This document shows positions 1 through 64,000 of a stretch of 64,000 nt of DNA, piece by piece. Each line of letters begins with the position of its first letter. The stretch's first letter is position 1. Location of the stretch: contig JAJSAD010000041.1 of the NCBI GenBank assembly GCA_024281375.1, positions 19,397 through 83,396 on the forward strand. Direction: 5' to 3'. The notes below the pieces were generated by a model that worked only from the letters and a program-made list of their open reading frames with translations, was not told the origin of the DNA and made no database searches. Both the position numbers and the translations under genes were made by a program. Source of the DNA: Alphaproteobacteria bacterium (GTDB lineage Bacteria; Pseudomonadota; Alphaproteobacteria; Caedimonadales; UBA9215).

Positions 1-1
1 T

Positions 2-577
2 TTCTCCGAAGAAGTTTTAGAGACCCACCCTGGGGCGACCATTATTGCAGATATTAAAACGAGCCAGCGGCTTTTTGATACCATCAAAGACCTTGGTGGG
101 GAGCCCCTTATGTGGCGCACAGGGCATTCTCACATTAAAAAGAAAATGCGTGAAATCCAAAGTCCTTTGGGGGGCGAGATGAGTGGTCATATCTTCTTTG
201 CCGATCGCTACTATGGATATGATGATGCCCTTTATGCGGCCTTGCGTTTTATCGGGATCATGAATAAAAAAGGTATTAAACTGTCACAGTGGATTGATGC
301 TTTACCACCTGTGTTTAACACGCCTGAAATTCGTATTCCCTGTGAAGAGCTTGATAAATTTGAGGTTGCTAATAAGATCAAAGCTTGCCTTGATCAAGAG
401 GGGGTGCCTTACAGTGATATTGATGGGGTGCGGGTCTCAACGGATAAGGGCTGGTGGCTTTTGCGAGCATCCAACACTCAAGAAATCTTAGTCGCAAGGG
501 CCGAAGCAGATTCCCAAGAAGAATTGGATAAGTCCCTTGATGCTATTGAATATTACCTCAAGCGTGCCGGCATATAG
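2..577 (+). CDS. phosphoglucomutase/phosphomannomutase (alpha-D-phosphohexomutase family), C-terminal part; 5' end outside window
   Basis: The frame is open from the window edge, and the listed ORF 110..577 is only its Met-initiated tail. GGEMSGHIFF matches the GGE-x-SGH sugar-phosphate loop, followed by the C-terminal domain. Stop TAG at 575-577. Confidence 0.85.
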   Translation, partial: FSEEVLETHPGATIIADIKTSQRLFDTIKDLGGEPLMWRTGHSHIKKKMREIQSPLGGEMSGHIFFADRYYGYDDALYAALRFIGIMNKKGIKLSQWIDALPPVFNTPEIRIPCEELDKFEVANKIKACLDQEGVPYSDIDGVRVSTDKGWWLLRASNTQEILVARAEADSQEELDKSLDAIEYYLKRAGI

Positions 578-695
578 TATTTTACCTTTGCGCCGACACT
601 TTGTTCCTGCACTCCGCGCCTATAAACATAGGCGTTGTCGCTGGCGCCTCGTGTCAACACAAACTTAAAACACTCTAGAACAAGGGGCATAAGAA

Positions 696-1103
696 ATGCG
701 TCAACTTTACTCTTTCGAGCGCACCACCGATGATATTCGTATTAGCGTCACACCAGTTTTTATGGATGAGGAATCGGACCCCCTCAAACATTTTTATCTA
801 TGGGCTTATCAAGTACGTATTGAAAATCTTGGCTCTGAGTCCATCACGATTTTAGATCGTCAGTGGCATGTCATTGATGGGCTGGGGGCTACACAAGATA
901 TTGTGGGGACGGGTGTTTTCAAAGACCGTCCTTCTCTTCATCCGGGGGATTCCTTTGAATACACTAATACCATTCCCCTTTCAACAACGTCTGGTTTTAT
1001 AACAGGGAAATATGCTCTTGAGAGACCTTCTGGGATTTTTATTGAAATAAGTGCACCAACTTTTTCTCTAGATAGTCCTTATCATCAAAAAACCTTGAAT
1101 TAG
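696..1103 (+). CDS. apaG: ApaG (DUF525) protein
   Basis: 135 aa with an ApaG-type sequence: ISVTPVFMDEESDP, YLWAYQVRIENLG, WHVIDG, PSLHPGDSFEY. Confidence 0.85.
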   Translation: MRQLYSFERTTDDIRISVTPVFMDEESDPLKHFYLWAYQVRIENLGSESITILDRQWHVIDGLGATQDIVGTGVFKDRPSLHPGDSFEYTNTIPLSTTSGFITGKYALERPSGIFIEISAPTFSLDSPYHQKTLN

Positions 1104-1380
1104 CCTTTGTTTAAGGCAACAAATCAAAAAAATAACTTTTTTCAACGGGTTAAGTAGATCATTTTAACCTTCTTCTTTTTCATAATATTGGTTAAACCCT
1201 TACACATAAATATTTTAAGTCTTTGAATAGATACAATTCTATTGTTCATTAACCAAAATGAAACATAAAACTAATCTATAGTAACGAATATTATATTTTT
1301 ATTTGTATTTATTTGAGGTTTAAATTTAAGAAGCTTTCATTTAGCCCTGACATTCTAAGACTGTAAGCAGGAGAAAACAA

Positions 1381-1743
1381 ATGAAAGCCTTATCACACCT
1401 AACACTCACCGCTTTTATGAGTATGATGCTCTTTATAAGCCCATCTCATAAAGTCAAAGCCTCAGAAGCAATTATGGGCATACAAATAGCGGGAGAGACT
1501 CTTAAAGCCGCAATGCCACTTATAAAGCCCCTTACAAAAATAGGGTTTAAAGGCCTTAAAAAAGGAGTCAAAAAATCTATTGCTCTTGGAAAATATCTTA
1601 AGAACTATCGGGCTAATCGAAAGCATAAAAATTGGACCCCTTTTTGGGTGGATCGCTCTCCAAAGGAGGATAATCCCCAAGAAGTTCCCCTGATAAACCT
1701 TAGAACGTCACGCCTTATCATTGAAGAAGAGGAAGATTTTTAA
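1381..1743 (+). CDS. hypothetical secreted lysine-rich protein
   Basis: 120 aa with an N-terminal signal-like hydrophobic segment (cleavage-like KVKASEA), a very basic centre and an acidic tail EEEEDF. GGAG lies 8 nt upstream of the ATG. It follows a strongly AT-rich 277-bp intergenic region. No family recognised. Confidence 0.5.
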   Translation: MKALSHLTLTAFMSMMLFISPSHKVKASEAIMGIQIAGETLKAAMPLIKPLTKIGFKGLKKGVKKSIALGKYLKNYRANRKHKNWTPFWVDRSPKEDNPQEVPLINLRTSRLIIEEEEDF

Positions 1744-1818
1744 ACCCTTCACCTCCCAATATTATCTCCCCTTAAAGAAGGTCAAGGAAAATGGCCTTTT
1801 TTCTTATTTTTTTATCTC

Positions 1819-1850
1819 TTGACCTTGGTCCCTGGTCCAGGGTGTATAAT
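1819..1850 (+). promoter_or_regulatory. MerR-type promoter/operator of the mer operon
   Basis: TTGACC (1819-1824) and TATAAT (1845-1850) are separated by an over-long 20-bp spacer. The spacer contains the perfect palindrome CCCTGG-T-CCAGGG (1830-1842). The site lies 21 bp upstream of the merR ATG. Confidence 0.6.
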
Positions 1851-1870
1851 GAAGTTATAGGGAGAAAAAA

Positions 1871-2284
1871 ATGAGCGTTTTTACCATCGGAAAACTTGCA
1901 AAGGTATGTGATGTTAACATTGATACCGTGCGATATTATGAAAAAGTTGGGCTTCTTTTTCCTTGGGGTCGAAGCACGTCAGGCTATCGTCTTTATAATG
2001 CTCATAGTCAAGGTATTTTGCAGTTTATTCGTCATGCACAGCATATTGGTTTTAGCCTGGCAGATATCAAAAGTTTATTGATCTTAAACGATATGCCTTT
2101 CAATAAATGTGAAAGAGTTCAAAAGACAATTCAAGAGAAAATCTACCTTATCGAGGAAAAAGAACGAGATCTTCAGCGCATTAAAGATGCTTTGAAAGAA
2201 GTGTATAACTCATGTCGTAAAGATCAGATTTCTCAAAAAACATGTGGGTTTTTGGAAAATTACAATCAGGGACAAAAGACATGA
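1871..2284 (+). CDS. merR: MerR-family Hg(II)-responsive transcriptional regulator
   Basis: N-terminal HTH (FTIGKLAKVCDVNIDTVRYYEKVGLL). Cys80, Cys115 and Cys125 are spaced like the three Hg-ligand cysteines of Tn501/Tn21 MerR. The stop overlaps the merT start (ATGA at 2281-2284). Confidence 0.8.
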   Translation: MSVFTIGKLAKVCDVNIDTVRYYEKVGLLFPWGRSTSGYRLYNAHSQGILQFIRHAQHIGFSLADIKSLLILNDMPFNKCERVQKTIQEKIYLIEEKERDLQRIKDALKEVYNSCRKDQISQKTCGFLENYNQGQKT

Positions 2285-2682
2285 CAATGGACAAAAGTAA
2301 CATTTCACAAACCAAGAATAAAACCAAGGGGACTCTTAAATGGACCTTGGGGGCTGGAATCTTGGCTGCCCTTGCGTCAACCCTTTGTTGCATTCTCCCT
2401 CTCGTGCTTTTTATGTTGGGTATTAGTGGGGCTTGGATTGGGAATTTGACAGCTCTTGCGCCTTATCGCCCTTATTTTTTAACAACAGCGATTATCTTGG
2501 TTCTTTATGGGTTTTGGAAAGTGTATAAAAAGCCCGCTGCCAAAGATTGTAAACCTGGAACCTATTGTGCTTTACCAGCCTCAGATCGTTTAAACAAAGT
2601 TATGCTTTGGGTTACGGCAAGTATCATTTTATTAACGCTTCTTTACCCTTATGTAGCCCCTATGATTTTAAAACAACTTTAA
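2281..2682 (+). CDS. merT: mercuric ion transport protein MerT
   Basis: CC pair in TM1 (ASTLCCILPLVL), GAWIGNLTALAPYRP, and a second Cys pair CKPGTYC, collinear with Tn501 MerT. Start chosen at ATG 2281 (AGGGA upstream); the listed ORF begins at 2242. Confidence 0.85.
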   Translation: MTMDKSNISQTKNKTKGTLKWTLGAGILAALASTLCCILPLVLFMLGISGAWIGNLTALAPYRPYFLTTAIILVLYGFWKVYKKPAAKDCKPGTYCALPASDRLNKVMLWVTASIILLTLLYPYVAPMILKQL

Positions 2683-2698
2683 GAAAAGGAAGAAAAAC

Positions 2699-3025
2699 AT
2701 GACTTATTTTTTAACAGCCTTAACAGTCTTTTTATTTCTGGAAAAGACAACACCAGCTAGGGCTATTGAGGTGATTTCTGTTTCTGCAAAACAGTCGTCT
2801 TCTTTAAAAACGATAACCCTTGAGGTGCCTGGAATGACTTGTGTGACGTGCCCGTACACAGTACGTAAAAGTCTTGAAGTTCTTGAGGGGGTCAAGGCTG
2901 TTAAAACATCCTTTGATTCTAAAACAACTGTGGTGACTTTTGATCCTACGAAAACAACGGTTCAAAAGCTCATAAAAACGACGACCAATGTTGGTTATGC
3001 ATCTACTTTGAAAAAGGAAAATTAA
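2699..3025 (+). CDS. merP: periplasmic mercuric ion binding protein MerP
   Basis: Signal peptide followed by an HMA domain with GMTCVTCP, collinear with Tn501 MerP (VVTFD..VQKL..GY). Confidence 0.85.
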   Translation: MTYFLTALTVFLFLEKTTPARAIEVISVSAKQSSSLKTITLEVPGMTCVTCPYTVRKSLEVLEGVKAVKTSFDSKTTVVTFDPTKTTVQKLIKTTTNVGYASTLKKEN

Positions 3026-3028
3026 GTC

Positions 3029-4447
3029 ATGTCTGATAGCTGTGCCCTTGATAAAACCCCTGATCTTCTTATCATTGGCGCAGGATCTGCTGGTTTTTCT
3101 GCTGCTATTACAGCAGCTGAAGAAGGGGCTTCTGTTGTGATGGTTGGAGAAGATATTATTGGAGGAACTTGTGTTAATACGGGATGTATTCCCTCAAAGA
3201 CCCTAATTAGGGCCACAGAAACTTTATATCAAGCCAAACAAGCTTCTCGATTTCAAGGGATTGAGGCCAATGCTCACCTTACCAGTTGGGCGGCGTTGGT
3301 TAAACAAAAACAGAAGTTAGTAGAGACGTTAAGAGCTACTAAATACACTGATATTCTTGAGGCCTATCCAACGATTCATTATGTGGAGGGTCGGGGAAAA
3401 TTTGTTTCTGGAGGTATTCAGGTTGGTAAGGTTTTATACACTCCTAAAAAAGTGATCATTGCAACAGGGGCCTCAGCATCTGTACCACCCATTGAAGGCA
3501 TAGAACACGTTCCTTATTTAACCAATGTGAGTGCCCTTGATCTTGACAAACAACCAAAGTCTCTTTTGGTTATTGGGGGTGGTGTTATTGGTGTTGAGCT
3601 TTCTCAGATGTTTGTGAGAGCCGGAACAAAGGTGCATATTTGTTGTCGCAGCCATTTGCTTCCCACAACGGAACCAGAAATAAGTGCTGCCCTTGTAAGT
3701 TATTTGCAAGAAGAAGATATAAATGTTTATGAAGGTATTGCTTATCAGAAAATTGAAAAAATGGGAAACGGTATTAAACTCACCTACGTAAAAGAAGGCT
3801 CTGTTTCGATCATCGAAGCTGAGTATGTTCTAGTGGCAACGGGTCGCAAGCCTAACACAGATAATATGGGGTTGGAAAAGGCCGGTATAGAGCTTTTGAG
3901 AAATGAGGGTATCAAAACAAATTCTTATAAACAAACGACTAAAGAAGGTGTTTATGCCATTGGTGATGTTACTGGAACAGATATGTTTGTTTACATGGCA
4001 GCCTATGGTGGAAAAATTGCCGCGAAAAATGCGCTTCACGGTCAGAGGTTTTCCTATGATAATCAGATAATGCCAACGGTTGTTTTTTCTGATCCACAGG
4101 TCGCTGACGTAGGGTTAACAGAACGTCATGCCAGGTCTTTGGGACACAGTGTAAAAACGAGTATCCTCACCCTTGACCATGTACCACGGTACATTGCAGC
4201 ACGAGATACAAGAGGGTTGATTAAGCTTGTTGCAAATTCAGAAACCAATAAATTGCTGGGCGCTCATATTTTAGCACCAGAAGCAGGCGATCTTATTCAA
4301 ACTTGTGTTTTTGCTTTAAAGGGTGGGCTCACTATTAGTGAAATAGCAGAGACAATTTATCCCTATTTAACGGGTGCTGAAGGGATTAAACTTGCCGCTC
4401 AAATTTTTGATAAAGATATTCAAAAACTCTCTTGTTGTGCGGGATAG
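3029..4447 (+). CDS. merA: mercuric reductase MerA (core enzyme, no N-terminal HMA/NmerA domain)
   Basis: FAD motif IIGAGSAGFSAA, redox-active GGTCVNTGCIPSK, and the diagnostic C-terminal Cys pair in ..KLSCCAG. 472 aa. Confidence 0.9.
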   Translation: MSDSCALDKTPDLLIIGAGSAGFSAAITAAEEGASVVMVGEDIIGGTCVNTGCIPSKTLIRATETLYQAKQASRFQGIEANAHLTSWAALVKQKQKLVETLRATKYTDILEAYPTIHYVEGRGKFVSGGIQVGKVLYTPKKVIIATGASASVPPIEGIEHVPYLTNVSALDLDKQPKSLLVIGGGVIGVELSQMFVRAGTKVHICCRSHLLPTTEPEISAALVSYLQEEDINVYEGIAYQKIEKMGNGIKLTYVKEGSVSIIEAEYVLVATGRKPNTDNMGLEKAGIELLRNEGIKTNSYKQTTKEGVYAIGDVTGTDMFVYMAAYGGKIAAKNALHGQRFSYDNQIMPTVVFSDPQVADVGLTERHARSLGHSVKTSILTLDHVPRYIAARDTRGLIKLVANSETNKLLGAHILAPEAGDLIQTCVFALKGGLTISEIAETIYPYLTGAEGIKLAAQIFDKDIQKLSCCAG

Positions 4448-4498
4448 GAACTTACCGCCCATCAGTTTTCTTCTAGAAAGCTGTAAAGGGGCTCCTTC

Positions 4499-4530
4499 GG
4501 TAATCCCCCCATTTATAAGGGGAGATTACC
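4499..4530 (+). terminator. stem-loop downstream of merA (possible terminator, no T-tract)
   Basis: GGTAATCCCC...GGGGAGATTACC forms an 11-bp stem with one bulge, about 50 nt after the merA stop. No U-run follows. Confidence 0.25.
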
Positions 4531-4769
4531 CTTGAGTTCACCCTCTTTTCTAAAATTGCAATCTAGGGTTGCGTCATTGCTATTTGCGTTTTTTGACAAA
4601 ATGTCATTATATGCAAACAATAAATAAAAAGTTATATGAGTGAAAAACAATATTGCAATAAGTGCAACGTAACCATGCGTTATTGAAAGTTGTTTTTTTG
4701 ACAATTAATAACTATATATAAATAGCAAACAAACAAATAATTTATTTTTAGATTAATAAGAGGATTAAT

Positions 4770-5600
4770 ATGATGACTAAAAAACATTTTTATGCAATTT
4801 TATTGGGTTCAACAGCCTTGGCGAGCTCAATTAGTTTTAACGCAATGGCGGACCATGGTATTGAACCTGTTTCAGCCTACAGTGAACTCGATATGGAGAA
4901 TGCTGGTTTTTTGAGAAAAGCTTGGGAAGCAGCCCCAGATCTTGGTATTGTCGAGGCTGTAAAAGGTAAAGTCGGTGGTATTCTGCAAAACCGTGCCGAA
5001 GCGAAATTAGAAGATGTTTCTGGTGAGCTGGCCAAAAAAGTTAAGAGCTTGATTCATAAAGAAATTTATCGCTTAAAAGACCGTCATGTTGTTGGTCTTG
5101 AGGGTGAAAATATTGGCTTTGTTGAGATGAATGATTCTCGACTTGTGCGTTCTATTATTCAAAAAGCAACAGGCGTTGAGCTTGAATCACTTTTTGATGT
5201 TGGACTTGGAACAAAAGCTGTTTCTAAGTTCTTACTGAATAAATTAGAGAACTATATTGCTGGACTTTTAGAAGATGGTATCCAAAGCAAAGTTGAGCAA
5301 TACACTCATAATGCGGTGATGGCGTCCCTTGGGATGGCTCTGAACGTTGGAGAGCAAAAGCTAGCAACTTATTTTGACCAGCCTGAAATTGTTAAGCCTG
5401 TTAAACTTGCCTTAACTTCTGAGGAAACGACTGAGAATGCCGACCTACAAGAAGAGCTTGAGAATAATACGCACCTTCAAAAATTGACAGAAGGTATTAA
5501 AGCACAGATTTCTCTTTGGTTCTTGGGTGTTGCTGAAGATACAGCTCATACCTTAACAGATTGGGCTGCCAATGAGATCATGAACAAGACAGCCAGATAA
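4770..5600 (+). CDS. hypothetical secreted protein (first segment of a 1.5-kb frame interrupted by stops)
   Basis: 276 aa with a signal peptide (LLGSTALASSISFNAMA) and AAGAGGA upstream of the ATG. It ends at TAA 5598-5600, and the same frame continues (see findings). Confidence 0.6.
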   Translation: MMTKKHFYAILLGSTALASSISFNAMADHGIEPVSAYSELDMENAGFLRKAWEAAPDLGIVEAVKGKVGGILQNRAEAKLEDVSGELAKKVKSLIHKEIYRLKDRHVVGLEGENIGFVEMNDSRLVRSIIQKATGVELESLFDVGLGTKAVSKFLLNKLENYIAGLLEDGIQSKVEQYTHNAVMASLGMALNVGEQKLATYFDQPEIVKPVKLALTSEETTENADLQEELENNTHLQKLTEGIKAQISLWFLGVAEDTAHTLTDWAANEIMNKTAR

Positions 5601-5606
5601 ATTCAA

Positions 5607-5849
5607 GTGGGTGCCACGGCCGCTGGCGGTATTGTTGCCTATTCCACTGGTTTAGGGGGGCTTTATGCTCTTGCAACGGGTATTGATGCACAAGTGTCTG
5701 ATGCAAAGAATCCTTCCTATATGGGTCAGTTTGTCGATTGGGCTTGGGGTAAAGAAAAGCGTCAGGGACAAATGCAATCTGCAACAGAAACACAGGCAAA
5801 CCACTTTATACATCAAGCTTATGGTAAAGTCTTTGGTGACCTAGAATAG
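5607..5849 (+). CDS. hypothetical glycine-zipper-like small protein (second segment of the same frame)
   Basis: 80 codons from GTG 5607, in the same frame as 4770..5600. Contains the Gly/Ala-rich hydrophobic stretch GATAAGGIVAYSTGLGGLYALATG. No obvious SD, so independent expression is doubtful. Confidence 0.35.
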   Translation: MGATAAGGIVAYSTGLGGLYALATGIDAQVSDAKNPSYMGQFVDWAWGKEKRQGQMQSATETQANHFIHQAYGKVFGDLE

Positions 5850-5888
5850 CACCTTGAAATTGTTCATGGTAAATATGCCATTACGGAA

Positions 5889-6278
5889 TTGAACGATCCT
5901 GAGTTCAACGGCTGGATGACCATGGATAAAGTTTCCGATGGTTTTAGTGTTATTGAGGAAATTTCTGGTATTGGAAGCGACATTGCGTCAGCTGTTGCCA
6001 AAAAAGTTTCTGAGGCAGCGGTTGTTGTGAAAGACACAGCAGTTGCCACAGCAACGATTGTAAAGGATGTTGCCCGTGCCCTACCAAAGAAAATTGAAGC
6101 TGATAATAACTATATGGCTGACGTTGCTGAACAACGTGGGGGTGGTATTCTAGATTATGCAGGTGTTTTCTTTGACGCAATGGGGCCTGGTATTGATGAA
6201 GATCTTGAAGAAGAAGTTGTTAAAGAAACAGTAACTCCTACTCAAAAATCATCTTGGTGGAATCCCCTTTCTTGGTAA
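5889..6278 (+). CDS. hypothetical acidic protein (third segment of the same frame)
   Basis: Same frame again after TAG 5847-5849. TTG at 5889, with ATG alternatives at 5916 and 5922. A strong hairpin follows. Confidence 0.4.
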   Translation: MNDPEFNGWMTMDKVSDGFSVIEEISGIGSDIASAVAKKVSEAAVVVKDTAVATATIVKDVARALPKKIEADNNYMADVAEQRGGGILDYAGVFFDAMGPGIDEDLEEEVVKETVTPTQKSSWWNPLSW

Positions 6279-6296
6279 TAGGGTTCCTAAACTGAA

Positions 6297-6340
6297 ATGC
6301 AATTCCTTCGGTGCTATAACACTGAAGGAATTGCACTTTA
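6297..6340 (+). terminator. intrinsic-terminator-like hairpin
   Basis: TGCAATTCCTTCGGTG / CACTGAAGGAATTGCA forms a 16-bp stem with one mismatch and a 6-nt loop, followed by CTTTAAAA. It lies 19 nt after the stop at 6278. Confidence 0.6.
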
Positions 6341-6372
6341 AAACACACACACTCATCTTCCTGTACCGATTA

Positions 6373-6405
6373 TATAGTCGATTCAATAAAGTCCCAGACG
6401 TCGTT
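6373..6405 (-). repeat. half copy of the TATAGT-arm palindromic element (family Y)
   Basis: TATAGTCGATTCAATAAAGTCCCAG + ACGTCGTT is the reverse complement of the right arm plus the last 8 nt of the core seen at 43407-43439 and 59310-59342. Confidence 0.7.
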
Positions 6406-6409
6406 ATTT

Positions 6410-6527
6410 GGGCTCTTCCCCAGTTACGGGGGCGTCTACTTCATACGTAAGGACATTATGACTTTGGGATGTGTCGCCGTTTTGCCAATAAAGATACTTA
6501 GCCACAGTTTGAAAAAGGAGGGGTATA
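6410..6527 (+). repeat. 5'-truncated copy of the MITE-like element (family X)
   Basis: Aligns by eye with 40270-40356 and with the reverse complement of 59092-59200 (..CGTCTACTTCATACGTAAGGACATTATGACTTTGGGATGTGTCGCCGTTTTGCCAATAAAGATACTT..GGGGTATA). Confidence 0.7.
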
Positions 6528-6615
6528 TACACATCCAAGCCTTTGCTTCCTTGCTGATGGCGTTTGTTCATAAAAATGAACTTATTTTTTAGAAGGGGAA
6601 GGAAATCACTATAAA

Positions 6616-6700
6616 TGGTGCCCCCGGGGAGAGTCGAACTCCCACTCCCGAAGGAAGAAGATTTTGAGTCTACCGCGTCTACCAATTCCGCCACAGGGGC
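6616..6700 (-). tRNA. tRNA-Leu (anticodon CAA), CCA encoded
   Basis: Reverse complement folds as GCCCCTG-TG-GCGGAATTGGTAGACGC-G-GTAGA-CTCAAAA-TCTTC-TTCCTTCGGGAGT (13-nt variable arm)-GGGAG-TTCGACT-CTCCC-CGGGGGC-A-CCA. 85 nt, with one U-U mismatch in the anticodon stem. Collinear with E. coli tRNA-Leu(CAA). Confidence 0.9.
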
Positions 6701-6776
6701 ACATCATTTATCCTCGCATCATAGCGAAAAACCCTCAAGAATCAACCAAAAAGTGTTTATAGAACCCTCTTTCATT

Positions 6777-6921
6777 CAGGACCACCTCATGAAAAAAATA
6801 AGATATTACTAAACCTCAATAATACTTAAGAAAGAGAAGAATGCCACTTCGAATTGAGTTTTTCTCTTCCTCCCACACCCCCATTTTTTTGACTAATAGA
6901 CCACACTACCCGCCCCTTTTT
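6777..6921 (+). repeat. family Z repeat, copy a
   Basis: CAGGACCACCTCATGAAAAAAA..AGATATTAC..CAATAATACTTAAGAAAGAGAAGAATGCCACTTCGAATTGAG..TTTTTGACTAATAGAC matches 35114-35239 closely by eye. It ends in CACTACCCGCCCCTTTT. Confidence 0.75.
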
Positions 6922-7156
6922 ATTTACTTCCTTTTTTTCCACCCTTCTCCTCTCCTTCTCTTTCTGCCTTTAGTCTGCCTATTTCTTGACTAATAGTCAT
7001 TAATAAAGATAAAAATTCCTATATGTCAAAAATCACACGGAAGGGGCAAGGGGGTTTTAGAGAAGAAAGAGGAAGTTTTCTTGCGGAAAGGGGAACAAGG
7101 GAAGAGCCGGAGGCGGGAGAACGAGGGAAGGGTTTAAATCATACAGCCTTTTTTTT

Positions 7157-7294
7157 AAAAGGGGCGGGTAGTGTACAAGTAGACATTTTTTATAAATATT
7201 TTTACTATTTATCAAGAAATTGAACAACATGGGAAGGAGGAGAAAAAGAAAAAAGGTGAAAAGTGGATGGTAAGATTTTCATGAGGTAGCCCTG
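7157..7294 (-). repeat. family Z repeat, copy b (inverted relative to copy a)
   Basis: AAAAGGGGCGGGTAGTGT (7157-7174) is the exact reverse complement of ACACTACCCGCCCCTTTT (6903-6920). TTTTCATGAGGTAGCCCTG (7276-7294) is the inverted counterpart of CAGGACCACCTCATGAAAA (6777-). The interior is more diverged, with indels. Confidence 0.65.
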
Positions 7295-7362
7295 CCTCTT
7301 TCATTCCCTCTTATTGAAAAAGAGATAAAGATGATCTAAGGTAAAGCAACTATCTATGAGAG

Positions 7363-8445
7363 TTGAAGATGTCATCTGCCACCCTTGCTTCCCCTGCCTT
7401 ACAAACGCCCTTTGTTTCTAATCAACGTATTCAAACCCTTTCCAATTGGTTTTTTCTGACAGCCTTTTTTGTGATGGTCATGGTTATATTGGGAGGATTG
7501 ACACGTCTAACGGGGTCGGGGCTTTCTATGGTAAATTGGCGTCCTATCACAGGGTTTTTGCCTCCCCTTAATCCAGAACAATGGCAAGCGGTTTTCGAAC
7601 TCTATCAAGAATCTCCCCAATACCAAACGGTAAATTTTGGGATGGGCGTTGATGATTTTAAAGGCATTTTTTGGCTAGAATATATCCATCGCCTGGTGGG
7701 GCGTTTGCTTGGCCTTTTGTTTTTAGCACCTCTTGTGTATAGCGTTTTGCATAAATAACTGAGGTCTTGGGCCCCAAAAATTGTGGGTGTTTGGATTTTG
7801 GGAGCCCTTCAAGGAGTGCTGGGGTGGTATATGGTTAAAAGCGGTCTGGTGGACGATCCATGGGTGAGCCCTTTTCGTTTATGTGCTCATTTGATGCTGG
7901 CTTTTTTAACCTGTTCCTTATTGGTATGGTATGGCTTAAAAGGGCGCTATCCTCGCCACGTTTCTTTAGGGAGCAATCTTAAACAACCCCTGACTTTTTT
8001 GACCTTTACCCTTGTGATTCTGACCATTTGCTATGGGGCTTTTGTCGCGGGAATGAAAGCAGGGTTGCTCTATAACACGTTTCCCCTTATGGGAGGAGAC
8101 CTTATACCCGAGGAAACATTTTTTCATAAACCCTGGTATATTAATTTTTTTAATAATCCTGTCACTGTGCAGTTGACCCATCGGTTTTTAGCATTTTCCA
8201 CTCTTGTCATAATGTGGGTTTATGGCATAAAACGTTTCCAAATCACCTCTTCTAACGTCGAGAAAAAATGGCTCATGGGGTTGTTAGGTTGGTCTCTAGT
8301 TCAGGTGATTTTAGGAGTTTCAACTCTCTTGATGCATGTTCCCTATGATATGGCCATAACTCACCAAGCAGGTGCTTTAATTTTGGTGTTAATTTTCTTA
8401 GGGACACAGTACTTTAAAGAACCCTTTATGGAAGACCTCACCTAA
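7363..8445 (+). pseudogene. ctaA: heme A synthase (CtaA/COX15) interrupted by an in-frame TAA at 7756-7758
   Basis: ORFs 7363..7758 and 7783..8445 share one frame. The N part has TM1, the long loop and TM2 (GGLTRLTGSGLSMVNW, EYIHR). The C part starts in the conserved LQGVLGWYMVKSGL block and carries the remaining TM helices. ATG at 7369 is an alternative start. Confidence 0.8.
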
Positions 8446-10687
8446 ATTTATTATTTCTAGGAAAACCAATAGGGGGTTGTTTACCGATTTGACCGCGCCG
8501 ACCAAGCCAGGGAAGAAGATCGGTTTCCGTCCTAACACGATCACCTAGGTGCCAGCTAAGACCGTCTTCTAGTTTAAAAGTCACAATATCACTCAAGGCG
8601 CCTTCACGATATTTCTGTAAAATCACCCCTCGGCCTCGATTCATTTCTGGAATTTCATCCAACTTATAAACAGCCATCTTACGATTATTGCCCATCACCG
8701 CTACATGGTCATGACCTGGGTTAATCGACCAACAACAAAGCGCTTTTTTCTTCTCGGCTACATTGAGGATTTGTTTACCATTTTTCGTTTGCGCGATCAC
8801 ATTCTTCAAAGGAATAATAAAGCCATGCCCTTCATTAGAAGCAACAAGAATCTTTGCTTCCTGATCTTTAATAGGGTTATAGAGAAACATTGTCACAATG
8901 GTTGCACTGTTAGGCATCTCAATAGAAAGCGTCAAGGGTTCACCATGGCCGCGCCCGCCTGGAATTTTATCAACCCCAAGGGTATAAAAACGACCTGTCG
9001 AATCAAAGACAAGCAATTTATCGGTGGTTTCCCCAGGGAGGATAAAGTTTCCTTCATCTCCTTCTTTGAACTTCAAGTCTTCAGGCTTAACTTGATGGCC
9101 TTTAAGAGCTCTAATCCAACCATTTTTAGAACACACAATGGTGACAGGTTCTTTTTCAATCATGGCTTCAAGGGGTACATCTTTAATATTCGGCGCCTCC
9201 GCAAAGGTTGTGCGCCTGGGTCCTTCGGGATGTTTAGGGCCATAAGTTTTCTTTAGCAAACGTAAATCATCGGAGATATTTTTCCATTGCAAGTCATCAC
9301 TAGCGAGAAGCTCTTCCAAAGTTTTTTGTTCATTTTCAAGGTCTTTTAGCTCTTTTTTAATGTGCATTTCTTCGAGTTTACGAAGGAATTTCAAGCGCAT
9401 ATTCAAAATTGCATCGGCCTGAATATCACTCAACTTAAAGGTTGTGATCAATTGTCCTTTGGGGTCCTCTTCAAAACGAATAATGCGAATGACTTCATCC
9501 ACATTTAAAAAGACAATCATAAAGCCTCGAAGAATCTCAAGGCGGCGCTCTATTTCTCCCAAACGATACCGAGATCGTCGACATAAAACATCTTTACGAT
9601 GGTCTAAGAAAGCTTGGAGAACTTCACGCAGATTCATTACCCGGGGAATTTTACCATGATCAAGGACGTTCATATTAAGATTGAAACGACTCTCAAGATC
9701 CGTTGTACGATAAAGAGATTCCATCAATAGTTCTGGGTCGATGGTGCGTGTTTTTGGCAGAATCACAAGGCGAATATCCGTTGTGGATTCGTCTCGAATA
9801 TCTCCTAGAAGAGGGAGTTTTTTCAAAGTCCAGAGATCAGCAATCTTCTCAATGAGTCTTGATTTTTGAACTTGATAGGGAATCTCTGTGATTACAACCT
9901 GATATTGACCATTATTAAGTTTCTCAACCTCATAACGGGCTCGAACCTTGATACTACCACGCCCTGTCTCATAAGCTTTTAAGATATTTTCTGGGGATTC
10001 AATAATCACCCCGCCCGTTGGAAAATCAGGCCCGGGGATATATTTAAGGAGAGTCTCAAAAGAAGCATTGGGGGATTTAATCAGATGGAGCAAGGCATTG
10101 CAGAGTTCTTCCACATTATGAGGAGGAATATTGGTCGCCATGCCAACGGCAATCCCAGAAGATCCATTAGCGAGCAAGTTAGGAAAACGCGTGGGCATGA
10201 CCTTGGGCTCGGTGGTCTCTCCATTATAAGTGGGGATAAAGGGCACCGCGTCTTCATTAATACCCTCCACAAGGTCCATGGCGGTGGGTGATAATCTGGC
10301 CTCCGTATAGCGCATGGCGGCTGCATTATCGCCGTCGATACTGCCGAAGTTTCCTTGACCATCTACCAATAAATAACGGGTTGAGAAATTCTGTGCCATC
10401 CTCACCATGGCATCGTAAATAGAAGAGTCACCATGGGGGTGATATTTCATCATCACATACCCGACGGCACTGGCAGATTTACGGTAGGTCTTATCCGGTG
10501 TGTTCCCTGATTCACGCATGGCATAAAGGATCCGGCGATGCACAGGTTTCAAGCCATCGCGCACATCAGGCAGAGAGCGCGCCGTAATGGTCGACAAAGC
10601 ATACGCCAAATAGCGTTCTCCAAGGGCCTTATCTAAGGGCTCTTCAATGACAGTTCCAAGAGAAGCTTTAACCGGTGAGTTACTCAT
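8438..10687 (-). CDS. parC: DNA topoisomerase IV subunit A
   Basis: 749 aa with [19 protein letters not shown] and [18 protein letters not shown]. The length fits ParC rather than the longer GyrA. Confidence 0.9.
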
Positions 10688-10694
10688 TAAATTC

Positions 10695-11432
10695 CTAAAA
10701 AAATTTCAAGGCGGCACACAATCGATGGCGGGCCGCAGGTGCCTCAATATCATGGGGAACCAAAACATATTTATTAAGAAAATAGCCTGATAAAGTCAGG
10801 GCTGCAAGGACTTCTTGGACATCTTTTATTTTTCGTTCTTTATCAACTTGTTGTAAAAACAATGGCAAAGCAAGCAATTTATCCTTATAAGGCTCCCCCG
10901 ATTGCCTTGAAACCGCCCGACCGCTACGGGGGGAAACATAAATCAGCTCTTCCTGCGTACCTGTTGCCGCACAGGATTTAAAATCAAGGGCTATGCCTGT
11001 TTGCTCTAATAAAAAGAGCTCAAAATAACAATAAGCCTCCAACCATAATAGCCTATCATCTGCTTTTTCAAACTGATGAATCAAATGCAAAAAAGCCGTA
11101 TAAACCTTTGGAGCCGCGTCACGCTCCGGCAAACACACCTCCACAAGTGCGCAAGCCGCATTCAGTGTCTTAAGAGCCAAGGGATTTTGAAGCACAAACG
11201 CAAGAGGTGTATAAAGAGGCTCAAAGTTCCAAGCTCCTAAATGCTCACTGAGCCTCGCCTTCCACGTTGCCTGAACAACTGTCCCACACTCTGCCGTTGA
11301 TTTGGTAAGCTTGCTGGGGCGAAAAATACCCTTATGGCGACCATGCTCTTTGGTGAGAACCGTTGCGATAAGCTGACGCTCTCCATGTTTTCGCGCGCCA
11401 ATGACAATGGCGTCATCCTCCCACCGAATCAT
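10695..11432 (-). CDS. recO: DNA repair protein RecO
   Basis: 245 aa with an N-terminal OB-fold-like sequence. Position downstream of era-rnc is the conserved proteobacterial order. Confidence 0.8.
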
Positions 11433-11447
11433 AGAGTCCTTCCCAAA

Positions 11448-12383
11448 TTACGCATTGAAATCCAACCCCATTACCTCAAAATGCTCCTTCGTATCGGCCC
11501 AATTTTTCGTCACACGGACGTGAATTTTAAGGTGGGCTTTATGCCCTAGCATGTCAGAAATATCTACTCGCGCTTCCTCTCCAATTTTTTTCACCTGTTG
11601 ACCTCCTTTTCCAAGGACAATACCTTTTTGAGAATCCCGAGCTACATGGATAATTTGAGAAATTTTCACATCCCCATTGTCGAATTTCTCCCACTGCTCC
11701 GTTTCCACATGGATGGCATAGGGTAGTTCTTGATGCAAATATTTATAAATTTTTTCCCGGGTGATTTCGGCTGCCAAGAGACGCACAGGCATATCGGTTA
11801 TTTGATCCTCTGGATAAAGCCAAACCCCTTCTGGCAAGGTCTTGGCCGCATAATCCAAAAGCTCATCTAATCCTTCTCCTTTTAAAGCAGAAATTAAAAA
11901 AACTTTTGCAAAATCCCGATCTTTTATAAAAGCCTCAATGGTTCCCAACAAATCTGCTTTTGAAACCAAATCAATTTTATTAATAACCAGAGCCACCGGA
12001 CGATCTCCCTGAAAAGAGATTTTTTCAATGAGCTCAAGATGCTCTTGAAAATTTCCTTTAAGAGGATCGACCAACACAAAGGTCATATCTCCATCTTTGG
12101 GAGCCGCTAAGGCCGCGCTCACCATGGCACGATCCAAGCGCTTTTGTGGTTTAAAGTACCCGGGGGTATCCATGAAAATAAGTTGAGTTTGATGGCGGAT
12201 ACAAATCCCTAGAATCCGTTGCCTGGTTGTTTGAACCTTATGGGAGACAATAGAAATTTTCGTCCCCACAAGAGCGTTCATGAGCGTAGATTTGCCAACA
12301 TTGGTTAATCCAACGATACTGATAAACCCACTACGTTTTGGTTGAGAATTCTGCTTAGAATGTGATGTCATTTCTTTACTCAA
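11448..12383 (-). CDS. era: GTPase Era
   Basis: G1 GLTNVGKST, G3 DTPG, G4 NKID, and a C-terminal KH domain. Confidence 0.9.
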   Translation of the reverse strand: MSKEMTSHSKQNSQPKRSGFISIVGLTNVGKSTLMNALVGTKISIVSHKVQTTRQRILGICIRHQTQLIFMDTPGYFKPQKRLDRAMVSAALAAPKDGDMTFVLVDPLKGNFQEHLELIEKISFQGDRPVALVINKIDLVSKADLLGTIEAFIKDRDFAKVFLISALKGEGLDELLDYAAKTLPEGVWLYPEDQITDMPVRLLAAEITREKIYKYLHQELPYAIHVETEQWEKFDNGDVKISQIIHVARDSQKGIVLGKGGQQVKKIGEEARVDISDMLGHKAHLKIHVRVTKNWADTKEHFEVMGLDFNA

Positions 12384-12384
12384 G

Positions 12385-13050
12385 TTAACTTAATTCTTTT
12401 AAGAGGGTTTGTGCTGCTCTTTTTTCAGCTTGTTTCAAGGAGGGGCCCTCAGCCGTTGCCTGCAAGTTTTTATCAATAGAAATTTTTACGAAAAACAAAG
12501 GATTGTGATCGGGACCAGAACGTTTTACCAATTCATAGAAAGGGGCTGGTTTTTTATGAAGGTGGGCCCATTCTTGCACCGCCGACTTTGGGTCTTTTGG
12601 AGCGTTAACCATTTCTTGTACCAAAGGGTCCCAAAAACGTGCAATGATTTTTTGAACGTCTTGAAGGCCACTTTCAAGATACACAACAGCCAATAAAGCT
12701 TCCACACCATCAGCTAAAACAGAGGGGCGGTTTCTAGAAAAATTTTCTGTCTCTGCTTGAATGAAGTTTTGAAGCTCCCATTCTAAAGCAATTTTTACCA
12801 GGGTTTCAGAAGACACAAGAGGGCTATGGCGCTGCGCGAGTTCTCCTTCACTGTCCTTTGGATAAGCTTTATATAAAAGCTCAGCCACCCCCAAACCCAA
12901 AAGACGATCGCCTAGAAATTCAAGACGCTCATAGCTTTGTTGGGTGGGAGACGTGATACTTGCGTGACGAAAAGCTTGGGCCAATAAGTCAGAATTTTGA
13001 AAGACATAGTCCAGCTTATCTTGCAAGATAGTCAATGATTCTCGGGGCAT
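12385..13050 (-). CDS. rnc: ribonuclease III
   Basis: Signature ERLEFLGDRLLG plus a C-terminal dsRBD. 221 aa. Confidence 0.9.
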   Translation of the reverse strand: MPRESLTILQDKLDYVFQNSDLLAQAFRHASITSPTQQSYERLEFLGDRLLGLGVAELLYKAYPKDSEGELAQRHSPLVSSETLVKIALEWELQNFIQAETENFSRNRPSVLADGVEALLAVVYLESGLQDVQKIIARFWDPLVQEMVNAPKDPKSAVQEWAHLHKKPAPFYELVKRSGPDHNPLFFVKISIDKNLQATAEGPSLKQAEKRAAQTLLKELS

Positions 13051-13068
13051 TAAGACTGACTCCCAGAC

Positions 13069-13869
13069 TTACTTAATGGCCTGAAAAATACGATCAAAAC
13101 GAATGTCAAAAGGCCATTTCCACACTTCCCACCACTGAGCTCTTGTTGAGAACCAAATAATCTTAGCTTGACCAATAATATGCTCCTCAGGCACATAGCC
13201 TATCTGTGTCAAAACGCGACTATCTCCTGACTCATCTCGGTTATCGCCCATCATAAAATAGTGCCCTTCAGGAACGACATAGGCTTGGGTATTATCCAAC
13301 ATTCCTTGACCGAATTTCTCTTTTTTAAGGATTAAGTGCTTCACGCCATTGGGAAGAGTCTCATAATAGGCATCAATATGACGGTTCCTGTTAGGGTCAG
13401 AAATACGTTGCTCGGGTTGCCCCCGTTGATGAGGAATCCATAAATCATCCACAAAGTCACCCGCGGGTTCTACCGTTGCGGCTTCATTATTAATGTACAA
13501 AATACCGTCCCGCATTTGAACAATGTCCCCGGGAAGTCCCACAACGCGCTTAATATAATCCGTGTCAGGATCAAAGGGCCCTCTGAACACAACGACCTCA
13601 CCAATCTTTGGTTTATTGCCTCCCATAATTTTACCCGAAATAAGAGGTAAACTAAAAGGCAAAGAATGCTTTGTAAAACCGTAGCTATACTTTGTCACAA
13701 ACAAGAAATCACCAATTTGCAAATTAGGCTTCATCGATCCCGATGGAATGACAAAAGGTTGGAAAATAAAACTTCTAATAAGTAAGGCAATAAAAATCGC
13801 AACCCCAATAGAGATAATTTCCTCTTTTAATGTTGGTTTCTTTTTTACTTTCTTTGGGGTATCGGTCAT
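13069..13869 (-). CDS. lepB: signal peptidase I
   Basis: N-terminal TM, Ser box SGSMKPNL, and GDNRDESGDSR box. Confidence 0.9.
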   Translation of the reverse strand: MTDTPKKVKKKPTLKEEIISIGVAIFIALLIRSFIFQPFVIPSGSMKPNLQIGDFLFVTKYSYGFTKHSLPFSLPLISGKIMGGNKPKIGEVVVFRGPFDPDTDYIKRVVGLPGDIVQMRDGILYINNEAATVEPAGDFVDDLWIPHQRGQPEQRISDPNRNRHIDAYYETLPNGVKHLILKKEKFGQGMLDNTQAYVVPEGHYFMMGDNRDESGDSRVLTQIGYVPEEHIIGQAKIIWFSTRAQWWEVWKWPFDIRFDRIFQAIK

Positions 13870-13937
13870 TTAATATATATTCCAAAATTATTTTCTAAAG
13901 GTAACCTAGCATAAAAGCGCCCTCAACACAAAAAAGC

Positions 13938-14999
13938 TTATGAGACAACGCCTGCTTTAATCACTTTCTTCATGAGGGTTGGCAGAGGATAGTGATGCAA
14001 ATCACTTGTTCTTACCCATTTTGTTGTTTTACAGCGAGGGCTAAAATCATTAGCTCCCCCATAATAAACATCAAGATTGAGGTGAAAATGGGTAAAAGTG
14101 TGTTTGACCTTCTTATCAAGGGAGGTGATTTTTCCCTCCCCACACAACTCTTCAAAAGACTTCTCCACTGCCTCCCTATCTTCTGACCAGATCGTCGAGG
14201 GCACCTCCATCATATGAGCCAGCAGTCCTTTTCCGGGACGCTTTCGAATCAACAAACATCCTTGATGATCCGTAATCAAAAAAGCTTTGCCAAATCTTGT
14301 GGGTTTTTGAGGTTTATCCCTTTTATAGGGAATCTCCTGCTGTAAATTTGTTGCATAAGCACAGCAGTTTTCTTGAAAGGGGCAAGACTTACACAAAGGT
14401 TTTTTAGGCTTACACACCGTTGCCCCTAAATCCATCAAGCCTTGAGCAAAATTCCCTGGTTTAGGAGTGTCCCCATAACACACCACAAGCCTTTCAATGT
14501 CTTTTTTTAAGTCCGGCAGAGGTATTTTAAAGCTATGAAGACGCGCCATCACGCGTATTACATTGCCATCCACTGGCACTGTAGTCCCCTTAAACGCAAT
14601 ACTCGCAATAGCAGATGCTGTATAAGGCCCCACCCCTGGTAATTTTAAAAGCTCTTGGATGTCTTGTGGAAAAAGCCCCTTATACTCACCTCTCACAATT
14701 TGAGCACATTTCAAAAGATTTCTAGCCCGGGAATAATATCCAAGACCTTGCCAAGCAGTTAAAATCTCTTCCTCAGAGGCTTTGGCTAGATCTTCCAAAG
14801 TTGGCCATTGTTCAATAAATCTATGAAAATAATCCCTGACGGTTACAACAGTTGTCTGTTGCAACATAATTTCACTAAGCCACGTATGATAAGGGTTTCC
14901 AAGATCATCATGGTCATAACGCCAAGGGAGATCCCTGGCAGAATTTTCATACCAGCTCAGAAGTTTTTTGATAATTTGTTGTTCTTTTTTTGCGCTCAT
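13938..14999 (-). CDS. mutY: A/G-specific adenine DNA glycosylase MutY
   Basis: HhH-GPD region (LGYYSRARNL, LPGVGPYTA), Fe-S cluster loop C-x6-C-x2-C-x5-C (CKPKKPLCKSCPFQENC), and a C-terminal NUDIX-like domain. Confidence 0.9.
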   Translation of the reverse strand: MSAKKEQQIIKKLLSWYENSARDLPWRYDHDDLGNPYHTWLSEIMLQQTTVVTVRDYFHRFIEQWPTLEDLAKASEEEILTAWQGLGYYSRARNLLKCAQIVRGEYKGLFPQDIQELLKLPGVGPYTASAIASIAFKGTTVPVDGNVIRVMARLHSFKIPLPDLKKDIERLVVCYGDTPKPGNFAQGLMDLGATVCKPKKPLCKSCPFQENCCAYATNLQQEIPYKRDKPQKPTRFGKAFLITDHQGCLLIRKRPGKGLLAHMMEVPSTIWSEDREAVEKSFEELCGEGKITSLDKKVKHTFTHFHLNLDVYYGGANDFSPRCKTTKWVRTSDLHHYPLPTLMKKVIKAGVVS

Positions 15000-15002
15000 G
15001 CC

Positions 15003-15473
15003 ATGCTATCTCTTATGAAGAGTATAAAAGCCGTTGTGAACCGTGTCGTCAATCCCATTGCTAAAAAACGAGGGCTTATTCATGGAAAAATCATTTTAGA
15101 GTGGGAAAAAATTGTCGGCACACAATACGCTTCTTATTGCGCCCCCCTTAAGGTCTCTTTTCGCCAGGGGTATCGCACCTACGGTACGCTCCACATGAAA
15201 GTGAACCCGAGTCATGTCTTGCTTGTTACCCATAGTCAAGATTTAGTCATTGAAAAAATTAACACTTTTTTTGGGTATAAAGCCGTTAATGCTCTTAAGA
15301 TTATTCAAATGCCTTTTACACCAACACCTTCAACTCTTGCCATTAACATTGCAAACATCTCAGAAAAAAAAGAAAGTATTCAAGACCTTCCCCCAGAAAA
15401 ACGCCTTTCTAGAGCTCTTGAAAATCTAGAATCTCTGATTACTTTAGAAGAACAGAAAAAAAAGAAACCTTAA
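15003..15473 (+). CDS. DUF721 (DciA-like) protein
   Basis: GKIILEWEKIVG..APLKVSF..GTLHMKV..LLVTHSQDLVIEKINTFFGYKAV fits the DUF721 pattern. Start taken at ATG 15003, with ATG 15015 also possible. The listed ORF start 14808 is antisense to mutY. Confidence 0.7.
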   Translation: MLSLMKSIKAVVNRVVNPIAKKRGLIHGKIILEWEKIVGTQYASYCAPLKVSFRQGYRTYGTLHMKVNPSHVLLVTHSQDLVIEKINTFFGYKAVNALKIIQMPFTPTPSTLAINIANISEKKESIQDLPPEKRLSRALENLESLITLEEQKKKKP

Positions 15474-15525
15474 CCTTTTGTTTACCTTTCCGCAATAACC
15501 TGATTTTGATAAGAATCTCAAACCA

Positions 15526-17163
15526 TTGAGGAAAATAGTGACGAATATCTCTGCTGAAAAACCCCAAAAAAGCTCTAAACGCCTTGTATTGAAAATTACC
15601 TCTCTCTCTTTAGCAAGCCTTTTTGCCTTTGCTATTATTGCCTACATTTCCTTTAATAATTACGAGCATTACAATCACCTTTTAAAAGAACAACAAGTCA
15701 TCACCCAAAAACTTTCAACCTTAAAAGGTCTCCAACAAAACCTGCTGAATCTTCAAAAATATACGACACAAGAGTCACTTAACTCTTCTTCTCTCCCTAT
15801 TGATACGGTAATGCAAAAAATAGAGAAGGCATTTTCAACCTTAAAAGACGTTAATAATCCCCTTTTGACACGTGCTTTTTCACAGTTTTTAGAAGTAAAG
15901 AAACAAACTAAAACCTTAAAAGCTTTTTTAGCTAAACGCGCCACCATTCTTAAACAAACACCCCTAAATCAAAAAAAGATTTCCTGGCTCAACGAGCAAT
16001 CCAATTCCCAGAAAAAAAGAATTTCAGATGAGATTGCACCTCTTTTCAAACACGTACAAGCTCTAAAACATGAGCAAAAACAAATCATCAACATGAAAAG
16101 TGAGGACATCAAATCCTTTGAAAGTGACACCCTTAACACTCTTTATATAATTTTAGGCATTTTGGCCTTAGCTGTTTTTTGCATTCATTTTATTGCCGCT
16201 TATTTGATTTCAAAGCCCCTTACACAAATCACACAGCGCATGCGCGACATTAATGATGGTAAGGTCAGCGGAGAAGTTCATGGTACGGAGCGAAATGATG
16301 AATTTGGAGACATTGCTCGTATGCTTCAAGCTTTTCGAGAAAATGCGCTAAAGATCGAACAAATGCAACAACACCTCCAACAAACAATCGCTGAGTCTAA
16401 AAAATCAACCCAAATCAAAAATCAATTCATGGCACGTATGAGTCATGAACTTCGCACGCCTTTGAATGCCATCATTGGCTATTCAGAGATGATTGTGGAC
16501 TCTGTGAATGATAAAATGGATTTAAAACAATTGCGCAATGATATCAATCAAATTGCCGATGCGGGACAAAATCTCCTCACTATGGTGGATTCTGTCCTTG
16601 AACTCACCGAAGACGATGACGAAAACAGTGTAAAAACCGAAAATTTTAATGTACGTGAAGAAGTTCAACAAGTTCTTCCCGCCCTTGAGGTGATTATCCT
16701 CAAAAACAAAAATAAATTCAAAGTTCACTGCCCTGACGCAAGCCTCATGATGGATTCAGATCCTAAGAAGATCAAACGCGTTCTTATTAATCTCATTAAA
16801 AATGCAGCAAATTTCACAAAAAATGGACAACTCACCTTAGATATTATCGCTGCGAACCTTGGAGATTTAGAGGCTGTTTGCTTCAAGGTTAAAGATACGG
16901 GCTGCGGCATTGAGTCTTCTAAAATTGGGTCTTTATTCAACGCTTTTGAACAAAAAGAATCAAGTTCTACCAAGACCCAAGGTGGTGCCGGACTTGGCCT
17001 TGCCATTGTCAAAAAAATCACCGATGACCTCCATGGACAAGTATCTGTAGAGAGTACCCTTAATCAAGGAAGCACCTTCACCGTCATTCTTCCGTGTCAT
17101 TACAAACAAGCAGATGAGCGTGCTCAAAAGATTATGCTCTCTCCCTTGGCTGAAGCTGTTTAA
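15526..17163 (+). CDS. membrane sensor histidine kinase (HAMP-HisKA-HATPase)
   Basis: Two TM segments, a HAMP-like linker, H-box MSHELRTPLNAI, N-box NLIKNAANFT, G1 DTGCGI and G2 GGAGLGLAI. TTG start at 15526 (GTG 15538 is an alternative). No response regulator is adjacent. Confidence 0.85.
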   Translation: MRKIVTNISAEKPQKSSKRLVLKITSLSLASLFAFAIIAYISFNNYEHYNHLLKEQQVITQKLSTLKGLQQNLLNLQKYTTQESLNSSSLPIDTVMQKIEKAFSTLKDVNNPLLTRAFSQFLEVKKQTKTLKAFLAKRATILKQTPLNQKKISWLNEQSNSQKKRISDEIAPLFKHVQALKHEQKQIINMKSEDIKSFESDTLNTLYIILGILALAVFCIHFIAAYLISKPLTQITQRMRDINDGKVSGEVHGTERNDEFGDIARMLQAFRENALKIEQMQQHLQQTIAESKKSTQIKNQFMARMSHELRTPLNAIIGYSEMIVDSVNDKMDLKQLRNDINQIADAGQNLLTMVDSVLELTEDDDENSVKTENFNVREEVQQVLPALEVIILKNKNKFKVHCPDASLMMDSDPKKIKRVLINLIKNAANFTKNGQLTLDIIAANLGDLEAVCFKVKDTGCGIESSKIGSLFNAFEQKESSSTKTQGGAGLGLAIVKKITDDLHGQVSVESTLNQGSTFTVILPCHYKQADERAQKIMLSPLAEAV

Positions 17164-17202
17164 GTCGCGGCTTTTTTCGAGGTGACAAAAACAACGAACC
17201 TC

Positions 17203-17219
17203 TATAACCTGAGGTTATA
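17203..17219. promoter_or_regulatory. 17-bp perfect palindrome upstream of yejB (candidate operator)
   Basis: TATAACCT-G-AGGTTATA lies 25 bp upstream of the yejB GTG start. Confidence 0.3.
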
Positions 17220-17243
17220 AAAATAAGTAACAAAAAGCCCCTT

Positions 17244-18350
17244 GTGACAGCCTACGCCTTTAGACGACTCCTCCTTATTATTCCCACTCTTCTTGGCATT
17301 CTCACCATCAATTTTGCTATTATTCAAACGGCTCCTGGTGGTCCTGTTGACCAAATGATTGCCAAAATTAGGGGCACCGATGTTGGGGCCACCTCCCGCT
17401 TTACGGGTTCTCAAGATATGGGGAATGGGATGCAAGACAAAGCCATCCATAGTGCGGGAGAGAGCAAATATCGCGGTGCCAGAGGCCTTGACCCCGAGTT
17501 CATCGCTCAAATCGAGAAAATGTATGGTTTTGACAAGCCCCCCCTCGAGCGCTTTTGGATTATGATTAAAAACTATCTTACCTTTGATTTTGGAGATAGT
17601 TATTTTCGAGACATTTCCGTCATTGAGCTCCTGAAAGAAAAACTTCCCGTTTCTATTTCCCTTGGTTTATGGTCCACCCTCTTTATTTATCTTATTTCTA
17701 TTCCCCTTGGCATTCGAAAAGCCGTTAAGGATGGGACTTCCTTTGATTTATGGACCAGTGCTGTGATTATTATTGGCTATGCCGTACCGAGCTTTTTGTT
17801 TGCTATTTTCCTGATTGTTCTTTTTGCCGGAGGAAGCTTTTGGGACCTTTTTCCCCTCCGAGGGCTCACCTCCGACAATTTTGATAGCTTGACGTGGCCC
17901 TACAAAATTCTCGATTATTTCTGGCATATCACCCTTCCGGTGACAGCCCTTGTGATTAGCGGATTTGCAAGCCTCACTCTCCTCACAAAAAACTCCTTCC
18001 TCGAAGAAATTAATAAACAATATGTCCTCACGGCCAAAGCCAAAGGGGTTTCCCAAAAAAATGTTCTCTATGGCCACATTTTTAGTAACGCTATGCTTAT
18101 TGTAATCGCGGGTTTTCCCAGCGCTGTTGTCCACATTTTCTTTACGGGCTCTTTGTTGATTGAAGTTATTTTTTCCCTCGATGGGATTGGGCTTCTCGGT
18201 TTTGAATCCGCTATTTCAAGGGATTATCCCGTTGTTTTCGCGACCCTTTATATTTTTACCCTCATTGGCCTCGTGCTCCATATTATAGGTGACCTTGTCT
18301 ATACCCTTGTGGACCCCCGAATCGATTTTGACAAGCGAGCGGGAACTTAA
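17244..18350 (+). CDS. yejB: peptide (microcin C-type) ABC transporter permease YejB
   Basis: The N-terminus [35 protein letters not shown] is collinear with E. coli YejB. 368 aa, GTG start. Confidence 0.85.
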
Positions 18351-18353
18351 CCC

Positions 18354-19382
18354 ATGGTTTTGACCCCCCTCACAAAAAAACGCCTTCAGTACTTTAAAGC
18401 CAATAAACGAGGCTATGTGTCTCTTTTGATTTTTGCTGTGCTCTTTATTGTGACCCTATTTGCAGAATTCATTTCCAATGACAAACCCTTTTTGATCAAA
18501 TACGACAATCAGTACTATATGCCCATTTTCAAGATGTATCCTGAAACAACTTTTGGTGGAGATTTTGAGACGGAAGCCGCCTACCGGGATCCCTTTGTCA
18601 AAGACCTCATCACAGAAAAAGGGGGGTGGATGGTCTGGCCCCTGATTCGATACAGCTACAATACCATCAACTATGATTTGCCCAGCCCGGCCCCCTCTTC
18701 ACCTACTTCCGAGAATTGGCTTGGAACCGATGACCAAGGCCGCGATGTCTTGGCACGTCTGATTTATGGTTTTCGTATTTCCGTCCTTTTCGGTCTTGTC
18801 CTCACTTTTTTCAGTTCTATTATTGGTGTTATTGCGGGGGGGACCCAAGGGTATTTCGGAGGCAAATATGACCTTATTTTTCAACGATTTGTCGAGATTT
18901 GGTCAGGTCTTCCCATCCTCTTTCTTTTGATTATTATGGGAAGCCTTGTGGAGCCTAATTTTTGGTGGCTTTTAGGGTTAATGCTTTTATTTAGCTGGAT
19001 GAGCCTTGTTGCTGTTGTGCGGGCTGAATTCTTGCGGGCTCGAAATTATGACTATGTCAAAGCAGCCCAAGCCCTCGGGGTCTCCAACAGAATGACTATG
19101 ATTCGCCACGTTCTCCCCAATGCGATGGTCGCAGCTTTGACCTATCTTCCCTTTATTTTGAATGGTTCTATTACAACCCTCACGTCTCTCGATTTTCTAG
19201 GATTTGGCCTGCCACCGGGCTCTCCCTCCTTGGGGGAAATGCTGGCCCAGGGTAAAAATAATCTCCATGCGCCCTGGCTTGGTATCACGTCTTTTCTCTC
19301 CGTTGCGGTAACTTTATCCCTACTGATCTTTGTGGGAGAAGGGGTCCGTGATGCCTTTGATCCCCGAAAGACGGAGCGTTAA
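18354..19382 (+). CDS. yejE: peptide ABC transporter permease YejE
   Basis: 342 aa BPD-type permease with WLGTDDQGRDVLARLIYG, immediately after yejB. Confidence 0.85.
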   Translation: MVLTPLTKKRLQYFKANKRGYVSLLIFAVLFIVTLFAEFISNDKPFLIKYDNQYYMPIFKMYPETTFGGDFETEAAYRDPFVKDLITEKGGWMVWPLIRYSYNTINYDLPSPAPSSPTSENWLGTDDQGRDVLARLIYGFRISVLFGLVLTFFSSIIGVIAGGTQGYFGGKYDLIFQRFVEIWSGLPILFLLIIMGSLVEPNFWWLLGLMLLFSWMSLVAVVRAEFLRARNYDYVKAAQALGVSNRMTMIRHVLPNAMVAALTYLPFILNGSITTLTSLDFLGFGLPPGSPSLGEMLAQGKNNLHAPWLGITSFLSVAVTLSLLIFVGEGVRDAFDPRKTER

Positions 19383-20986
19383 TGATGTCAAAACCTCTCC
19401 TCTCCGTTGAAGATTTAAGCGTCTCCTTTAAAGATGAAGAGGGAGATATTCAAGCTGTTAAAAATATCAGTTACATCCTTGAAGAAGGAAAAACCCTTGC
19501 CCTTGTGGGGGAGAGTGGCTCTGGAAAATCTGTTTCTTCCCTTGCTATTTTAAAACTTCTTCCTTATCCAAAAGCCTTTCATCCTTCCGGGAAAATCCAT
19601 TTTAAAGGGCAAGACTTGCTCTCCTTAACGGATAAACAGTTGGAAAGTATTCGCGGTAGTGATATTGCCATGATTTTCCAAGAGCCCTTAACAGCCCTCA
19701 ACCCCCTCCATTCCCTTGAACGTCAAATTAAAGAAGTTCTCGATCTTCATACAACCCTAACGAATACAGAAAAAACCGACCGTATTGTGGAGCTTTTAAA
19801 GGATGTTGGGTTTCCAGACGGGGTCGAACGCTTAAAATCCTATCCCCATGAGCTTTCCGGTGGACAGCGCCAACGCGTTATGATTGCGATGGCTTTAGCT
19901 GCTCATCCTAAAATCCTCATTGCTGATGAGCCCACAACAGCCCTTGATGTGACAACGCAACTCCAGATTCTCGAGCTCATTAAAACCCTGCAGAAAAAAC
20001 ATAATCTTGCTGTGCTCCTCATTACCCACGATTTAAACGTTGTGAAAAATCATGCGGATTCTGTTGCTGTTATGCGTCATGGAGAGCTCGTCGAGAAAAA
20101 TACAACGGTGGAAATTTTTAGAAATCCACAGCATCCTTATACCCAGGAACTCATTAATGCCGAGCCTCGTGGCCAGGCTGTTCCCCTTCCTAAAAACCCT
20201 GAAACACGATTGATAGCGGAAAATCTTTCTGTTCATTTCCCTATTAAGGCTGGTTTTTTCAAACGAACTGTTAGCTCTATCCGCGCCCTTGAGAGCGCTT
20301 CGTTTAATCTTAAAGAAGGAGAGACTCTTGGGATTGTTGGGGAAAGCGGCTCTGGAAAAAGCACCTTGGCCCTTGCTATTTTACGTCTTCAACGGGCAAC
20401 GTCGGGCAAAATTATTGTTCAGGGAACCGATATCACACATCTGAAAGGTAAAGCCATTCGGTCGTTGCGAAAAGACCTGCAAATTGTTTTCCAAGATCCT
20501 TTTGGGTCTTTGAACCCCCGTCTTTCTATTAATCAAATTATTGTAGAGGGCATTGATGTCCATAGATTGGCAACGACCAAAGATGAAAAAGAACGCCTCA
20601 TTATTAAAGCCATGGAAGAAGTTCACCTAGACCCTGAAACACGTCATCGATACCCCCATGAATTTTCGGGCGGTCAACGTCAACGTATTGCCATTGCAAG
20701 GTCCCTTGTGCTTAATCCTAAGGTATTAATTCTCGATGAACCCACCTCTGCCCTCGATCGGGCCGTTCAGGTGAGTGTCTTAGATCTTTTAAAAGACCTT
20801 CAAGAAAAACGAGGGTTGAGTTACCTCTTTATTAGCCATGATTTAAAGGTGGTAAAATCCATAGCCCACAAGATTATTGTGATGAAAGAGGGGTATATTG
20901 TTGAAGAGGGCTCTGCTCAAGAAATCTTTGAAAATCCCAAAAATTCCTATACCAAAACCCTCATCAAAGCGGCTTTTATGTCTTAG
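19382..20986 (+). CDS. yejF: peptide ABC transporter ATP-binding protein YejF (duplicated ATPase)
   Basis: Two ABC domains: GESGSGKS twice and SGGQRQR twice. 534 aa. The start overlaps the yejE stop. Confidence 0.9.
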   Translation: MMSKPLLSVEDLSVSFKDEEGDIQAVKNISYILEEGKTLALVGESGSGKSVSSLAILKLLPYPKAFHPSGKIHFKGQDLLSLTDKQLESIRGSDIAMIFQEPLTALNPLHSLERQIKEVLDLHTTLTNTEKTDRIVELLKDVGFPDGVERLKSYPHELSGGQRQRVMIAMALAAHPKILIADEPTTALDVTTQLQILELIKTLQKKHNLAVLLITHDLNVVKNHADSVAVMRHGELVEKNTTVEIFRNPQHPYTQELINAEPRGQAVPLPKNPETRLIAENLSVHFPIKAGFFKRTVSSIRALESASFNLKEGETLGIVGESGSGKSTLALAILRLQRATSGKIIVQGTDITHLKGKAIRSLRKDLQIVFQDPFGSLNPRLSINQIIVEGIDVHRLATTKDEKERLIIKAMEEVHLDPETRHRYPHEFSGGQRQRIAIARSLVLNPKVLILDEPTSALDRAVQVSVLDLLKDLQEKRGLSYLFISHDLKVVKSIAHKIIVMKEGYIVEEGSAQEIFENPKNSYTKTLIKAAFMS

Positions 20987-22077
20987 CTTCCAATACCCGC
21001 TTGAACACACAACAAGATCAATTGATCCCGCACAAAACGTCCCGCATATCCAGGGGCGCATCCCCCAGCCGTTCTCGCATTTTCTAAAAGAGAATGGATA
21101 ATGAAATCACGGGAATTTTTTGCAATACCACTTCCGTCAAAATCAAATTGACGCGACAAACCAATAGCCGTTGAAGCTAAATGCCAATTTTGCGATAGAA
21201 TAACCAAAGTGTTTAGCACACCAGACTCAGCATCTCCATAACCAGCGCCACCATATCCAGCTAATTGACCAAGGGCTGCACGAACAGCCGCACTATCCTT
21301 GTAGGCTAAAATCTCAGCCTGTAAATCCGCAAATGAATGCGTTACAAGGGTGCCCCTATAAGCTGTGAAAATTTCTTGAACTTCTGCGATATGTCCTTTA
21401 GACCACGCTTTATTAAAGTCATGGACATCCCCATCATCAAAAGCTTGCGCTGAAGCGAACAATGTTCCCAATTTTGCTTTATGATCTGAAGATAAATGAC
21501 TGGTAGGAGCGACATAAGTAGTTATTGGTTCTGCTGGAAAACGCTCTTCTGCATCTTCTTCCTTGAGGCGAAGAATATACTCACGTGAAGCTGCTTCTTG
21601 ACGCTTTTTTTCAGTCAGGCGCTCTTCTTCTTGAAGACGACGAATTAAATCCAAAGAAGCTGAGTCATCTGGCACGGGGGTCTCCGATGTTTCTTGGCGA
21701 CGGCTCAAAAAAGCCGCTGTGGCTACTGCGACTAGAGAATGGGTATAAGGGTCAACAGTTAAAGTGCTTTTAGCTGTTTCTCTTGCTTGGTCATCAAGAA
21801 AAGCAGCCGCGGCTCCATAATCAGAAACACCTTGATCAGCCATCGTTTGAAGCAATGTGTTCTCAGAATAACCATGTTGCTCAACAGTAGATGGTGTACT
21901 AGAAATAGAACGCTGTACCACCAAGCTTGCTTCTGCATCCGCCCAATCGCAACCCGTGTTTTGCATAACTTCCATAATATCCGTTTCAGAAAACGCACTT
22001 GCTTGCGCCCCTGTCCCAGCAGATAATCCACAAACTAAAACTGTCAAAAAAGAAAAATTTAAAAATTTCATAATCAT
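20983..22077 (-). CDS. hypothetical secreted protein with two N-terminal UBA/TS-N-like repeats
   Basis: Signal peptide (..GLSAGTGAQASA). Repeats are SETDIMEVMQNTGCDWADAEASL and SENTLLQTMADQGVSDYGAAAAFL, followed by a charged helical segment and a ~180-aa C-terminal domain of unknown type. The 3' end overlaps yejF by 4 bp. Confidence 0.6.
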   Translation of the reverse strand: MIMKFLNFSFLTVLVCGLSAGTGAQASAFSETDIMEVMQNTGCDWADAEASLVVQRSISSTPSTVEQHGYSENTLLQTMADQGVSDYGAAAAFLDDQARETAKSTLTVDPYTHSLVAVATAAFLSRRQETSETPVPDDSASLDLIRRLQEEERLTEKKRQEAASREYILRLKEEDAEERFPAEPITTYVAPTSHLSSDHKAKLGTLFASAQAFDDGDVHDFNKAWSKGHIAEVQEIFTAYRGTLVTHSFADLQAEILAYKDSAAVRAALGQLAGYGGAGYGDAESGVLNTLVILSQNWHLASTAIGLSRQFDFDGSGIAKNSRDFIIHSLLENARTAGGCAPGYAGRFVRDQLILLCVQAGIGS

Positions 22078-22258
22078 AAATACCTATTAAATTAAATAAT
22101 AAAAAAATATTATAGACACAAATCAACAAAAAAATCAACATATTATAAAATAATAAGAATATTTTTCTACAGTCGAATTTTCTAAATTATTTTTCCGTTT
22201 GTCATTTTTTTCATTAGTGTATACTACACCGTGACAGCTTAACAATAAGGATTAATCC

Positions 22259-23761
22259 GTGTCTCTTTCCGTAACCCCAACACAAACACCACCCGTTATA
22301 CCTATAGAAAAACAACCTAAAGCCCTTTATATTCTTTTCTTTGCAGAACTCTGGGAACGCTTTAGTTATTATGGAATGCGCGCCCTCCTCATTCTTTATA
22401 TGACAAAAGAACTGGTTTTTAGTAGTCATAATTCCTACGGCATTTTAGGGGCTTATATAGCTCTTATGTATGCTTCCAATGTTTTAGGAGGGTATCTGGC
22501 GGATAGTTTCTTAGGGAATCGACGTGCCGTTTTGATTGGGAGTGTTTTTATTATCTTAGGTCACCTGACCTTAACTCTCCCCCTTGGGGAAATATCCTTT
22601 TTCTATGGCCTTGCCTTTCTTGTGGTCGGAACAGGCTTCTTTAAACCCAATGTATCTAGTTTCTTAGGGCAATTTTACCATAAAGACGACCCCAGACGAG
22701 ATGCTGGCTTTACGATATTTTATATGGGTATCAACATTGGTGGCCTTTTAGCACCTCTTATATGTGGAACCGTTGGTGAAGTTTATGGGTGGCATTATGG
22801 CTTTGGTATCGCTGCCATTGGTATGGTTGCAGGCGCCCTTGTCTTCTACGGAGGCAAGAAACATTATGGCGATATAGGGCTTCCCCCTTTCCCAGAAGAA
22901 CTAAAGCGCCCTATTTTATTAGGACTCTGTCTTAGCAAAATTATTATTATAGGGGCTCTTTTGTTTGTCCCGCTGGTTGTTTATATCCTCCAAAACCATG
23001 AATATATGGGGGGGTTCTTAACTGTTTCAGGAACTGTTGTTTTTGTCATTGTTTCTGTTGTTGCGTTCAAATCGCCCTTAGAAGAACGCAAATGTATTTT
23101 CACCTTGATGCTTATGTTTATTTTTGTTGCTTGCTTCTTTGCTATTTTTGAACAAATGGGCGGTTCTCTTTTGCTTTTCGCTGAAAGAAATATTGATCGA
23201 GAAATGTTTGGCCTCACCATGCCAGCAACGTGGTCCCAATCCATTAATCCTATTTTTATTATTCTATTCAGCCCTCTGCTCTCCATAATTTGGACAAAAT
23301 TAGGCCAACATAATTTAGAACCCATGACCCCCTTTAAATTTCTCCTTGGATTTTTAATATCGAGTCTTGGATTCTATCTCTTTGTTGAAGGGATTCACTC
23401 TCATAACAATGGACTTGTAAATATCTGGTGGCTTATTACCGGAACGGCTTGCTTTACCATTGGTGAATTGTTTATCTCTCCCGTTGGTTTGTCTATGGTA
23501 ACGAAGCTTGCCCCGGCTAAATTCACAAGTCTTTTAATGGGCGTCTTTTTCTTTTCTATTGGCTTTGCAGCCTTCCTTGCCCAAAAAATTGCTCAAATCT
23601 TCGGGGCTCCTGAAGGCATAGACACACAGTCTGATATCATGGCGTCTTTAGCGGGATTTGAAAACATTTTCACCTTCATCTCTCAATTTGCCCTCGCCTC
23701 AGCCATTGGTGTTTTAGTAATCACTCCTATCATTTACGGTGTTTTTAAAAGACATGGATAA
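22259..23761 (+). CDS. POT/PTR2-family di-/tripeptide:proton symporter
   Basis: PTR2 signatures FFAELWERFSYYGMRALLILYM and FYMGINIGGLLAP. 500 aa polytopic protein, GTG start. Confidence 0.9.
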   Translation: MSLSVTPTQTPPVIPIEKQPKALYILFFAELWERFSYYGMRALLILYMTKELVFSSHNSYGILGAYIALMYASNVLGGYLADSFLGNRRAVLIGSVFIILGHLTLTLPLGEISFFYGLAFLVVGTGFFKPNVSSFLGQFYHKDDPRRDAGFTIFYMGINIGGLLAPLICGTVGEVYGWHYGFGIAAIGMVAGALVFYGGKKHYGDIGLPPFPEELKRPILLGLCLSKIIIIGALLFVPLVVYILQNHEYMGGFLTVSGTVVFVIVSVVAFKSPLEERKCIFTLMLMFIFVACFFAIFEQMGGSLLLFAERNIDREMFGLTMPATWSQSINPIFIILFSPLLSIIWTKLGQHNLEPMTPFKFLLGFLISSLGFYLFVEGIHSHNNGLVNIWWLITGTACFTIGELFISPVGLSMVTKLAPAKFTSLLMGVFFFSIGFAAFLAQKIAQIFGAPEGIDTQSDIMASLAGFENIFTFISQFALASAIGVLVITPIIYGVFKRHG

Positions 23762-23888
23762 AAAATAGAGAAAAACCATGAAACGATCCCCTCTTTTTTG
23801 GAGTTCTTTTGATCGATTAAAAATCGTCACAGTCCTCATTGCCTTAATGTGGGCCATCGTTTATTGGGCACTGTAAAGAGGATATATT

Positions 23889-24731
23889 ATGACGATGATC
23901 AACAGTCTCTTTCCAGAAAAACATCCTCCTCAGTCTGCCTCTTTTTATGACTCACATACAGAATCTCAAGATCTCATTCGCCTTGATAATTTATGTGTCA
24001 AATACCGCCAACACATTGCCCTCGAAGCCCTTTCTGGATCATTTGAAAAGGGCAGCCTCACGGCAATTATTGGTCCCAATGGCGGGGGAAAAAGCACCCT
24101 CCTAAAAGCCATCCTTGGCATGGAACCCCTTGCATCGGGATCTATTTCTCTCAATCAAAACCTTCAGGGAACTTTTTCTTATCTCCCTCAACAAGCAGAA
24201 ATGGACCGCTCATTCCCTTTAACGGTTCAAGATGTTGTCGCCTCCGGACACTGTCAACACCAAGGATTTTTCAAAGGATTTGATAAGAAGCTTCAAGAAA
24301 AAGTCGAGGAAGCCCTTGAAGAGGTTGGCATGCTAGAATGCCTGAATAGAGCCCTTGATGAACTCTCTGGTGGACAATTCCAGCGCGTCCTCTTTGCACG
24401 CCTTGCCTTACAAGATGCGGATTGTATTTTATTGGATGAACCCTTTACGGCGATCGATACCTATACCGTTAATGATCTTATAAAAATTATTCTAAAATGG
24501 CACAAATCTGGTAAAACCCTTCTTATTGTAAATCATGACCTTGATCTTGTCCAAGATCACTTCCCAACGTCCCTCATGATCGCCAGACGCGTCCTTCAAT
24601 GGGGAAACACAAAAGATGTGGTGACCTTAGAGAATCTCAGGCATGCAAAACATATTTCAAGGCACCTTGAAAACCGAGATGTCGACCCAGGAGATGAAAT
24701 TTTTGAGGTGAAAAAACTGACTCATGTATGA
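23889..24731 (+). CDS. metal (Zn/Mn-type) ABC transporter ATP-binding protein
   Basis: Walker A GPNGGGKST, signature LSGGQFQR, Walker B ILLDEP. First gene of a C-B-A cluster. Confidence 0.85.
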   Translation: MTMINSLFPEKHPPQSASFYDSHTESQDLIRLDNLCVKYRQHIALEALSGSFEKGSLTAIIGPNGGGKSTLLKAILGMEPLASGSISLNQNLQGTFSYLPQQAEMDRSFPLTVQDVVASGHCQHQGFFKGFDKKLQEKVEEALEEVGMLECLNRALDELSGGQFQRVLFARLALQDADCILLDEPFTAIDTYTVNDLIKIILKWHKSGKTLLIVNHDLDLVQDHFPTSLMIARRVLQWGNTKDVVTLENLRHAKHISRHLENRDVDPGDEIFEVKKLTHV

Positions 24732-25572
24732 TTTTTTCATAGAGCCCTTTGCTGATTTTATGTTTATGCGCCGCGCCCTTGCAGCCTCCTTTGCCCTTGC
24801 CCTTGGATGTGCCCCCATCGGTGTTTTGCTGGTTTTGCGCCGTATGAGCCTCATGGGAGATGCCCTCTCTCACTCTATTTTACCAGGTGTTGCCGTTGGC
24901 TATGTCTTTGCCGGACTCTCTCTTCCCATTATGGGGTTGGGGGGCTTTATTGCCGGTCTTTTTGTCGCTTTCATTGCAACTCTTGTCACCCGCTATACCA
25001 TCCTTAAGGAAGATGCGAGCTTTGTGGGCTTTTACCTCATCGCGCTGTCATCAGGGGCTGTCATTGTCTCTATTTTTGGGAGTAACGTTGACCTCCTTCA
25101 TATTCTTTTTGGACAAATTCTAGGGGTCACAACGGATGCTCTCTATTTAATTGGCGCCATCACAACCTTCTCTCTTATTGTCTTAAGTTTCATTTATCGC
25201 CCTCTCATGATTGAGTGTTATGACCCTGTTTATATGCGCTCTATTGGGGCAAGCGGCACCTTTTATCACATTATTTTCATGATGCTCGTCGTTCTCAATA
25301 TGATTGCTGCCTTCCAAGCTCTTGGGACGTTAATGGCTCTTGGAATGATGATGCTCCCCGCCGTCGCCGCGCGTTTTTGGGGCCGAGAAGTTGGCGGAAT
25401 CTTTGTCATTGCCGCTATGATTGCTTTTGTTTCTGGATATATAGGCTTGTTGCTTTCCTATCATTACAAAATTCCCAGCGGACCCGGTATTATCCTTGTC
25501 GCTGGTATCCTTTATATTATTTCTTTATTGGTTGGGCGTTATGGAAGTGTGCGTCAAAAGGTCTTTTCATGA
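24724..25572 (+). CDS. metal ABC transporter permease (ABC-3 family)
   Basis: 282 aa polytopic ZnuB/MntB-like sequence (MGDALSHSILPGVA). Overlaps both neighbouring genes. Confidence 0.85.
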   Translation: MYDFFIEPFADFMFMRRALAASFALALGCAPIGVLLVLRRMSLMGDALSHSILPGVAVGYVFAGLSLPIMGLGGFIAGLFVAFIATLVTRYTILKEDASFVGFYLIALSSGAVIVSIFGSNVDLLHILFGQILGVTTDALYLIGAITTFSLIVLSFIYRPLMIECYDPVYMRSIGASGTFYHIIFMMLVVLNMIAAFQALGTLMALGMMMLPAVAARFWGREVGGIFVIAAMIAFVSGYIGLLLSYHYKIPSGPGIILVAGILYIISLLVGRYGSVRQKVFS

Positions 25573-26465
25573 AATTAATTATCGCCTTTCTTGCCCTTTT
25601 TTATGCCCTCCCCACCCATGCCAAAAATAAACTTTTTGTGGTGTCTAGCTTTAGCATCTTAGGAGATGTTGTTCAAAATGTGGGAGGAGACCTCATTGAG
25701 GTGCAAACAATTGTGGGACCTAACGAAGATACCCATGCCTATAATCCAACACCTAATGATAATAAACTTATCCTTAAAGCCGATCTTATCGTTATTAATG
25801 GCCTTAGTTTTGAGACATGGTTCCAACGACTGATAAAAGCATCGGGCTATAAAGGGCCTGTTACCATCGCTTCAAAAAGCATTCCGTTTCACAAAATGAT
25901 GGAGCCTCAATTTTCCGATGAGCCCGTCCCAGACCCCCATGTTTGGAGTAATCCCCGTCATGTGATGATCTGGGTTCAAAACATTAAAAAAGCTCTCCAA
26001 AAAATTGATCCAAATAACACAATCCTTTATGAGAAAAACGCTTCTGATTATATTGAAAAATTAGAGACACTTAACCAGTGGATTAAAGATCAATTTAAAG
26101 GTATTCCAAAGGACACTTGCAAAGTGATCACAGCCCATGATGCTTTTAATTATTTTGAAAAAGCCTACGGCCTTGTATTCCTTGCCCCCCAAGGTCTCTC
26201 AACATTAGATGAACCCTCGGCCCATGAAATGGTTAATCTTATCAAACAAATTAAAAAAGAAAAAATTTCAACGATTTTTGTAGAAAATATCTCTAGTCAA
26301 CATCTCATCAAACAACTTGCCAGCGAAACAGGAGCAAAAATCGGTGGCACTCTCTACTCTGATGCGTTATCCAAAAAAGAAGAACCTGGCGGAACGTATC
26401 TCAACATGATGCACCACAATGTCTCAACCCTTGCAACCTCTCTTGGTTGTACTGTGAGTCCTTGA
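25569..26465 (+). CDS. metal ABC transporter substrate-binding protein (TroA/ZnuA-like)
   Basis: Signal peptide MKLIIAFLALFYALPTHA, then DTHAYNPTP and DPHVW metal-ligand motifs. Start at ATG 25569 overlaps the permease stop. The listed ORF start 25377 is an out-of-frame overlap of the permease gene. No His-rich loop is present. Confidence 0.8.
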   Translation: MKLIIAFLALFYALPTHAKNKLFVVSSFSILGDVVQNVGGDLIEVQTIVGPNEDTHAYNPTPNDNKLILKADLIVINGLSFETWFQRLIKASGYKGPVTIASKSIPFHKMMEPQFSDEPVPDPHVWSNPRHVMIWVQNIKKALQKIDPNNTILYEKNASDYIEKLETLNQWIKDQFKGIPKDTCKVITAHDAFNYFEKAYGLVFLAPQGLSTLDEPSAHEMVNLIKQIKKEKISTIFVENISSQHLIKQLASETGAKIGGTLYSDALSKKEEPGGTYLNMMHHNVSTLATSLGCTVSP

Positions 26466-26469
26466 CATC

Positions 26470-27072
26470 ATGTTATATCGTACCGTTGGACTTCTCATCA
26501 TTGGTTTTGTTGCTTGGTTTGGCGGCCTTGTCTGGTTTATTGACGATATGCCCCAAGGCTCCCCTACCCCCCAGACAAAAACCAAGGCCATTGTTGTTCT
26601 CACAGGAGGAAATAACCGAATCGCTGAAGGATTAACTTTGCTCTCTCAAAAGAAATCTCCAAAACTGATGATCTCTGGGGTGCGTCGGGGGGCTTCTTTA
26701 CAAGCTGTTATTAGGGCATCGGGCTACCAAGGGTTTGTTAATGCTCAACGGGTAACCCTTGATTACAAATCAACCACAACCGTTGAAAATGCCAAAAATG
26801 TCGCGAGATGGTGCCGACGGAAACAAATTGATTCTATTCGCCTCGTCACGGCAAACTACCACATGAAACGAGCGCTTATTGAGTTTAATCACACCTTAAA
26901 AAATGTTAAAATTATTTCACATGCTGTGAATCCTCTTGATTCTCCGCGTAACTCGTGGTGTAAAGACTATAAGGTTTTTTGTCTTTATTTAAATGAGTAT
27001 CATAAATACTTAGGAGCCTTGGTGCGAATGAAGGTGCGCCATTTTTATGAAAAGGAATATAAAACAGAATGA
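26470..27072 (+). CDS. DUF218 (YdcF/ElyC/SanA-like) membrane-anchored protein
   Basis: N-terminal TM, then VVLTGGNNRI..LMISGV..VTANYHMKRA, typical of DUF218. Confidence 0.7.
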   Translation: MLYRTVGLLIIGFVAWFGGLVWFIDDMPQGSPTPQTKTKAIVVLTGGNNRIAEGLTLLSQKKSPKLMISGVRRGASLQAVIRASGYQGFVNAQRVTLDYKSTTTVENAKNVARWCRRKQIDSIRLVTANYHMKRALIEFNHTLKNVKIISHAVNPLDSPRNSWCKDYKVFCLYLNEYHKYLGALVRMKVRHFYEKEYKTE

Positions 27073-27818
27073 TACAATATGTTCGTTCTTTCATTTTTAA
27101 TATTGTTTTTTTTGTCTGGATGATTTTTGTCTCCATCGCTTGTCTTATTGCGAGTGTGTTTTGGGGATACAAAGGCATTAACCGTGTAGGAGAAATGTGT
27201 TCTTTCATGGTTGAGCACTTTCTACGCTTCATCGTTGGAGTCACCACGGAATTTCGAGGTCAAGAACATATTCCAACAGATGGGAAATTCTTGGTGGCTT
27301 GTAAACATCAGTCCGCTTGGGAGACGATCTCTCTTCACCGTTTCGTTAAAGACCCCACCGTTGTGATGAAAAAAGAACTTAGCAAATGGCCTCTTTTTGG
27401 AAAAGTTGTGGTGCAAGCAGGCTCTATTCTCATTGACCGGAAAAAAGGGAAAGAGGTTCTTCCCCAAATGATTGAAGGAACGACAAAAAGTCTGAAAATT
27501 GGGCGTCCTGTTTTTATATTTCCAGAGGGCACCCGAAGTACTCCTGGTAAACCAGGACGCTATCGCCATGGCATTTTTGCTCTCTATGATGCTCTCAAAG
27601 TTCCTGTTCTTCCCATTGCCTTAAATTCTGGATATTTTTGGCCCAAACGTGGTTTTTTGAAGAAAAAAGGACATATCGTTATGGAGCGCCTCCCCGTGAT
27701 CCAACCAGGCCTTAAGGAAAAAGATTTTATGAAAAAACTTGAACGTGTCATTGAAGACGCCTCTTTAAAAATTGCTCCTCAAGAAACAACATGCCCTCAA
27801 AAAAAGGCCCTTTTATGA
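27069..27818 (+). CDS. plsC: 1-acyl-sn-glycerol-3-phosphate acyltransferase
   Basis: Acyltransferase blocks KHQSAWE (H-x4-D/E variant) and FPEGTRS. N-terminal TM. ATGA overlap with the upstream gene. Confidence 0.8.
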   Translation: MIQYVRSFIFNIVFFVWMIFVSIACLIASVFWGYKGINRVGEMCSFMVEHFLRFIVGVTTEFRGQEHIPTDGKFLVACKHQSAWETISLHRFVKDPTVVMKKELSKWPLFGKVVVQAGSILIDRKKGKEVLPQMIEGTTKSLKIGRPVFIFPEGTRSTPGKPGRYRHGIFALYDALKVPVLPIALNSGYFWPKRGFLKKKGHIVMERLPVIQPGLKEKDFMKKLERVIEDASLKIAPQETTCPQKKALL

Positions 27819-28864
27819 AAAAATTAAAACTCTATTTTTTAACAGCTTTTTTAGCCCTTGTAGGGCTCTATACTTATACATGGTATTTGGGAGCTAATAA
27901 GCTTGAAATGGCTATCGTTGACCAGGTTAAAATCCTAGAAGAAAAAGGCTATCGTATCGCCTATGGGGCCATCCGCGTCAAGGGTTTTCCTTTTAAAATT
28001 AACCTAGAAATTGATGATGCCTTAATCGAGGCCCCCGCACCAGTTTCAGCCTCTCTTACCATCAACGGAACCCTCCATGGATACGCCTCCCTTATGGACC
28101 CAACTTCCGTTATGTTTAAAGCAGACCAGGGGATTGAAATCAAAACATCTCTCCTTAAAGAAAACAATAATACAGTTTTAAAATCTCAATCTTTAAGTGC
28201 CCACATGCCTCTTCCCATGCCTTTAAAAAACTTTGAAATCACCTTTCAAAATGTCCATATTGGGGCTGTTGATATAAAAACAGAGACCTTAAGTCTGGGC
28301 CTCAAACTCCACGAAAGTGACCGGGCTCTTGATATTTATTCCTTCGATATCACAAAAATAGACCCCGGAAAGAAACTTGTTTCAGGACTGCCACAAATTA
28401 TTAATCAAGTGACAGGACAACTTTCCCTTACAGGACGTATACGCGTTGATATTCCTTTAGATCAAGCGGTTTCAAAATGGTATGAAACCAATGGTATCGC
28501 TGATGTTGGTTTATTATCTATTCAGTGGGGTGGCTTAAAAATAGAGACCAACGGCACATTCGCTTTGGATGAATCCCTTCAACCCCTTGCGGCCTTTTCA
28601 GCAGAAATTTATGGTCTTGATGACATCTTAGAGAAGCTCAAAAACCTTGGGTTTATTCATGAAAATTTACTTCCTCTTTTAAAGACCTCTCTTAGTTTTT
28701 TAAAGGAAAGTAAAAAGAACCCCGAGGGGGAGTCCAAAGAGATTTACCATAAAATAGCCATTACTGTGCAAGATAATGATGTCGTCATTGGATCGATTCC
28801 TGTTATCAAAATGCCGCCCATCAATTGGGCTAAAGTAGGAGAATTAAATGTATCGACCAGATAA
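27815..28864 (+). CDS. membrane-anchored periplasmic protein, DUF2125-like (tentative)
   Basis: N-terminal TM (LYFLTAFLALVGLYTY) followed by ~320 aa of beta-rich sequence. The family assignment is from memory of alphaproteobacterial neighbours and is not verified. Confidence 0.45.
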   Translation: MKKLKLYFLTAFLALVGLYTYTWYLGANKLEMAIVDQVKILEEKGYRIAYGAIRVKGFPFKINLEIDDALIEAPAPVSASLTINGTLHGYASLMDPTSVMFKADQGIEIKTSLLKENNNTVLKSQSLSAHMPLPMPLKNFEITFQNVHIGAVDIKTETLSLGLKLHESDRALDIYSFDITKIDPGKKLVSGLPQIINQVTGQLSLTGRIRVDIPLDQAVSKWYETNGIADVGLLSIQWGGLKIETNGTFALDESLQPLAAFSAEIYGLDDILEKLKNLGFIHENLLPLLKTSLSFLKESKKNPEGESKEIYHKIAITVQDNDVVIGSIPVIKMPPINWAKVGELNVSTR

Positions 28865-31163
28865 AAAGGTACATTTTTTTCCGGAGTCTTTTCGAGTATT
28901 TACCAAATCCCGCGGCCTTGAACTCTTAGGGCTTTTTCTATTGGCCATCAGTGCTTTTTTATTTTTATCTTTCCTAACCTACGACTCAACGGACGCCTCT
29001 TTAAATGTTATTTCTTCCCAAGAACATTTTAGAAATATTTTTAAGGAAACCGGAGCTTATATTGCTGATTTTTTTATACAGTATGTAGGGTGGTCCGCCT
29101 TAATTTTACCCCTTTGCATTGGCCTTTGGGGATTTTTAACGTTAGCTCATCACCCTCTTAAAAAGCCTATCAAGCGCCTTTTGAGCCTTGGCGTCGCCCT
29201 TCTTTTTTTAAACCTTTCCAGTGCCTCTCTTTTTATTTTCACACAAACCGACAGCGCCCAAGGCGTTATTGGTGTCGCTATTGCAACAAAACTTTTTACG
29301 CTCTTTGAGACAATGAATCTCAGTCCTCTTCTTCTTATGGTATCAGGTGTTTTTTTCACCCTTTTTAGTGTGGCGTTTTTCTATGCAACTTCCCTTTCCT
29401 TTTCTAATTGGCGTCACATTTTTAAAACCCTATGGCAAGTTACAAGAACAACCCTCAACGTCCTTCTATGGATCGCTCAAAAATGGCATCGTTACACCTC
29501 TCTTAAGCCAAAAGCCCTTTGTGAAGATTTAGAAACGATTTCTTCTGAACCTTCCTATGATACCCCTTCTGAAGACTCGCTTCTTTTAAAAGAAGAAGTA
29601 ATTCCCAAAAGAGCGCTTCCCGTGACCAAACGTCCTAAAACTCCCCCGATGTCCTTAACTAATGATGGCAGTTATACTTTACCAGATCTGAGCCTTTTAC
29701 AGTCTCCTGATGCGACAAAACAACCCGTCTTAAAACGATCAAAACTCGAAGCGAACATTGAAGATCTCTCCCAGGTTTTGGCGGATTACGGCATTAAAGG
29801 AAAGATCGTTGGGGCTAAACCAGGGCCTGTTGTCACCTTGTACGAATTAGAACCCGCCCCTGGTATTAAATCTTCAAGAATCATTGGCCTTGCGGACGAT
29901 ATTGCCCGTTCTATGCATGCTCTTTCAGCTCGTATTGCGGTTGTCCCTGGTAAAAATCTCATTGGTATTGAGCTCCCCAATGACAAGCGTCAAATGGTTT
30001 ATTTACAAGATATCCTTGCTTCTAAAGAATTCGACAATAGCCATGCCAAACTTAATTTAGCCCTTGGTAAAAACATTAGTGGGCAGCCCATTCTAACGGA
30101 CCTTGCAAGAATGCCGCACATGATTGTTGCCGGCACAACAGGCTCTGGTAAATCCGTTGGGATTAATGCCATGATTCTTTCTCTCCTTTATCGACATTCT
30201 CCCGATACTTGCCGCCTCATCTTAATCGATCCTAAGATGCTGGAATTTTCCATGTACAATGATATTCCACACCTTTTAACCCCTGTGGTAACCGAGCCCA
30301 ACAAAGCTGTTTTTGCCCTTAAATGGGCGGTACGAGAAATGGAAAACCGCTATCGGGGTATGTCTCATTTAGGGGTTCGTAATATTGAGAGCTACAATTC
30401 TACCCTCAAACAAGCTGTTGCAGAGAATCGAGAAATCACTCGGACCGTGCAAACTGGTTTTGACCCTGAAACTGGGCGCCCTCTTTTTGAAGAGCAACCC
30501 ATTGATATGAAACCTCTTCCCTATATTGTTGTTATTGTGGACGAGATGGCCGACCTCATGATGGTTGCTGGAAAAGATATTGAAGCTGCCGTTCAACGAC
30601 TTGCACAAATGGCAAGAGCTGCTGGTATTCACGTGATTATGGCCACCCAGCGCCCTTCCGTTGATGTCATCACAGGAACCATTAAAGCAAACTTTCCCAC
30701 AAGAATTAGTTTTCAAGTGACCTCAAAATTTGATAGCCGAACAATTCTGGGTGAACAAGGGGCAGAGCAACTTTTAGGCCGAGGCGATATGCTCTTTAGA
30801 GAGGCTGGGGGTCGTATTCAACGTATTCATGGCCCCTTCGTTAGCGATGAAGAAGTTGAGCGTATTGTGACCTTCTTAAAAAGCCAAGGGGCACCCGATT
30901 ATATTGGCAATGTCTGTGATGAATCCAGTGATCTCGGTATGGATACGGGTAGCAGCGCCAGCGATGAAGGGGATGAACTTTATCGGGAAGCCGTTGCCAT
31001 TGTCAAATCCGAACGGAAAGCCTCTACCAGTTTTATTCAGCGGCGCCTTCAAATTGGTTATAACCGCGCCGCCCGTATTATTGAACAAATGGAAGCAGGT
31101 GGCATTGTAAGTGCTGCAAATCATGTTGGCAAACGAGAAGTTCTCCTTGAGGAAGCCGTCTAA
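28848..31163 (+). CDS. ftsK: DNA translocase FtsK
   Basis: N-terminal TM helices, a Pro/Ser-rich linker, motor domain with GTTGSGKSVGINAMILSLL and VVIVDEMADLM, and a C-terminal gamma wHTH (RRLQIGYNRAARIIEQME). Confidence 0.9.
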   Translation: MYRPDKKVHFFPESFRVFTKSRGLELLGLFLLAISAFLFLSFLTYDSTDASLNVISSQEHFRNIFKETGAYIADFFIQYVGWSALILPLCIGLWGFLTLAHHPLKKPIKRLLSLGVALLFLNLSSASLFIFTQTDSAQGVIGVAIATKLFTLFETMNLSPLLLMVSGVFFTLFSVAFFYATSLSFSNWRHIFKTLWQVTRTTLNVLLWIAQKWHRYTSLKPKALCEDLETISSEPSYDTPSEDSLLLKEEVIPKRALPVTKRPKTPPMSLTNDGSYTLPDLSLLQSPDATKQPVLKRSKLEANIEDLSQVLADYGIKGKIVGAKPGPVVTLYELEPAPGIKSSRIIGLADDIARSMHALSARIAVVPGKNLIGIELPNDKRQMVYLQDILASKEFDNSHAKLNLALGKNISGQPILTDLARMPHMIVAGTTGSGKSVGINAMILSLLYRHSPDTCRLILIDPKMLEFSMYNDIPHLLTPVVTEPNKAVFALKWAVREMENRYRGMSHLGVRNIESYNSTLKQAVAENREITRTVQTGFDPETGRPLFEEQPIDMKPLPYIVVIVDEMADLMMVAGKDIEAAVQRLAQMARAAGIHVIMATQRPSVDVITGTIKANFPTRISFQVTSKFDSRTILGEQGAEQLLGRGDMLFREAGGRIQRIHGPFVSDEEVERIVTFLKSQGAPDYIGNVCDESSDLGMDTGSSASDEGDELYREAVAIVKSERKASTSFIQRRLQIGYNRAARIIEQMEAGGIVSAANHVGKREVLLEEAV

Positions 31164-31750
31164 TGAAACACGTAAAAATTACCCTCTTTTTTATGATCGC
31201 AATGTTCTTTGTCAATCCTGTACAAGCTGTTGTGAAACTCTCTCAGGTTGAAGCTTATCTCAACAACCTTAAAACCCTGCAAGCTCATTTCAAACAATGG
31301 GATCCCAACGGAGGATTGACCACAGGGACCCTTTATTTACAACGCCCTGGGCACATTCGTATGGATTATAATCAGCCCTCTAAACTAGTGATTCTAGCGG
31401 ATGGCGAAACTCTCTTTTTTGCAGATCGAGAAACAGGAGATCTCTCTTATTCTCCTATCGAGCAATCCCCAGCTTCTTTTTTACTAGATGCCCACATTAA
31501 TTTTCAAAAAGGTTTTAAAGTCGATGAATTTAGTGTGAAGGCCAACAGGATAAAACTTACCATCCGCCGCCAGGGAGATAATGATCTTGGGGCTCTTTCT
31601 CTTGTTTTTCAACGATCTCCCTCCCTCAAACTTATTCAATGGGTCGTGATGGACTCTCAAAACAAGAAAACCATTGTGAACTTAGAAAATATCCAATCAG
31701 GCCATAAACTTGACCCTGTTCTTTTTGATTCATCTATCTTATTGAAATAA
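31163..31750 (+). CDS. lolA: outer-membrane lipoprotein carrier protein LolA
   Basis: 195 aa with a signal peptide and LolA-like sequence (LQAHFKQ..G.LYLQRPG..R.DY). Conserved position after ftsK. Confidence 0.75.
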   Translation: MKHVKITLFFMIAMFFVNPVQAVVKLSQVEAYLNNLKTLQAHFKQWDPNGGLTTGTLYLQRPGHIRMDYNQPSKLVILADGETLFFADRETGDLSYSPIEQSPASFLLDAHINFQKGFKVDEFSVKANRIKLTIRRQGDNDLGALSLVFQRSPSLKLIQWVVMDSQNKKTIVNLENIQSGHKLDPVLFDSSILLK

Positions 31751-31784
31751 ATTTTTACCCTTTTTTTACTATTCTCCTTATACA

Positions 31785-32258
31785 ATGACCCTACCTTTAA
31801 AAAAATTGAAGACTAAGATGATCCTTTTCAGAGCGCTGTCCCTTCTCTTTTTCGTTAGTTATATAGCGACGTTTGCTGCAGCAGCAGGAAGCCATCACGA
31901 CCCTAATTACCAAGCGCCAGAGACTGTTCCTGGTTCAATAAAAATAGACTATAAAGAAGCCAAAAACCTTCATGACCAAGGTGTTCTCTTTCTGGATGTC
32001 CGTGGTGGTAATGCTTATGAAAAAAGTCGTATTGCCAATGCACAGAACTTAGATGTAAGGAGTGCTCATTTCACTCAAAAGAATTTTAAACACATTGTGG
32101 GTGGTCCCACTCAAGAGGTGGTGATTTACTGCAATGGTATAAAATGTACACGGTCTCCCCTAGCTGTAAGAAAAGCTGTAAAATGGGGTTACAAAAAAGT
32201 GTACTATTTTCGAGGTGGCTTCCCCGACTGGATTACTAATGATTTTCCAATAGAGTAA
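31785..32258 (+). CDS. rhodanese-domain sulfurtransferase-like protein (exported)
   Basis: Active-site loop VVIYCNGIKCTRSP (C-x5-R) and GGFPDW. N-terminal hydrophobic segment. ATG 31818 is an alternative start. Confidence 0.75.
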   Translation: MTLPLKKLKTKMILFRALSLLFFVSYIATFAAAAGSHHDPNYQAPETVPGSIKIDYKEAKNLHDQGVLFLDVRGGNAYEKSRIANAQNLDVRSAHFTQKNFKHIVGGPTQEVVIYCNGIKCTRSPLAVRKAVKWGYKKVYYFRGGFPDWITNDFPIE

Positions 32259-32284
32259 AAAAATAATGAGCAAGTGTTAACACG

Positions 32285-34708
32285 ATGCAACTAAAAACAA
32301 AGATAATTCTAGGAAGCCTCGCTTCCCTTGCTCTTTTATCCGCCATTCTGATCCTTGGGTGGCAGGCCAATAGTAGAATCGCTGACAAACAATATGGAAA
32401 TGCTGTTTTAAACGGAAGAGTTGCCTTGTGGATAAAAGTTGTTGCTCAAGAATATACCAAGATGAAAAGCGACTCTAGGCGCGTTAAGCGTAACAACTCC
32501 ATCACAAAAAGTCTTTCATTAGGACAAAAAGATATCCTCGGAAAATATGCCTTAGAGGACTACAATGGCCTGAGTAGTGCCAAAGTCATTACGAATTTAT
32601 CTATAACAAATTCAACAGGAAGACCTCTTTTCTCAGCAAACGACATCAGACCTGATCAATATAAAACGGCCATCCAATATACCTTAAAAAATAAGAAATC
32701 ACGCTACGATATAGTGGAAAACCGTCAAGGTAATATAGAATTTATTTTTACTTTTCCACTCTATTTTAATCGTCAGGTGGTTGGCGTTGCCATTTTCGCA
32801 AAATCTTTGGAAAATGCTGTCTCTAATTTTACAAAAAGCAATCAAACGACTGCCTATATCATAACTCCTCACGGCAAAGTGCCGTTTGACCAAAATAAAG
32901 ACCTTTTAAAAAAAATTGCTACACTCAGTCCCAAAGACCTATCACAAAAATACTTCAACTATATACAAATAAACAACACACATTTTAATTTCACAATATT
33001 TCCTCTCATGGATCAAAATAACAAAACTATTGCTACTCTTATTACCCTCCAAGAGGACACTGAAAACTTTACCAAAATGCAGGATATTTATCATACTATT
33101 TACGGGGCAGTTGCTTTCTTTTTTTTATTAACCACTTTGGGGCTATTTCTTTACCTACGACGTAAATTTTCTCCCTTAGATGCTATCGTCACAATTATCA
33201 CAAAACTATCCAAAGGAGATCTTTCTGTTAATATTCCAAAGGATCGTAAGGATGAAATTGGGGCCCTTATAAAAACACTTCATGTCTTTAAAAAAAATGT
33301 TCTTGAAGTCAATCAACGGCAAAAAGAAAAAGAAATTGAAGCACAAAATCTCTATGCTGCTGCTTATTATGACGCTTTAACGAAACTTCCTAACAGAGCT
33401 CTTTTTTTAGAAAAACTTCAACGCATTGTTGAAAAAAATCAACGTAATCAACATCATCCCGCGGCTCTTTTCTTTATTGATCTAGATCGTTTCAAAGCTG
33501 TTAATGATAGTATGGGACATGATGCAGGAGATGAACTCTTACGCCAAGCCTCGGCTCGATTACAAAAGATCGCCCGTGCTTATGAGGCTGTTTCTCGTTT
33601 GGGGGGTGATGAATTTACGATTATTATCGAAAGCATTGATGATAAAAAACTTCTCCTAAAAATGGCAGATCGTTTTCTTACTGCCTTAACGAAGCCCTTT
33701 AATATTATGGAAAAAGAAGTTCATATTTCAGGCAGTATTGGCATTTATATGATTTCAAAAAATGATAAACAAGCCGATAATATCCTACGCAACGCAGACT
33801 TAGCAATGTATAAAGCCAAGAAAAATGGGCGCTCCTGCTGTGAAATATTTCATGAAGACCAACTTCGCGAAGCACTGTCTTTTATACAGGTTCAAAATGG
33901 TTTACGCACCGCCCTAAAAAACAAAGAAATTAGAGTTTATTACCAACCCATTGTTGATGTCGCAACAGTAAAACTTGCCGGCTTTGAAAGCCTTGTACGT
34001 TGGCAACACCCTAAGCACGGTCTCATTCACCCCAATCAATTTATTCCCGTTGCAGAAGAAACGGGCCTTATTAAAGAATTGGGGCTCTATGTGTTAAAAG
34101 AATCATGTCAGCAAATTAAGTTTTTTCAAAACCTTACCTCTCCCACCACTCCCCTAACAATTGCTGTGAATTTGTCTCCTAATCAGATTACTAATGAGGA
34201 ATCCATAAAGTCTATCCTTTCTGTGATCAAAAAAGCGAACCTTCCTAAAAATATATTAAAGGTTGAATGTACAGAAACGGCCCTTATAAAAAATAGTGAG
34301 TCCATGCTCTCTTTTTTCCATGACCTAAAAGCTCTTAACGTTCAGTTGTGTATTGACGATTTTGGAACGGGATATTCCGCCCTTGAGTATATCCACAAAT
34401 ATCCTTTTGATATTCTAAAAATAGATCGATCATTCATTTCTACCATTACAAAAAACAAAAAAGACTTAAATCTAGTCAGTGGTATTGTCTCTTTAGCTCA
34501 TAATATGGGACTTCGTATTGTCGCTGAAGGCGTAGAGTATGAAGAAGAAATAAGGCACCTTTTAAAAATGAATGTCGATTTTTTTCAAGGATTTTACTTC
34601 GCAAAGCCCCTTCCTTTTGAAGAAGCCTGCACCTTTATCAAGGAAAAAAATTCCTTCAATTGGAACCACACTATTGAATACGTTACCAACCAATTAAAGC
34701 GCGGCTAA
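32285..34708 (+). CDS. membrane sensor GGDEF/EAL protein (diguanylate cyclase/phosphodiesterase)
   Basis: TM, periplasmic sensor region, TM, HAMP, then a GGDEF domain (RLGGDEFTII) and an EAL domain (FESLVRW, NLSPNQ, ECTE, DDFGTGYS, KIDRSF, AEGVE, QG). Confidence 0.9.
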   Translation: MQLKTKIILGSLASLALLSAILILGWQANSRIADKQYGNAVLNGRVALWIKVVAQEYTKMKSDSRRVKRNNSITKSLSLGQKDILGKYALEDYNGLSSAKVITNLSITNSTGRPLFSANDIRPDQYKTAIQYTLKNKKSRYDIVENRQGNIEFIFTFPLYFNRQVVGVAIFAKSLENAVSNFTKSNQTTAYIITPHGKVPFDQNKDLLKKIATLSPKDLSQKYFNYIQINNTHFNFTIFPLMDQNNKTIATLITLQEDTENFTKMQDIYHTIYGAVAFFFLLTTLGLFLYLRRKFSPLDAIVTIITKLSKGDLSVNIPKDRKDEIGALIKTLHVFKKNVLEVNQRQKEKEIEAQNLYAAAYYDALTKLPNRALFLEKLQRIVEKNQRNQHHPAALFFIDLDRFKAVNDSMGHDAGDELLRQASARLQKIARAYEAVSRLGGDEFTIIIESIDDKKLLLKMADRFLTALTKPFNIMEKEVHISGSIGIYMISKNDKQADNILRNADLAMYKAKKNGRSCCEIFHEDQLREALSFIQVQNGLRTALKNKEIRVYYQPIVDVATVKLAGFESLVRWQHPKHGLIHPNQFIPVAEETGLIKELGLYVLKESCQQIKFFQNLTSPTTPLTIAVNLSPNQITNEESIKSILSVIKKANLPKNILKVECTETALIKNSESMLSFFHDLKALNVQLCIDDFGTGYSALEYIHKYPFDILKIDRSFISTITKNKKDLNLVSGIVSLAHNMGLRIVAEGVEYEEEIRHLLKMNVDFFQGFYFAKPLPFEEACTFIKEKNSFNWNHTIEYVTNQLKRG

Positions 34709-34738
34709 TTTTTCTTCTCTAAAAATGACTGCATACTT

Positions 34739-35032
34739 TTAACGCAAGCGGCTGTTAGCAAAATTATCAGCATAGTTCTTTGGTTGTTGAACAGGGACTT
34801 GCTCGGGGATAACAACATGGGGAATATTGTTTTTCTTTGCATAAGCAACCGCCATTTCACTTGTCGAAAATGTTAAACGCAATTGGGTTTGAGTTTGCTC
34901 TGTGCTCGTCCAGTTCATCAATTGATCGACAGAACGACTACCTGAAGGCTCATAGTCTAAAATCCATTGCCTTGTTTTAGCACGCCCTACTTGCATGGTG
35001 TGGCGGTTGGGTTTATAAATACGCGCTTTCAT
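34739..35032 (-). CDS. ETC complex I subunit-like protein (NDUFS4 homolog)
   Basis: 97 aa. ARIYKPNRHTMQVGRAKTRQWILDYEP...QLMNWTS...LRLTF matches the alphaproteobacterial NDUFS4-like family. Confidence 0.8.
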   Translation of the reverse strand: MKARIYKPNRHTMQVGRAKTRQWILDYEPSGSRSVDQLMNWTSTEQTQTQLRLTFSTSEMAVAYAKKNNIPHVVIPEQVPVQQPKNYADNFANSRLR

Positions 35033-35113
35033 AGAGTCCTCTTTTCTTTCTAAGGCTATTCATCCATCATACCCCATAGCCTTTTAAAAAAATAGGGGAT
35101 AAATATATACCAC

Positions 35114-35335
35114 CAGGGCTACCTCATGAAAAAAAATTTAGATATTACGACTCCCCAATAATGCTTAAGAAAGAGAAGAATGCTACTTAGAATTAAGTTT
35201 TTTCCTTCCCTCCACCGCGTGATTTTTGACAAATAGACATTTTTCATAGAAATTTTGGACCATTAGTCAAAAAATTAGTAAAATAAAGGCACAAAAAGAG
35301 GTAGGGAAAGAACGAGGGGAAGGAACAAGAGGGCT
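35114..35335 (+). repeat. family Z repeat, copy c, plus purine-rich tail
   Basis: 35114-35239 aligns with 6777-6900. It is followed by inverted TTTTGACAAATAG / CATTAGTCAAAAA and the purine tract GGGAAAGAACGAGGGGAAGGAACAAGAGGG, which resembles 7085-7132. Confidence 0.75.
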
Positions 35336-35344
35336 ATTTACAAT

Positions 35345-35881
35345 TTAGGGCGTTTTAATCAGATATTTCTGATAGGTTTTTTGCAAGCGTTTGTCTGTAT
35401 ATTTCAATTCCTTTTCCACACTTGCCGCACGTTCAATAAACAGAATTAAGAAAATTTTTTGTTGGATGATTTTGAGTTTATGGATGTAGGATTCAACAAT
35501 CCAGTTTCCATGTACGTATTCATCAATTAAAATATATCGCACCTGCCGATCACTATCGGGAATTTTATCATTTTCTTTAAGTTTAGCCTCAAGTTTTTTA
35601 TGCTCTTTTTTAAGGCGTTTATACGAAACTGCTCGTTGGGGACTCTTTTTTAGGATTGCAGAGACTTTTTGTGTGTGCTCTACGATTTTAAAAAGGCCGG
35701 TCGTTGAGGTGCGATAAAGGTCAAGGTCTGTCGTGGGGTATTGTGTACGGACGCGAAAGTTTTTAATAATGGCAGATGTAATAATATCATAGGCTGTTTT
35801 TTCATTCGTTTTTGTTTTTTTTGCGTAAACAACTGTTGCACTTAAGAAAAGTGCAAGGTAAAGACAGTAGAATTTTTTCAT
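35345..35881 (-). CDS. hypothetical secreted lysine-rich protein
   Basis: 178 aa with signal peptide MKKFYCLYLALFLSATVVYA. No recognisable domain. Confidence 0.5.
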   Translation of the reverse strand: MKKFYCLYLALFLSATVVYAKKTKTNEKTAYDIITSAIIKNFRVRTQYPTTDLDLYRTSTTGLFKIVEHTQKVSAILKKSPQRAVSYKRLKKEHKKLEAKLKENDKIPDSDRQVRYILIDEYVHGNWIVESYIHKLKIIQQKIFLILFIERAASVEKELKYTDKRLQKTYQKYLIKTP

Positions 35882-35974
35882 TATTTTTTCCTATAAATTC
35901 TCCCTTACTCTCGCAGATAAAGATTGAAAACTCAAATGATATAGTCAAGTCCTCACCACCGGACAGATTTTCTA

Positions 35975-38900
35975 TTAAGGGGTCTTTTTTGTTTTATAAA
36001 AATAGTTGTAAATGACCGGTAACACAAAAAGCGTTAACAATGTTGAAGAAATAATTCCTCCCACAACAACCGTTGCAAGGGGCCGTTGAATCTCAGAACC
36101 TACCCCCTGGGACAAAAGCATCGGAATCAACCCCAAAGACGCAATAATAGCCGTTAAAAGAACAGGTCGAAGGCGTGATAAGGCTCCTTCCATAACACCA
36201 GCATACGTTTTCATACCATTTTTAATATTATCCTTAATCGAGTTCACCAACACAACACCATTAAGAACGGCAATCCCAAAGACCGCAATAAACCCAATAG
36301 AACTTGGAACGGAGAGGTACTGACCACTAAAGAAAAGCGCTAAAATGCCTCCAATAAGCGCCAAGGGCACATTGACCATAATCAAGACAGCATGACCAAT
36401 GGAGGAAAAGGCAAAATACAGCAGCAAGAAAATCAGTAATAGAGAAACGGGCACAATGATCATCAGCTTTTCTTGAGCTCGCTTTTGGTTTTTAAACTGT
36501 CCCCCATATTGAAGGCTATAGCCTTCTGGCAAATCTAATTTCCGTCCCAGGAGCGCTTGAATGTCTTTAACAACACTTCCCATATCGCGGCCCTTCACAT
36601 TCAACTGTACCACAACACGGCGTTGCACATCATCGCGGCGAATTTGGGGGGGACCAGCCTCAACCTTAATATCTGCTAGATGTTCTAAGCGCAGTTGATT
36701 ACCCGTGGGTGTTAAAATAGGGAGCTGTTTAATCTTATCGATGGTATTTCTATAACGTTCTTCAAGGCGTAGATAGATGTCATAACGCTCATTCCCTTTG
36801 ATGATTTTGCCAACGGCTTGTCCACGAATGTCATTGGTGATCAAAGACATAATATCACTAACATTCATACCATATTGACTAATAACATCACGCCTAGGGC
36901 TAATGATCAATTGAGGTTCCCCACTGCTTTGCTCCATGGCAACATCTTTTGTGCCTTTAACAGTCCCTACCAATTTTTCAATTTCTTTGCCTTTCTCATT
37001 TAAGACATCTAAATCAGCTCCAAAGAGCTTAATGGCCAATTCAGCCTTCACCCCAGATAATAATTCATCTACACGGGTTGCAATGGGTTGTGAAAAGGAG
37101 AGAAGAATACCTGGTAATACAGAAAGTTTTTTTGCCATAAGGGCTTCTAACTCGATACGCGTTTTAGCAGAAGTCCACTCGGTAATCGGGTCTAATTCAA
37201 CAATAAATTCAATATTAGAAATGGGCTCGGGGTCTCCGCCAATTTCTGCACGGCCAACACGACTCACAACACTAATGACCTCTGGGAATGCCATTATTTT
37301 CTTTTCTAATTTTTGCGCAACGTCCTTTGAAATTGTTAGGTTAACGGAGGGGGCTAAGGTTGCACGAATGTTAAGGGTTCCTTCTTCAAGGACAGGGACA
37401 AACTCTGTGCCTAAAAAGGGAAGAAGAGTTAAAGAGGCTGAAAACATAGCAACGGTCACAGAAATGACCTTTAGGGGATGGCAAATCAAAAACGAAAGAA
37501 CTCTGTTGAACTGTCTCAACAACCACTCAAAAGGCACATTTTTTTTATGCTTCAAGGGTTTCTTAAACACATAAATAGAAAGGGCCGGCATAATAACAAG
37601 AGCGACAATAAGGGAGGCTCCCATAGCAAACACAATGCTCTGGGCCATAGGGTGAAAGAGTTTCCCTTCAACACCCTCAAGGCCAAAAATAGGCGCAAAG
37701 ACAACAATAATAATGGAGACGGCAAAAAAGACAGGACGGGCAATTTCCCTTGAGGCTTCTTGAATCCTCAACGCTACTCCCGATTTAGGGTCGCGCCGGC
37801 TTCCCGAACTGAGGTGTTTAAAAATATTTTCCATCATCACAACGGAGCCATCCACAATCATCCCAATAGCAATGGTGAGCCCTCCAAGGGACATAAGATT
37901 TGCGGAAATACCATAATGAGACATCATCATAAGGGAAACAAGGACCGAAATAGGGATAGAAAACATCACGAGAAGGGTCATACGCAAGTTCAACAAAAAG
38001 AGAAATAAGACAATGAGAATGAGTACGAAAGCTTCAAGGAGCGCTTTTTCGACCGTCTCAACGGCTTTGTCCACTAAGGTTGATTGATCATAAAATGTTT
38101 TGATGGTCACACCCTTGGGGAGAGCCTTTTGAATGACAGACAATTTTGCTTTGATATCCTCGATGGTGCTTTTGGTATTATCCCCCATCCGCTTTAAGGC
38201 AATACCCGTGACGACTTCTCCCAAGGACCTCACACTTTTATCTTCAGTACGCAAAGACATCGTAACTAAGCCTTGACGTACTTCGCTTCCATATTGAATT
38301 TTTGCAACGTCTTTGAGGCGGACAATCCGTCCCTCAATAACCTTCACAGGAATTTGCGCGAGCTCTTGCAGGCCTTGCTCATCGCTCGCATACCAACCAG
38401 ATCCTCGAATCACAATTTGTTCGTTAGGCGTTTCTAAAAACCAACCTCCCGCATTCAAGTTATTTTTTTCTATGGCGTCCTGGAGGTCTGCTCCCGTCAG
38501 GTTATAAGATAACAGCCTCAAAGGATCAAAAAGAACTTGATATTGTTTCACTTCTCCGCCAAAAGACAGAATATTTGTCACCCCTGGAACCGTCAGAAGA
38601 GATAGCTTAACAAACCAATCATTAAGGGCCCGCAGTTCCATTATATTATAGTGTTCAGGATCATCGGGTAAAAGAGCATATTGGAAAACTTGACCCAACC
38701 CAGAAGAATTAGGACCAATTTCAGGGACACCAGCTTCCTTTGGAATATTTTCAGAAGCAAGTTGGAGCTGTTGAAAAACTTGCTCTCGGGCGAAATAAAT
38801 ATCCGTTCCTTCTTTAAAAACAACGGTCACAACAGAGAGACCGGTCTTTGAAATAGAGCGTACTTCTTCAACATCCGGTAACGAATACATCTCTGATTCA

Positions 38901-39106
38901 ATGGGATAGGTGATTAGTTGTTCAACTTCTTTTGCCGCAAGGCCATCGGCCTCCGTGTTGATTTGTACTTGAATATTGGTCACATCAGGAAAAGCATCCA
39001 GGTTCAATTTTGGCAGCATAAAAGCACTAGATATCAACAGCCCCCCAAGCCCCAAAAGAACAAGGAGCCTATTTTTGATTGAAAAATCAATGAGTTTTAC
39101 GAGCAT
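35975..39106 (-). CDS. heavy-metal-efflux RND pump, CusA/CzcA family
   Basis: 1043 aa with 12-TM RND architecture. The TM4 block GGLTIAIGMIVDGSVVMMEN is of HME type and closer to the CusA-like A-x-G form than to the CzcA D-F-G form. Confidence 0.9.
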   Translation of the reverse strand: MLVKLIDFSIKNRLLVLLGLGGLLISSAFMLPKLNLDAFPDVTNIQVQINTEADGLAAKEVEQLITYPIESEMYSLPDVEEVRSISKTGLSVVTVVFKEGTDIYFAREQVFQQLQLASENIPKEAGVPEIGPNSSGLGQVFQYALLPDDPEHYNIMELRALNDWFVKLSLLTVPGVTNILSFGGEVKQYQVLFDPLRLLSYNLTGADLQDAIEKNNLNAGGWFLETPNEQIVIRGSGWYASDEQGLQELAQIPVKVIEGRIVRLKDVAKIQYGSEVRQGLVTMSLRTEDKSVRSLGEVVTGIALKRMGDNTKSTIEDIKAKLSVIQKALPKGVTIKTFYDQSTLVDKAVETVEKALLEAFVLILIVLFLFLLNLRMTLLVMFSIPISVLVSLMMMSHYGISANLMSLGGLTIAIGMIVDGSVVMMENIFKHLSSGSRRDPKSGVALRIQEASREIARPVFFAVSIIIVVFAPIFGLEGVEGKLFHPMAQSIVFAMGASLIVALVIMPALSIYVFKKPLKHKKNVPFEWLLRQFNRVLSFLICHPLKVISVTVAMFSASLTLLPFLGTEFVPVLEEGTLNIRATLAPSVNLTISKDVAQKLEKKIMAFPEVISVVSRVGRAEIGGDPEPISNIEFIVELDPITEWTSAKTRIELEALMAKKLSVLPGILLSFSQPIATRVDELLSGVKAELAIKLFGADLDVLNEKGKEIEKLVGTVKGTKDVAMEQSSGEPQLIISPRRDVISQYGMNVSDIMSLITNDIRGQAVGKIIKGNERYDIYLRLEERYRNTIDKIKQLPILTPTGNQLRLEHLADIKVEAGPPQIRRDDVQRRVVVQLNVKGRDMGSVVKDIQALLGRKLDLPEGYSLQYGGQFKNQKRAQEKLMIIVPVSLLLIFLLLYFAFSSIGHAVLIMVNVPLALIGGILALFFSGQYLSVPSSIGFIAVFGIAVLNGVVLVNSIKDNIKNGMKTYAGVMEGALSRLRPVLLTAIIASLGLIPMLLSQGVGSEIQRPLATVVVGGIISSTLLTLFVLPVIYNYFYKTKKTP

Positions 39107-39136
39107 CAGAGTCGTCTCTTTTGTTGTTCTATTCTT

Positions 39137-40225
39137 TTAATGAGAGTCAACGAAGTTTTGTTTTTTAAATTCAGAATCAACGAAGAAAACACCCTCTTTC
39201 ACAAAGGTTGTGCCAGACTTTACATTGGCAACAACCAAAGCCATGTTACTTTTCTTAATAACATTCAGTTCAAGGGGTCTAAAAGTGTTATTATCCTCTA
39301 AGACATAAACCACATAACGCCCTTCATTGTTTTGAACCGTTGCAGATAAAGGAATATTAATAGCTTTTTCTGATCCTGATATATCTATTTTAGTATTTAC
39401 AAATTCACCACTATGAAGGAGATCATCTTTATTATCCATTTCGATTCGAATGATACGGGTCCTTGTTTTTTGATCAATTTCATGTTGTAAAGAAATCACT
39501 TTTCCTTTAATAAGAATGCCATTTTTTTCAATGGAAACAGAAGAGCCCACTTTAATGGCTACTTTTTTGTTAGAGGGGATATTAGCATCCACCCACACAC
39601 TTTCTTCATTGATAAGTTTAAACAAAAGATCTCCTGCATCAACACTTTGTCCAGCCACAATATCAGTTTGGGTTATGGTGCCAGAAATAGGGGCTAAGAT
39701 TTCCAATAAATTATCAGCTTTTTCAGCTTTGAGAACAGCATCGATTTGATTACGATTAAGTCCATAAGTTAAGAGGGTTGAAAAAAGACGATCGAATTCA
39801 ACCTTTGCATCTTGAACCCCTTTTTTGGAGGTAAATTTTTCCTTATAAAGTTCTGTTTTTCGCTTCTTTTCTTGGGCGGCAAGGATTAATTGAGCTTTTG
39901 TATCAGCAATGTCGGCGCTGGAGAGAACCACAAGAGGGTCTCCCTGTGTCACCTCCTGCCCCTCAGAAACAAGACGCTTTTCAATTTGTGCTTGAATCCG
40001 AGAAGAAACAAGAGAAACATTGTTTCTATTCAAAATGACCTCACCCGGAAGAGTGATAAAAACCGTTACAGTAGACAGCTCAATAACAGCCGTTTGAATG
40101 CCAGCTTCCTTTTGCTGTTCAAGGGATATTTGCAAAGAACGTTCGCGAGCATGCTCCGTTTCATTGGCTTGAACATTCATCGCAAAAAGACATAGAAAAA
40201 ATGGTGCTAACAATCGATGGAACAT
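39137..40225 (-). CDS. efflux RND periplasmic adaptor (CusB/CzcB-like)
   Basis: 362 aa with a signal peptide and lipoyl/beta-barrel MFP pattern (GQEVTQGDPLVVL..ISGTITQ..VAGQSVDAGDLLFKL). Directly upstream of the RND pump. Confidence 0.85.
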   Translation of the reverse strand: MFHRLLAPFFLCLFAMNVQANETEHARERSLQISLEQQKEAGIQTAVIELSTVTVFITLPGEVILNRNNVSLVSSRIQAQIEKRLVSEGQEVTQGDPLVVLSSADIADTKAQLILAAQEKKRKTELYKEKFTSKKGVQDAKVEFDRLFSTLLTYGLNRNQIDAVLKAEKADNLLEILAPISGTITQTDIVAGQSVDAGDLLFKLINEESVWVDANIPSNKKVAIKVGSSVSIEKNGILIKGKVISLQHEIDQKTRTRIIRIEMDNKDDLLHSGEFVNTKIDISGSEKAINIPLSATVQNNEGRYVVYVLEDNNTFRPLELNVIKKSNMALVVANVKSGTTFVKEGVFFVDSEFKKQNFVDSH

Positions 40226-40229
40226 TAAA

Positions 40230-40356
40230 TATACCTATTCAGCTTCAACGTGTAGGTTTTAAAACCAGACCAGAGCTCCCGGAGCGTATACTTTATACGT
40301 GAGGACAGCGATTGTGTCGCCGTTTTGAATTCCACACGTTGAAAGAGGATGGGTAT
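40230..40356 (+). repeat. MITE-like element, family X (127 bp)
   Basis: TATACCTATTCAGCTTCAACGTGT...ACACGTTGAAAGAGGATGGGTAT has imperfect terminal inverted repeats. The first ~75 nt are nearly identical to the reverse complement of 59165-59240. Confidence 0.75.
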
Positions 40357-40621
40357 GGTTTCTCCCTGTGTATAAATAGTATGGCTGTAAAAATAATCTC
40401 TTTCAACAGTTAAAGTACGTTATCAGCTTCGACACTTAATAAAAACATGTAAAGTTAACAGAAAATTAATATTTTCATGAGACTCTTAAAATTGCTTTAC
40501 GGAAAATAAGATAGAGCAGAACAGTAATAAAAGGTCTAGTACAATTTTTTAAACCGTGTACAATTTTGTATAAGGTCTTTAAAAAAGATGCTTTAATTAA
40601 AAAATATAAAGGGAGAAGGTA

Positions 40622-41455
40622 ATGCTTCAAAACAAATGGACTTTTAAAGTCGCCGCCCTGACAGCTGCTGTATTTGCCGCAAGCTGCGCAGAGCAAAAAA
40701 TTTCTCAACTAGAAAATGAACCTCGCGATGAGCGCGAGTTTAATAACGCACTTGCTAATGAATACGAAGCTTTAGCTAAAAAAGAGACGCGGATTTATAA
40801 TGACTCTATTGATGGTCGTCATTTTGCCGTAAAGGGTCTTCAAGCTGCAGCAGGTATGTTTGTGTTACCAGAAGATCCAATGCGTTGGGATATTCATAAG
40901 AAAGATTTGCCTTTCTTGATGGATGCCCGTGAAAGAATGCTTTTTGCCTTGGCACGTGGGGGTCGTTTTGTCGAGCCTGAACTCGGTGCAAAAACACAAG
41001 TTGCTTTTGATTGCTTGGTTGAAGAGATAGAAGAAGGTCCAAATCTTCATAAAGATCAAAAGAAAGAAATCAACGTTTGTAAAAAGCTTCTTACAAAACG
41101 TTTGGGTGATCTTGAGACAGCTGTCTTTAGAAACGGACCTGTGCGTCGCGTTCACTTTGACTACAACTCTTCTAACATCGAGCGTGATGGTATGATGACT
41201 GTGGCTGAAGTTGCCACCCGCGTGAACAAGTTCAAAGATCGCCGCATTATGATTGTTGGCCATACTGATCCTGTTGGAAAAGCAAGCCGTAACCTCACCT
41301 TGTCACAAGCTCGTGCCAATGCTGTAAAAGATGCCCTTCTTGCCCATGGTGTTAACCCAAGTGTAATCAAGGTTACCGTTGGTCGTGGTGAGCTTAAAGT
41401 AAGCCGTAAAGAGTTTGAGCCTAACAACCGCGTTACAGACATCTATCTTTACTAA
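40622..41455 (+). CDS. OmpA-family lipoprotein
   Basis: Lipobox-like VFAASC and a C-terminal OmpA domain (IVGHTDPVGKASRNLTLSQARANAVKDAL). Confidence 0.85.
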   Translation: MLQNKWTFKVAALTAAVFAASCAEQKISQLENEPRDEREFNNALANEYEALAKKETRIYNDSIDGRHFAVKGLQAAAGMFVLPEDPMRWDIHKKDLPFLMDARERMLFALARGGRFVEPELGAKTQVAFDCLVEEIEEGPNLHKDQKKEINVCKKLLTKRLGDLETAVFRNGPVRRVHFDYNSSNIERDGMMTVAEVATRVNKFKDRRIMIVGHTDPVGKASRNLTLSQARANAVKDALLAHGVNPSVIKVTVGRGELKVSRKEFEPNNRVTDIYLY

Positions 41456-41475
41456 GATTTTGTAACCTAACGATA

Positions 41476-41506
41476 AAAGCCCTGTCGTTTGATGGGGCTT
41501 TTTTTG
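41476..41506 (+). terminator. rho-independent terminator
   Basis: AAGCCC / GGGCTT stem followed by a T7 run, 21 nt after the ompA-family stop. Confidence 0.6.
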
Positions 41507-41642
41507 TAAGCTTTCAGGCATCAATGATATTTTACAACCCAACACCACGAAACTATTTAGCCTGTCTTTACGGAATTTTAGTAGTTTTTTGAGACGATAA
41601 AGGTTAAAAGAAAGATAGGATTTAAAAACCAAGGATTTTAAC

Positions 41643-43298
41643 GTGGTAAAACTTAAAAAAGACGATCTCTATTTCTTACCCTTAGGGGGTTCGGGAGAGA
41701 TTGGCATGAACCTTAATCTTTATGCGATTCATGATAAATGGCTGATGATTGATTTAGGTGTTTCTTTTGAACGGGCTTTGGGGATGGATGTTATCATGCC
41801 AGACCCCACTTTTATTGAAGAGAATGCAGACAAACTCGTTGGCCTTGTGGTCACCCACGGTCACGAAGATCACATTGGGGCCATTCCCTATTTGTGGCAA
41901 TTATTGCGCTGTCCTATTTATGCAACCCCTTTCACGGCTTTTCTTGTAAGAGGAAAACTTCGAGAAGCAGGATTGCTTTCAGAAGCTGAAGTCATTGAGA
42001 TTAAAACCGGCGAGGAAATCGACCTTAATCCTTTTAAAATCACCTATATTCCCATCACCCATTCTATTCCCGAAGCCAATGTGATTAAGATCGAAACTTC
42101 TGCTGGCATTGTTGTGCACACAGGAGATTCGAAGGTCGATCCCGATCCTAGAATTGGAGTCGCAACAGACATTGAGCATTTGAAAGCCATCGGGGATGAA
42201 GGCGTTTTGGCCCTTGTGTGTGACTCTACCAATGTGTTTTCCGAAGGTCGTTCTGGCTCGGAGGGCGACGTCCGTGAAAGTCTTTTAGAGCTTATTAAAG
42301 GACAGAAAAAACGCGTGGCCGTTGCGTGCTTTGCCAGTAATGTTGCACGGCTTCAAACCTGTATTGAGGCTGCTAAAGAAACAGGTCGTCAGATTGTTCT
42401 AGCAGGTCGTTCCCTCTGGAATATGTCCGATGCTGCTGTGCACAGCGGATATTTTGAGTCCAACAAAAGCTTTTTGAAGGATGGCTCCTTTCATAATCTG
42501 GACCGTGATAAAATTCTTCTTGTTTGTACAGGTTCTCAAGGAGAATCACGGGCGGCATTATCCCGCATTTCTAATGGAACCCACCCTAAGATTAAGCTTG
42601 AGCCTGGTGATACAGTGATTTATTCCTCACGGGAAATTCCTGGAAACGAAGCCGCCATTCACCATGGTCAAGATGAGCTTTTGGATGCAGGTATTACCGT
42701 TATTACGGATTATGATGATATGACCCATGTATCAGGACATCCTAATCAAGATGAACTCAAAGATATGTATGGATGGATTAAGCCTCAAATGTTGATTCCT
42801 GTCCATGGAGAACGCGCCCATTTGCGGGAACATGCCGCTTTTGGTCTTGAACAAGGTATTCCTCAGACCTTTGCGCCTCGTAATGGGATGCTGATTAATT
42901 TATCAACTCCTGGTGGCCCTCAGCAAGAAGACATGGTCGAGCATAGCCGCTTGGCTTTGGATGGTACCGCCATTGTCCATGTAAAGGGCGACCATATCAA
43001 AAAGCGTGAAAAACTGATGACGTGCGGGGCTATTTTCATCACGCTCCTTTTTGATAAAAAAGGAAATTTACATCTGCCCCTTGATGTTTCCATTGTTGGT
43101 TTGCCTGATATTGGTCAAGAAGGATCACTCTTGGAGGATTTACAGCTTATTATTCAAGAAGATGTTGATACCATTACGGGTAAAAAAACCGACGACGATG
43201 ACTATTTGATTGACCGCCTTGCCCAAAGTATTAAACGCTTCGTGAATGGATTGCTATCAAAGAAACCTATTGTAACCGTACATGTGGTGCGGAAATAA
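41643..43298 (+). CDS. rnj: ribonuclease J
   Basis: Metallo-beta-lactamase motif VVTHGHEDHIG, beta-CASP region and C-terminal domain. 551 aa, GTG start. Confidence 0.85.
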   Translation: MVKLKKDDLYFLPLGGSGEIGMNLNLYAIHDKWLMIDLGVSFERALGMDVIMPDPTFIEENADKLVGLVVTHGHEDHIGAIPYLWQLLRCPIYATPFTAFLVRGKLREAGLLSEAEVIEIKTGEEIDLNPFKITYIPITHSIPEANVIKIETSAGIVVHTGDSKVDPDPRIGVATDIEHLKAIGDEGVLALVCDSTNVFSEGRSGSEGDVRESLLELIKGQKKRVAVACFASNVARLQTCIEAAKETGRQIVLAGRSLWNMSDAAVHSGYFESNKSFLKDGSFHNLDRDKILLVCTGSQGESRAALSRISNGTHPKIKLEPGDTVIYSSREIPGNEAAIHHGQDELLDAGITVITDYDDMTHVSGHPNQDELKDMYGWIKPQMLIPVHGERAHLREHAAFGLEQGIPQTFAPRNGMLINLSTPGGPQQEDMVEHSRLALDGTAIVHVKGDHIKKREKLMTCGAIFITLLFDKKGNLHLPLDVSIVGLPDIGQEGSLLEDLQLIIQEDVDTITGKKTDDDDYLIDRLAQSIKRFVNGLLSKKPIVTVHVVRK

Positions 43299-43310
43299 AA
43301 AATAAAAACG

Positions 43311-43336
43311 GAGCCCCCTATCGGGGCTCTTTTTTA
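43311..43336 (+). terminator. rho-independent terminator
   Basis: GAGCCCC-CTATC-GGGGCTC followed by TTTTTT. Confidence 0.8.
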
Positions 43337-43367
43337 TACCATTTTCAGAATTAAATCAGGCAAACGG

Positions 43368-43439
43368 TATAGTCGACTCAATAAAGTTCCAGTTTAGGAG
43401 CGCAGGAACGACGTCTGGGACCTTATTGAATCGAGTATA
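43368..43439 (+). repeat. family Y palindromic element, core-deleted copy
   Basis: Arm TATAGTCGACTCAATAAAGTTCCAG, then TTTAGGAGCGCAGGAACGACGT, then inverted arm CTGGGACCTTATTGAATCGAGTATA. It ends 1 nt before the stop of the GT2 gene. Confidence 0.75.
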
Positions 43440-44300
43440 TTATTTATGCATAATTTGTTTGAGAAGATCGGCAACCAATCCCAAGCCCACAATAACAAGA
43501 GAGACAAGTAAGCCCCCAATACCAAGGTAAAAACCGCTTTGAAGTCCCATAAAAATGGATAATAGAAACCCCCCAATCGAGCCTATTATACAAAGGGCTG
43601 CAAACAGCATGAAGATTTTTATGGGGTTATAATAGTTAATGGACTGCAAAATATATTGGAGAGTCCGCAAAGAGTCTTTAACCAGCTTTACTTTTGTTTG
43701 TCCCTCTCGTTTTTCATACGGAATGGGAAGATATTTCACAAAACGACCGGTCATCATATAAGCTAGAGTCATAGACGTTGTAAAGCTAAAGGTATCACAG
43801 AGGTGATCAACATATTCTAAAACGGTTTTACGACTAAAAACCCGCAGGCCTGAGTTAATATCAGGAATTTCACGGTTAGCGGTAAATTCTACGAGAAACT
43901 TGAGGATTTTACGCAAAGGAGCTTTAACCAGAGATTCACGATAATGACTTCCTGTGCGCGCGCCCACAACCATGTCAAATCCCTTTTTGAATTCTTTAAG
44001 AAGCATGGGCGCTTGATCAAAAGGATAGGTGCGATCCGCATCGGTAATAACGATCGTATCGAATTTAGCCTTGCGGATCCCATCTTTTAAGGAGCGCCCA
44101 TAGCCCACATTATGAGGATGGTTAACAACAGTAACGCCTTGGGCTTTTGCAATTTCTCCTGTTTTATCAGAAGATCCATCATTCACAATAACAATTTCAA
44201 AGTCCTTCGTTTTGTTTTCTTTGAAAACTTTTTTGATGTCATCAATGGTTTCTTTGATGGCGTTTTCTTCATTGTAAGCAGGGATAACAACACTAATCAT
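43440..44300 (-). CDS. family 2 glycosyltransferase, polyprenyl-phosphate sugar synthase type (GtrB/ArnC/DPM1-like)
   Basis: VVIPAYNEE, NDGSSD and ITDAD motifs, plus two C-terminal TM helices as in GtrB/ArnC-type enzymes. Confidence 0.8.
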   Translation of the reverse strand: MISVVIPAYNEENAIKETIDDIKKVFKENKTKDFEIVIVNDGSSDKTGEIAKAQGVTVVNHPHNVGYGRSLKDGIRKAKFDTIVITDADRTYPFDQAPMLLKEFKKGFDMVVGARTGSHYRESLVKAPLRKILKFLVEFTANREIPDINSGLRVFSRKTVLEYVDHLCDTFSFTTSMTLAYMMTGRFVKYLPIPYEKREGQTKVKLVKDSLRTLQYILQSINYYNPIKIFMLFAALCIIGSIGGFLLSIFMGLQSGFYLGIGGLLVSLVIVGLGLVADLLKQIMHK

Positions 44301-44351
44301 TTTTTATAATTCCAAAGGTTTTTTTAGGTTCTTATGGGTTTCTATGAGAAT

Positions 44352-46253
44352 TTATTTCCATTGCTCAAGCCAAAGGCCAAGACACGTTAATCCAAATAAT
44401 TTAAGACCATGATCCACTTGTTCATTTTCATGCTCCTGCCAAAGTTTATCTAAAACAGAGCTATTGGTCAAATGACGCATTTTTTCAGAATACATTGCAT
44501 CCTTTGCAAGTCCTTTGAGATCATTATTAAGCCACACTGAAATGGGGGCGTTGAACCCTTTTTTAGGACGATAGAGAGTGCGATGAGGCAAATATTTTTC
44601 TTGGCTCTTTTTGAGGATATATTTTTTCTCACGGTCTTTAAGCTTCATAGACACAGGAAGGCGGGCCGCAAATTCAACCAATCGATGATCTAAGAATGGT
44701 GCTCTTGTTTCTAAGGAATGTGCCATACTCGCGCGATCAACCTTGACAAGAATATCATCCACAAGCCAAGTTTTGATATCCACATAACTCGCTTGATCAA
44801 GGGGATGACAGTCTTTCACATCTTCAAAGTAGTGATCAAAATCATGGAAAGCGTTTTGTGTTGGATCACTATCTTGTAAAAGAAGCTGATCTAATTCCGG
44901 GGGTTTAAAAATTTCACGCCAAGCATAGTGGGCACGTCTGTAATTATAGCTGGACCCATAGAGGAATTGCTTAATTTTATAATCAAGGCTCACTTTATTG
45001 AAACTTGTTGGCAAAAGAGATTCAGCAATCCTATGTCCCGCCTTAAAAAGCCAGCGCGGAAGCTTTGAAAATTTTTGATACATCTGATCAGCAGAGTAGG
45101 TTTCGTAACCTAAGAAAAGCTCATCTCCCCCATCACCTGACAGCGCTACTGTGACTGATTGCCGTGCATATTGTGCGAGATAATAGGTAGGGATAATTGA
45201 TGTATCTGCAAAGGGCTCATCGGTTTTTGAAACAATATCAATAAGATTTTGTGCAAGATTGGGAGTCACCATTTTGACATGGTGGTCCACCTTTAAATGC
45301 TGAGCAACCAACTGGCTTTCTTTGATTTCACTATAGCTTTTTTCTTGAAACCCAATACTAAATGTTTGCGTGTCTGATGCTTTTTTTAAATGACGGGTCA
45401 TGCCTGCCACAAGGGTTGATGAATCAATACCACCGCTTAAAAAAGCACCCAGAGGCACATCACTGATAAGCTGTCCTTGAAGGGTTTGAGAGAGAATTTC
45501 ATTAAGCTCATCGGCTGCTTGCGATTCTGTAATTGTTTCATTTTTTGAATGATAACAAGAAGCCAAATCCCAATAAGATTTTATAAGAGGGGCTTGTCCA
45601 GATTTGATATGAAGGTAGTGAGCCGCAGGCAGTTTCTGCACACCTTTGAAAAAGCACTGAGAGGTGAGCGTGTAATTAAGAGATAAAAAATGTTGAAGAG
45701 CCGCGGGATTTAAATCTTTTTCTAAAAGAGGACAGGCCATTAAAGACGGAAGACCCGATGAAAAAGCGAGACCCGATTGAGGAAAAGAGGCATCAAAATA
45801 CCCATAAAAAAGAGGCTTTTCCCCTAAGCGATCTCTGACAAGAAACAGCTCTTGTGTTTTTTGATCCCACAGGGCAAACGCAAACATCCCCACAAATTTT
45901 TGGAGGCACTCGACGCCCCATTGAGCCCATGCTTCCACAATGACTTCTGTATCGCTATGTGTTTTAAAGGTTTTCCCCAGTTGTTCTAACTGAGAACGAA
46001 GCTCTTTAAAGTTATAAACTTCACCATTATAGGTCAAAAGATAACGACCGGAGGTATCCACCATAGGTTGATTAGCCGCCGCATGGGTATCAATGATTGA
46101 CAAACGACGGTGGCCAAAAGTCACAACAGATTCCTGTTGAATACCCTCGGCATCTGGCCCCCTATGCCTTAAAAGATCACACATTTTTTGAACAAGGACC
46201 TTTGGATTTTCAAGATGATGATTGGGGTCAAACAGGCCTGCAATACCACACAC
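44352..46253 (-). CDS. asnB: asparagine synthase (glutamine-hydrolysing) family amidotransferase
   Basis: N-terminal nucleophile MCGIAG and PP-loop SGGIDSS. 633 aa. Confidence 0.85.
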   Translation of the reverse strand: MCGIAGLFDPNHHLENPKVLVQKMCDLLRHRGPDAEGIQQESVVTFGHRRLSIIDTHAAANQPMVDTSGRYLLTYNGEVYNFKELRSQLEQLGKTFKTHSDTEVIVEAWAQWGVECLQKFVGMFAFALWDQKTQELFLVRDRLGEKPLFYGYFDASFPQSGLAFSSGLPSLMACPLLEKDLNPAALQHFLSLNYTLTSQCFFKGVQKLPAAHYLHIKSGQAPLIKSYWDLASCYHSKNETITESQAADELNEILSQTLQGQLISDVPLGAFLSGGIDSSTLVAGMTRHLKKASDTQTFSIGFQEKSYSEIKESQLVAQHLKVDHHVKMVTPNLAQNLIDIVSKTDEPFADTSIIPTYYLAQYARQSVTVALSGDGGDELFLGYETYSADQMYQKFSKLPRWLFKAGHRIAESLLPTSFNKVSLDYKIKQFLYGSSYNYRRAHYAWREIFKPPELDQLLLQDSDPTQNAFHDFDHYFEDVKDCHPLDQASYVDIKTWLVDDILVKVDRASMAHSLETRAPFLDHRLVEFAARLPVSMKLKDREKKYILKKSQEKYLPHRTLYRPKKGFNAPISVWLNNDLKGLAKDAMYSEKMRHLTNSSVLDKLWQEHENEQVDHGLKLFGLTCLGLWLEQWK

Positions 46254-46255
46254 GG

Positions 46256-47566
46256 TTAAGCCTCCTGTTTCTCAAACTTGGTCCCAAAAAACGCATTATG
46301 AATAAGTATCAATAAAAAGCTCCACAAGGGAATGGCCGTATAGATAGTAAAGCGCGTCAAGAGCGGTTCAAAAAGAGCAACCAACATAACATTTCCAAGG
46401 TGTAAAGTCACAAGCATCAAAAAGGTTTCTTTCTCAAAGGTTGGTCGATAAAGGTTTTTAAAGAACACACACAAAGTCATTATCATGAGAATAAAACTTG
46501 TCCAGTATTCTCCAAAACCATAAATGAGTGTACGAACATAGAATTGAACATATTGAATAATGTGTCGACGTGCGAGCTTGAGACCAATGGAGAGTAATTG
46601 AGCATCTTGTTTATAAGAGTCTTGACTGAGATGTCTCCCGGATGCTGGCCCTATATTGGCATAGCAGAGGGTGTTGTAAATTCCTTCGTAATGGAAAAGA
46701 GGCCGCGTGCCATCTCCTCCGCCAATAGAAAGATCATTTTTGGCTATTTGCTCTGAAATATCTTTAAAGAAGGCTCTTTCTTGAGGGTCGGTAAAAAGAT
46801 CAATATCACTTGGAGAAGATAAATGGAGGGGAAGGATAATAAACTGATAGCCTACAAAAGGAACCATTTTGAAGCTCCCTGTTAACGCATAACTGTAAGC
46901 CCGTTCAGCCAAATTTCCTGCACCAATAACAACAATAACAACAATTAAACGTGCAAAAAATTTCTGAGTTTCTTTGTGTTTATAAAGCATATAGAACAAT
47001 AAAATCAACAAAGCTGGCCATAGAAATAAAAACTGGCTACGGGTTAACGTCAAGAGTAAGGCAAGGGAAATGATCCCAACAAAAGAAGTCATCGTTTTTT
47101 CTTTTAAAAATTTCAAAAGAAAAGAAAGAAGAAGGAAGAAGAAAGGATAACAAAGAGCTTCTGTTAAAATATGATTACCAATCCCGTGAAAAATAAAATA
47201 GGGGACAAAGCAAAAGAAAAAAATTGCTCCTGCAATAAAGGGCGTAACATAGAAGAAACGTCCCAGAGTTTTCACAAATCGATCTATGGAAAAGACCCCT
47301 AGAATCAATTGTATAGCGACTATTCCATAGCCTAAATCGCCAAAAATCCATTGATTGATCTTTAAAAAGAGAGGGTACAATAGTGAACGACCTGGGGACA
47401 TATGAATATAGCCCCCTGAATCGGGAGCAAGCGCTGCTCCTTGAATGAGTAAGTAAAGAGAAATAAGCAGAATAGTACTATAAAAAAAGAGCGTTGATCG
47501 TCTGTTACCAAAAATAGATGTTTTTATCATAAAAAATATTTCAAAAAAAGAGCTCAGATAGGTCAT
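46256..47566 (-). CDS. polytopic membrane protein, possible GT-C-type glycosyltransferase
   Basis: At least 10 predicted TM helices plus one soluble loop. It sits 2 nt upstream of asnB on the same strand. Start uncertain (TTG 47596, ATG 47566, ATG 47530). Confidence 0.55.
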
Positions 47567-47687
47567 TTTATACACGGGGCTATGCAATTTGTCCAAGACA
47601 TTTAACTTAATCTATCCACTATTTTCTTGTACTTTGATTGCATTTTCCCTTATGGTGGGGAAGATATTTAATAGAAAGCTTAATATT

Positions 47688-48380
47688 ATGCGTGAAATTG
47701 TCCTCGATACGGAAACAACGGGCCTTGATCCAAACCTAGGGCATCGTATTGTTGAAATTGGATGCTTAGAGCTTAAAAACCATATTGTGACAGGTGAAAA
47801 ATTTCACGTTTATGTGAATCCACGCCGCGATATGGCTGAAGAAGCCTTTAAAATCCACGGGTTAAGTACAGAGTTTTTAAAAGAACACCCTCCTTTTGAG
47901 GAACACGTTGATGCTTTTTTGGATTTTATTAAAAAAGACCGTCTTATTATCCATAATGCACGCTTTGATATGAAATTTATTAATGCAGAGCTTGAATGGT
48001 GTGGCCGCAAGCCCCTCCCTTTTAAGCAAGCCCATGATACCTTAAAAATGGCTCGGGAAAAACATCCGGGATCGCCGGCTAGTTTGGATGCTCTTTGTAA
48101 GCGCTATAAAATAGATAACTCGAACCGTACCCTACACGGTGCCTTGTTAGACTCAGAATTATTGGCGGAAGTATACCTCGAACTCATTGGGGGAGCTCAA
48201 CCGGACTTTATGACGTCCACTTCCTCTGAAAAAGAAGCAAAAAAAGATGAATTGATTACAGTTATTGAACGACAAATCCGAAAAGCCCGAGATTTTGATC
48301 TCACACCTGATGAGATTGAGCAACACAAAGAGCTACTAAAAAAGCTGAAGAATCCTATTTGGGCGAAAAAAGCTTCTTAA
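47688..48380 (+). CDS. dnaQ: DNA polymerase III epsilon subunit
   Basis: Exo [10 protein letters not shown], Exo [11 protein letters not shown], Exo [17 protein letters not shown]. Start at ATG 47688 ([12 protein letters not shown]); the listed ORF start 47589 is an upstream extension. Confidence 0.9.
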
Positions 48381-48393
48381 AAAGATTTACCCT

Positions 48394-49383
48394 ATGACAA
48401 TCACATCAACGACCCTCCCCTCAAAAGAGCTAACCTTCTGGCAGAAGGAGCATTTTAGGCAAAATGCTCGGGGTGTGTTTTGGAAGATATTGGCTTGTGT
48501 TGGGTTTGCGGGGGTGAATGCCTTTGTGCGTTATTTAACGGGAGGGGCTGGCGGCACTGATAATCCTCTCTCCCAGGGTGTTGTCGTGCTCTTCCAAAAT
48601 ATTTTCGGATGCCTCATTATGCTGCCCTTTGTCCTAAAAGATGGTCTTAAAAGTCTCACCACCACAAGACCGGTCGTTCACGGTATCCGCATTGTAACGG
48701 CTGTTTTTGGTATTATTAGCCTTTATACAGCCTTCTCGAAAATGCCCATGACACAAGTGGTTGCCCTTCAATTCACTGGACCTATTTTTACAGTCATTGG
48801 AGCAAAACTATATTTAGGAGAACGGGTTGGCTCTATTCGTTTGTTAGGTATTTTTCTCGGTATCGTTGGTGCTTTCATTCTCACGCGCCCTGATCAGGCT
48901 CTTCTCGGGGGAAGTTTTGACTATAAAAGCCTTGTGGTCTTTTTACCTCTCTTATCGGCGGCTCTTTTTGTGGTGGCAAAACTTTGTGCCAGAGACCTTG
49001 GAAAAGCAGGAGAAAAACCCCAGCTCCTCGCCCTTTATCTCCTCTTTTTTATGATTCCCGTTTCTGGTTTTTATGCTCTGTATGACTGGCGCACGCCCAC
49101 CACAGAACAGGTCTTCATGCTTATCGCCCTTGGGGGTTGTGGATGTTTAGCACATTATGCAACGGCAAAAGCCTATAGTCTTGCGGAAGTTCTTTTCTTA
49201 ACACCTTTTGGGTTTACACGCCTGCTTCTCACGGCCCTTTTGGGATATATTTTATTTGCAGAATTCCCCCAAAATGACTTCATTTGGTATGCCATCGCTT
49301 TTGTTATTCTTAGCGTTGTAACCATTACTCTTGGTGAAGTGCACCTTAAAAAGAAACAAAAACACCAACAAGTTGTGGTGTAG
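48394..49383 (+). CDS. EamA/DMT-family transporter
   Basis: 329 aa with 10 TM helices arranged as two EamA-like halves. Confidence 0.75.
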   Translation: MTITSTTLPSKELTFWQKEHFRQNARGVFWKILACVGFAGVNAFVRYLTGGAGGTDNPLSQGVVVLFQNIFGCLIMLPFVLKDGLKSLTTTRPVVHGIRIVTAVFGIISLYTAFSKMPMTQVVALQFTGPIFTVIGAKLYLGERVGSIRLLGIFLGIVGAFILTRPDQALLGGSFDYKSLVVFLPLLSAALFVVAKLCARDLGKAGEKPQLLALYLLFFMIPVSGFYALYDWRTPTTEQVFMLIALGGCGCLAHYATAKAYSLAEVLFLTPFGFTRLLLTALLGYILFAEFPQNDFIWYAIAFVILSVVTITLGEVHLKKKQKHQQVVV

Positions 49384-49430
49384 AAACATATACCCTTGTT
49401 GACGATCACCCTTCGCGATAGACTAAATCC

Positions 49431-50033
49431 ATGTCTGATTCTTTAAGTCTCAAAAATTTTACCGTTCACAGAACGGGCGTTCCTCTTTTTGAGCCCCTTT
49501 CATTGACTCTGAAACAAGGAGAAGCCTGCGAAGTTTTAGGGCCCAATGGCATTGGAAAAACATCTTTATTAGAGAGTTTAGCTGGCTTGCATTGTGAAAC
49601 ATCTGGGCAGTTTTCTATCCCTCCTTCCTTCTTTTACCTCTCCACACAAGGGCCCTTTGATAAAGAAGAAACCCTTGAAAATAATCTTTCATTTTGGAAG
49701 AGCTTGTGGAAGGTTACGTCAGATGAGTTTGAACAATCCCTTAAAATTTGGCACTTAAAATCTCTTTGCAAATTACCTTATGAACACCTTTCCCAAGGTC
49801 AAAAACAGCGCGTTAATCTTGCACGGCTTTCCTTAAAAAAAGCGATCTTATGGGTGTTAGATGAACCGACCGCAAACCTTGATCAGAAAAGTTGTGAGAT
49901 TTTTCAACACTGTTTAAAAAAGCATTTAAAGACAGAGGGTCTAGCTCTCATTGCAACCCATCACCCTTTGGGATCAACGCATCAACTTTTTCTGCAAAAC
50001 CCGACTTTCCTGCAAGAAAAGGAAGCGGCATGA
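49431..50033 (+). CDS. ccmA: heme exporter ATP-binding protein CcmA
   Basis: 200 aa ABC ATPase (GPNGIGKTS, LSQGQKQR, LDEP), directly coupled to ccmB. Confidence 0.85.
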   Translation: MSDSLSLKNFTVHRTGVPLFEPLSLTLKQGEACEVLGPNGIGKTSLLESLAGLHCETSGQFSIPPSFFYLSTQGPFDKEETLENNLSFWKSLWKVTSDEFEQSLKIWHLKSLCKLPYEHLSQGQKQRVNLARLSLKKAILWVLDEPTANLDQKSCEIFQHCLKKHLKTEGLALIATHHPLGSTHQLFLQNPTFLQEKEAA

Positions 50034-50683
50034 TCTCTTTTCTTTTGTTTTTTAAGCGCGATATAAAACAAATTTTTTTAAACCCACGTTTAATGATTCT
50101 TCCCCTCTGCTTTTTTTCCATAAGCCTTTTTTTAATTCAGTTTGCCCAAATAAGTACGTCCTCTACAGCTCTGTATTGGGTTCTCTTTATTGTGAGTACA
50201 ATGGGCGTTTTAGGACAAAACATCGCCCGAGATTATGATATGAATTTTCTCCAAGCCCTCCAAAGTGAACACCTTTCTCTCACACCCTATATCCTATCAA
50301 AAGCTTTGAGTCTTTTGATGGCTTGGGCAATACCCTTTTGGATTTTTGTGGAGGGAATACACTTTTTTGAGGGCACTTTGACAAGCTTATTTGCCTTTAG
50401 AAATTTCGTTATTATTTTATCTGTTTCCGGAGCCTTAGGTTTTTTGTATTGTCTCTTTGATACTCTTTTTCTTCATGGCAAACGACCCGCTTTTTTAGCT
50501 TTTATTTTACTAACGCCCTTTATACTGCCTCTCTTAATTTTAAGCCTTTTGAGCCTTGAACAAAATACGTTGAGTTCCCTTGTGCCTGTTATAGGGTATG
50601 CCGCTTTTCTCAGTTTTGGCGCTTTTTTGATGACGAAAACAGCTATAGTCGTTCCAAAAAGGTTTCAGTCTAGGAAAGAGTGA
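50030..50683 (+). CDS. ccmB: heme exporter protein CcmB
   Basis: 217 aa, 6-TM CcmB-like protein with ATGA overlap with ccmA. The last 13 codons lie inside a family Y repeat. Confidence 0.8.
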   Translation: MISFLLFFKRDIKQIFLNPRLMILPLCFFSISLFLIQFAQISTSSTALYWVLFIVSTMGVLGQNIARDYDMNFLQALQSEHLSLTPYILSKALSLLMAWAIPFWIFVEGIHFFEGTLTSLFAFRNFVIILSVSGALGFLYCLFDTLFLHGKRPAFLAFILLTPFILPLLILSLLSLEQNTLSSLVPVIGYAAFLSFGAFLMTKTAIVVPKRFQSRKE

Positions 50684-50705
50684 AACCTTTTTGGAATGAC
50701 TCTAT
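50644..50705 (+). repeat. family Y palindromic element, minimal copy
   Basis: TATAGTCGTTCCAAAAAGGTTTCAG, then TCTAGGAAAGAG, then TGAAACCTTTTTGGAATGACTCTAT. It spans the 3' ends of two convergent genes. Confidence 0.7.
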
Positions 50706-53700
50706 TTGTCATTAAATTCTTGATCAAATATATCATTGCTATCGTCCGCTTCATCAATCCAACCATCGTCTCGTGTGAGGCTTGACTCCGCTGAGGGGAA
50801 GATATTTCGCGTGATACCTGGCGTAATGATCGACAGGGGATTTGCGATAACATTAGGGTTGTCTTTTGTCCCTGTCACCCCAAAAGAAACAGAGAAAAGC
50901 CCTTCATTCTTACCGCCGGCAATCACTTCTCCAATAAGGGGAATTTTCGACACAAGAGTGTTCAAAACATAAAGAGGGATCATGTTCCCTTGAAGGTTTA
51001 AGCGCCCTTGAGGTCCCCGTTCAATCTCTCCATTGAGGTTAAAGCCAATGGAAATACCGTGCGCCCGACTGCCATGAATTTTAAAGGCTTTGGGCGAAGC
51101 GCCAAAACGCACTTTCATTAGGCGAAATTTCATACCAGCATCACTAGTCAGTTCAGTCCCTGCCGTTGGAAAAAGAGAGAAAATCCTAGTAATAAGAGGT
51201 GCATTTAAAAGAACAAAATGACGCACACGAATTTTTCCAACCCACTCTTCTTGACGAAAAGCGGGGTCATGATAAGCCACTAACTTAAATTGCCCTCCGC
51301 GAATGTTTTCAAAAATATCAAGAGCTCTTAAAAAAGCACCGCCCTGTTCTGTTTGAATACGAAGTTTTCGAAGACCATTTTTCTTTTGATATATTTCAGC
51401 ATAAACATCTCTGTTTTTCCCAGTGGCTTCTTCCGTTAACCCTTTATAGGAAAGGGTATGTATAAGTCCTTTTTCAAGACGCATTTTCAACACATTATTC
51501 AAAAGACCTATTTCTTTTCCAACGGTTATTTTTTGAGCCGTGAATTGAATTTGAAGAGGCGTTTCATCTTGAGGGTATTTTTTCATATGATTGGGGTTAG
51601 AAAGATCAGACAAGTCAGTATCCATAAAGTTTTTAAGATCAACACGCTGTCCCTTAAGATCTAAAACACGCACACCATTTCTATCGGGAATATAGTAAGC
51701 ACTCACAATGCTTTGCCCCTTATGAATCCATTCCAAGTTTAAATCTTTTAAGGTGTCTGTTTTGGGAGAAAAATGCCCTTTCCCATTTATTTTCCATCCC
51801 TCGTTGTCCTGAAAATGAAGAGAATTCAAATGGGTAAGGTGTCCTTGTTGATAGCGTCCCTTAACGGATAAGGTCCCTGAAATCCCTCTCTTTTTTTTCA
51901 TCACAAGGGTGTTGAGTTCAGCATCTTTTAAGTTGAAATCAAGGGACAACGTCCCCTCTTTTTTACCATCAACATGATAGTGCAACTCAAGAGACGCAAT
52001 ACCCTGAAAAAACATCCCTGCGTCATGCCATAATTTATTTAAAGCTTTGGGCGTGACGTCTGTTTTTACTTTTAAATCAAGATGTTGCGTTTCGACGTTT
52101 TTGACAAGATGAAGGTGAGATTTCTCTCCATTTAAGAGAGCTGTTCCCTCAACGGCAACATCTTTTAATCCCACATCAATTGTGAGATCTCCCTTGAAAA
52201 GATCAATATCTAATCCGGCTAGGTCATCCAAACGTGCATCGGTTACTTGGGCTGTTACTTTTGTTTGAATATCCTCTGTTCTAAAAGGCGATGAGAGAGG
52301 GAAAGTCATCTTAAGCTTAGCCTCTGTTTGGCCACGAGCTGTTTTAGGATCTAGGCCATAATCTTTAGCATATTCAAGGGGTTTATGGTCAATCAGGGAG
52401 AGAACATTTCCAAGGTCACCAACAATAACGACATTTAAAGTAAGGTGCGGTGTGTCATCGGAAAAATTCCCAATAAAAAGATCACCGGATGTTATTTTAA
52501 GACCATGGGTTTCACCACTTTTAATTTTAATATCAAAATGCTCATGATCAAAAGTCGCTGTCGCCATTAGGTTATTTATTTTTGGCATAGTCTCAACATA
52601 CCCGAGCAGAGCCTTATGCACGTCGATTGTGCCTGATAGTTTATCGAGATTAAAAAAGGATGATCTCCCTGAGAAATCAAGGTGGCTTTTCATCACAAGG
52701 TCTGCTTTTGAGGCGGTCCCACCGGTGATGTTCTCTGTAATCCATTCCCGTGCGCCATCGGCAGCCCCCTTAGGCCAAATGTTACCAAGATCTTTAAAAG
52801 GAATATTGACCACATTAACATGGGTTTCAAAAGAAATACGATCCGATTTTTCATCAATATGACCCGTTGTATTGGCTTTGATGGGGATACCCTGAACGGA
52901 TGTGGCGACCTCTTTGAGTTGAAAGTCATTACCGCTTAACGCCCCTTCAAAAGACAGTTCTGGGAATTTTAAGGGAGCCTTCCAGTAAGCAGAATGACTT
53001 ACATCAACATTTTTAATGCTGCCGTTGAGCTGAGCTTCATGTTTTTTTGATTTCGGGAAATAGCGATAATGCCCACGAAAGAAAATATTTTGAAAGGTTA
53101 AGTCTTGCAGGAAAATTTCTGGGACGACATCGTCAAAGGTTTTAGAATCAAAGCCCTCTACTTGAAGGGTTATATCAATGGAATCGGCTCCCTTCTCATA
53201 AAAAAGAGTACTTTGAATTTTTCCAGGATTATTTTGGTTTTGGGCAATAATACGGCCCTTTAATGTTCCCTTGATGTTCGTAATTTGAGCAGAAATATCA
53301 AGGGTAATTGGATGGGACTGCGCATCAATCACAAGGGAGCTATTACTAATATGAACAGCCTGTAGATCGAGCAAATCTTCAATAAAATTATTTACCTTTT
53401 TAAAGTTCAGGTCTGCTTTGTACTGATCATCGCCAACATCTCCCTTAAAAGAATGAATAGAGAGTTTCATCCCCTCAATAATAACTTTTTCAGGAATGAA
53501 TTTAAATTTTAAAAGAGAGTGAAGAGGAAAATACAGTTGTCCTTTTTTAAGAGAAATCTCGCGATGTTTTTCTTTTCCCTGTCTATAATGAATTCCTAAC
53601 CCCTCAAGACGTATGGGGGCATTCAGATCATCCCAGGCCAACTGTAACGTCTCAAATTCCAGAGTGTCCGCTTGATGAAGAACCTTTTCAGCGAGATGGG

Positions 53701-53836
53701 ATTTTAAAAAATCTAGGTTAATTGGGCCTCGGTAAAGTTGGACCAAAAAGAAACCCACAAAAACCGTTGCAAGAAGGACAAGGGAGGTTAAAGTAACAAA
53801 AATGTATTTAAAAAAACGCTTCAACAGGGTACTCAT
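50702..53836 (-). CDS. large AsmA-like/YhdP-like (DUF3971-type) envelope protein
   Basis: 1044 aa with a single N-terminal TM anchor followed by long beta-rich repetitive sequence. Family call is made by architecture only. Confidence 0.55.
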   Translation of the reverse strand: MSTLLKRFFKYIFVTLTSLVLLATVFVGFFLVQLYRGPINLDFLKSHLAEKVLHQADTLEFETLQLAWDDLNAPIRLEGLGIHYRQGKEKHREISLKKGQLYFPLHSLLKFKFIPEKVIIEGMKLSIHSFKGDVGDDQYKADLNFKKVNNFIEDLLDLQAVHISNSSLVIDAQSHPITLDISAQITNIKGTLKGRIIAQNQNNPGKIQSTLFYEKGADSIDITLQVEGFDSKTFDDVVPEIFLQDLTFQNIFFRGHYRYFPKSKKHEAQLNGSIKNVDVSHSAYWKAPLKFPELSFEGALSGNDFQLKEVATSVQGIPIKANTTGHIDEKSDRISFETHVNVVNIPFKDLGNIWPKGAADGAREWITENITGGTASKADLVMKSHLDFSGRSSFFNLDKLSGTIDVHKALLGYVETMPKINNLMATATFDHEHFDIKIKSGETHGLKITSGDLFIGNFSDDTPHLTLNVVIVGDLGNVLSLIDHKPLEYAKDYGLDPKTARGQTEAKLKMTFPLSSPFRTEDIQTKVTAQVTDARLDDLAGLDIDLFKGDLTIDVGLKDVAVEGTALLNGEKSHLHLVKNVETQHLDLKVKTDVTPKALNKLWHDAGMFFQGIASLELHYHVDGKKEGTLSLDFNLKDAELNTLVMKKKRGISGTLSVKGRYQQGHLTHLNSLHFQDNEGWKINGKGHFSPKTDTLKDLNLEWIHKGQSIVSAYYIPDRNGVRVLDLKGQRVDLKNFMDTDLSDLSNPNHMKKYPQDETPLQIQFTAQKITVGKEIGLLNNVLKMRLEKGLIHTLSYKGLTEEATGKNRDVYAEIYQKKNGLRKLRIQTEQGGAFLRALDIFENIRGGQFKLVAYHDPAFRQEEWVGKIRVRHFVLLNAPLITRIFSLFPTAGTELTSDAGMKFRLMKVRFGASPKAFKIHGSRAHGISIGFNLNGEIERGPQGRLNLQGNMIPLYVLNTLVSKIPLIGEVIAGGKNEGLFSVSFGVTGTKDNPNVIANPLSIITPGITRNIFPSAESSLTRDDGWIDEADDSNDIFDQEFNDK

Positions 53837-53902
53837 GACTTAATAAATGAATCTACACCATAGCATATATAGGTTTTTTTAGGAAAAAGAATGAAGATAT
53901 CT

Positions 53903-55714
53903 TTATTCATTACCGAGCTCTTCTTGTAGAAGCTCAATGTCTAGCCATTCTTGCTCACACTTTTCTTTTTCAGCTTTAGAACTTTCTAGTTGAAGGGCAA
54001 GGTCTTGGGCCTTTAAGGAATCCTTCATAAATAAATCAGGGTCTCCCAGCGCCAGTTCAAGTTCCGCTATTTTTTGTGTGAGACCTTCAATTTTTTTAGG
54101 CAGCTCTTTTAAGGCATATTGATGTTTAAAGGTCAATTTTTTAGGCCGGAGTTTTTCTTTTGCTATCAGTTCTTTTTTTGGTTTTGCTTCTTTTTTGGAT
54201 GATTTTTCAGGGGGCTTATTCTTCTTAGCTTGGCGGAGGTAATCTTGATAACCGCCAGCATATTCTTGAACATCTCCGTATCCTTCTTTATCACCATCCA
54301 TCACAATAGTAGAGGTGACAACATTATCCAAAAAGGCTCGGTCGTGACTCACGATCAATAATGTTCCCTCAAAATCACAGAGCATATCTTGAAGACGATC
54401 AAGGGTATCCATATCCAAATCGTTAGTGGGTTCATCCAGGATCATAAAATTAGACGAAGAAGCCAAAGAAAGCGCTAATAATAAGCGGTTTTTTTCCCCA
54501 CCCGAAAGCGTTGAGACGGGACTTCGGGCTTGTTCAGGGGCAAACATGAATTCTTTGAGATACCCCACGACATGGCGTTGTTTTCCTTGAACGCTGATAT
54601 GGTCCCCGCCTTGAGGACACAGCGTTTCCCAGAGGCTTTTTGTGGGGTCGAGGGCCGTTCTGTTTTGATCTAAATACAACGTATCAAGACGTTTGCCGAT
54701 TTTGATTTTTCCTTTGTCTGGCTTTTCATCCCCAATGAGAATTTTAAGAAGAGTGGTTTTTCCCGATCCATTGGGCCCAATAATACCGATACGATCACCC
54801 CGCATAATCTGAGTGGAAAAATCTTTGATTAGGCATTGATCCCCATAGGACTTAGAAATATTTTTAGCCTCAATAAGAGCACGACTCGAGGCTTCTCCTA
54901 AGGAAGATTCAAGGCGAGTCATTTTAAGATATTTTAACTGTTGAGCACGCTTATCCCGCAACGCATAAAGGCGTTTTAAGCGACCTTGATTGCGCTTACG
55001 CCTTGCGCTAATTCCTCCTCTGGACCACTCTGTTTCCTGAGCAATAAGCTTTTCTCTCTTGGCTTGGGATTTCATTTCTTCTTCGATGATTTGTGCAGCC
55101 CAGTCCTCGAAATGCCCATAACCTTTGTTGAGGGTGCGAACAACCCCTTGGTCTAGCCAAAATGTTTGGTTGGTGATGTTAGCTAAAAAAGTCCGGTCAT
55201 GGCTAATAAGAATAAGAGCTCCCTGAAAAGACAGAAGCGTTTTCTCAAGCCATTCAATGGTTTCAACATCCAGGTGGTTGGTTGGTTCATCCAGCATCAA
55301 AATATCTGGCTCTGAGGCCATGGCATAGGCCAAGGAAACACGCCGCGCTTCCCCACCAGAAAGACTATCCAACGATTTATCATAGGCAATACCAAGACCG
55401 TCTAAGGTTCTCTCAGCTTGATAAGTCGTGACATGCTCTTGACTTTCAATATACTCAAGAGCCCTTAAGCCCGTTGGAAAGTCGGGTTCTTGGGGCATAT
55501 AGGCAATTCTCGTGCCTGATTGAATGAAAATATCACCCTGATCAGCCTCTATGGTGCCAGCAATGAGTTTCATCAGTGTTGATTTACCAGAGCCATTACG
55601 CCCCACAAGACACAACCTGGAATAAGCCTCAACGGATACATTCACCCCTTTAAATAATTGGGTGGTACCGATGGCAAGCTCGATATCTTGCAGTTGGAGA
55701 ATGGGGGCTGACAT
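53903..55714 (-). CDS. ABC-F family ATPase (Uup-like)
   Basis: Two ABC domains (GRNGSGKST, GPNGSGKTT, LSGGE twice), an inter-domain linker and a C-terminal coiled-coil tail. Start taken at MSAPILQL; the ORF is open to 55744. Confidence 0.85.
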   Translation of the reverse strand: MSAPILQLQDIELAIGTTQLFKGVNVSVEAYSRLCLVGRNGSGKSTLMKLIAGTIEADQGDIFIQSGTRIAYMPQEPDFPTGLRALEYIESQEHVTTYQAERTLDGLGIAYDKSLDSLSGGEARRVSLAYAMASEPDILMLDEPTNHLDVETIEWLEKTLLSFQGALILISHDRTFLANITNQTFWLDQGVVRTLNKGYGHFEDWAAQIIEEEMKSQAKREKLIAQETEWSRGGISARRKRNQGRLKRLYALRDKRAQQLKYLKMTRLESSLGEASSRALIEAKNISKSYGDQCLIKDFSTQIMRGDRIGIIGPNGSGKTTLLKILIGDEKPDKGKIKIGKRLDTLYLDQNRTALDPTKSLWETLCPQGGDHISVQGKQRHVVGYLKEFMFAPEQARSPVSTLSGGEKNRLLLALSLASSSNFMILDEPTNDLDMDTLDRLQDMLCDFEGTLLIVSHDRAFLDNVVTSTIVMDGDKEGYGDVQEYAGGYQDYLRQAKKNKPPEKSSKKEAKPKKELIAKEKLRPKKLTFKHQYALKELPKKIEGLTQKIAELELALGDPDLFMKDSLKAQDLALQLESSKAEKEKCEQEWLDIELLQEELGNE

Positions 55715-55751
55715 TAACTTTTCTTTTCTCTTTGCGATCCTCATTTAAACC

Positions 55752-55857
55752 TATAGTGTTTCTACAAGTGCACCAGTCTAGGAAAGAGCGACCGACGACT
55801 ATACTTCATAGTTTAGGAGCGACTGACGACGTCTGGAGTGCTTGTAGAAATACTATA
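55752..55857 (+). repeat. family Y palindromic element, full copy (106 bp)
   Basis: Arm TATAGTGTTTCTACAAGTGCACCAG, then the 56-bp core TCTAGGAAAGAGCGACCGACGACTATACTTCATAGTTTAGGAGCGACTGACGACGT, then inverted arm CTGGAGTGCTTGTAGAAATACTATA. Confidence 0.8.
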
Positions 55858-55928
55858 TAACAAAAGAGTTAACAAGGGATTTAAAAAACTGTATCCTAAA
55901 GAAGATTAAGCGTTTACAGGGTATTTTT

Positions 55929-56522
55929 ATGGCAAGTAAGAAAAAGAAAAAACAAATCATCAAAGACGATTTTTACCTCACGGGGCAGATTTTGGTTGCC
56001 ATGCCTCAAATGCAGGATCCTCGCTTCAAATCAGCTGTTATCTTTATGTGTGGCCATGATGAACAAGGGGCCATGGGGATTGTGGTAAACAAGCTTATTG
56101 ACTCTGTAACCTTAGCAGACCTTTTAGAGCAACTTGATATTGCGCGAGATATCCCCCTGAATGATTTAAAAGTGCATTATGGAGGCCCCGTTGAAATTGG
56201 CCGCGGGTTTGTGCTTCATAGTTCTGATTATCTGGGGGAGAATTCTGTTGAAATCACCAGTGATATTGCTCTTTCCGCCTCAACAAATGTCTTAAACGAT
56301 GTGGTTCAAGGCAACGGGCCCGATCATCTTTTATTAGCCCTTGGGTATGCAGGATGGAGCAGTGGCCAATTGGAGAACGAAATTATGCAAAATGGGTGGC
56401 TTACGCTGCCGGCCGATGGTTCTATTTTGTTTGATAAAGATCCCCAGACCTTATGGCGCCGCACCCTCCAAAAATTTGGCGTGGACCCCGATCATCTTTT
56501 TGCCCACACGGGTCATGCTTAA
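55929..56522 (+). CDS. YqgE/AlgH-family protein (UPF0301)
   Basis: LVAMPQMQDPRFKSAVIFMCGHDEQGAMGIVVNK and GYAGWSSGQLENE are typical of the family. Confidence 0.85.
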   Translation: MASKKKKKQIIKDDFYLTGQILVAMPQMQDPRFKSAVIFMCGHDEQGAMGIVVNKLIDSVTLADLLEQLDIARDIPLNDLKVHYGGPVEIGRGFVLHSSDYLGENSVEITSDIALSASTNVLNDVVQGNGPDHLLLALGYAGWSSGQLENEIMQNGWLTLPADGSILFDKDPQTLWRRTLQKFGVDPDHLFAHTGHA

Positions 56523-56601
56523 ATTAACCTATTGAACAAATAGTATTTATTCCCTTGTACTTTTTTAAATAGTAAAACTAAAACAACAGGAAGGTAACTC
56601 A

Positions 56602-57834
56602 ATGAAACAATTTTTTAACTATGGGCTTAAGATAGCCTGTCTTTCACTCCTTTTTCTGATGCCCACCCCGGGATTTTCTAGTGATATCGTGCCAGAGGAT
56701 GGCATTAAAAACACCACATCTTGTCCCTACACAAGTTCTGCTGATATTCCAGAGGGGGTGAGTGATTATGTTGCAAAAAATATGATGAGTATGGGGATAA
56801 ATACAGCCCTTAAAGTGATGGCGTGCACTGGTCAATTAGATGAACGCGCTTTCGCAACCGCCTGGAGTGAGCTACAGGATCACTTAAAAGTGTTAGGGGG
56901 AGAAAGATGTCAGGCTCTTGCCGCTAAAATTACTGACGATAAGGTCAAAATGTTTTTGAATATTATCCCCCCTAATGCGGATTATACCTTAGATATCTTC
57001 TTTCAGCATAACACCGGAAGGGCAGAAGAAATTCTTTCTTCTATTGAAGCCCTGCAAGCACAAATTTTCATTGAGGAAGACGAAATGGCAAAAACACGTC
57101 TTCAGCAGGAGCTTCTTTATCTTGGAAAACGCTTGCATGCGGCGAATGACCCAACGGCTCGGAGCATCACGGGCACCCTGCTTTTTGGTGGTTTACATGA
57201 CCCTCGTCTAGAACAAGCCTTTTTGGAAAATGCTGTTGAGGAAGTCCATAAACAAGCGAGAGACTTTTCTGAAAATAAAATTGGGGTTGAAGAAAAAGAT
57301 GTTCTTGCAAACAATGTCTTTATTATATTAGGGGAAACATATAAAGCGGGGGCTGCAGCTCTCTCTCATATTATTAGAGCTGGTGATACCGTCACAGAAG
57401 AACAAAAAAACCTTTATGGTAGCCTATCTGCTTTCTATCATCGATTTTATTCTCCCCTCATAAAACAAACAATAACATCAGACGGGGTTATTGATGCCTA
57501 TAAGGAATTCATGGACCTCCGTCGTCATTTGACTTATTTCCACATTGGGGATGAGGGACATGAAATTGAAAGTCCTTTTCCTGTACCAATGCTAGAAACC
57601 GTTGACACGGGGGATGAAAGAGCAACAGCCTCTATTGAAGCCTCCAAAACAAAATTAGAAAGAACAGCAGAATTGACGATGGAAATGGGTGCTATCCCAG
57701 CACAGCTTGAAAATATCAGCGCCCGTCGAGAAGCAGTCGGGAATGATGATGAAGCACTAGCTGCTATTGAAGCAGATAAAGCTGAGATCATTGCACGTAT
57801 TATGCAAATTCAACAAGAACTCGCCGATCTTTAA
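56602..57834 (+). CDS. hypothetical secreted protein
   Basis: 410 aa with a signal peptide (..LLFLMPTPGFSS), mostly helical and acidic, with a coiled-coil-like C-terminus. GGAAGG lies upstream. No family recognised. Confidence 0.55.
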   Translation: MKQFFNYGLKIACLSLLFLMPTPGFSSDIVPEDGIKNTTSCPYTSSADIPEGVSDYVAKNMMSMGINTALKVMACTGQLDERAFATAWSELQDHLKVLGGERCQALAAKITDDKVKMFLNIIPPNADYTLDIFFQHNTGRAEEILSSIEALQAQIFIEEDEMAKTRLQQELLYLGKRLHAANDPTARSITGTLLFGGLHDPRLEQAFLENAVEEVHKQARDFSENKIGVEEKDVLANNVFIILGETYKAGAAALSHIIRAGDTVTEEQKNLYGSLSAFYHRFYSPLIKQTITSDGVIDAYKEFMDLRRHLTYFHIGDEGHEIESPFPVPMLETVDTGDERATASIEASKTKLERTAELTMEMGAIPAQLENISARREAVGNDDEALAAIEADKAEIIARIMQIQQELADL

Positions 57835-57858
57835 GCATATTGCAACAACATGTTAAGG

Positions 57859-57887
57859 AAGTCCCGCTATGATGCGGGGCTTTTTTT
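57859..57887 (+). terminator. rho-independent terminator
   Basis: AGTCCCGC-TATGAT-GCGGGGCT followed by T7. The T-run overlaps the stop codon of the convergent transporter gene. Confidence 0.7.
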
Positions 57888-59064
57888 AGGCTAATTGAGC
57901 TGTGGTTTTATGGAGTTTTGAATAGATTTTTTCAAACAGGAGAGCGAAAGCCCCATTACCAAAAACGTTAGCTGATGTCGCAATGGGATCAAAAAGAATA
58001 TACAAGGCGAGAATCAACGAGAGCATTTCAGGAGAAAATCCGAGGTACTTTTCTAAGACGGGAAGAATCACAATAACGCCTCCCCCCGGCACAGCCGCCA
58101 CAGAAAAACGCGCAATAACAAAAAAGACCGTGAACATCAAAAAGGCCTGAGGCGTTGGCAGAGGTACGCCAAAGGACACCATAATAGCAAGACCTAAAAT
58201 AGAGAGAGAAAAACAATCTCCAATCATATGAATGTTAATACTTAAGGGCACGACGCCATTGACGATGGGATTCTTAGAGGTTTTTTCTGAGGCCGTTGTA
58301 ATAAGAGGCAGCGCAGAAGCGCTAGACATAGTGCTAAATCCCGTCACAAGGGCAGGAATCATATTGCGGATACTTTTGAACCATTTTTCAGGCTTAAATC
58401 CCGCAGCTAAGCCATAAAGAAGAGTGATATAGGTAAAGGCGAGTACAGTAATGGCGACGAAAACCGATAGATAATTTTGAACGATAAGGTCCAGCACGCC
58501 ATCAAATTCCATTTTAAGGATGAACCCAAGAACAAAAATAGGAATGACCGGGATAAAGAAAAACTTTAGAAAACGCAACGCATAATGCTGGGCTTTTTGG
58601 GCTAGGTGCTGTCCTTTTTCAAAGCCTGTCATAGAGAGAATAATACCCACAAAAAGCCCTGAAAAAAGAGCGGCATCATTGGAGAGAAAATGGGGAAAAT
58701 CCAAATCCCATAAAGGAGCGAGTTCGGTGCCTGATTTTGCAAAGGGTTGAATGGTATCCAGAGCTTCTAAAGTAAACATCCCTAGAAATCCCGCAAAGGA
58801 GGTCGCTGTGAAATTAGAAACAATCACCATGAGAAAGGCGATAACAACGAAGGAAAGAGCACCTTTTTGAAGGGCTCCAACACTGCTAATGAGAAAAGAA
58901 AAAATAATAAAGGGGAGTACCATCAAGAGGGCTTCTTTGATGGAAAGACTCAAGGCAAAAAGCGTTGACTTAACATCCGTTGATACCAAATCCCCAAAAT
59001 AAAGACAAAGAATGATCTCAGCAATGAGAATAAGGGGAAGGGTTAAGTCTTTAAGTTTTCCCAT
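57886..59064 (-). CDS. dicarboxylate/amino acid:cation symporter (DAACS/SDF) family, divergent paralog 1
   Basis: 392 aa with HP1-like MSSASALPL, HP2-like AAVPGGGVIV and the TM8 motif DPIATSANVFGNG. Confidence 0.8.
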   Translation of the reverse strand: MGKLKDLTLPLILIAEIILCLYFGDLVSTDVKSTLFALSLSIKEALLMVLPFIIFSFLISSVGALQKGALSFVVIAFLMVIVSNFTATSFAGFLGMFTLEALDTIQPFAKSGTELAPLWDLDFPHFLSNDAALFSGLFVGIILSMTGFEKGQHLAQKAQHYALRFLKFFFIPVIPIFVLGFILKMEFDGVLDLIVQNYLSVFVAITVLAFTYITLLYGLAAGFKPEKWFKSIRNMIPALVTGFSTMSSASALPLITTASEKTSKNPIVNGVVPLSINIHMIGDCFSLSILGLAIMVSFGVPLPTPQAFLMFTVFFVIARFSVAAVPGGGVIVILPVLEKYLGFSPEMLSLILALYILFDPIATSANVFGNGAFALLFEKIYSKLHKTTAQLA

Positions 59065-59091
59065 GGTGTCTTGTCCTTTTTATTGACAGTA

Positions 59092-59240
59092 TATACTCAT
59101 CCTCTTTCGACGTCTGCCAAGTATCTTTATTGGCAAAACGGCGACATATCCCAAAGTCATAATGTCCTCACGTATAAAGTAGACGCTCCGGGAGCTCTGG
59201 TCTGGTTTTAAAACCCACAGGTCGAAACTGAATAGGTATA
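59092..59240 (-). repeat. MITE-like element, family X (149 bp, full length)
   Basis: Its reverse complement, TATACCTATTCAGTTTCGACCTGTGGGTTTTAAAACCAGACCAGAGCTCCCGGAGCG...GTCGAAAGAGGATGAGTAT, aligns with 40230-40356 and 6410-6527. Confidence 0.8.
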
Positions 59241-59342
59241 GTCCTTCCAAAAATGTTCTAGTCTAGGAAAGAGTAATCGACGACTATGCCTTATAGTTTA
59301 GGAGCGATTGACGACGTCTGGGACTTTTTTTGACGGACTATA
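59237..59342 (+). repeat. family Y palindromic element, full copy (106 bp)
   Basis: Arm TATAGTCCTTCCAAAAATGTTCTAG, the 56-bp core, then CTGGGACTTTTTTTGACGGACTATA. It shares its first TATA with the end of the family X copy and overlaps the last 16 codons plus the stop of paralog 2. Confidence 0.8.
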
Positions 59343-60547
59343 AAGGCATTGTATACTTTCTCGAAGAATTGGGCAAATGCCCCATTCCCAAAGACGTTAG
59401 CTGAGGTCACAATAGGATCAAAAAGGATATAAAGAGCCGTAATCAAGGACAGCATTTCTGCGGTAAATCCTAGGTATTTTTCAAGGATGGGAATCATCAC
59501 AAGGATTCCCCCGCCAGGAACAGCCGCCACCGCAAATTTTGCCAACACAAAAAAGACCGTAAAAATAAGGTACTCTTGAAGGGTCGGAAGAGGGTGTCCA
59601 AAGGATACCATGATCGCAAGGGCAAGAATTGAAATGCCAAAACAGTCCCCAATAAGGTGAATGTTGATGCTAAGGGGCACAACCCCTGTGGTGGCCTTAT
59701 TATGGGTGTTTTGACGCACTCCTTCAATCAGCAAAGGCAGGGCAGAGGCGCTGGACATGGTACTAAACCCCGTGAGCATAGCGGGAAAAATATTCTGTAT
59801 GCTGCGACGCCATTTAGAGAAGCTAAAGGTCGCAGCAAGACCGTAGAGAAAAATAATATAGGTATAAGCCAACACCACAATCACAGCCACAATGGCGAGA
59901 TAATCTTGGAAAATGGAAGACAGAATTCCGCTGTGTTCCATGTTTAAAATATATCCCAAAATAAAAAGCGGAATCAGGGGAATAAAAATTTTCCGAAAAA
60001 AGGCAAAAGCATAACTGTTCATTTTTTGAGAAATTTTTTGGGTTGCTTTATGACCCGTAAAGGCCAGCAAAAGACCCGCCCCAATGCCTGAAAAAAGAGC
60101 CATATCATTGGAGACAAATTTCAGAGCTTTTAACGTCCAAAAATTTGTGACGGCCTGAAGGGTTTCAGGTTCTAAAAACCTCTCCCATAAAGGGATAAGG
60201 GGCTCTGCTGCATTGTTTGTGTGTTGCGCAATATCCATCAAACTGAGGAAATAAGACCCCGCAAATCCCCCAAGGGATGTTGATATAAAGTTGGAAAAAA
60301 CAACAAGAGAAAAGGCTAAGGCAGCAAACGAAAGTGCTCCTTTGCTAAGGCTTCCCAAGCTATGAAAAATAATCGAGAAGATAATAAAAGGCAAAAGGGT
60401 CACCAGCATTTCTTTTAAGAAAATACTTAAAGAATAAAATCCCGCTTTCACCGTCGTTGGAATGAGATCACCAAAAGCAAGGCACAGAATAATTTCGGTA
60501 ACCAAAATGAGGGGGAGTTTTAATTCTGATAACTTCAGAGATGACAT
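59291..60547 (-). CDS. DAACS/SDF-family symporter, divergent paralog 2
   Basis: 418 aa with MSSASALPL, AAVPGGGILV and DPIVTSANVFGNG. The C-terminal tail IVRQKKSQTSSIAPKL is encoded by the repeat. Confidence 0.8.
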   Translation of the reverse strand: MSSLKLSELKLPLILVTEIILCLAFGDLIPTTVKAGFYSLSIFLKEMLVTLLPFIIFSIIFHSLGSLSKGALSFAALAFSLVVFSNFISTSLGGFAGSYFLSLMDIAQHTNNAAEPLIPLWERFLEPETLQAVTNFWTLKALKFVSNDMALFSGIGAGLLLAFTGHKATQKISQKMNSYAFAFFRKIFIPLIPLFILGYILNMEHSGILSSIFQDYLAIVAVIVVLAYTYIIFLYGLAATFSFSKWRRSIQNIFPAMLTGFSTMSSASALPLLIEGVRQNTHNKATTGVVPLSINIHLIGDCFGISILALAIMVSFGHPLPTLQEYLIFTVFFVLAKFAVAAVPGGGILVMIPILEKYLGFTAEMLSLITALYILFDPIVTSANVFGNGAFAQFFEKVYNAFIVRQKKSQTSSIAPKL

Positions 60548-60565
60548 CTTATTTCTATATCCCTC

Positions 60566-61756
60566 CTAGGGTAACGTTTTTTTAGGGGTGAGCACCCTAT
60601 TTTTTCTACGATATGCTCGCTCAAACAATTGAGCAAAGGTGCCATGCCCCAACACATTAACAGGCGTGATAAGCGGATCAAACAAAATATAAAGCGCTGT
60701 GATGAGAGAAAGCATCTCCCCAGAAAAACCAAGGTATTTTTCAAAAACGGGAAGGGTAATCAGAACACCTCCCCCCGGTACGCCCGCAACGGCAAATCGC
60801 GCAATAACAAAAAAGACAGAAAATAACAGAAAATCCGGAAGGGAAGGAAGGTCATACCCAAAGGAAATCATAATCGCAATAGCCTGAATAGACATAGAAA
60901 AACAGTCCCCAACCAAATGGGTGTTAATACTCACCGGCACCACACCCGGTGTGAATTCTTCAGTCGTATTTTTCTCCACAGCTTCAATCACAAGGGGGAG
61001 GGTGGAGGCACTGGACATGGTTGTAAAACCTGTAATCATACCCGGCACAAGGTTTTTAAGGCCTTGGCTCCATTTTGCTTTATTAAAGCCCATGGCGAGG
61101 GCAAAAAGGAACAAAAGATAGCTGACGGCAACGATGATAATCAGAAGGGCAATAGGCAAATAGTGTTTGAAAACAGAGGTTAACAAACCATCGTCTTGCA
61201 TCTTTAGAATAAAACCGAGAATGAAAATAGGAAGTAACGGAATAAAAAGACGCTTTAAGAAAAATAAAGAAGCCTCTTGCATTTTATGGGCGATATTTTG
61301 GCCTTTTTCATCCCCCCAAAGGGACAATAGAACACCGGCAATAAGGCCTGAAAAGAGCGCAACATCATTGGAAACAATCTGGGGAAGGTTCAAGTCCCAC
61401 AGCGGAGCGAGAGTATCTGATGAGAGCGTTACTTTTTCAATAAGTCCGAATTGCCCCAGGGTAAAAATACCTAAAAACCCTCCAAGGATTGTTGCAGTGA
61501 AATTAGAAATAATCACAAATGAAAAGGCAAGGGCCACAAAGGAAAAGGCACCTTTTTTGAGGGTCCCAATACTGTTCAAAAGAAAAGAAAAAATCACAAA
61601 GGGCAACGCAAAAAGAAGCATCTCCTTTAAACTAAGGCTAAGGGCATATAAACCTGATTTTATCCCCTCAGTAATAAAGTCCCCAAAGGTTAAGCACACA
61701 ATGATTTCTGTGATCAAGATCAAGGGCACCTTAAAATCCGACAAAATCTTTTTCAT
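60566..61756 (-). CDS. DAACS/SDF-family symporter, divergent paralog 3
   Basis: 396 aa with MSSASTLPL, AGVPGGGVLI and DPLITPVNVLGHG. It lies 18 bp from paralog 2. Confidence 0.8.
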   Translation of the reverse strand: MKKILSDFKVPLILITEIIVCLTFGDFITEGIKSGLYALSLSLKEMLLFALPFVIFSFLLNSIGTLKKGAFSFVALAFSFVIISNFTATILGGFLGIFTLGQFGLIEKVTLSSDTLAPLWDLNLPQIVSNDVALFSGLIAGVLLSLWGDEKGQNIAHKMQEASLFFLKRLFIPLLPIFILGFILKMQDDGLLTSVFKHYLPIALLIIIVAVSYLLFLFALAMGFNKAKWSQGLKNLVPGMITGFTTMSSASTLPLVIEAVEKNTTEEFTPGVVPVSINTHLVGDCFSMSIQAIAIMISFGYDLPSLPDFLLFSVFFVIARFAVAGVPGGGVLITLPVFEKYLGFSGEMLSLITALYILFDPLITPVNVLGHGTFAQLFERAYRRKNRVLTPKKTLP

Positions 61757-61906
61757 AAAAGAACTCTTTAGTTTAAAAAATAGGGAGCCCCTTTATATAG
61801 AAGGCTTTTTGTGCAAAATACAAGGAAATTAAGGCTTTGTAATACTAGATTCTTCTAGGGGGGAGTATATTCAAGACAATGATGATTTTCTCAAAATCCT
61901 CTTGCC

Positions 61907-63142
61907 TCATAGCCTTGATGTCTGTTTTTCATGCACGTTTGCGAATAAAGCTCTTCTCATCTCGACACCAATATAGTGAGAGCCAGCAATGAGGATCTCC
62001 GTTGGGTTTTCTTCGGTTGCTTTTTCTAAGGCGCTTTGAAGATTGGGGGCAAGGGTAGCTGTGGCCTCTAAGTCCTGCACAATTTCTTTTAAAAATTCTG
62101 GAGGATGATAACGTTAAGCCTCGCAAGGCTTGAAAAAGAAGAGAGAGTCAAAACAATCTATCAAGGGCTTTAGGGTTTCACGGGCATCTTTACTTTTCAA
62201 GAGGGCTAAAATAAGCGTTTTAGGTCCTGGGTAACTCCTAAAAAAATATTGAACGGTCTTAGCCGCAGCAGGATTATGGGCCACATCAAACCAAAGGCGA
62301 CTTCGACCAATCTTACCGAGTTTTTCTAAGCGCCCTGGCCATTTAATATTTTGAAGGCCTTTTTGAAGGGCAGCTTTTGTGACAGGTAACTGATTTTTCA
62401 AAAGTTCTATGGCCTCAATCACAAGGGATGCATTTTCTTGTTGATGGTCTCCGGGAAGATTAGGTTTGGGAATATTCTTGTCTAGGGAGGCTCGTATGAA
62501 AAGGCTGTTGTGGCTATGTGAAATATCCCTTAAAACCTTTTCAACCTCTGGTTCTTGAAGTGCTGACAAAACAGGGCAGTCTTTCTTAATAATCCCAGCT
62601 TTAGCTTGTGCAATGTCTTTGAGGTTATTCCCTAAAAAATCAGAGTGGTCTAACGAAATGGGAGTGATGATAGAAAGAACAGGTGCTGCGATGACATTGG
62701 TGGCATCAAATTCACCCCCAAGGCCCACTTCGAGGAGGAGTACATCAGCCCGTACCTGCGCACAAAGACTCAAAGAGGTTCCAATCATCAATTCATACCA
62801 GCTTAGCTGATGGGCCTGAGCCTGTTTTTCATGGCGCTTAATTGTGGTCCATAAGGTTTCTTGGCTAACGGTCTTTGAAGCTAAAACCAAACGCTCTGTG
62901 ATGCAATAAAGATGGGGTGACGTGATGGTGTGTACTTTATAACCTTGCGCTTCATAAATGGCTCGCAACATAGCAACAGTAGAGCCTTTTCCATTGGTGC
63001 CCGCCACATGAATCGTCGGGGGGAGGCTTTTGTGGGGAGAGCCGATCTCGTTGAGAAAATTCAAGAGAGGCTTAACGGTGAGAACATTGCAGGAGATAAA
63101 TTTATGTTCAAGGGCATCAAAATCATAGGAAGGTTGAGTCAT
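61907..63142 (-). pseudogene. folC: dihydrofolate synthase/folylpolyglutamate synthase FolC interrupted by an in-frame TAA at 62114-62116
   Basis: P-loop HVAGTNGKGST and Mur-ligase middle domain. After the TAA the same frame runs 68 more sense codons with a FolC-like C-terminus (..EILIAGSHYIGVEM..) to TGA 61907-61909. Start taken at MTQPSYDF (63142); the ORF is open to 63250. Confidence 0.8.
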
Positions 63143-63155
63143 AAAAAGGCGCTCT

Positions 63156-63938
63156 TTACAAAATATTTCGAGGATCGAATTCCATGGTGATTTCCTTCCA
63201 CACTTTGTATTTGTTAGGCGGTAATAAAAGAGGTTTGTAGCGGAATTCATTAACAGCTTTCAAAGCACTCTCAGCTAGAATTTGATAAGTTGGGTTATTT
63301 AGGAGGCTTTTATTGATCAGGCTAACGCTGCGCACCGTTCGATCTGGATTCATAGCAATACGAACTTTGATAGAGATTTCATGCATGCCTTTGACACCCG
63401 CAGGAAGACGCCAAACCCCCTCGATTTGTTTGCGCACACGATCTAATTCGCTTGCGGCGAGACGATCACTTAAAGCACCCCCTTGGCCCTTACGTTTTTT
63501 GGGTGCATCTTGTATTAAGTTTTTAAGAACCGACTCAAAATCCCTCGTCTTTTTTTTGGGCTTCTTTTTAGGTTTTGTTGGGGGTTTGGGTTTGAGCTTA
63601 GGAGGCTCAATGGGTTTGGGGTCTTCTTTTGTGTCAGGCTTTTCTTCTGGTAAAGGAGGAACAATTTCTTCAGGCTTAAGCTCTGTTAGGGGTTCTGGTT
63701 CGGGCTCGGGCTCTGGGAGAGGCGTTGGTATTGGTTCTTCGAGAGGATCTTCTTTCTCAGGAGATTCTGGCAAAGGGTCCGGAGATTTCGAGGTTTCTTC
63801 TATGTGATCGACCAACTCAACGGGAATAGGTTGCGAGAGATCGAGGACGTCGGTTTTGTAATCCAACAAGCCAACAATGCCCATGCCAATCAAAATCACA
63901 TGGAGACTTGCCGAAAGGATCGCCCAACGCCCCATCAT
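63156..63938 (-). CDS. tolA: TolA-like cell envelope integrity protein
   Basis: N-terminal TM anchor, Pro/Glu/Lys-rich spacer (PEPEPEPEP, KPKPPTKPKKKPKKK) and a C-terminal TolA/TonB-like domain. It sits directly after a TolR-like gene end. Confidence 0.7.
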   Translation of the reverse strand: MMGRWAILSASLHVILIGMGIVGLLDYKTDVLDLSQPIPVELVDHIEETSKSPDPLPESPEKEDPLEEPIPTPLPEPEPEPEPLTELKPEEIVPPLPEEKPDTKEDPKPIEPPKLKPKPPTKPKKKPKKKTRDFESVLKNLIQDAPKKRKGQGGALSDRLAASELDRVRKQIEGVWRLPAGVKGMHEISIKVRIAMNPDRTVRSVSLINKSLLNNPTYQILAESALKAVNEFRYKPLLLPPNKYKVWKEITMEFDPRNIL

Positions 63939-64000
63939 CTATTTGCCAGCTCTTTTGTTTTTAGGGAGCTCAGCCAGCAGGGCCACTTTGTTAAAGCCCG
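63939..64000 (-). CDS. tolR: TolR/ExbD-family protein, C-terminal 19 codons only (rest outside window)
   Basis: The reverse strand reads ..GFNKVALLAELPKNKRAGK-stop, abutting the tolA start. Identity is inferred mainly from context. Confidence 0.45.
   Translation of the reverse strand, partial: GFNKVALLAELPKNKRAGK

Follow-up and report, generated by a model that had tools for sequence, protein, structure and literature searches.

Bacterial miniature transposon-like elements are already well known as a kind. Stem-loop repeats have been sorted into 92 families in 40 genomes (PMC2267715), and bacterial MITEs, as tabulated in PMC2229807, are small (<200-300 bp) and non-coding, have TIR that form a long stem-loop, carry 5'-TA-3' at both termini and can be fused to ORFs. 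The RUP element of Streptococcus pneumoniae has been proposed to be mobilised in trans by a transposase of the IS630 family (PMC2229807), a family with ends of about 24 bp and TA duplication (ISY100, PMC2170065). For Correia and ERIC hairpins, modulation of mRNA has been reported (PMC2229807), and REPINs, which are long-lived within lineages, are thought to act as single-stranded hairpins (bioRxiv 10.1101/2021.07.10.451892). Here we describe F1, a real and apparently undescribed family of ~106-base hairpin-forming repeats located between genes in a 64-kb stretch of DNA (the window) from an uncultured marine alphaproteobacterium. F1 resembles the tabulated bacterial MITEs in each of these features (PMC2229807), and we put a probability of roughly 60% on it being a non-autonomous, TA-flanked, hairpin-forming miniature mobile element, a bacterial MITE of the Correia/RUP/ERIC class. 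It is the sequence family that is new, and F1 is odd within its kind in that its centre is conserved better than its arms.

The window contains six F1 copies, five of them noted in the original prediction and one detected with a covariance model:

573..677, minus strand: sixth F1-type copy, full length (105 nt), of a diverged subfamily; covariance model 62.5 bits, E 6e-14.
6373..6405, minus strand: copy E, a remnant with the right arm and 8 nt of core, reversed; profile HMM, 92% identity to 43407-43443.
43368..43439, plus strand: copy C, a deletion derivative with both arms and the last 22 nt of the core (unit 2 only); 39.5 bits, E 1e-7.
50644..50705, plus strand: copy D, a deletion derivative with both arms and the first 12 nt of the core; covariance model and arm pairing.
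55752..55857, plus strand: copy A, full length (106 nt); covariance model 112.7 bits, E 1e-27.
59237..59342, plus strand: copy B, full length; covariance model 111 bits.

The five copies first noted all lie where they had been placed and have the anatomy ascribed to them, including the three deletion derivatives (C, D and E), through which decay by internal deletion is seen within the window; only the count of five was too low. The full copies A and B consist of a 25-nt arm, a 56-nt core and a second 25-nt arm. The repeats are far beyond chance, with profile HMM E-values of 1e-31, 3e-27, 6e-8, 2e-5 and 4e-5 for the five copies and covariance model E-values of 1e-27 (A), 4e-27 (B), 3e-10 (D) and 1e-7 (C). 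Over their 106 nt, copies A and B share 76% identity (E 5.8e-16), and their arms, 25 nt long and 56 nt apart in each, are 84% and 80% complementary, respectively. Full copies measure 105-107 nt. The deletion endpoints of copy C fall between repeated AGT(C/T)TAGG motifs, the arm of copy E belongs to the same arm subfamily as that of copy C, and the subfamily of the sixth copy is also present in loci L029 and L022. Besides the sixth copy, the first reading of the window had missed a second repeat family (F2), the core, and not the arms, as the conserved module and the strand asymmetry of the fold.

The F1 consensus runs in the order TA, 23-nt arm TAGTCATTCCAAAAAGGTTCCAG, 56-nt asymmetric core, inverted arm and TA. 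The core consensus is TCTAGGAAAGAGCGATCGACGACTAT-NYCTT-ATAGTTTAGGAGCGAATGACGACGT, and its elements are placed in copy A as follows:

55752-55776, plus strand: left arm.
55777-55832, plus strand: core.
55786..55830, plus strand: conserved centre.
55786-55799, plus strand: core unit 1, GAGCGACCGACGAC.
55797-55813, plus strand: inner hairpin, with GACTAT at 55797-55802, loop ACTTC at 55803-55807 and ATAGTT at 55808-55813.
55817-55830, plus strand: core unit 2, GAGCGACTGACGAC.
55833-55857, plus strand: right arm.

The internal direct repeat predicted for the core is indeed present as GAGCGAC(C/T)GACGAC at 55786-55799 and 55817-55830, and the GAGCGA of one unit can pair with that of the other in antiparallel fashion, forming a G-C/C-G step with tandem G·A pairs on either side. 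Within the core, all cells of the 6-bp inner stem are paired (100%) and the stem shows covariation, with A-U, G-C and C-G at one pair and C-G/U-A at another. The F1 termini form a duplex that recurs in this inner hairpin (GACTAT..ATAGTT). As originally proposed, the arms differ between copies yet stay self-complementary: 94.5% of cells are paired across 26 copies with 25-nt arms, and 18 of 28 pairs have changed on both sides, a pattern reached in 0 of 500 shuffles. RNAalifold returns the same consensus structure. At the ends, T1, A2 and A4 are almost invariant, with T1 and A2 in 24 of 26 copies and a mirror TA at the 3′ end. Changes at position 3 are mirrored, in inverted form, at position 104 (TAGAGTC...GACTCTA). 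Position 3 is therefore the first position of the inverted repeat, which leaves only the outer TA as a possible duplication. No direct repeats were found beyond the terminal TATA of the F1 copies.

Arms and core have been conserved to different degrees. Copies A and B are 64% identical in the arms and 88% in the core, and for copy A and the L021 copy the figures are 36% and 84%. Between subfamilies with a common core, arm identity is 36-66% and core identity 84-91%, a conservation of the core that is in part ascertainment, because the metagenome copies were collected by a core pattern; outside that pattern, divergence is 6.9% in the core and 10.6% in the arms. At least four arm types are found in the window alone, and three or four coexist in one genome with the same core.

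Copies beyond the window, on which the original prediction had made itself depend, were found in one MAG and in 22 metagenome contigs. The related MAG contig CAXBEY010000001 has the 106-nt design once, and each of the 22 contigs carries one full copy, with seven further copies distributed among them. The design always lies in a different gene neighbourhood, with unrelated housekeeping genes as flanks, and F1 is thus observed to be dispersed across several uncultured alphaproteobacteria that are related to one another. For the housekeeping proteins of the window, the nearest named relatives are Caedibacter/Paracaedimonas-like and Emcibacter-like, at 53-67% identity. Close relatives are without F1 at two orthologous gene junctions. 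The AlgH/ABC-F spacer measures 184 nt in the window vs 71 nt in a 77%-identical relative. At the junction of mnmA and a convergent ABC gene, F1 is present in L008, and in a 94%-identical relative the two genes overlap by 6 nt. Four relatives (L002, L003 and L026-L028), with about 69 kb of DNA between them, yielded no copy.

The original prediction had also placed all copies exactly at gene boundaries, which holds for every copy in the sense that it is intergenic or overlaps the last codons or the stop codon of a gene. F1 copies lie on or adjoin stop codons; three of them provide the stop codon and two of these provide C-terminal residues as well. An SDF transporter gene (59291-60547, minus strand) has its final 16 codons and its TAA stop encoded by the minus strand of copy B. 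Copy D encodes the last residues and the stop of a CcmB-like ORF (50030-50683, plus strand) and overlaps the TAG stop of YhdP (50702-53836, minus strand). The terminal TATAG of the sixth copy contains the TAG stop of a phosphoglucomutase-like ORF (110-577), and the right end of copy C abuts the stop codon of the gene at 43440-44300 (minus strand). An RNase III gene is located at 12385-13050 of the window. F1 itself has no conserved ORF, the sole open frame (+2) being open in 11 of 29 copies, and a protein search with translated F1 peptides matched no protein. A small ORF or SD-ATG in the core was considered and rejected, as the ATG is not kept across copies and open frames occur in only a minority of them.

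Several described families share this architecture. Correia/NEMIS elements of Neisseria, with species of 107 bp and 155 bp, are nearly the same size as F1 (about 107 vs 106 bp) and, like F1, have inverted arms of about 25 nt, TA at both ends and size variants produced by deletion or insertion. They also form long stem-loop transcripts and fuse to ORF ends (PMC2229807), and the Correia repeat tatagtggattaacaaaaatcaggacaa (PMC5039591) has the same terminal hexamer, TATAGT. Beyond that terminus and an A-tract there is no significant likeness (p 0.15 for the main arm; 0.03, uncorrected, at best). The two also differ in host, Neisseria for Correia and a marine alphaproteobacterium of 41% GC for F1, and in what is conserved: Correia arms are conserved around an optional centre, whereas F1 keeps its centre and varies its arms. 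ERIC/IRU and RPE are, like F1, dispersed imperfect palindromes of 100-150 bp with internal-deletion variants. ERIC also has TA termini, and it combines a conserved central region with orientation-dependent RNA folding. RPE are alphaproteobacterial, have no known mobilising enzyme and contribute in frame to proteins. No sequence relationship of F1 to ERIC/IRU or RPE was found. The RPE-like behaviour suggested in the original prediction is borne out in part: F1 fuses to gene ends, somewhat as RPE or the 107-bp Correia element does, while RPE insert inside genes and F1 touches last codons only.

Elements moved by TA-specific transposases form the other close comparison. RUP, like F1, is about 107 bp long with TA termini and a proposed TA duplication. 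The F1 termini, TA-(T/C)AGT, resemble the TA-CAGT of Tc1, and the commonest F1 arm and the Tc1 inverted repeat both contain CCAAAAAG, at an identical offset (PMC3680223), a likeness with p 0.0035 before correction for 14 comparisons that becomes marginal after it and is absent in the other arm subfamilies. The IS630/mariner origin that had been put forward is not established: only arm size, terminus and this weak likeness of the commonest arm speak for it, the arms are not conserved (36-66%), and neither a cognate insertion sequence nor a cognate transposase was found. When 50 of the 56 main ORFs were compared with Pfam/NCBIfam, no transposase was detected, in agreement with the original prediction, nor were Y1/RAYT, HUH, RT or integrase genes; none of the fetched loci showed a transposase or Y1/RAYT gene adjoining an F1 copy.

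Under the MITE reading, F1 would insert into a TA dinucleotide, which is then duplicated, and TAA and TAG stop codons would serve as tolerated TA targets in a gene-dense genome. A putative enzyme whose gene lies outside the window would move F1 in trans; a TA-specific transposase of the Tc1/mariner/IS630 type is the simplest candidate. Of the TA target duplication that had been suggested, the TA at both F1 termini is observed. The duplication itself is not established: the spacers of the window and of L002/L003 are unalignable, at 77-80% protein identity, and filled L008 and F1-free L026 differ by about 24 extra nt besides F1, so that neither comparison yields a clean empty site and TA duplication is not demonstrated.

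F1 was in turn compared with defined systems, namely integron attC sites, REP/REPIN-RAYT, the PATE of IS200/IS605, known ribozymes and other Rfam RNAs. Like attC sites, F1 copies are imperfect palindromes at gene ends that vary in the arms and keep their structure. Against an attC identity, they are without RYYYAAC/GTTRRRY boxes (the termini are TATAGTC/GACTATA), a cassette array or an integrase, and they are scattered among housekeeping genes in both orientations. REPIN-RAYT systems share with F1 the long hairpins of about 100 nt and the compensatory evolution of the stem. Their conservation pattern is the opposite, with two conserved REP units around a variable spacer in REPINs and variable arms around a conserved centre in F1, and F1 arms have no internal palindrome or GTAG box, nor does the window hold a RAYT or other Y1 gene. 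In Rfam, a search at gathering scores found only a tRNA-Leu, and E-value searches with copy A and with copy B and F2 gave only chance miRNA-hairpin matches of 11-25 bits, vs gathering scores of 56-249; the Rfam 15 families covered include hammerhead, twister, pistol, hatchet, HEARO and IMES. A full-text literature search for F1 sequence strings returned no paper and the plasmid, phage and viral-contig collections gave no match, in agreement with the original view of F1 as apparently novel. Membership of a defined system is thereby largely refuted, and we hold it to be highly improbable. A hammerhead was also sought by eye in copy A, which has GAAA and CUGACGA boxes, and was rejected: the CUGA box is variable at its G (CUAACGA, GAAACGA), and it was not possible to draw stems I and III. 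CsrA-type GGA sites were dismissed as the first GGA is not conserved.

The two strands of F1 do not fold equally well. One strand, which we call sense, has the more stable fold in 27 of 29 full copies; averaged across 26 aligned copies, its advantage is 8 kcal/mol. Copy A reaches -41.4 kcal/mol on the plus strand vs -28.0 on the minus strand, and the sixth copy -43.7 vs -29.6 kcal/mol. Arm mismatches on the sense strand comprise 85 G·U vs 13 A·C, and the G·U excess is present in every one of at least seven arm lineages. In co-directional gene contexts F1 lies in sense orientation in six cases vs antisense in five, there is no link with GC skew (14 vs 17), and copies only a few kb apart can be oppositely oriented (L016, L009). 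An orientation tied to replication was rejected on the latter two observations. The fold asymmetry, being independent of gene orientation and GC skew, is therefore intrinsic to the element, and together with the conserved core it suggests that a strand-specific single-stranded form matters.

The same asymmetry is found in a second palindromic family, F2, which is a distant relative of F1:

6422..6530, plus strand: F2 copy, truncated, joined to F1 copy E.
40230..40356, plus strand: F2 copy of 127 nt, with arms of 35 nt around a core of 56 nt and ends that read TATAC...GTATA; the F1 covariance model scores it at 28.9 bits (E about 8e-5), on the plus strand only.
59093..59240, minus strand: F2 copy of 148 nt, with two internal insertions.

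F1 copies B and E each adjoin an F2 copy, and copy B shares a terminal TATA with the abutting F2 at 59093-59240. The arms of F2 are unrelated to those of F1 and the core is weakly similar in the same polarity. The copy at 40230-40356, whose fold (-50.5 vs -38.9) and core similarity both give it the polarity of F1, shows the same fold asymmetry. F2 was not found in the fetched loci outside the window.

These observations bear on how F1 moves. Strand-asymmetric G·U pairing is not predicted by double-stranded cut-and-paste, and a conserved core with variable arms, combined with this asymmetry, poorly fits a plain DDE-type MITE, which should conserve its arms for protein binding; neither property is expected of the RUP/IS630 class. 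The lack of a transposase or Y1/RAYT gene in the window also counts against the MITE reading. A different explanation is that F1 is a mobile hairpin whose folded sense strand is the substrate, either as single-stranded DNA for an HUH/Y1-type or other hairpin-binding enzyme or as RNA through a reverse transcriptase. The core and its 6-bp inner hairpin would be the recognition module, the arms would need only to pair, and TATAGT/ACTATA at the base of the stem would be the site of cleavage or joining. This would account for a core kept better than the arms between subfamilies coexisting in one genome, for arms that stay paired through many double changes, for better folding of the sense strand across all arm lineages irrespective of gene orientation and GC skew, for the parallel in F2 and for an inner hairpin that repeats the terminal duplex. 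It has to contend with a window in which no HUH/Y1, RAYT or RT gene was found, with a layout unlike IS200/IS605 ends and REP/REPIN (where arms are conserved and the spacer varies), and with constant TA flanks and symmetric 25-nt arms, as expected from a TA-specific DDE transposase. Moreover, core conservation is partly an artefact of copy collection, and concerted arm change could arise without selection by template switching in quasi-palindromes. We regard this explanation as possible and rather unlikely. Within the MITE reading, the folded sense strand may also matter for propagation, as single-stranded DNA during movement or as read-through RNA, because the core is conserved and pairing favors one strand.

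Tolerance of G·U is also a hallmark of RNA helices, which raises the question of a role for F1 RNA in the host. The transcribed hairpin could serve the neighbouring genes in mRNA 3′-end protection, as an RNase III site, in attenuation or by binding protein through purine-rich internal loops, with mobility as its historical origin only. An RNase III gene in the window, the capacity of the GAGCGA units to pair with tandem G·A and the mRNA modulation reported for Correia/ERIC hairpins (PMC2229807) agree with such a module, as do the orthologous copies L021/L025, whose left arm and core differ at 1 of 81 positions while their flanks differ by 8-15%. In the orthologous pair L010/L024, however, F1 diverges at the flank rate (6/106), and copies C, D and E decay by deletion. 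Orientation to flanking genes is random (6 vs 5), so half of the copies would be transcribed as the poorly folding strand. Additionally, no promoter or terminator signature is common to the copies (for internal signatures, A and B were compared), and no Rfam family matches. A host-used RNA module is on balance improbable. Under the favoured MITE reading, F1 co-transcribed with its neighbours would offer its 25-bp stem as an RNase III-type substrate or a 3′-end stabiliser.

For annotation, the F1 family is relevant in that it introduces stop codons and short C-terminal tails, divides intergenic regions and interrupts metagenome assemblies. Its copies also mark genome plasticity in a marine alphaproteobacterial lineage about which little is known, and they are handy as population markers. 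With several arm subfamilies, one core and a one-strand G·U signature, F1 provides a clean natural data set on the constraints that act on MITEs. For most bacterial MITEs, Correia among them, no mobilising enzyme is known yet, so a search for genome-wide co-occurrence in these MAGs might lead to the partner enzyme and show whether movement is as double-stranded DNA or as a folded single strand. Tentatively, and we think with odds against it, F1, F2 and their subfamilies may form a superfamily of mobile hairpins in which the 56-nt centre, asymmetric and conserved, and not the terminal repeats, sets specificity and which passes through a strand-specific single-stranded DNA or RNA intermediate, implying an as yet undiscovered partner enzyme in these marine alphaproteobacteria. 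If true, this would be a replicator design opposite to that of REPINs and different from DDE-type MITEs.

Palindromic repeats of one family, referred to here as F1 (a 25-nt arm, a 56-nt core and a 25-nt inverted arm), recur across the window and form a real, reproducible family. The original prediction listed five copies (A to E), and all five were confirmed with the anatomy it described, at E-values (1e-31 to 4e-5, profile HMM and covariance model) that exclude chance. The count itself was too low, as the covariance model adds a sixth, F1-type copy. Copies A and B are 76% identical across 106 nt, and decay of the family is visible within the window, with internal deletions in C and D and a truncation in E. 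The arms fall into at least four types: that of A, that of B and D, that of C and E, and that of the copy at 573-677. The prediction did not mention a second palindromic family, F2, in the same DNA.

Palindromic repeats of the window
55752-55857, F1 copy A, 25-nt arms 84% complementary, gap of exactly 56 nt
59237-59342, F1 copy B, 25-nt arms 80% complementary, gap of exactly 56 nt
43368-43439, F1 copy C, two arms and the final 22 nt of the core
50644-50705, F1 copy D, two arms and the initial 12 nt of the core
6373-6405, F1 copy E, right arm in reverse and 8 nt of the core
573-677, minus strand, sixth F1-type copy, full-length and diverged, 62.5 bits, E 6e-14 (covariance model)
40230-40356, shortest F2 copy, 56-nt centre flanked by 35-nt arms
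59093-59240, F2 copy revealed by self-comparison of the window
6422-6530, F2 copy revealed by self-comparison of the window

Searches of the GTDB genome set and of metagenomes with core patterns identified further copies outside the window. The GTDB set yielded one, on MAG contig CAXBEY010000001, where der and a gene for an addA-like helicase flank it, and the metagenomes yielded 22 contigs with F1, mostly from Ga0209633 and also from JGI24023J19991 and Tara. HMM and covariance-model searches of these loci recovered another seven copies, among them members of two diverged subfamilies. All full copies are 105-107 nt long with the 25 + 56 + 25 layout, and the consensus is TATAGTCATTCCAAAAAGGTTCCAG / TCTAGGAAAGAGCGATCGACGACTAT-NYCTT-ATAGTTTAGGAGCGAATGACGACGT / CTGGGACCTTTTTGGAATGACTATA. 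The genes flanking the metagenome and MAG copies are unrelated housekeeping genes, for example mnmA, aminotransferases, transporters and a DnaJ-domain protein. No F1-like sequence was found in viral contigs, plasmids, phages or Rfam, and nothing similar in the searchable literature. As had been proposed, F1 is, as far as could be checked, undescribed.

The fold was evaluated on 26 full copies using RNAalifold and pair counting, and comprises an outer stem of 25 bp plus an inner one of 6 bp (GACTAT/ATAGTT), whose loop is pyrimidine-rich. The arms are paired with compensatory change: 94.5% of cells are paired versus 83% in shuffles, and 18 of the 28 pairs are altered on both sides. No shuffle of 500 reached F1 on four of five measures (2/500 did for further pair types), and slid controls were only 31-52% paired. 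The inner stem covaries across subfamilies, with one pair appearing as A-U, G-C or C-G and another as C-G or U-A. The two stems are separated by a symmetric internal loop (~20 + 19 nt) bearing both direct-repeat units, where the facing GAGCGA motifs could pair as G-C/C-G flanked by tandem G·A pairs; these positions hardly vary, so covariation is no test of that pairing.

Among the fetched loci, L018 (932-1037, minus strand) carries the first 34 nt of F1 (arm and TCTAGGAAC) followed by unrelated AT-rich DNA that ends in ACTATA at full-copy distance (105 nt), an arrangement resembling a full copy with its interior swapped out. L024 (5871-5937) holds a half copy, consisting of the left arm, direct-repeat unit 1 and the inner hairpin, which stops just past the inner ATAG, with a terminator-like hairpin beyond it; the break falls at the internal mimic of the F1 terminus. 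Loci L021 (2057-2162) and L025 (677-782), from genomes ~12% diverged, share an orthologous degenerate copy with ends TGTAATG...CATTAGC, in which left arm and core differ at 1/81 positions, the right arm at 5/25 and the flanks at 8-15%.

Copies of F2 are 127-148 nt long with TATA-type termini (TATAC...GTATA), and none was found in the fetched loci, leaving the window as the only place where the family was found. The copy at 40.2 kb scores 28.9 bits against the F1 covariance model (a rough E of about 8e-5), on one strand only, versus at most 16.4 bits for generic hairpins of the window. When the centres are aligned (F1, AGAGCGATCGACGACTATGCCTTATAGTTTAGG--AGCGAATG; F2, AGAGCTCCCGGAGCGTATACTTTATACGTGAGGACAGCGATTG), 27 of 43 positions match, at a z of about 3 versus shuffles. 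The F2 strand chosen by core similarity is also the better folder (-50.5 versus -38.9 kcal/mol). In each family the inner hairpin echoes the duplex of its own termini: GACTAT/ATAGT and TATAGTC...GACTATA in F1, GTATA/TATAC and TATAC...GTATA in F2. These similarities suggest that F2 may be a relative of F1, a kinship that three F2 copies keep at the level of suggestion. Copies B and E, which belong to different arm subfamilies, each abut the same F2 end in the same relative orientation (59093-59342; 6373-6530), and in the pair at 6.4 kb an internal deletion leaves F2 joined to the final 33 nt of F1. The adjacency may reflect a preference for the F2 terminus as target, or else a pair moving as a unit.

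The F1 copies do sit at gene boundaries, each lying 0-25 nt from a stop or start codon or overlapping a gene end. The copy at 573-677 supplies the TAG stop of a phosphoglucomutase-like ORF, and copy C abuts a TAA stop. Copy D overlaps the YhdP TAG stop and replaces the last residues of a CcmB-like ORF, lengthening it by ~8 residues (...IVVPKRFQSRKE, then the stop), while copy B encodes the final 16 residues and stop of an SDF transporter paralogue. The TA within a stop codon is a site where insertion would be tolerated; such a target would account for the gene-boundary pattern.

Comparison with relatives bears on mobility. The AlgH/ABC-F spacer is 184 nt in the window, where it holds copy A, versus 71 nt in a relative with a 77% identical ABC-F. 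In L026 (94% identical MnmA), mnmA and a convergent ABC gene overlap by 6 nt, and L008 has a full F1 there. No F1 was found in ~69 kb of DNA from four relatives; a fifth, L029, carries a single diverged copy together with one remnant. Neither comparison gave a clean empty site (L008 and L026 differ by ~24 nt beyond F1, and other spacers could not be aligned), so TA duplication upon insertion is something we infer from the element's ends. Such duplication is supported by the near-invariance of T1, A2 and A4, by the inverted co-variation of positions 3 and 104 (TAGAGTC...GACTCTA), which places the start of the inverted repeat at position 3 and limits the duplication to the outer TA, and by the lack of any direct repeat longer than TATA at F1 ends.

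The best explanation, to which we assign a probability of roughly 60%, is that F1 is a TA-targeting MITE mobilised in trans. It resembles Correia/NEMIS (107 and 155 bp), RUP, ERIC and RPE, tabulated as bacterial MITEs by Delihas (PMC2229807), in size, terminal TA, inverted arms and long stem-loop, and resembles the same class in its deletion variants and gene-end fusions. The proposed resemblance to Rickettsia palindromic elements holds at the level of this class. Stem-loop repeat families are common, with 92 reported in 40 genomes, 67 of them new (PMC2267715). The Correia repeat has the terminal hexamer TATAGT (PMC5039591), which F1 shares, with nothing significant beyond it. IS630-family ends are ~24 bp, with TA duplication (PMC2170065). 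The Tc1 inverted repeat includes CCAAAAAG (PMC3680223), found in the commonest F1 arm at the same offset, at a p of 0.0035 that precedes correction for 14 comparisons and is a lead, not a test. Mobilisation would depend on a transposase supplied in trans, its class being conjectural. In line with the prediction's statement that no transposase is present, a Pfam/NCBIfam sweep of 50 of the 56 main ORFs turned up neither transposase nor integrase, and no Y1/RAYT or reverse transcriptase. attC, REPIN, PATE and known ribozymes were also considered and fail on their own defining features.

The window, part of a 111.5-kb contig, is ordinary chromosome (41% G+C) of an uncultured alphaproteobacterium, with genes for gyrase/topoisomerase IV subunit A, RecO, Era, RNase III, FtsK, AcrB, RNase J, YhdP and ABC-F, a mer operon and one tRNA-Leu. 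The closest public proteins are 80% identical, from Alphaproteobacteria MAGs, and the named relatives Emcibacter, Magnetospira, Caedibacter/Paracaedimonas and Kiloniella show 53-67% protein identity. Eight ORFs have no Pfam/NCBIfam match.

ORFs without family match
56602-57834, 410-residue product with a signal-peptide-like N-terminus
1381-1743, ORF
4770-5600, ORF
5607-5849, ORF
5889-6278, ORF
20983-22077, ORF
35345-35881, ORF
46256-47596, ORF

The stretch 1871-6700 could be an island beside a tRNA gene: a mercury-resistance operon (merR, merT, merP-like HMA, merA) is followed by three familyless ORFs (4770-6278), a near-perfect 22-bp hairpin (6295-6338), F1/F2 remnants and tRNA-Leu(CAA) at 6616-6700. 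A third repeated stretch (6777-7051 versus 35114-35321, ~80% identity, part direct and part inverted) carries pyrimidine-rich runs as well as TTGACTAATAGTC-like motifs; one copy adjoins tRNA-Leu upstream of ctaA, the other is flanked by an NDUS4-like gene and an ORFan. At 7363-8445 the COX15/CtaA haem A synthase is split into adjacent ORFs (7363-7758, covering profile positions 2-101, and 7783-8445, covering 115-321) by a frameshift, pseudogene formation or assembly error. Three tandem sodium:dicarboxylate symporter-family paralogues occupy 57886-61756 (52% protein identity between the two compared), with F2 and F1 copy B between the first and second, the latter having the F1-encoded C-terminal tail.

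Two features of F1 are atypical, namely core-over-arm conservation and strand asymmetry. Between copies A and B, identity is 64% in the arms and 88% in the core; between A and the L021 copy it is 36% and 84%. Gathering metagenome copies with the core pattern forced 23 core positions to be invariant; outside these, the core of the main subfamily diverges by 6.9% and its arms by 10.6%, so the better conservation of the centre is real but more modest than first appears. In 24 of 26 aligned copies the more stable fold is that of the strand with TCTAGG...GACGACGT, by a mean of 8.3 kcal/mol (7.5 kcal/mol for the arms alone), and all three copies of the diverged subfamily show the same bias. Arm mismatches on this strand are 85 G·U versus 13 A·C; in the main subfamily, 39 changes on a single side produce G·U and 12 produce A·C, and double changes leave 14 pairs Watson-Crick. 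The G·U excess is present in each of at least seven arm lineages and was therefore not inherited from one founder. The folding strand follows neither flanking-gene direction (6 sense, 5 antisense in co-directional contexts) nor local GC skew (14 versus 17), so something intrinsic to F1 tells the strands apart.

The conserved centre, the arms that vary freely yet stay paired, and the G·U signature on one strand would be better explained if the folded single strand were itself the substrate of a hairpin-dependent mobilisation, a reading we consider unlikely overall. That F1 is an RNA module used by the host is a more doubtful proposal still: the near-identity of left arm and core in the L021/L025 pair, relative to its flanks, speaks for it, but F1 orientation is random, a second orthologous pair diverges at the flank rate, and copies visibly decay. 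Core-over-arm conservation together with strand-specific pairing might point to the way in which such elements move.
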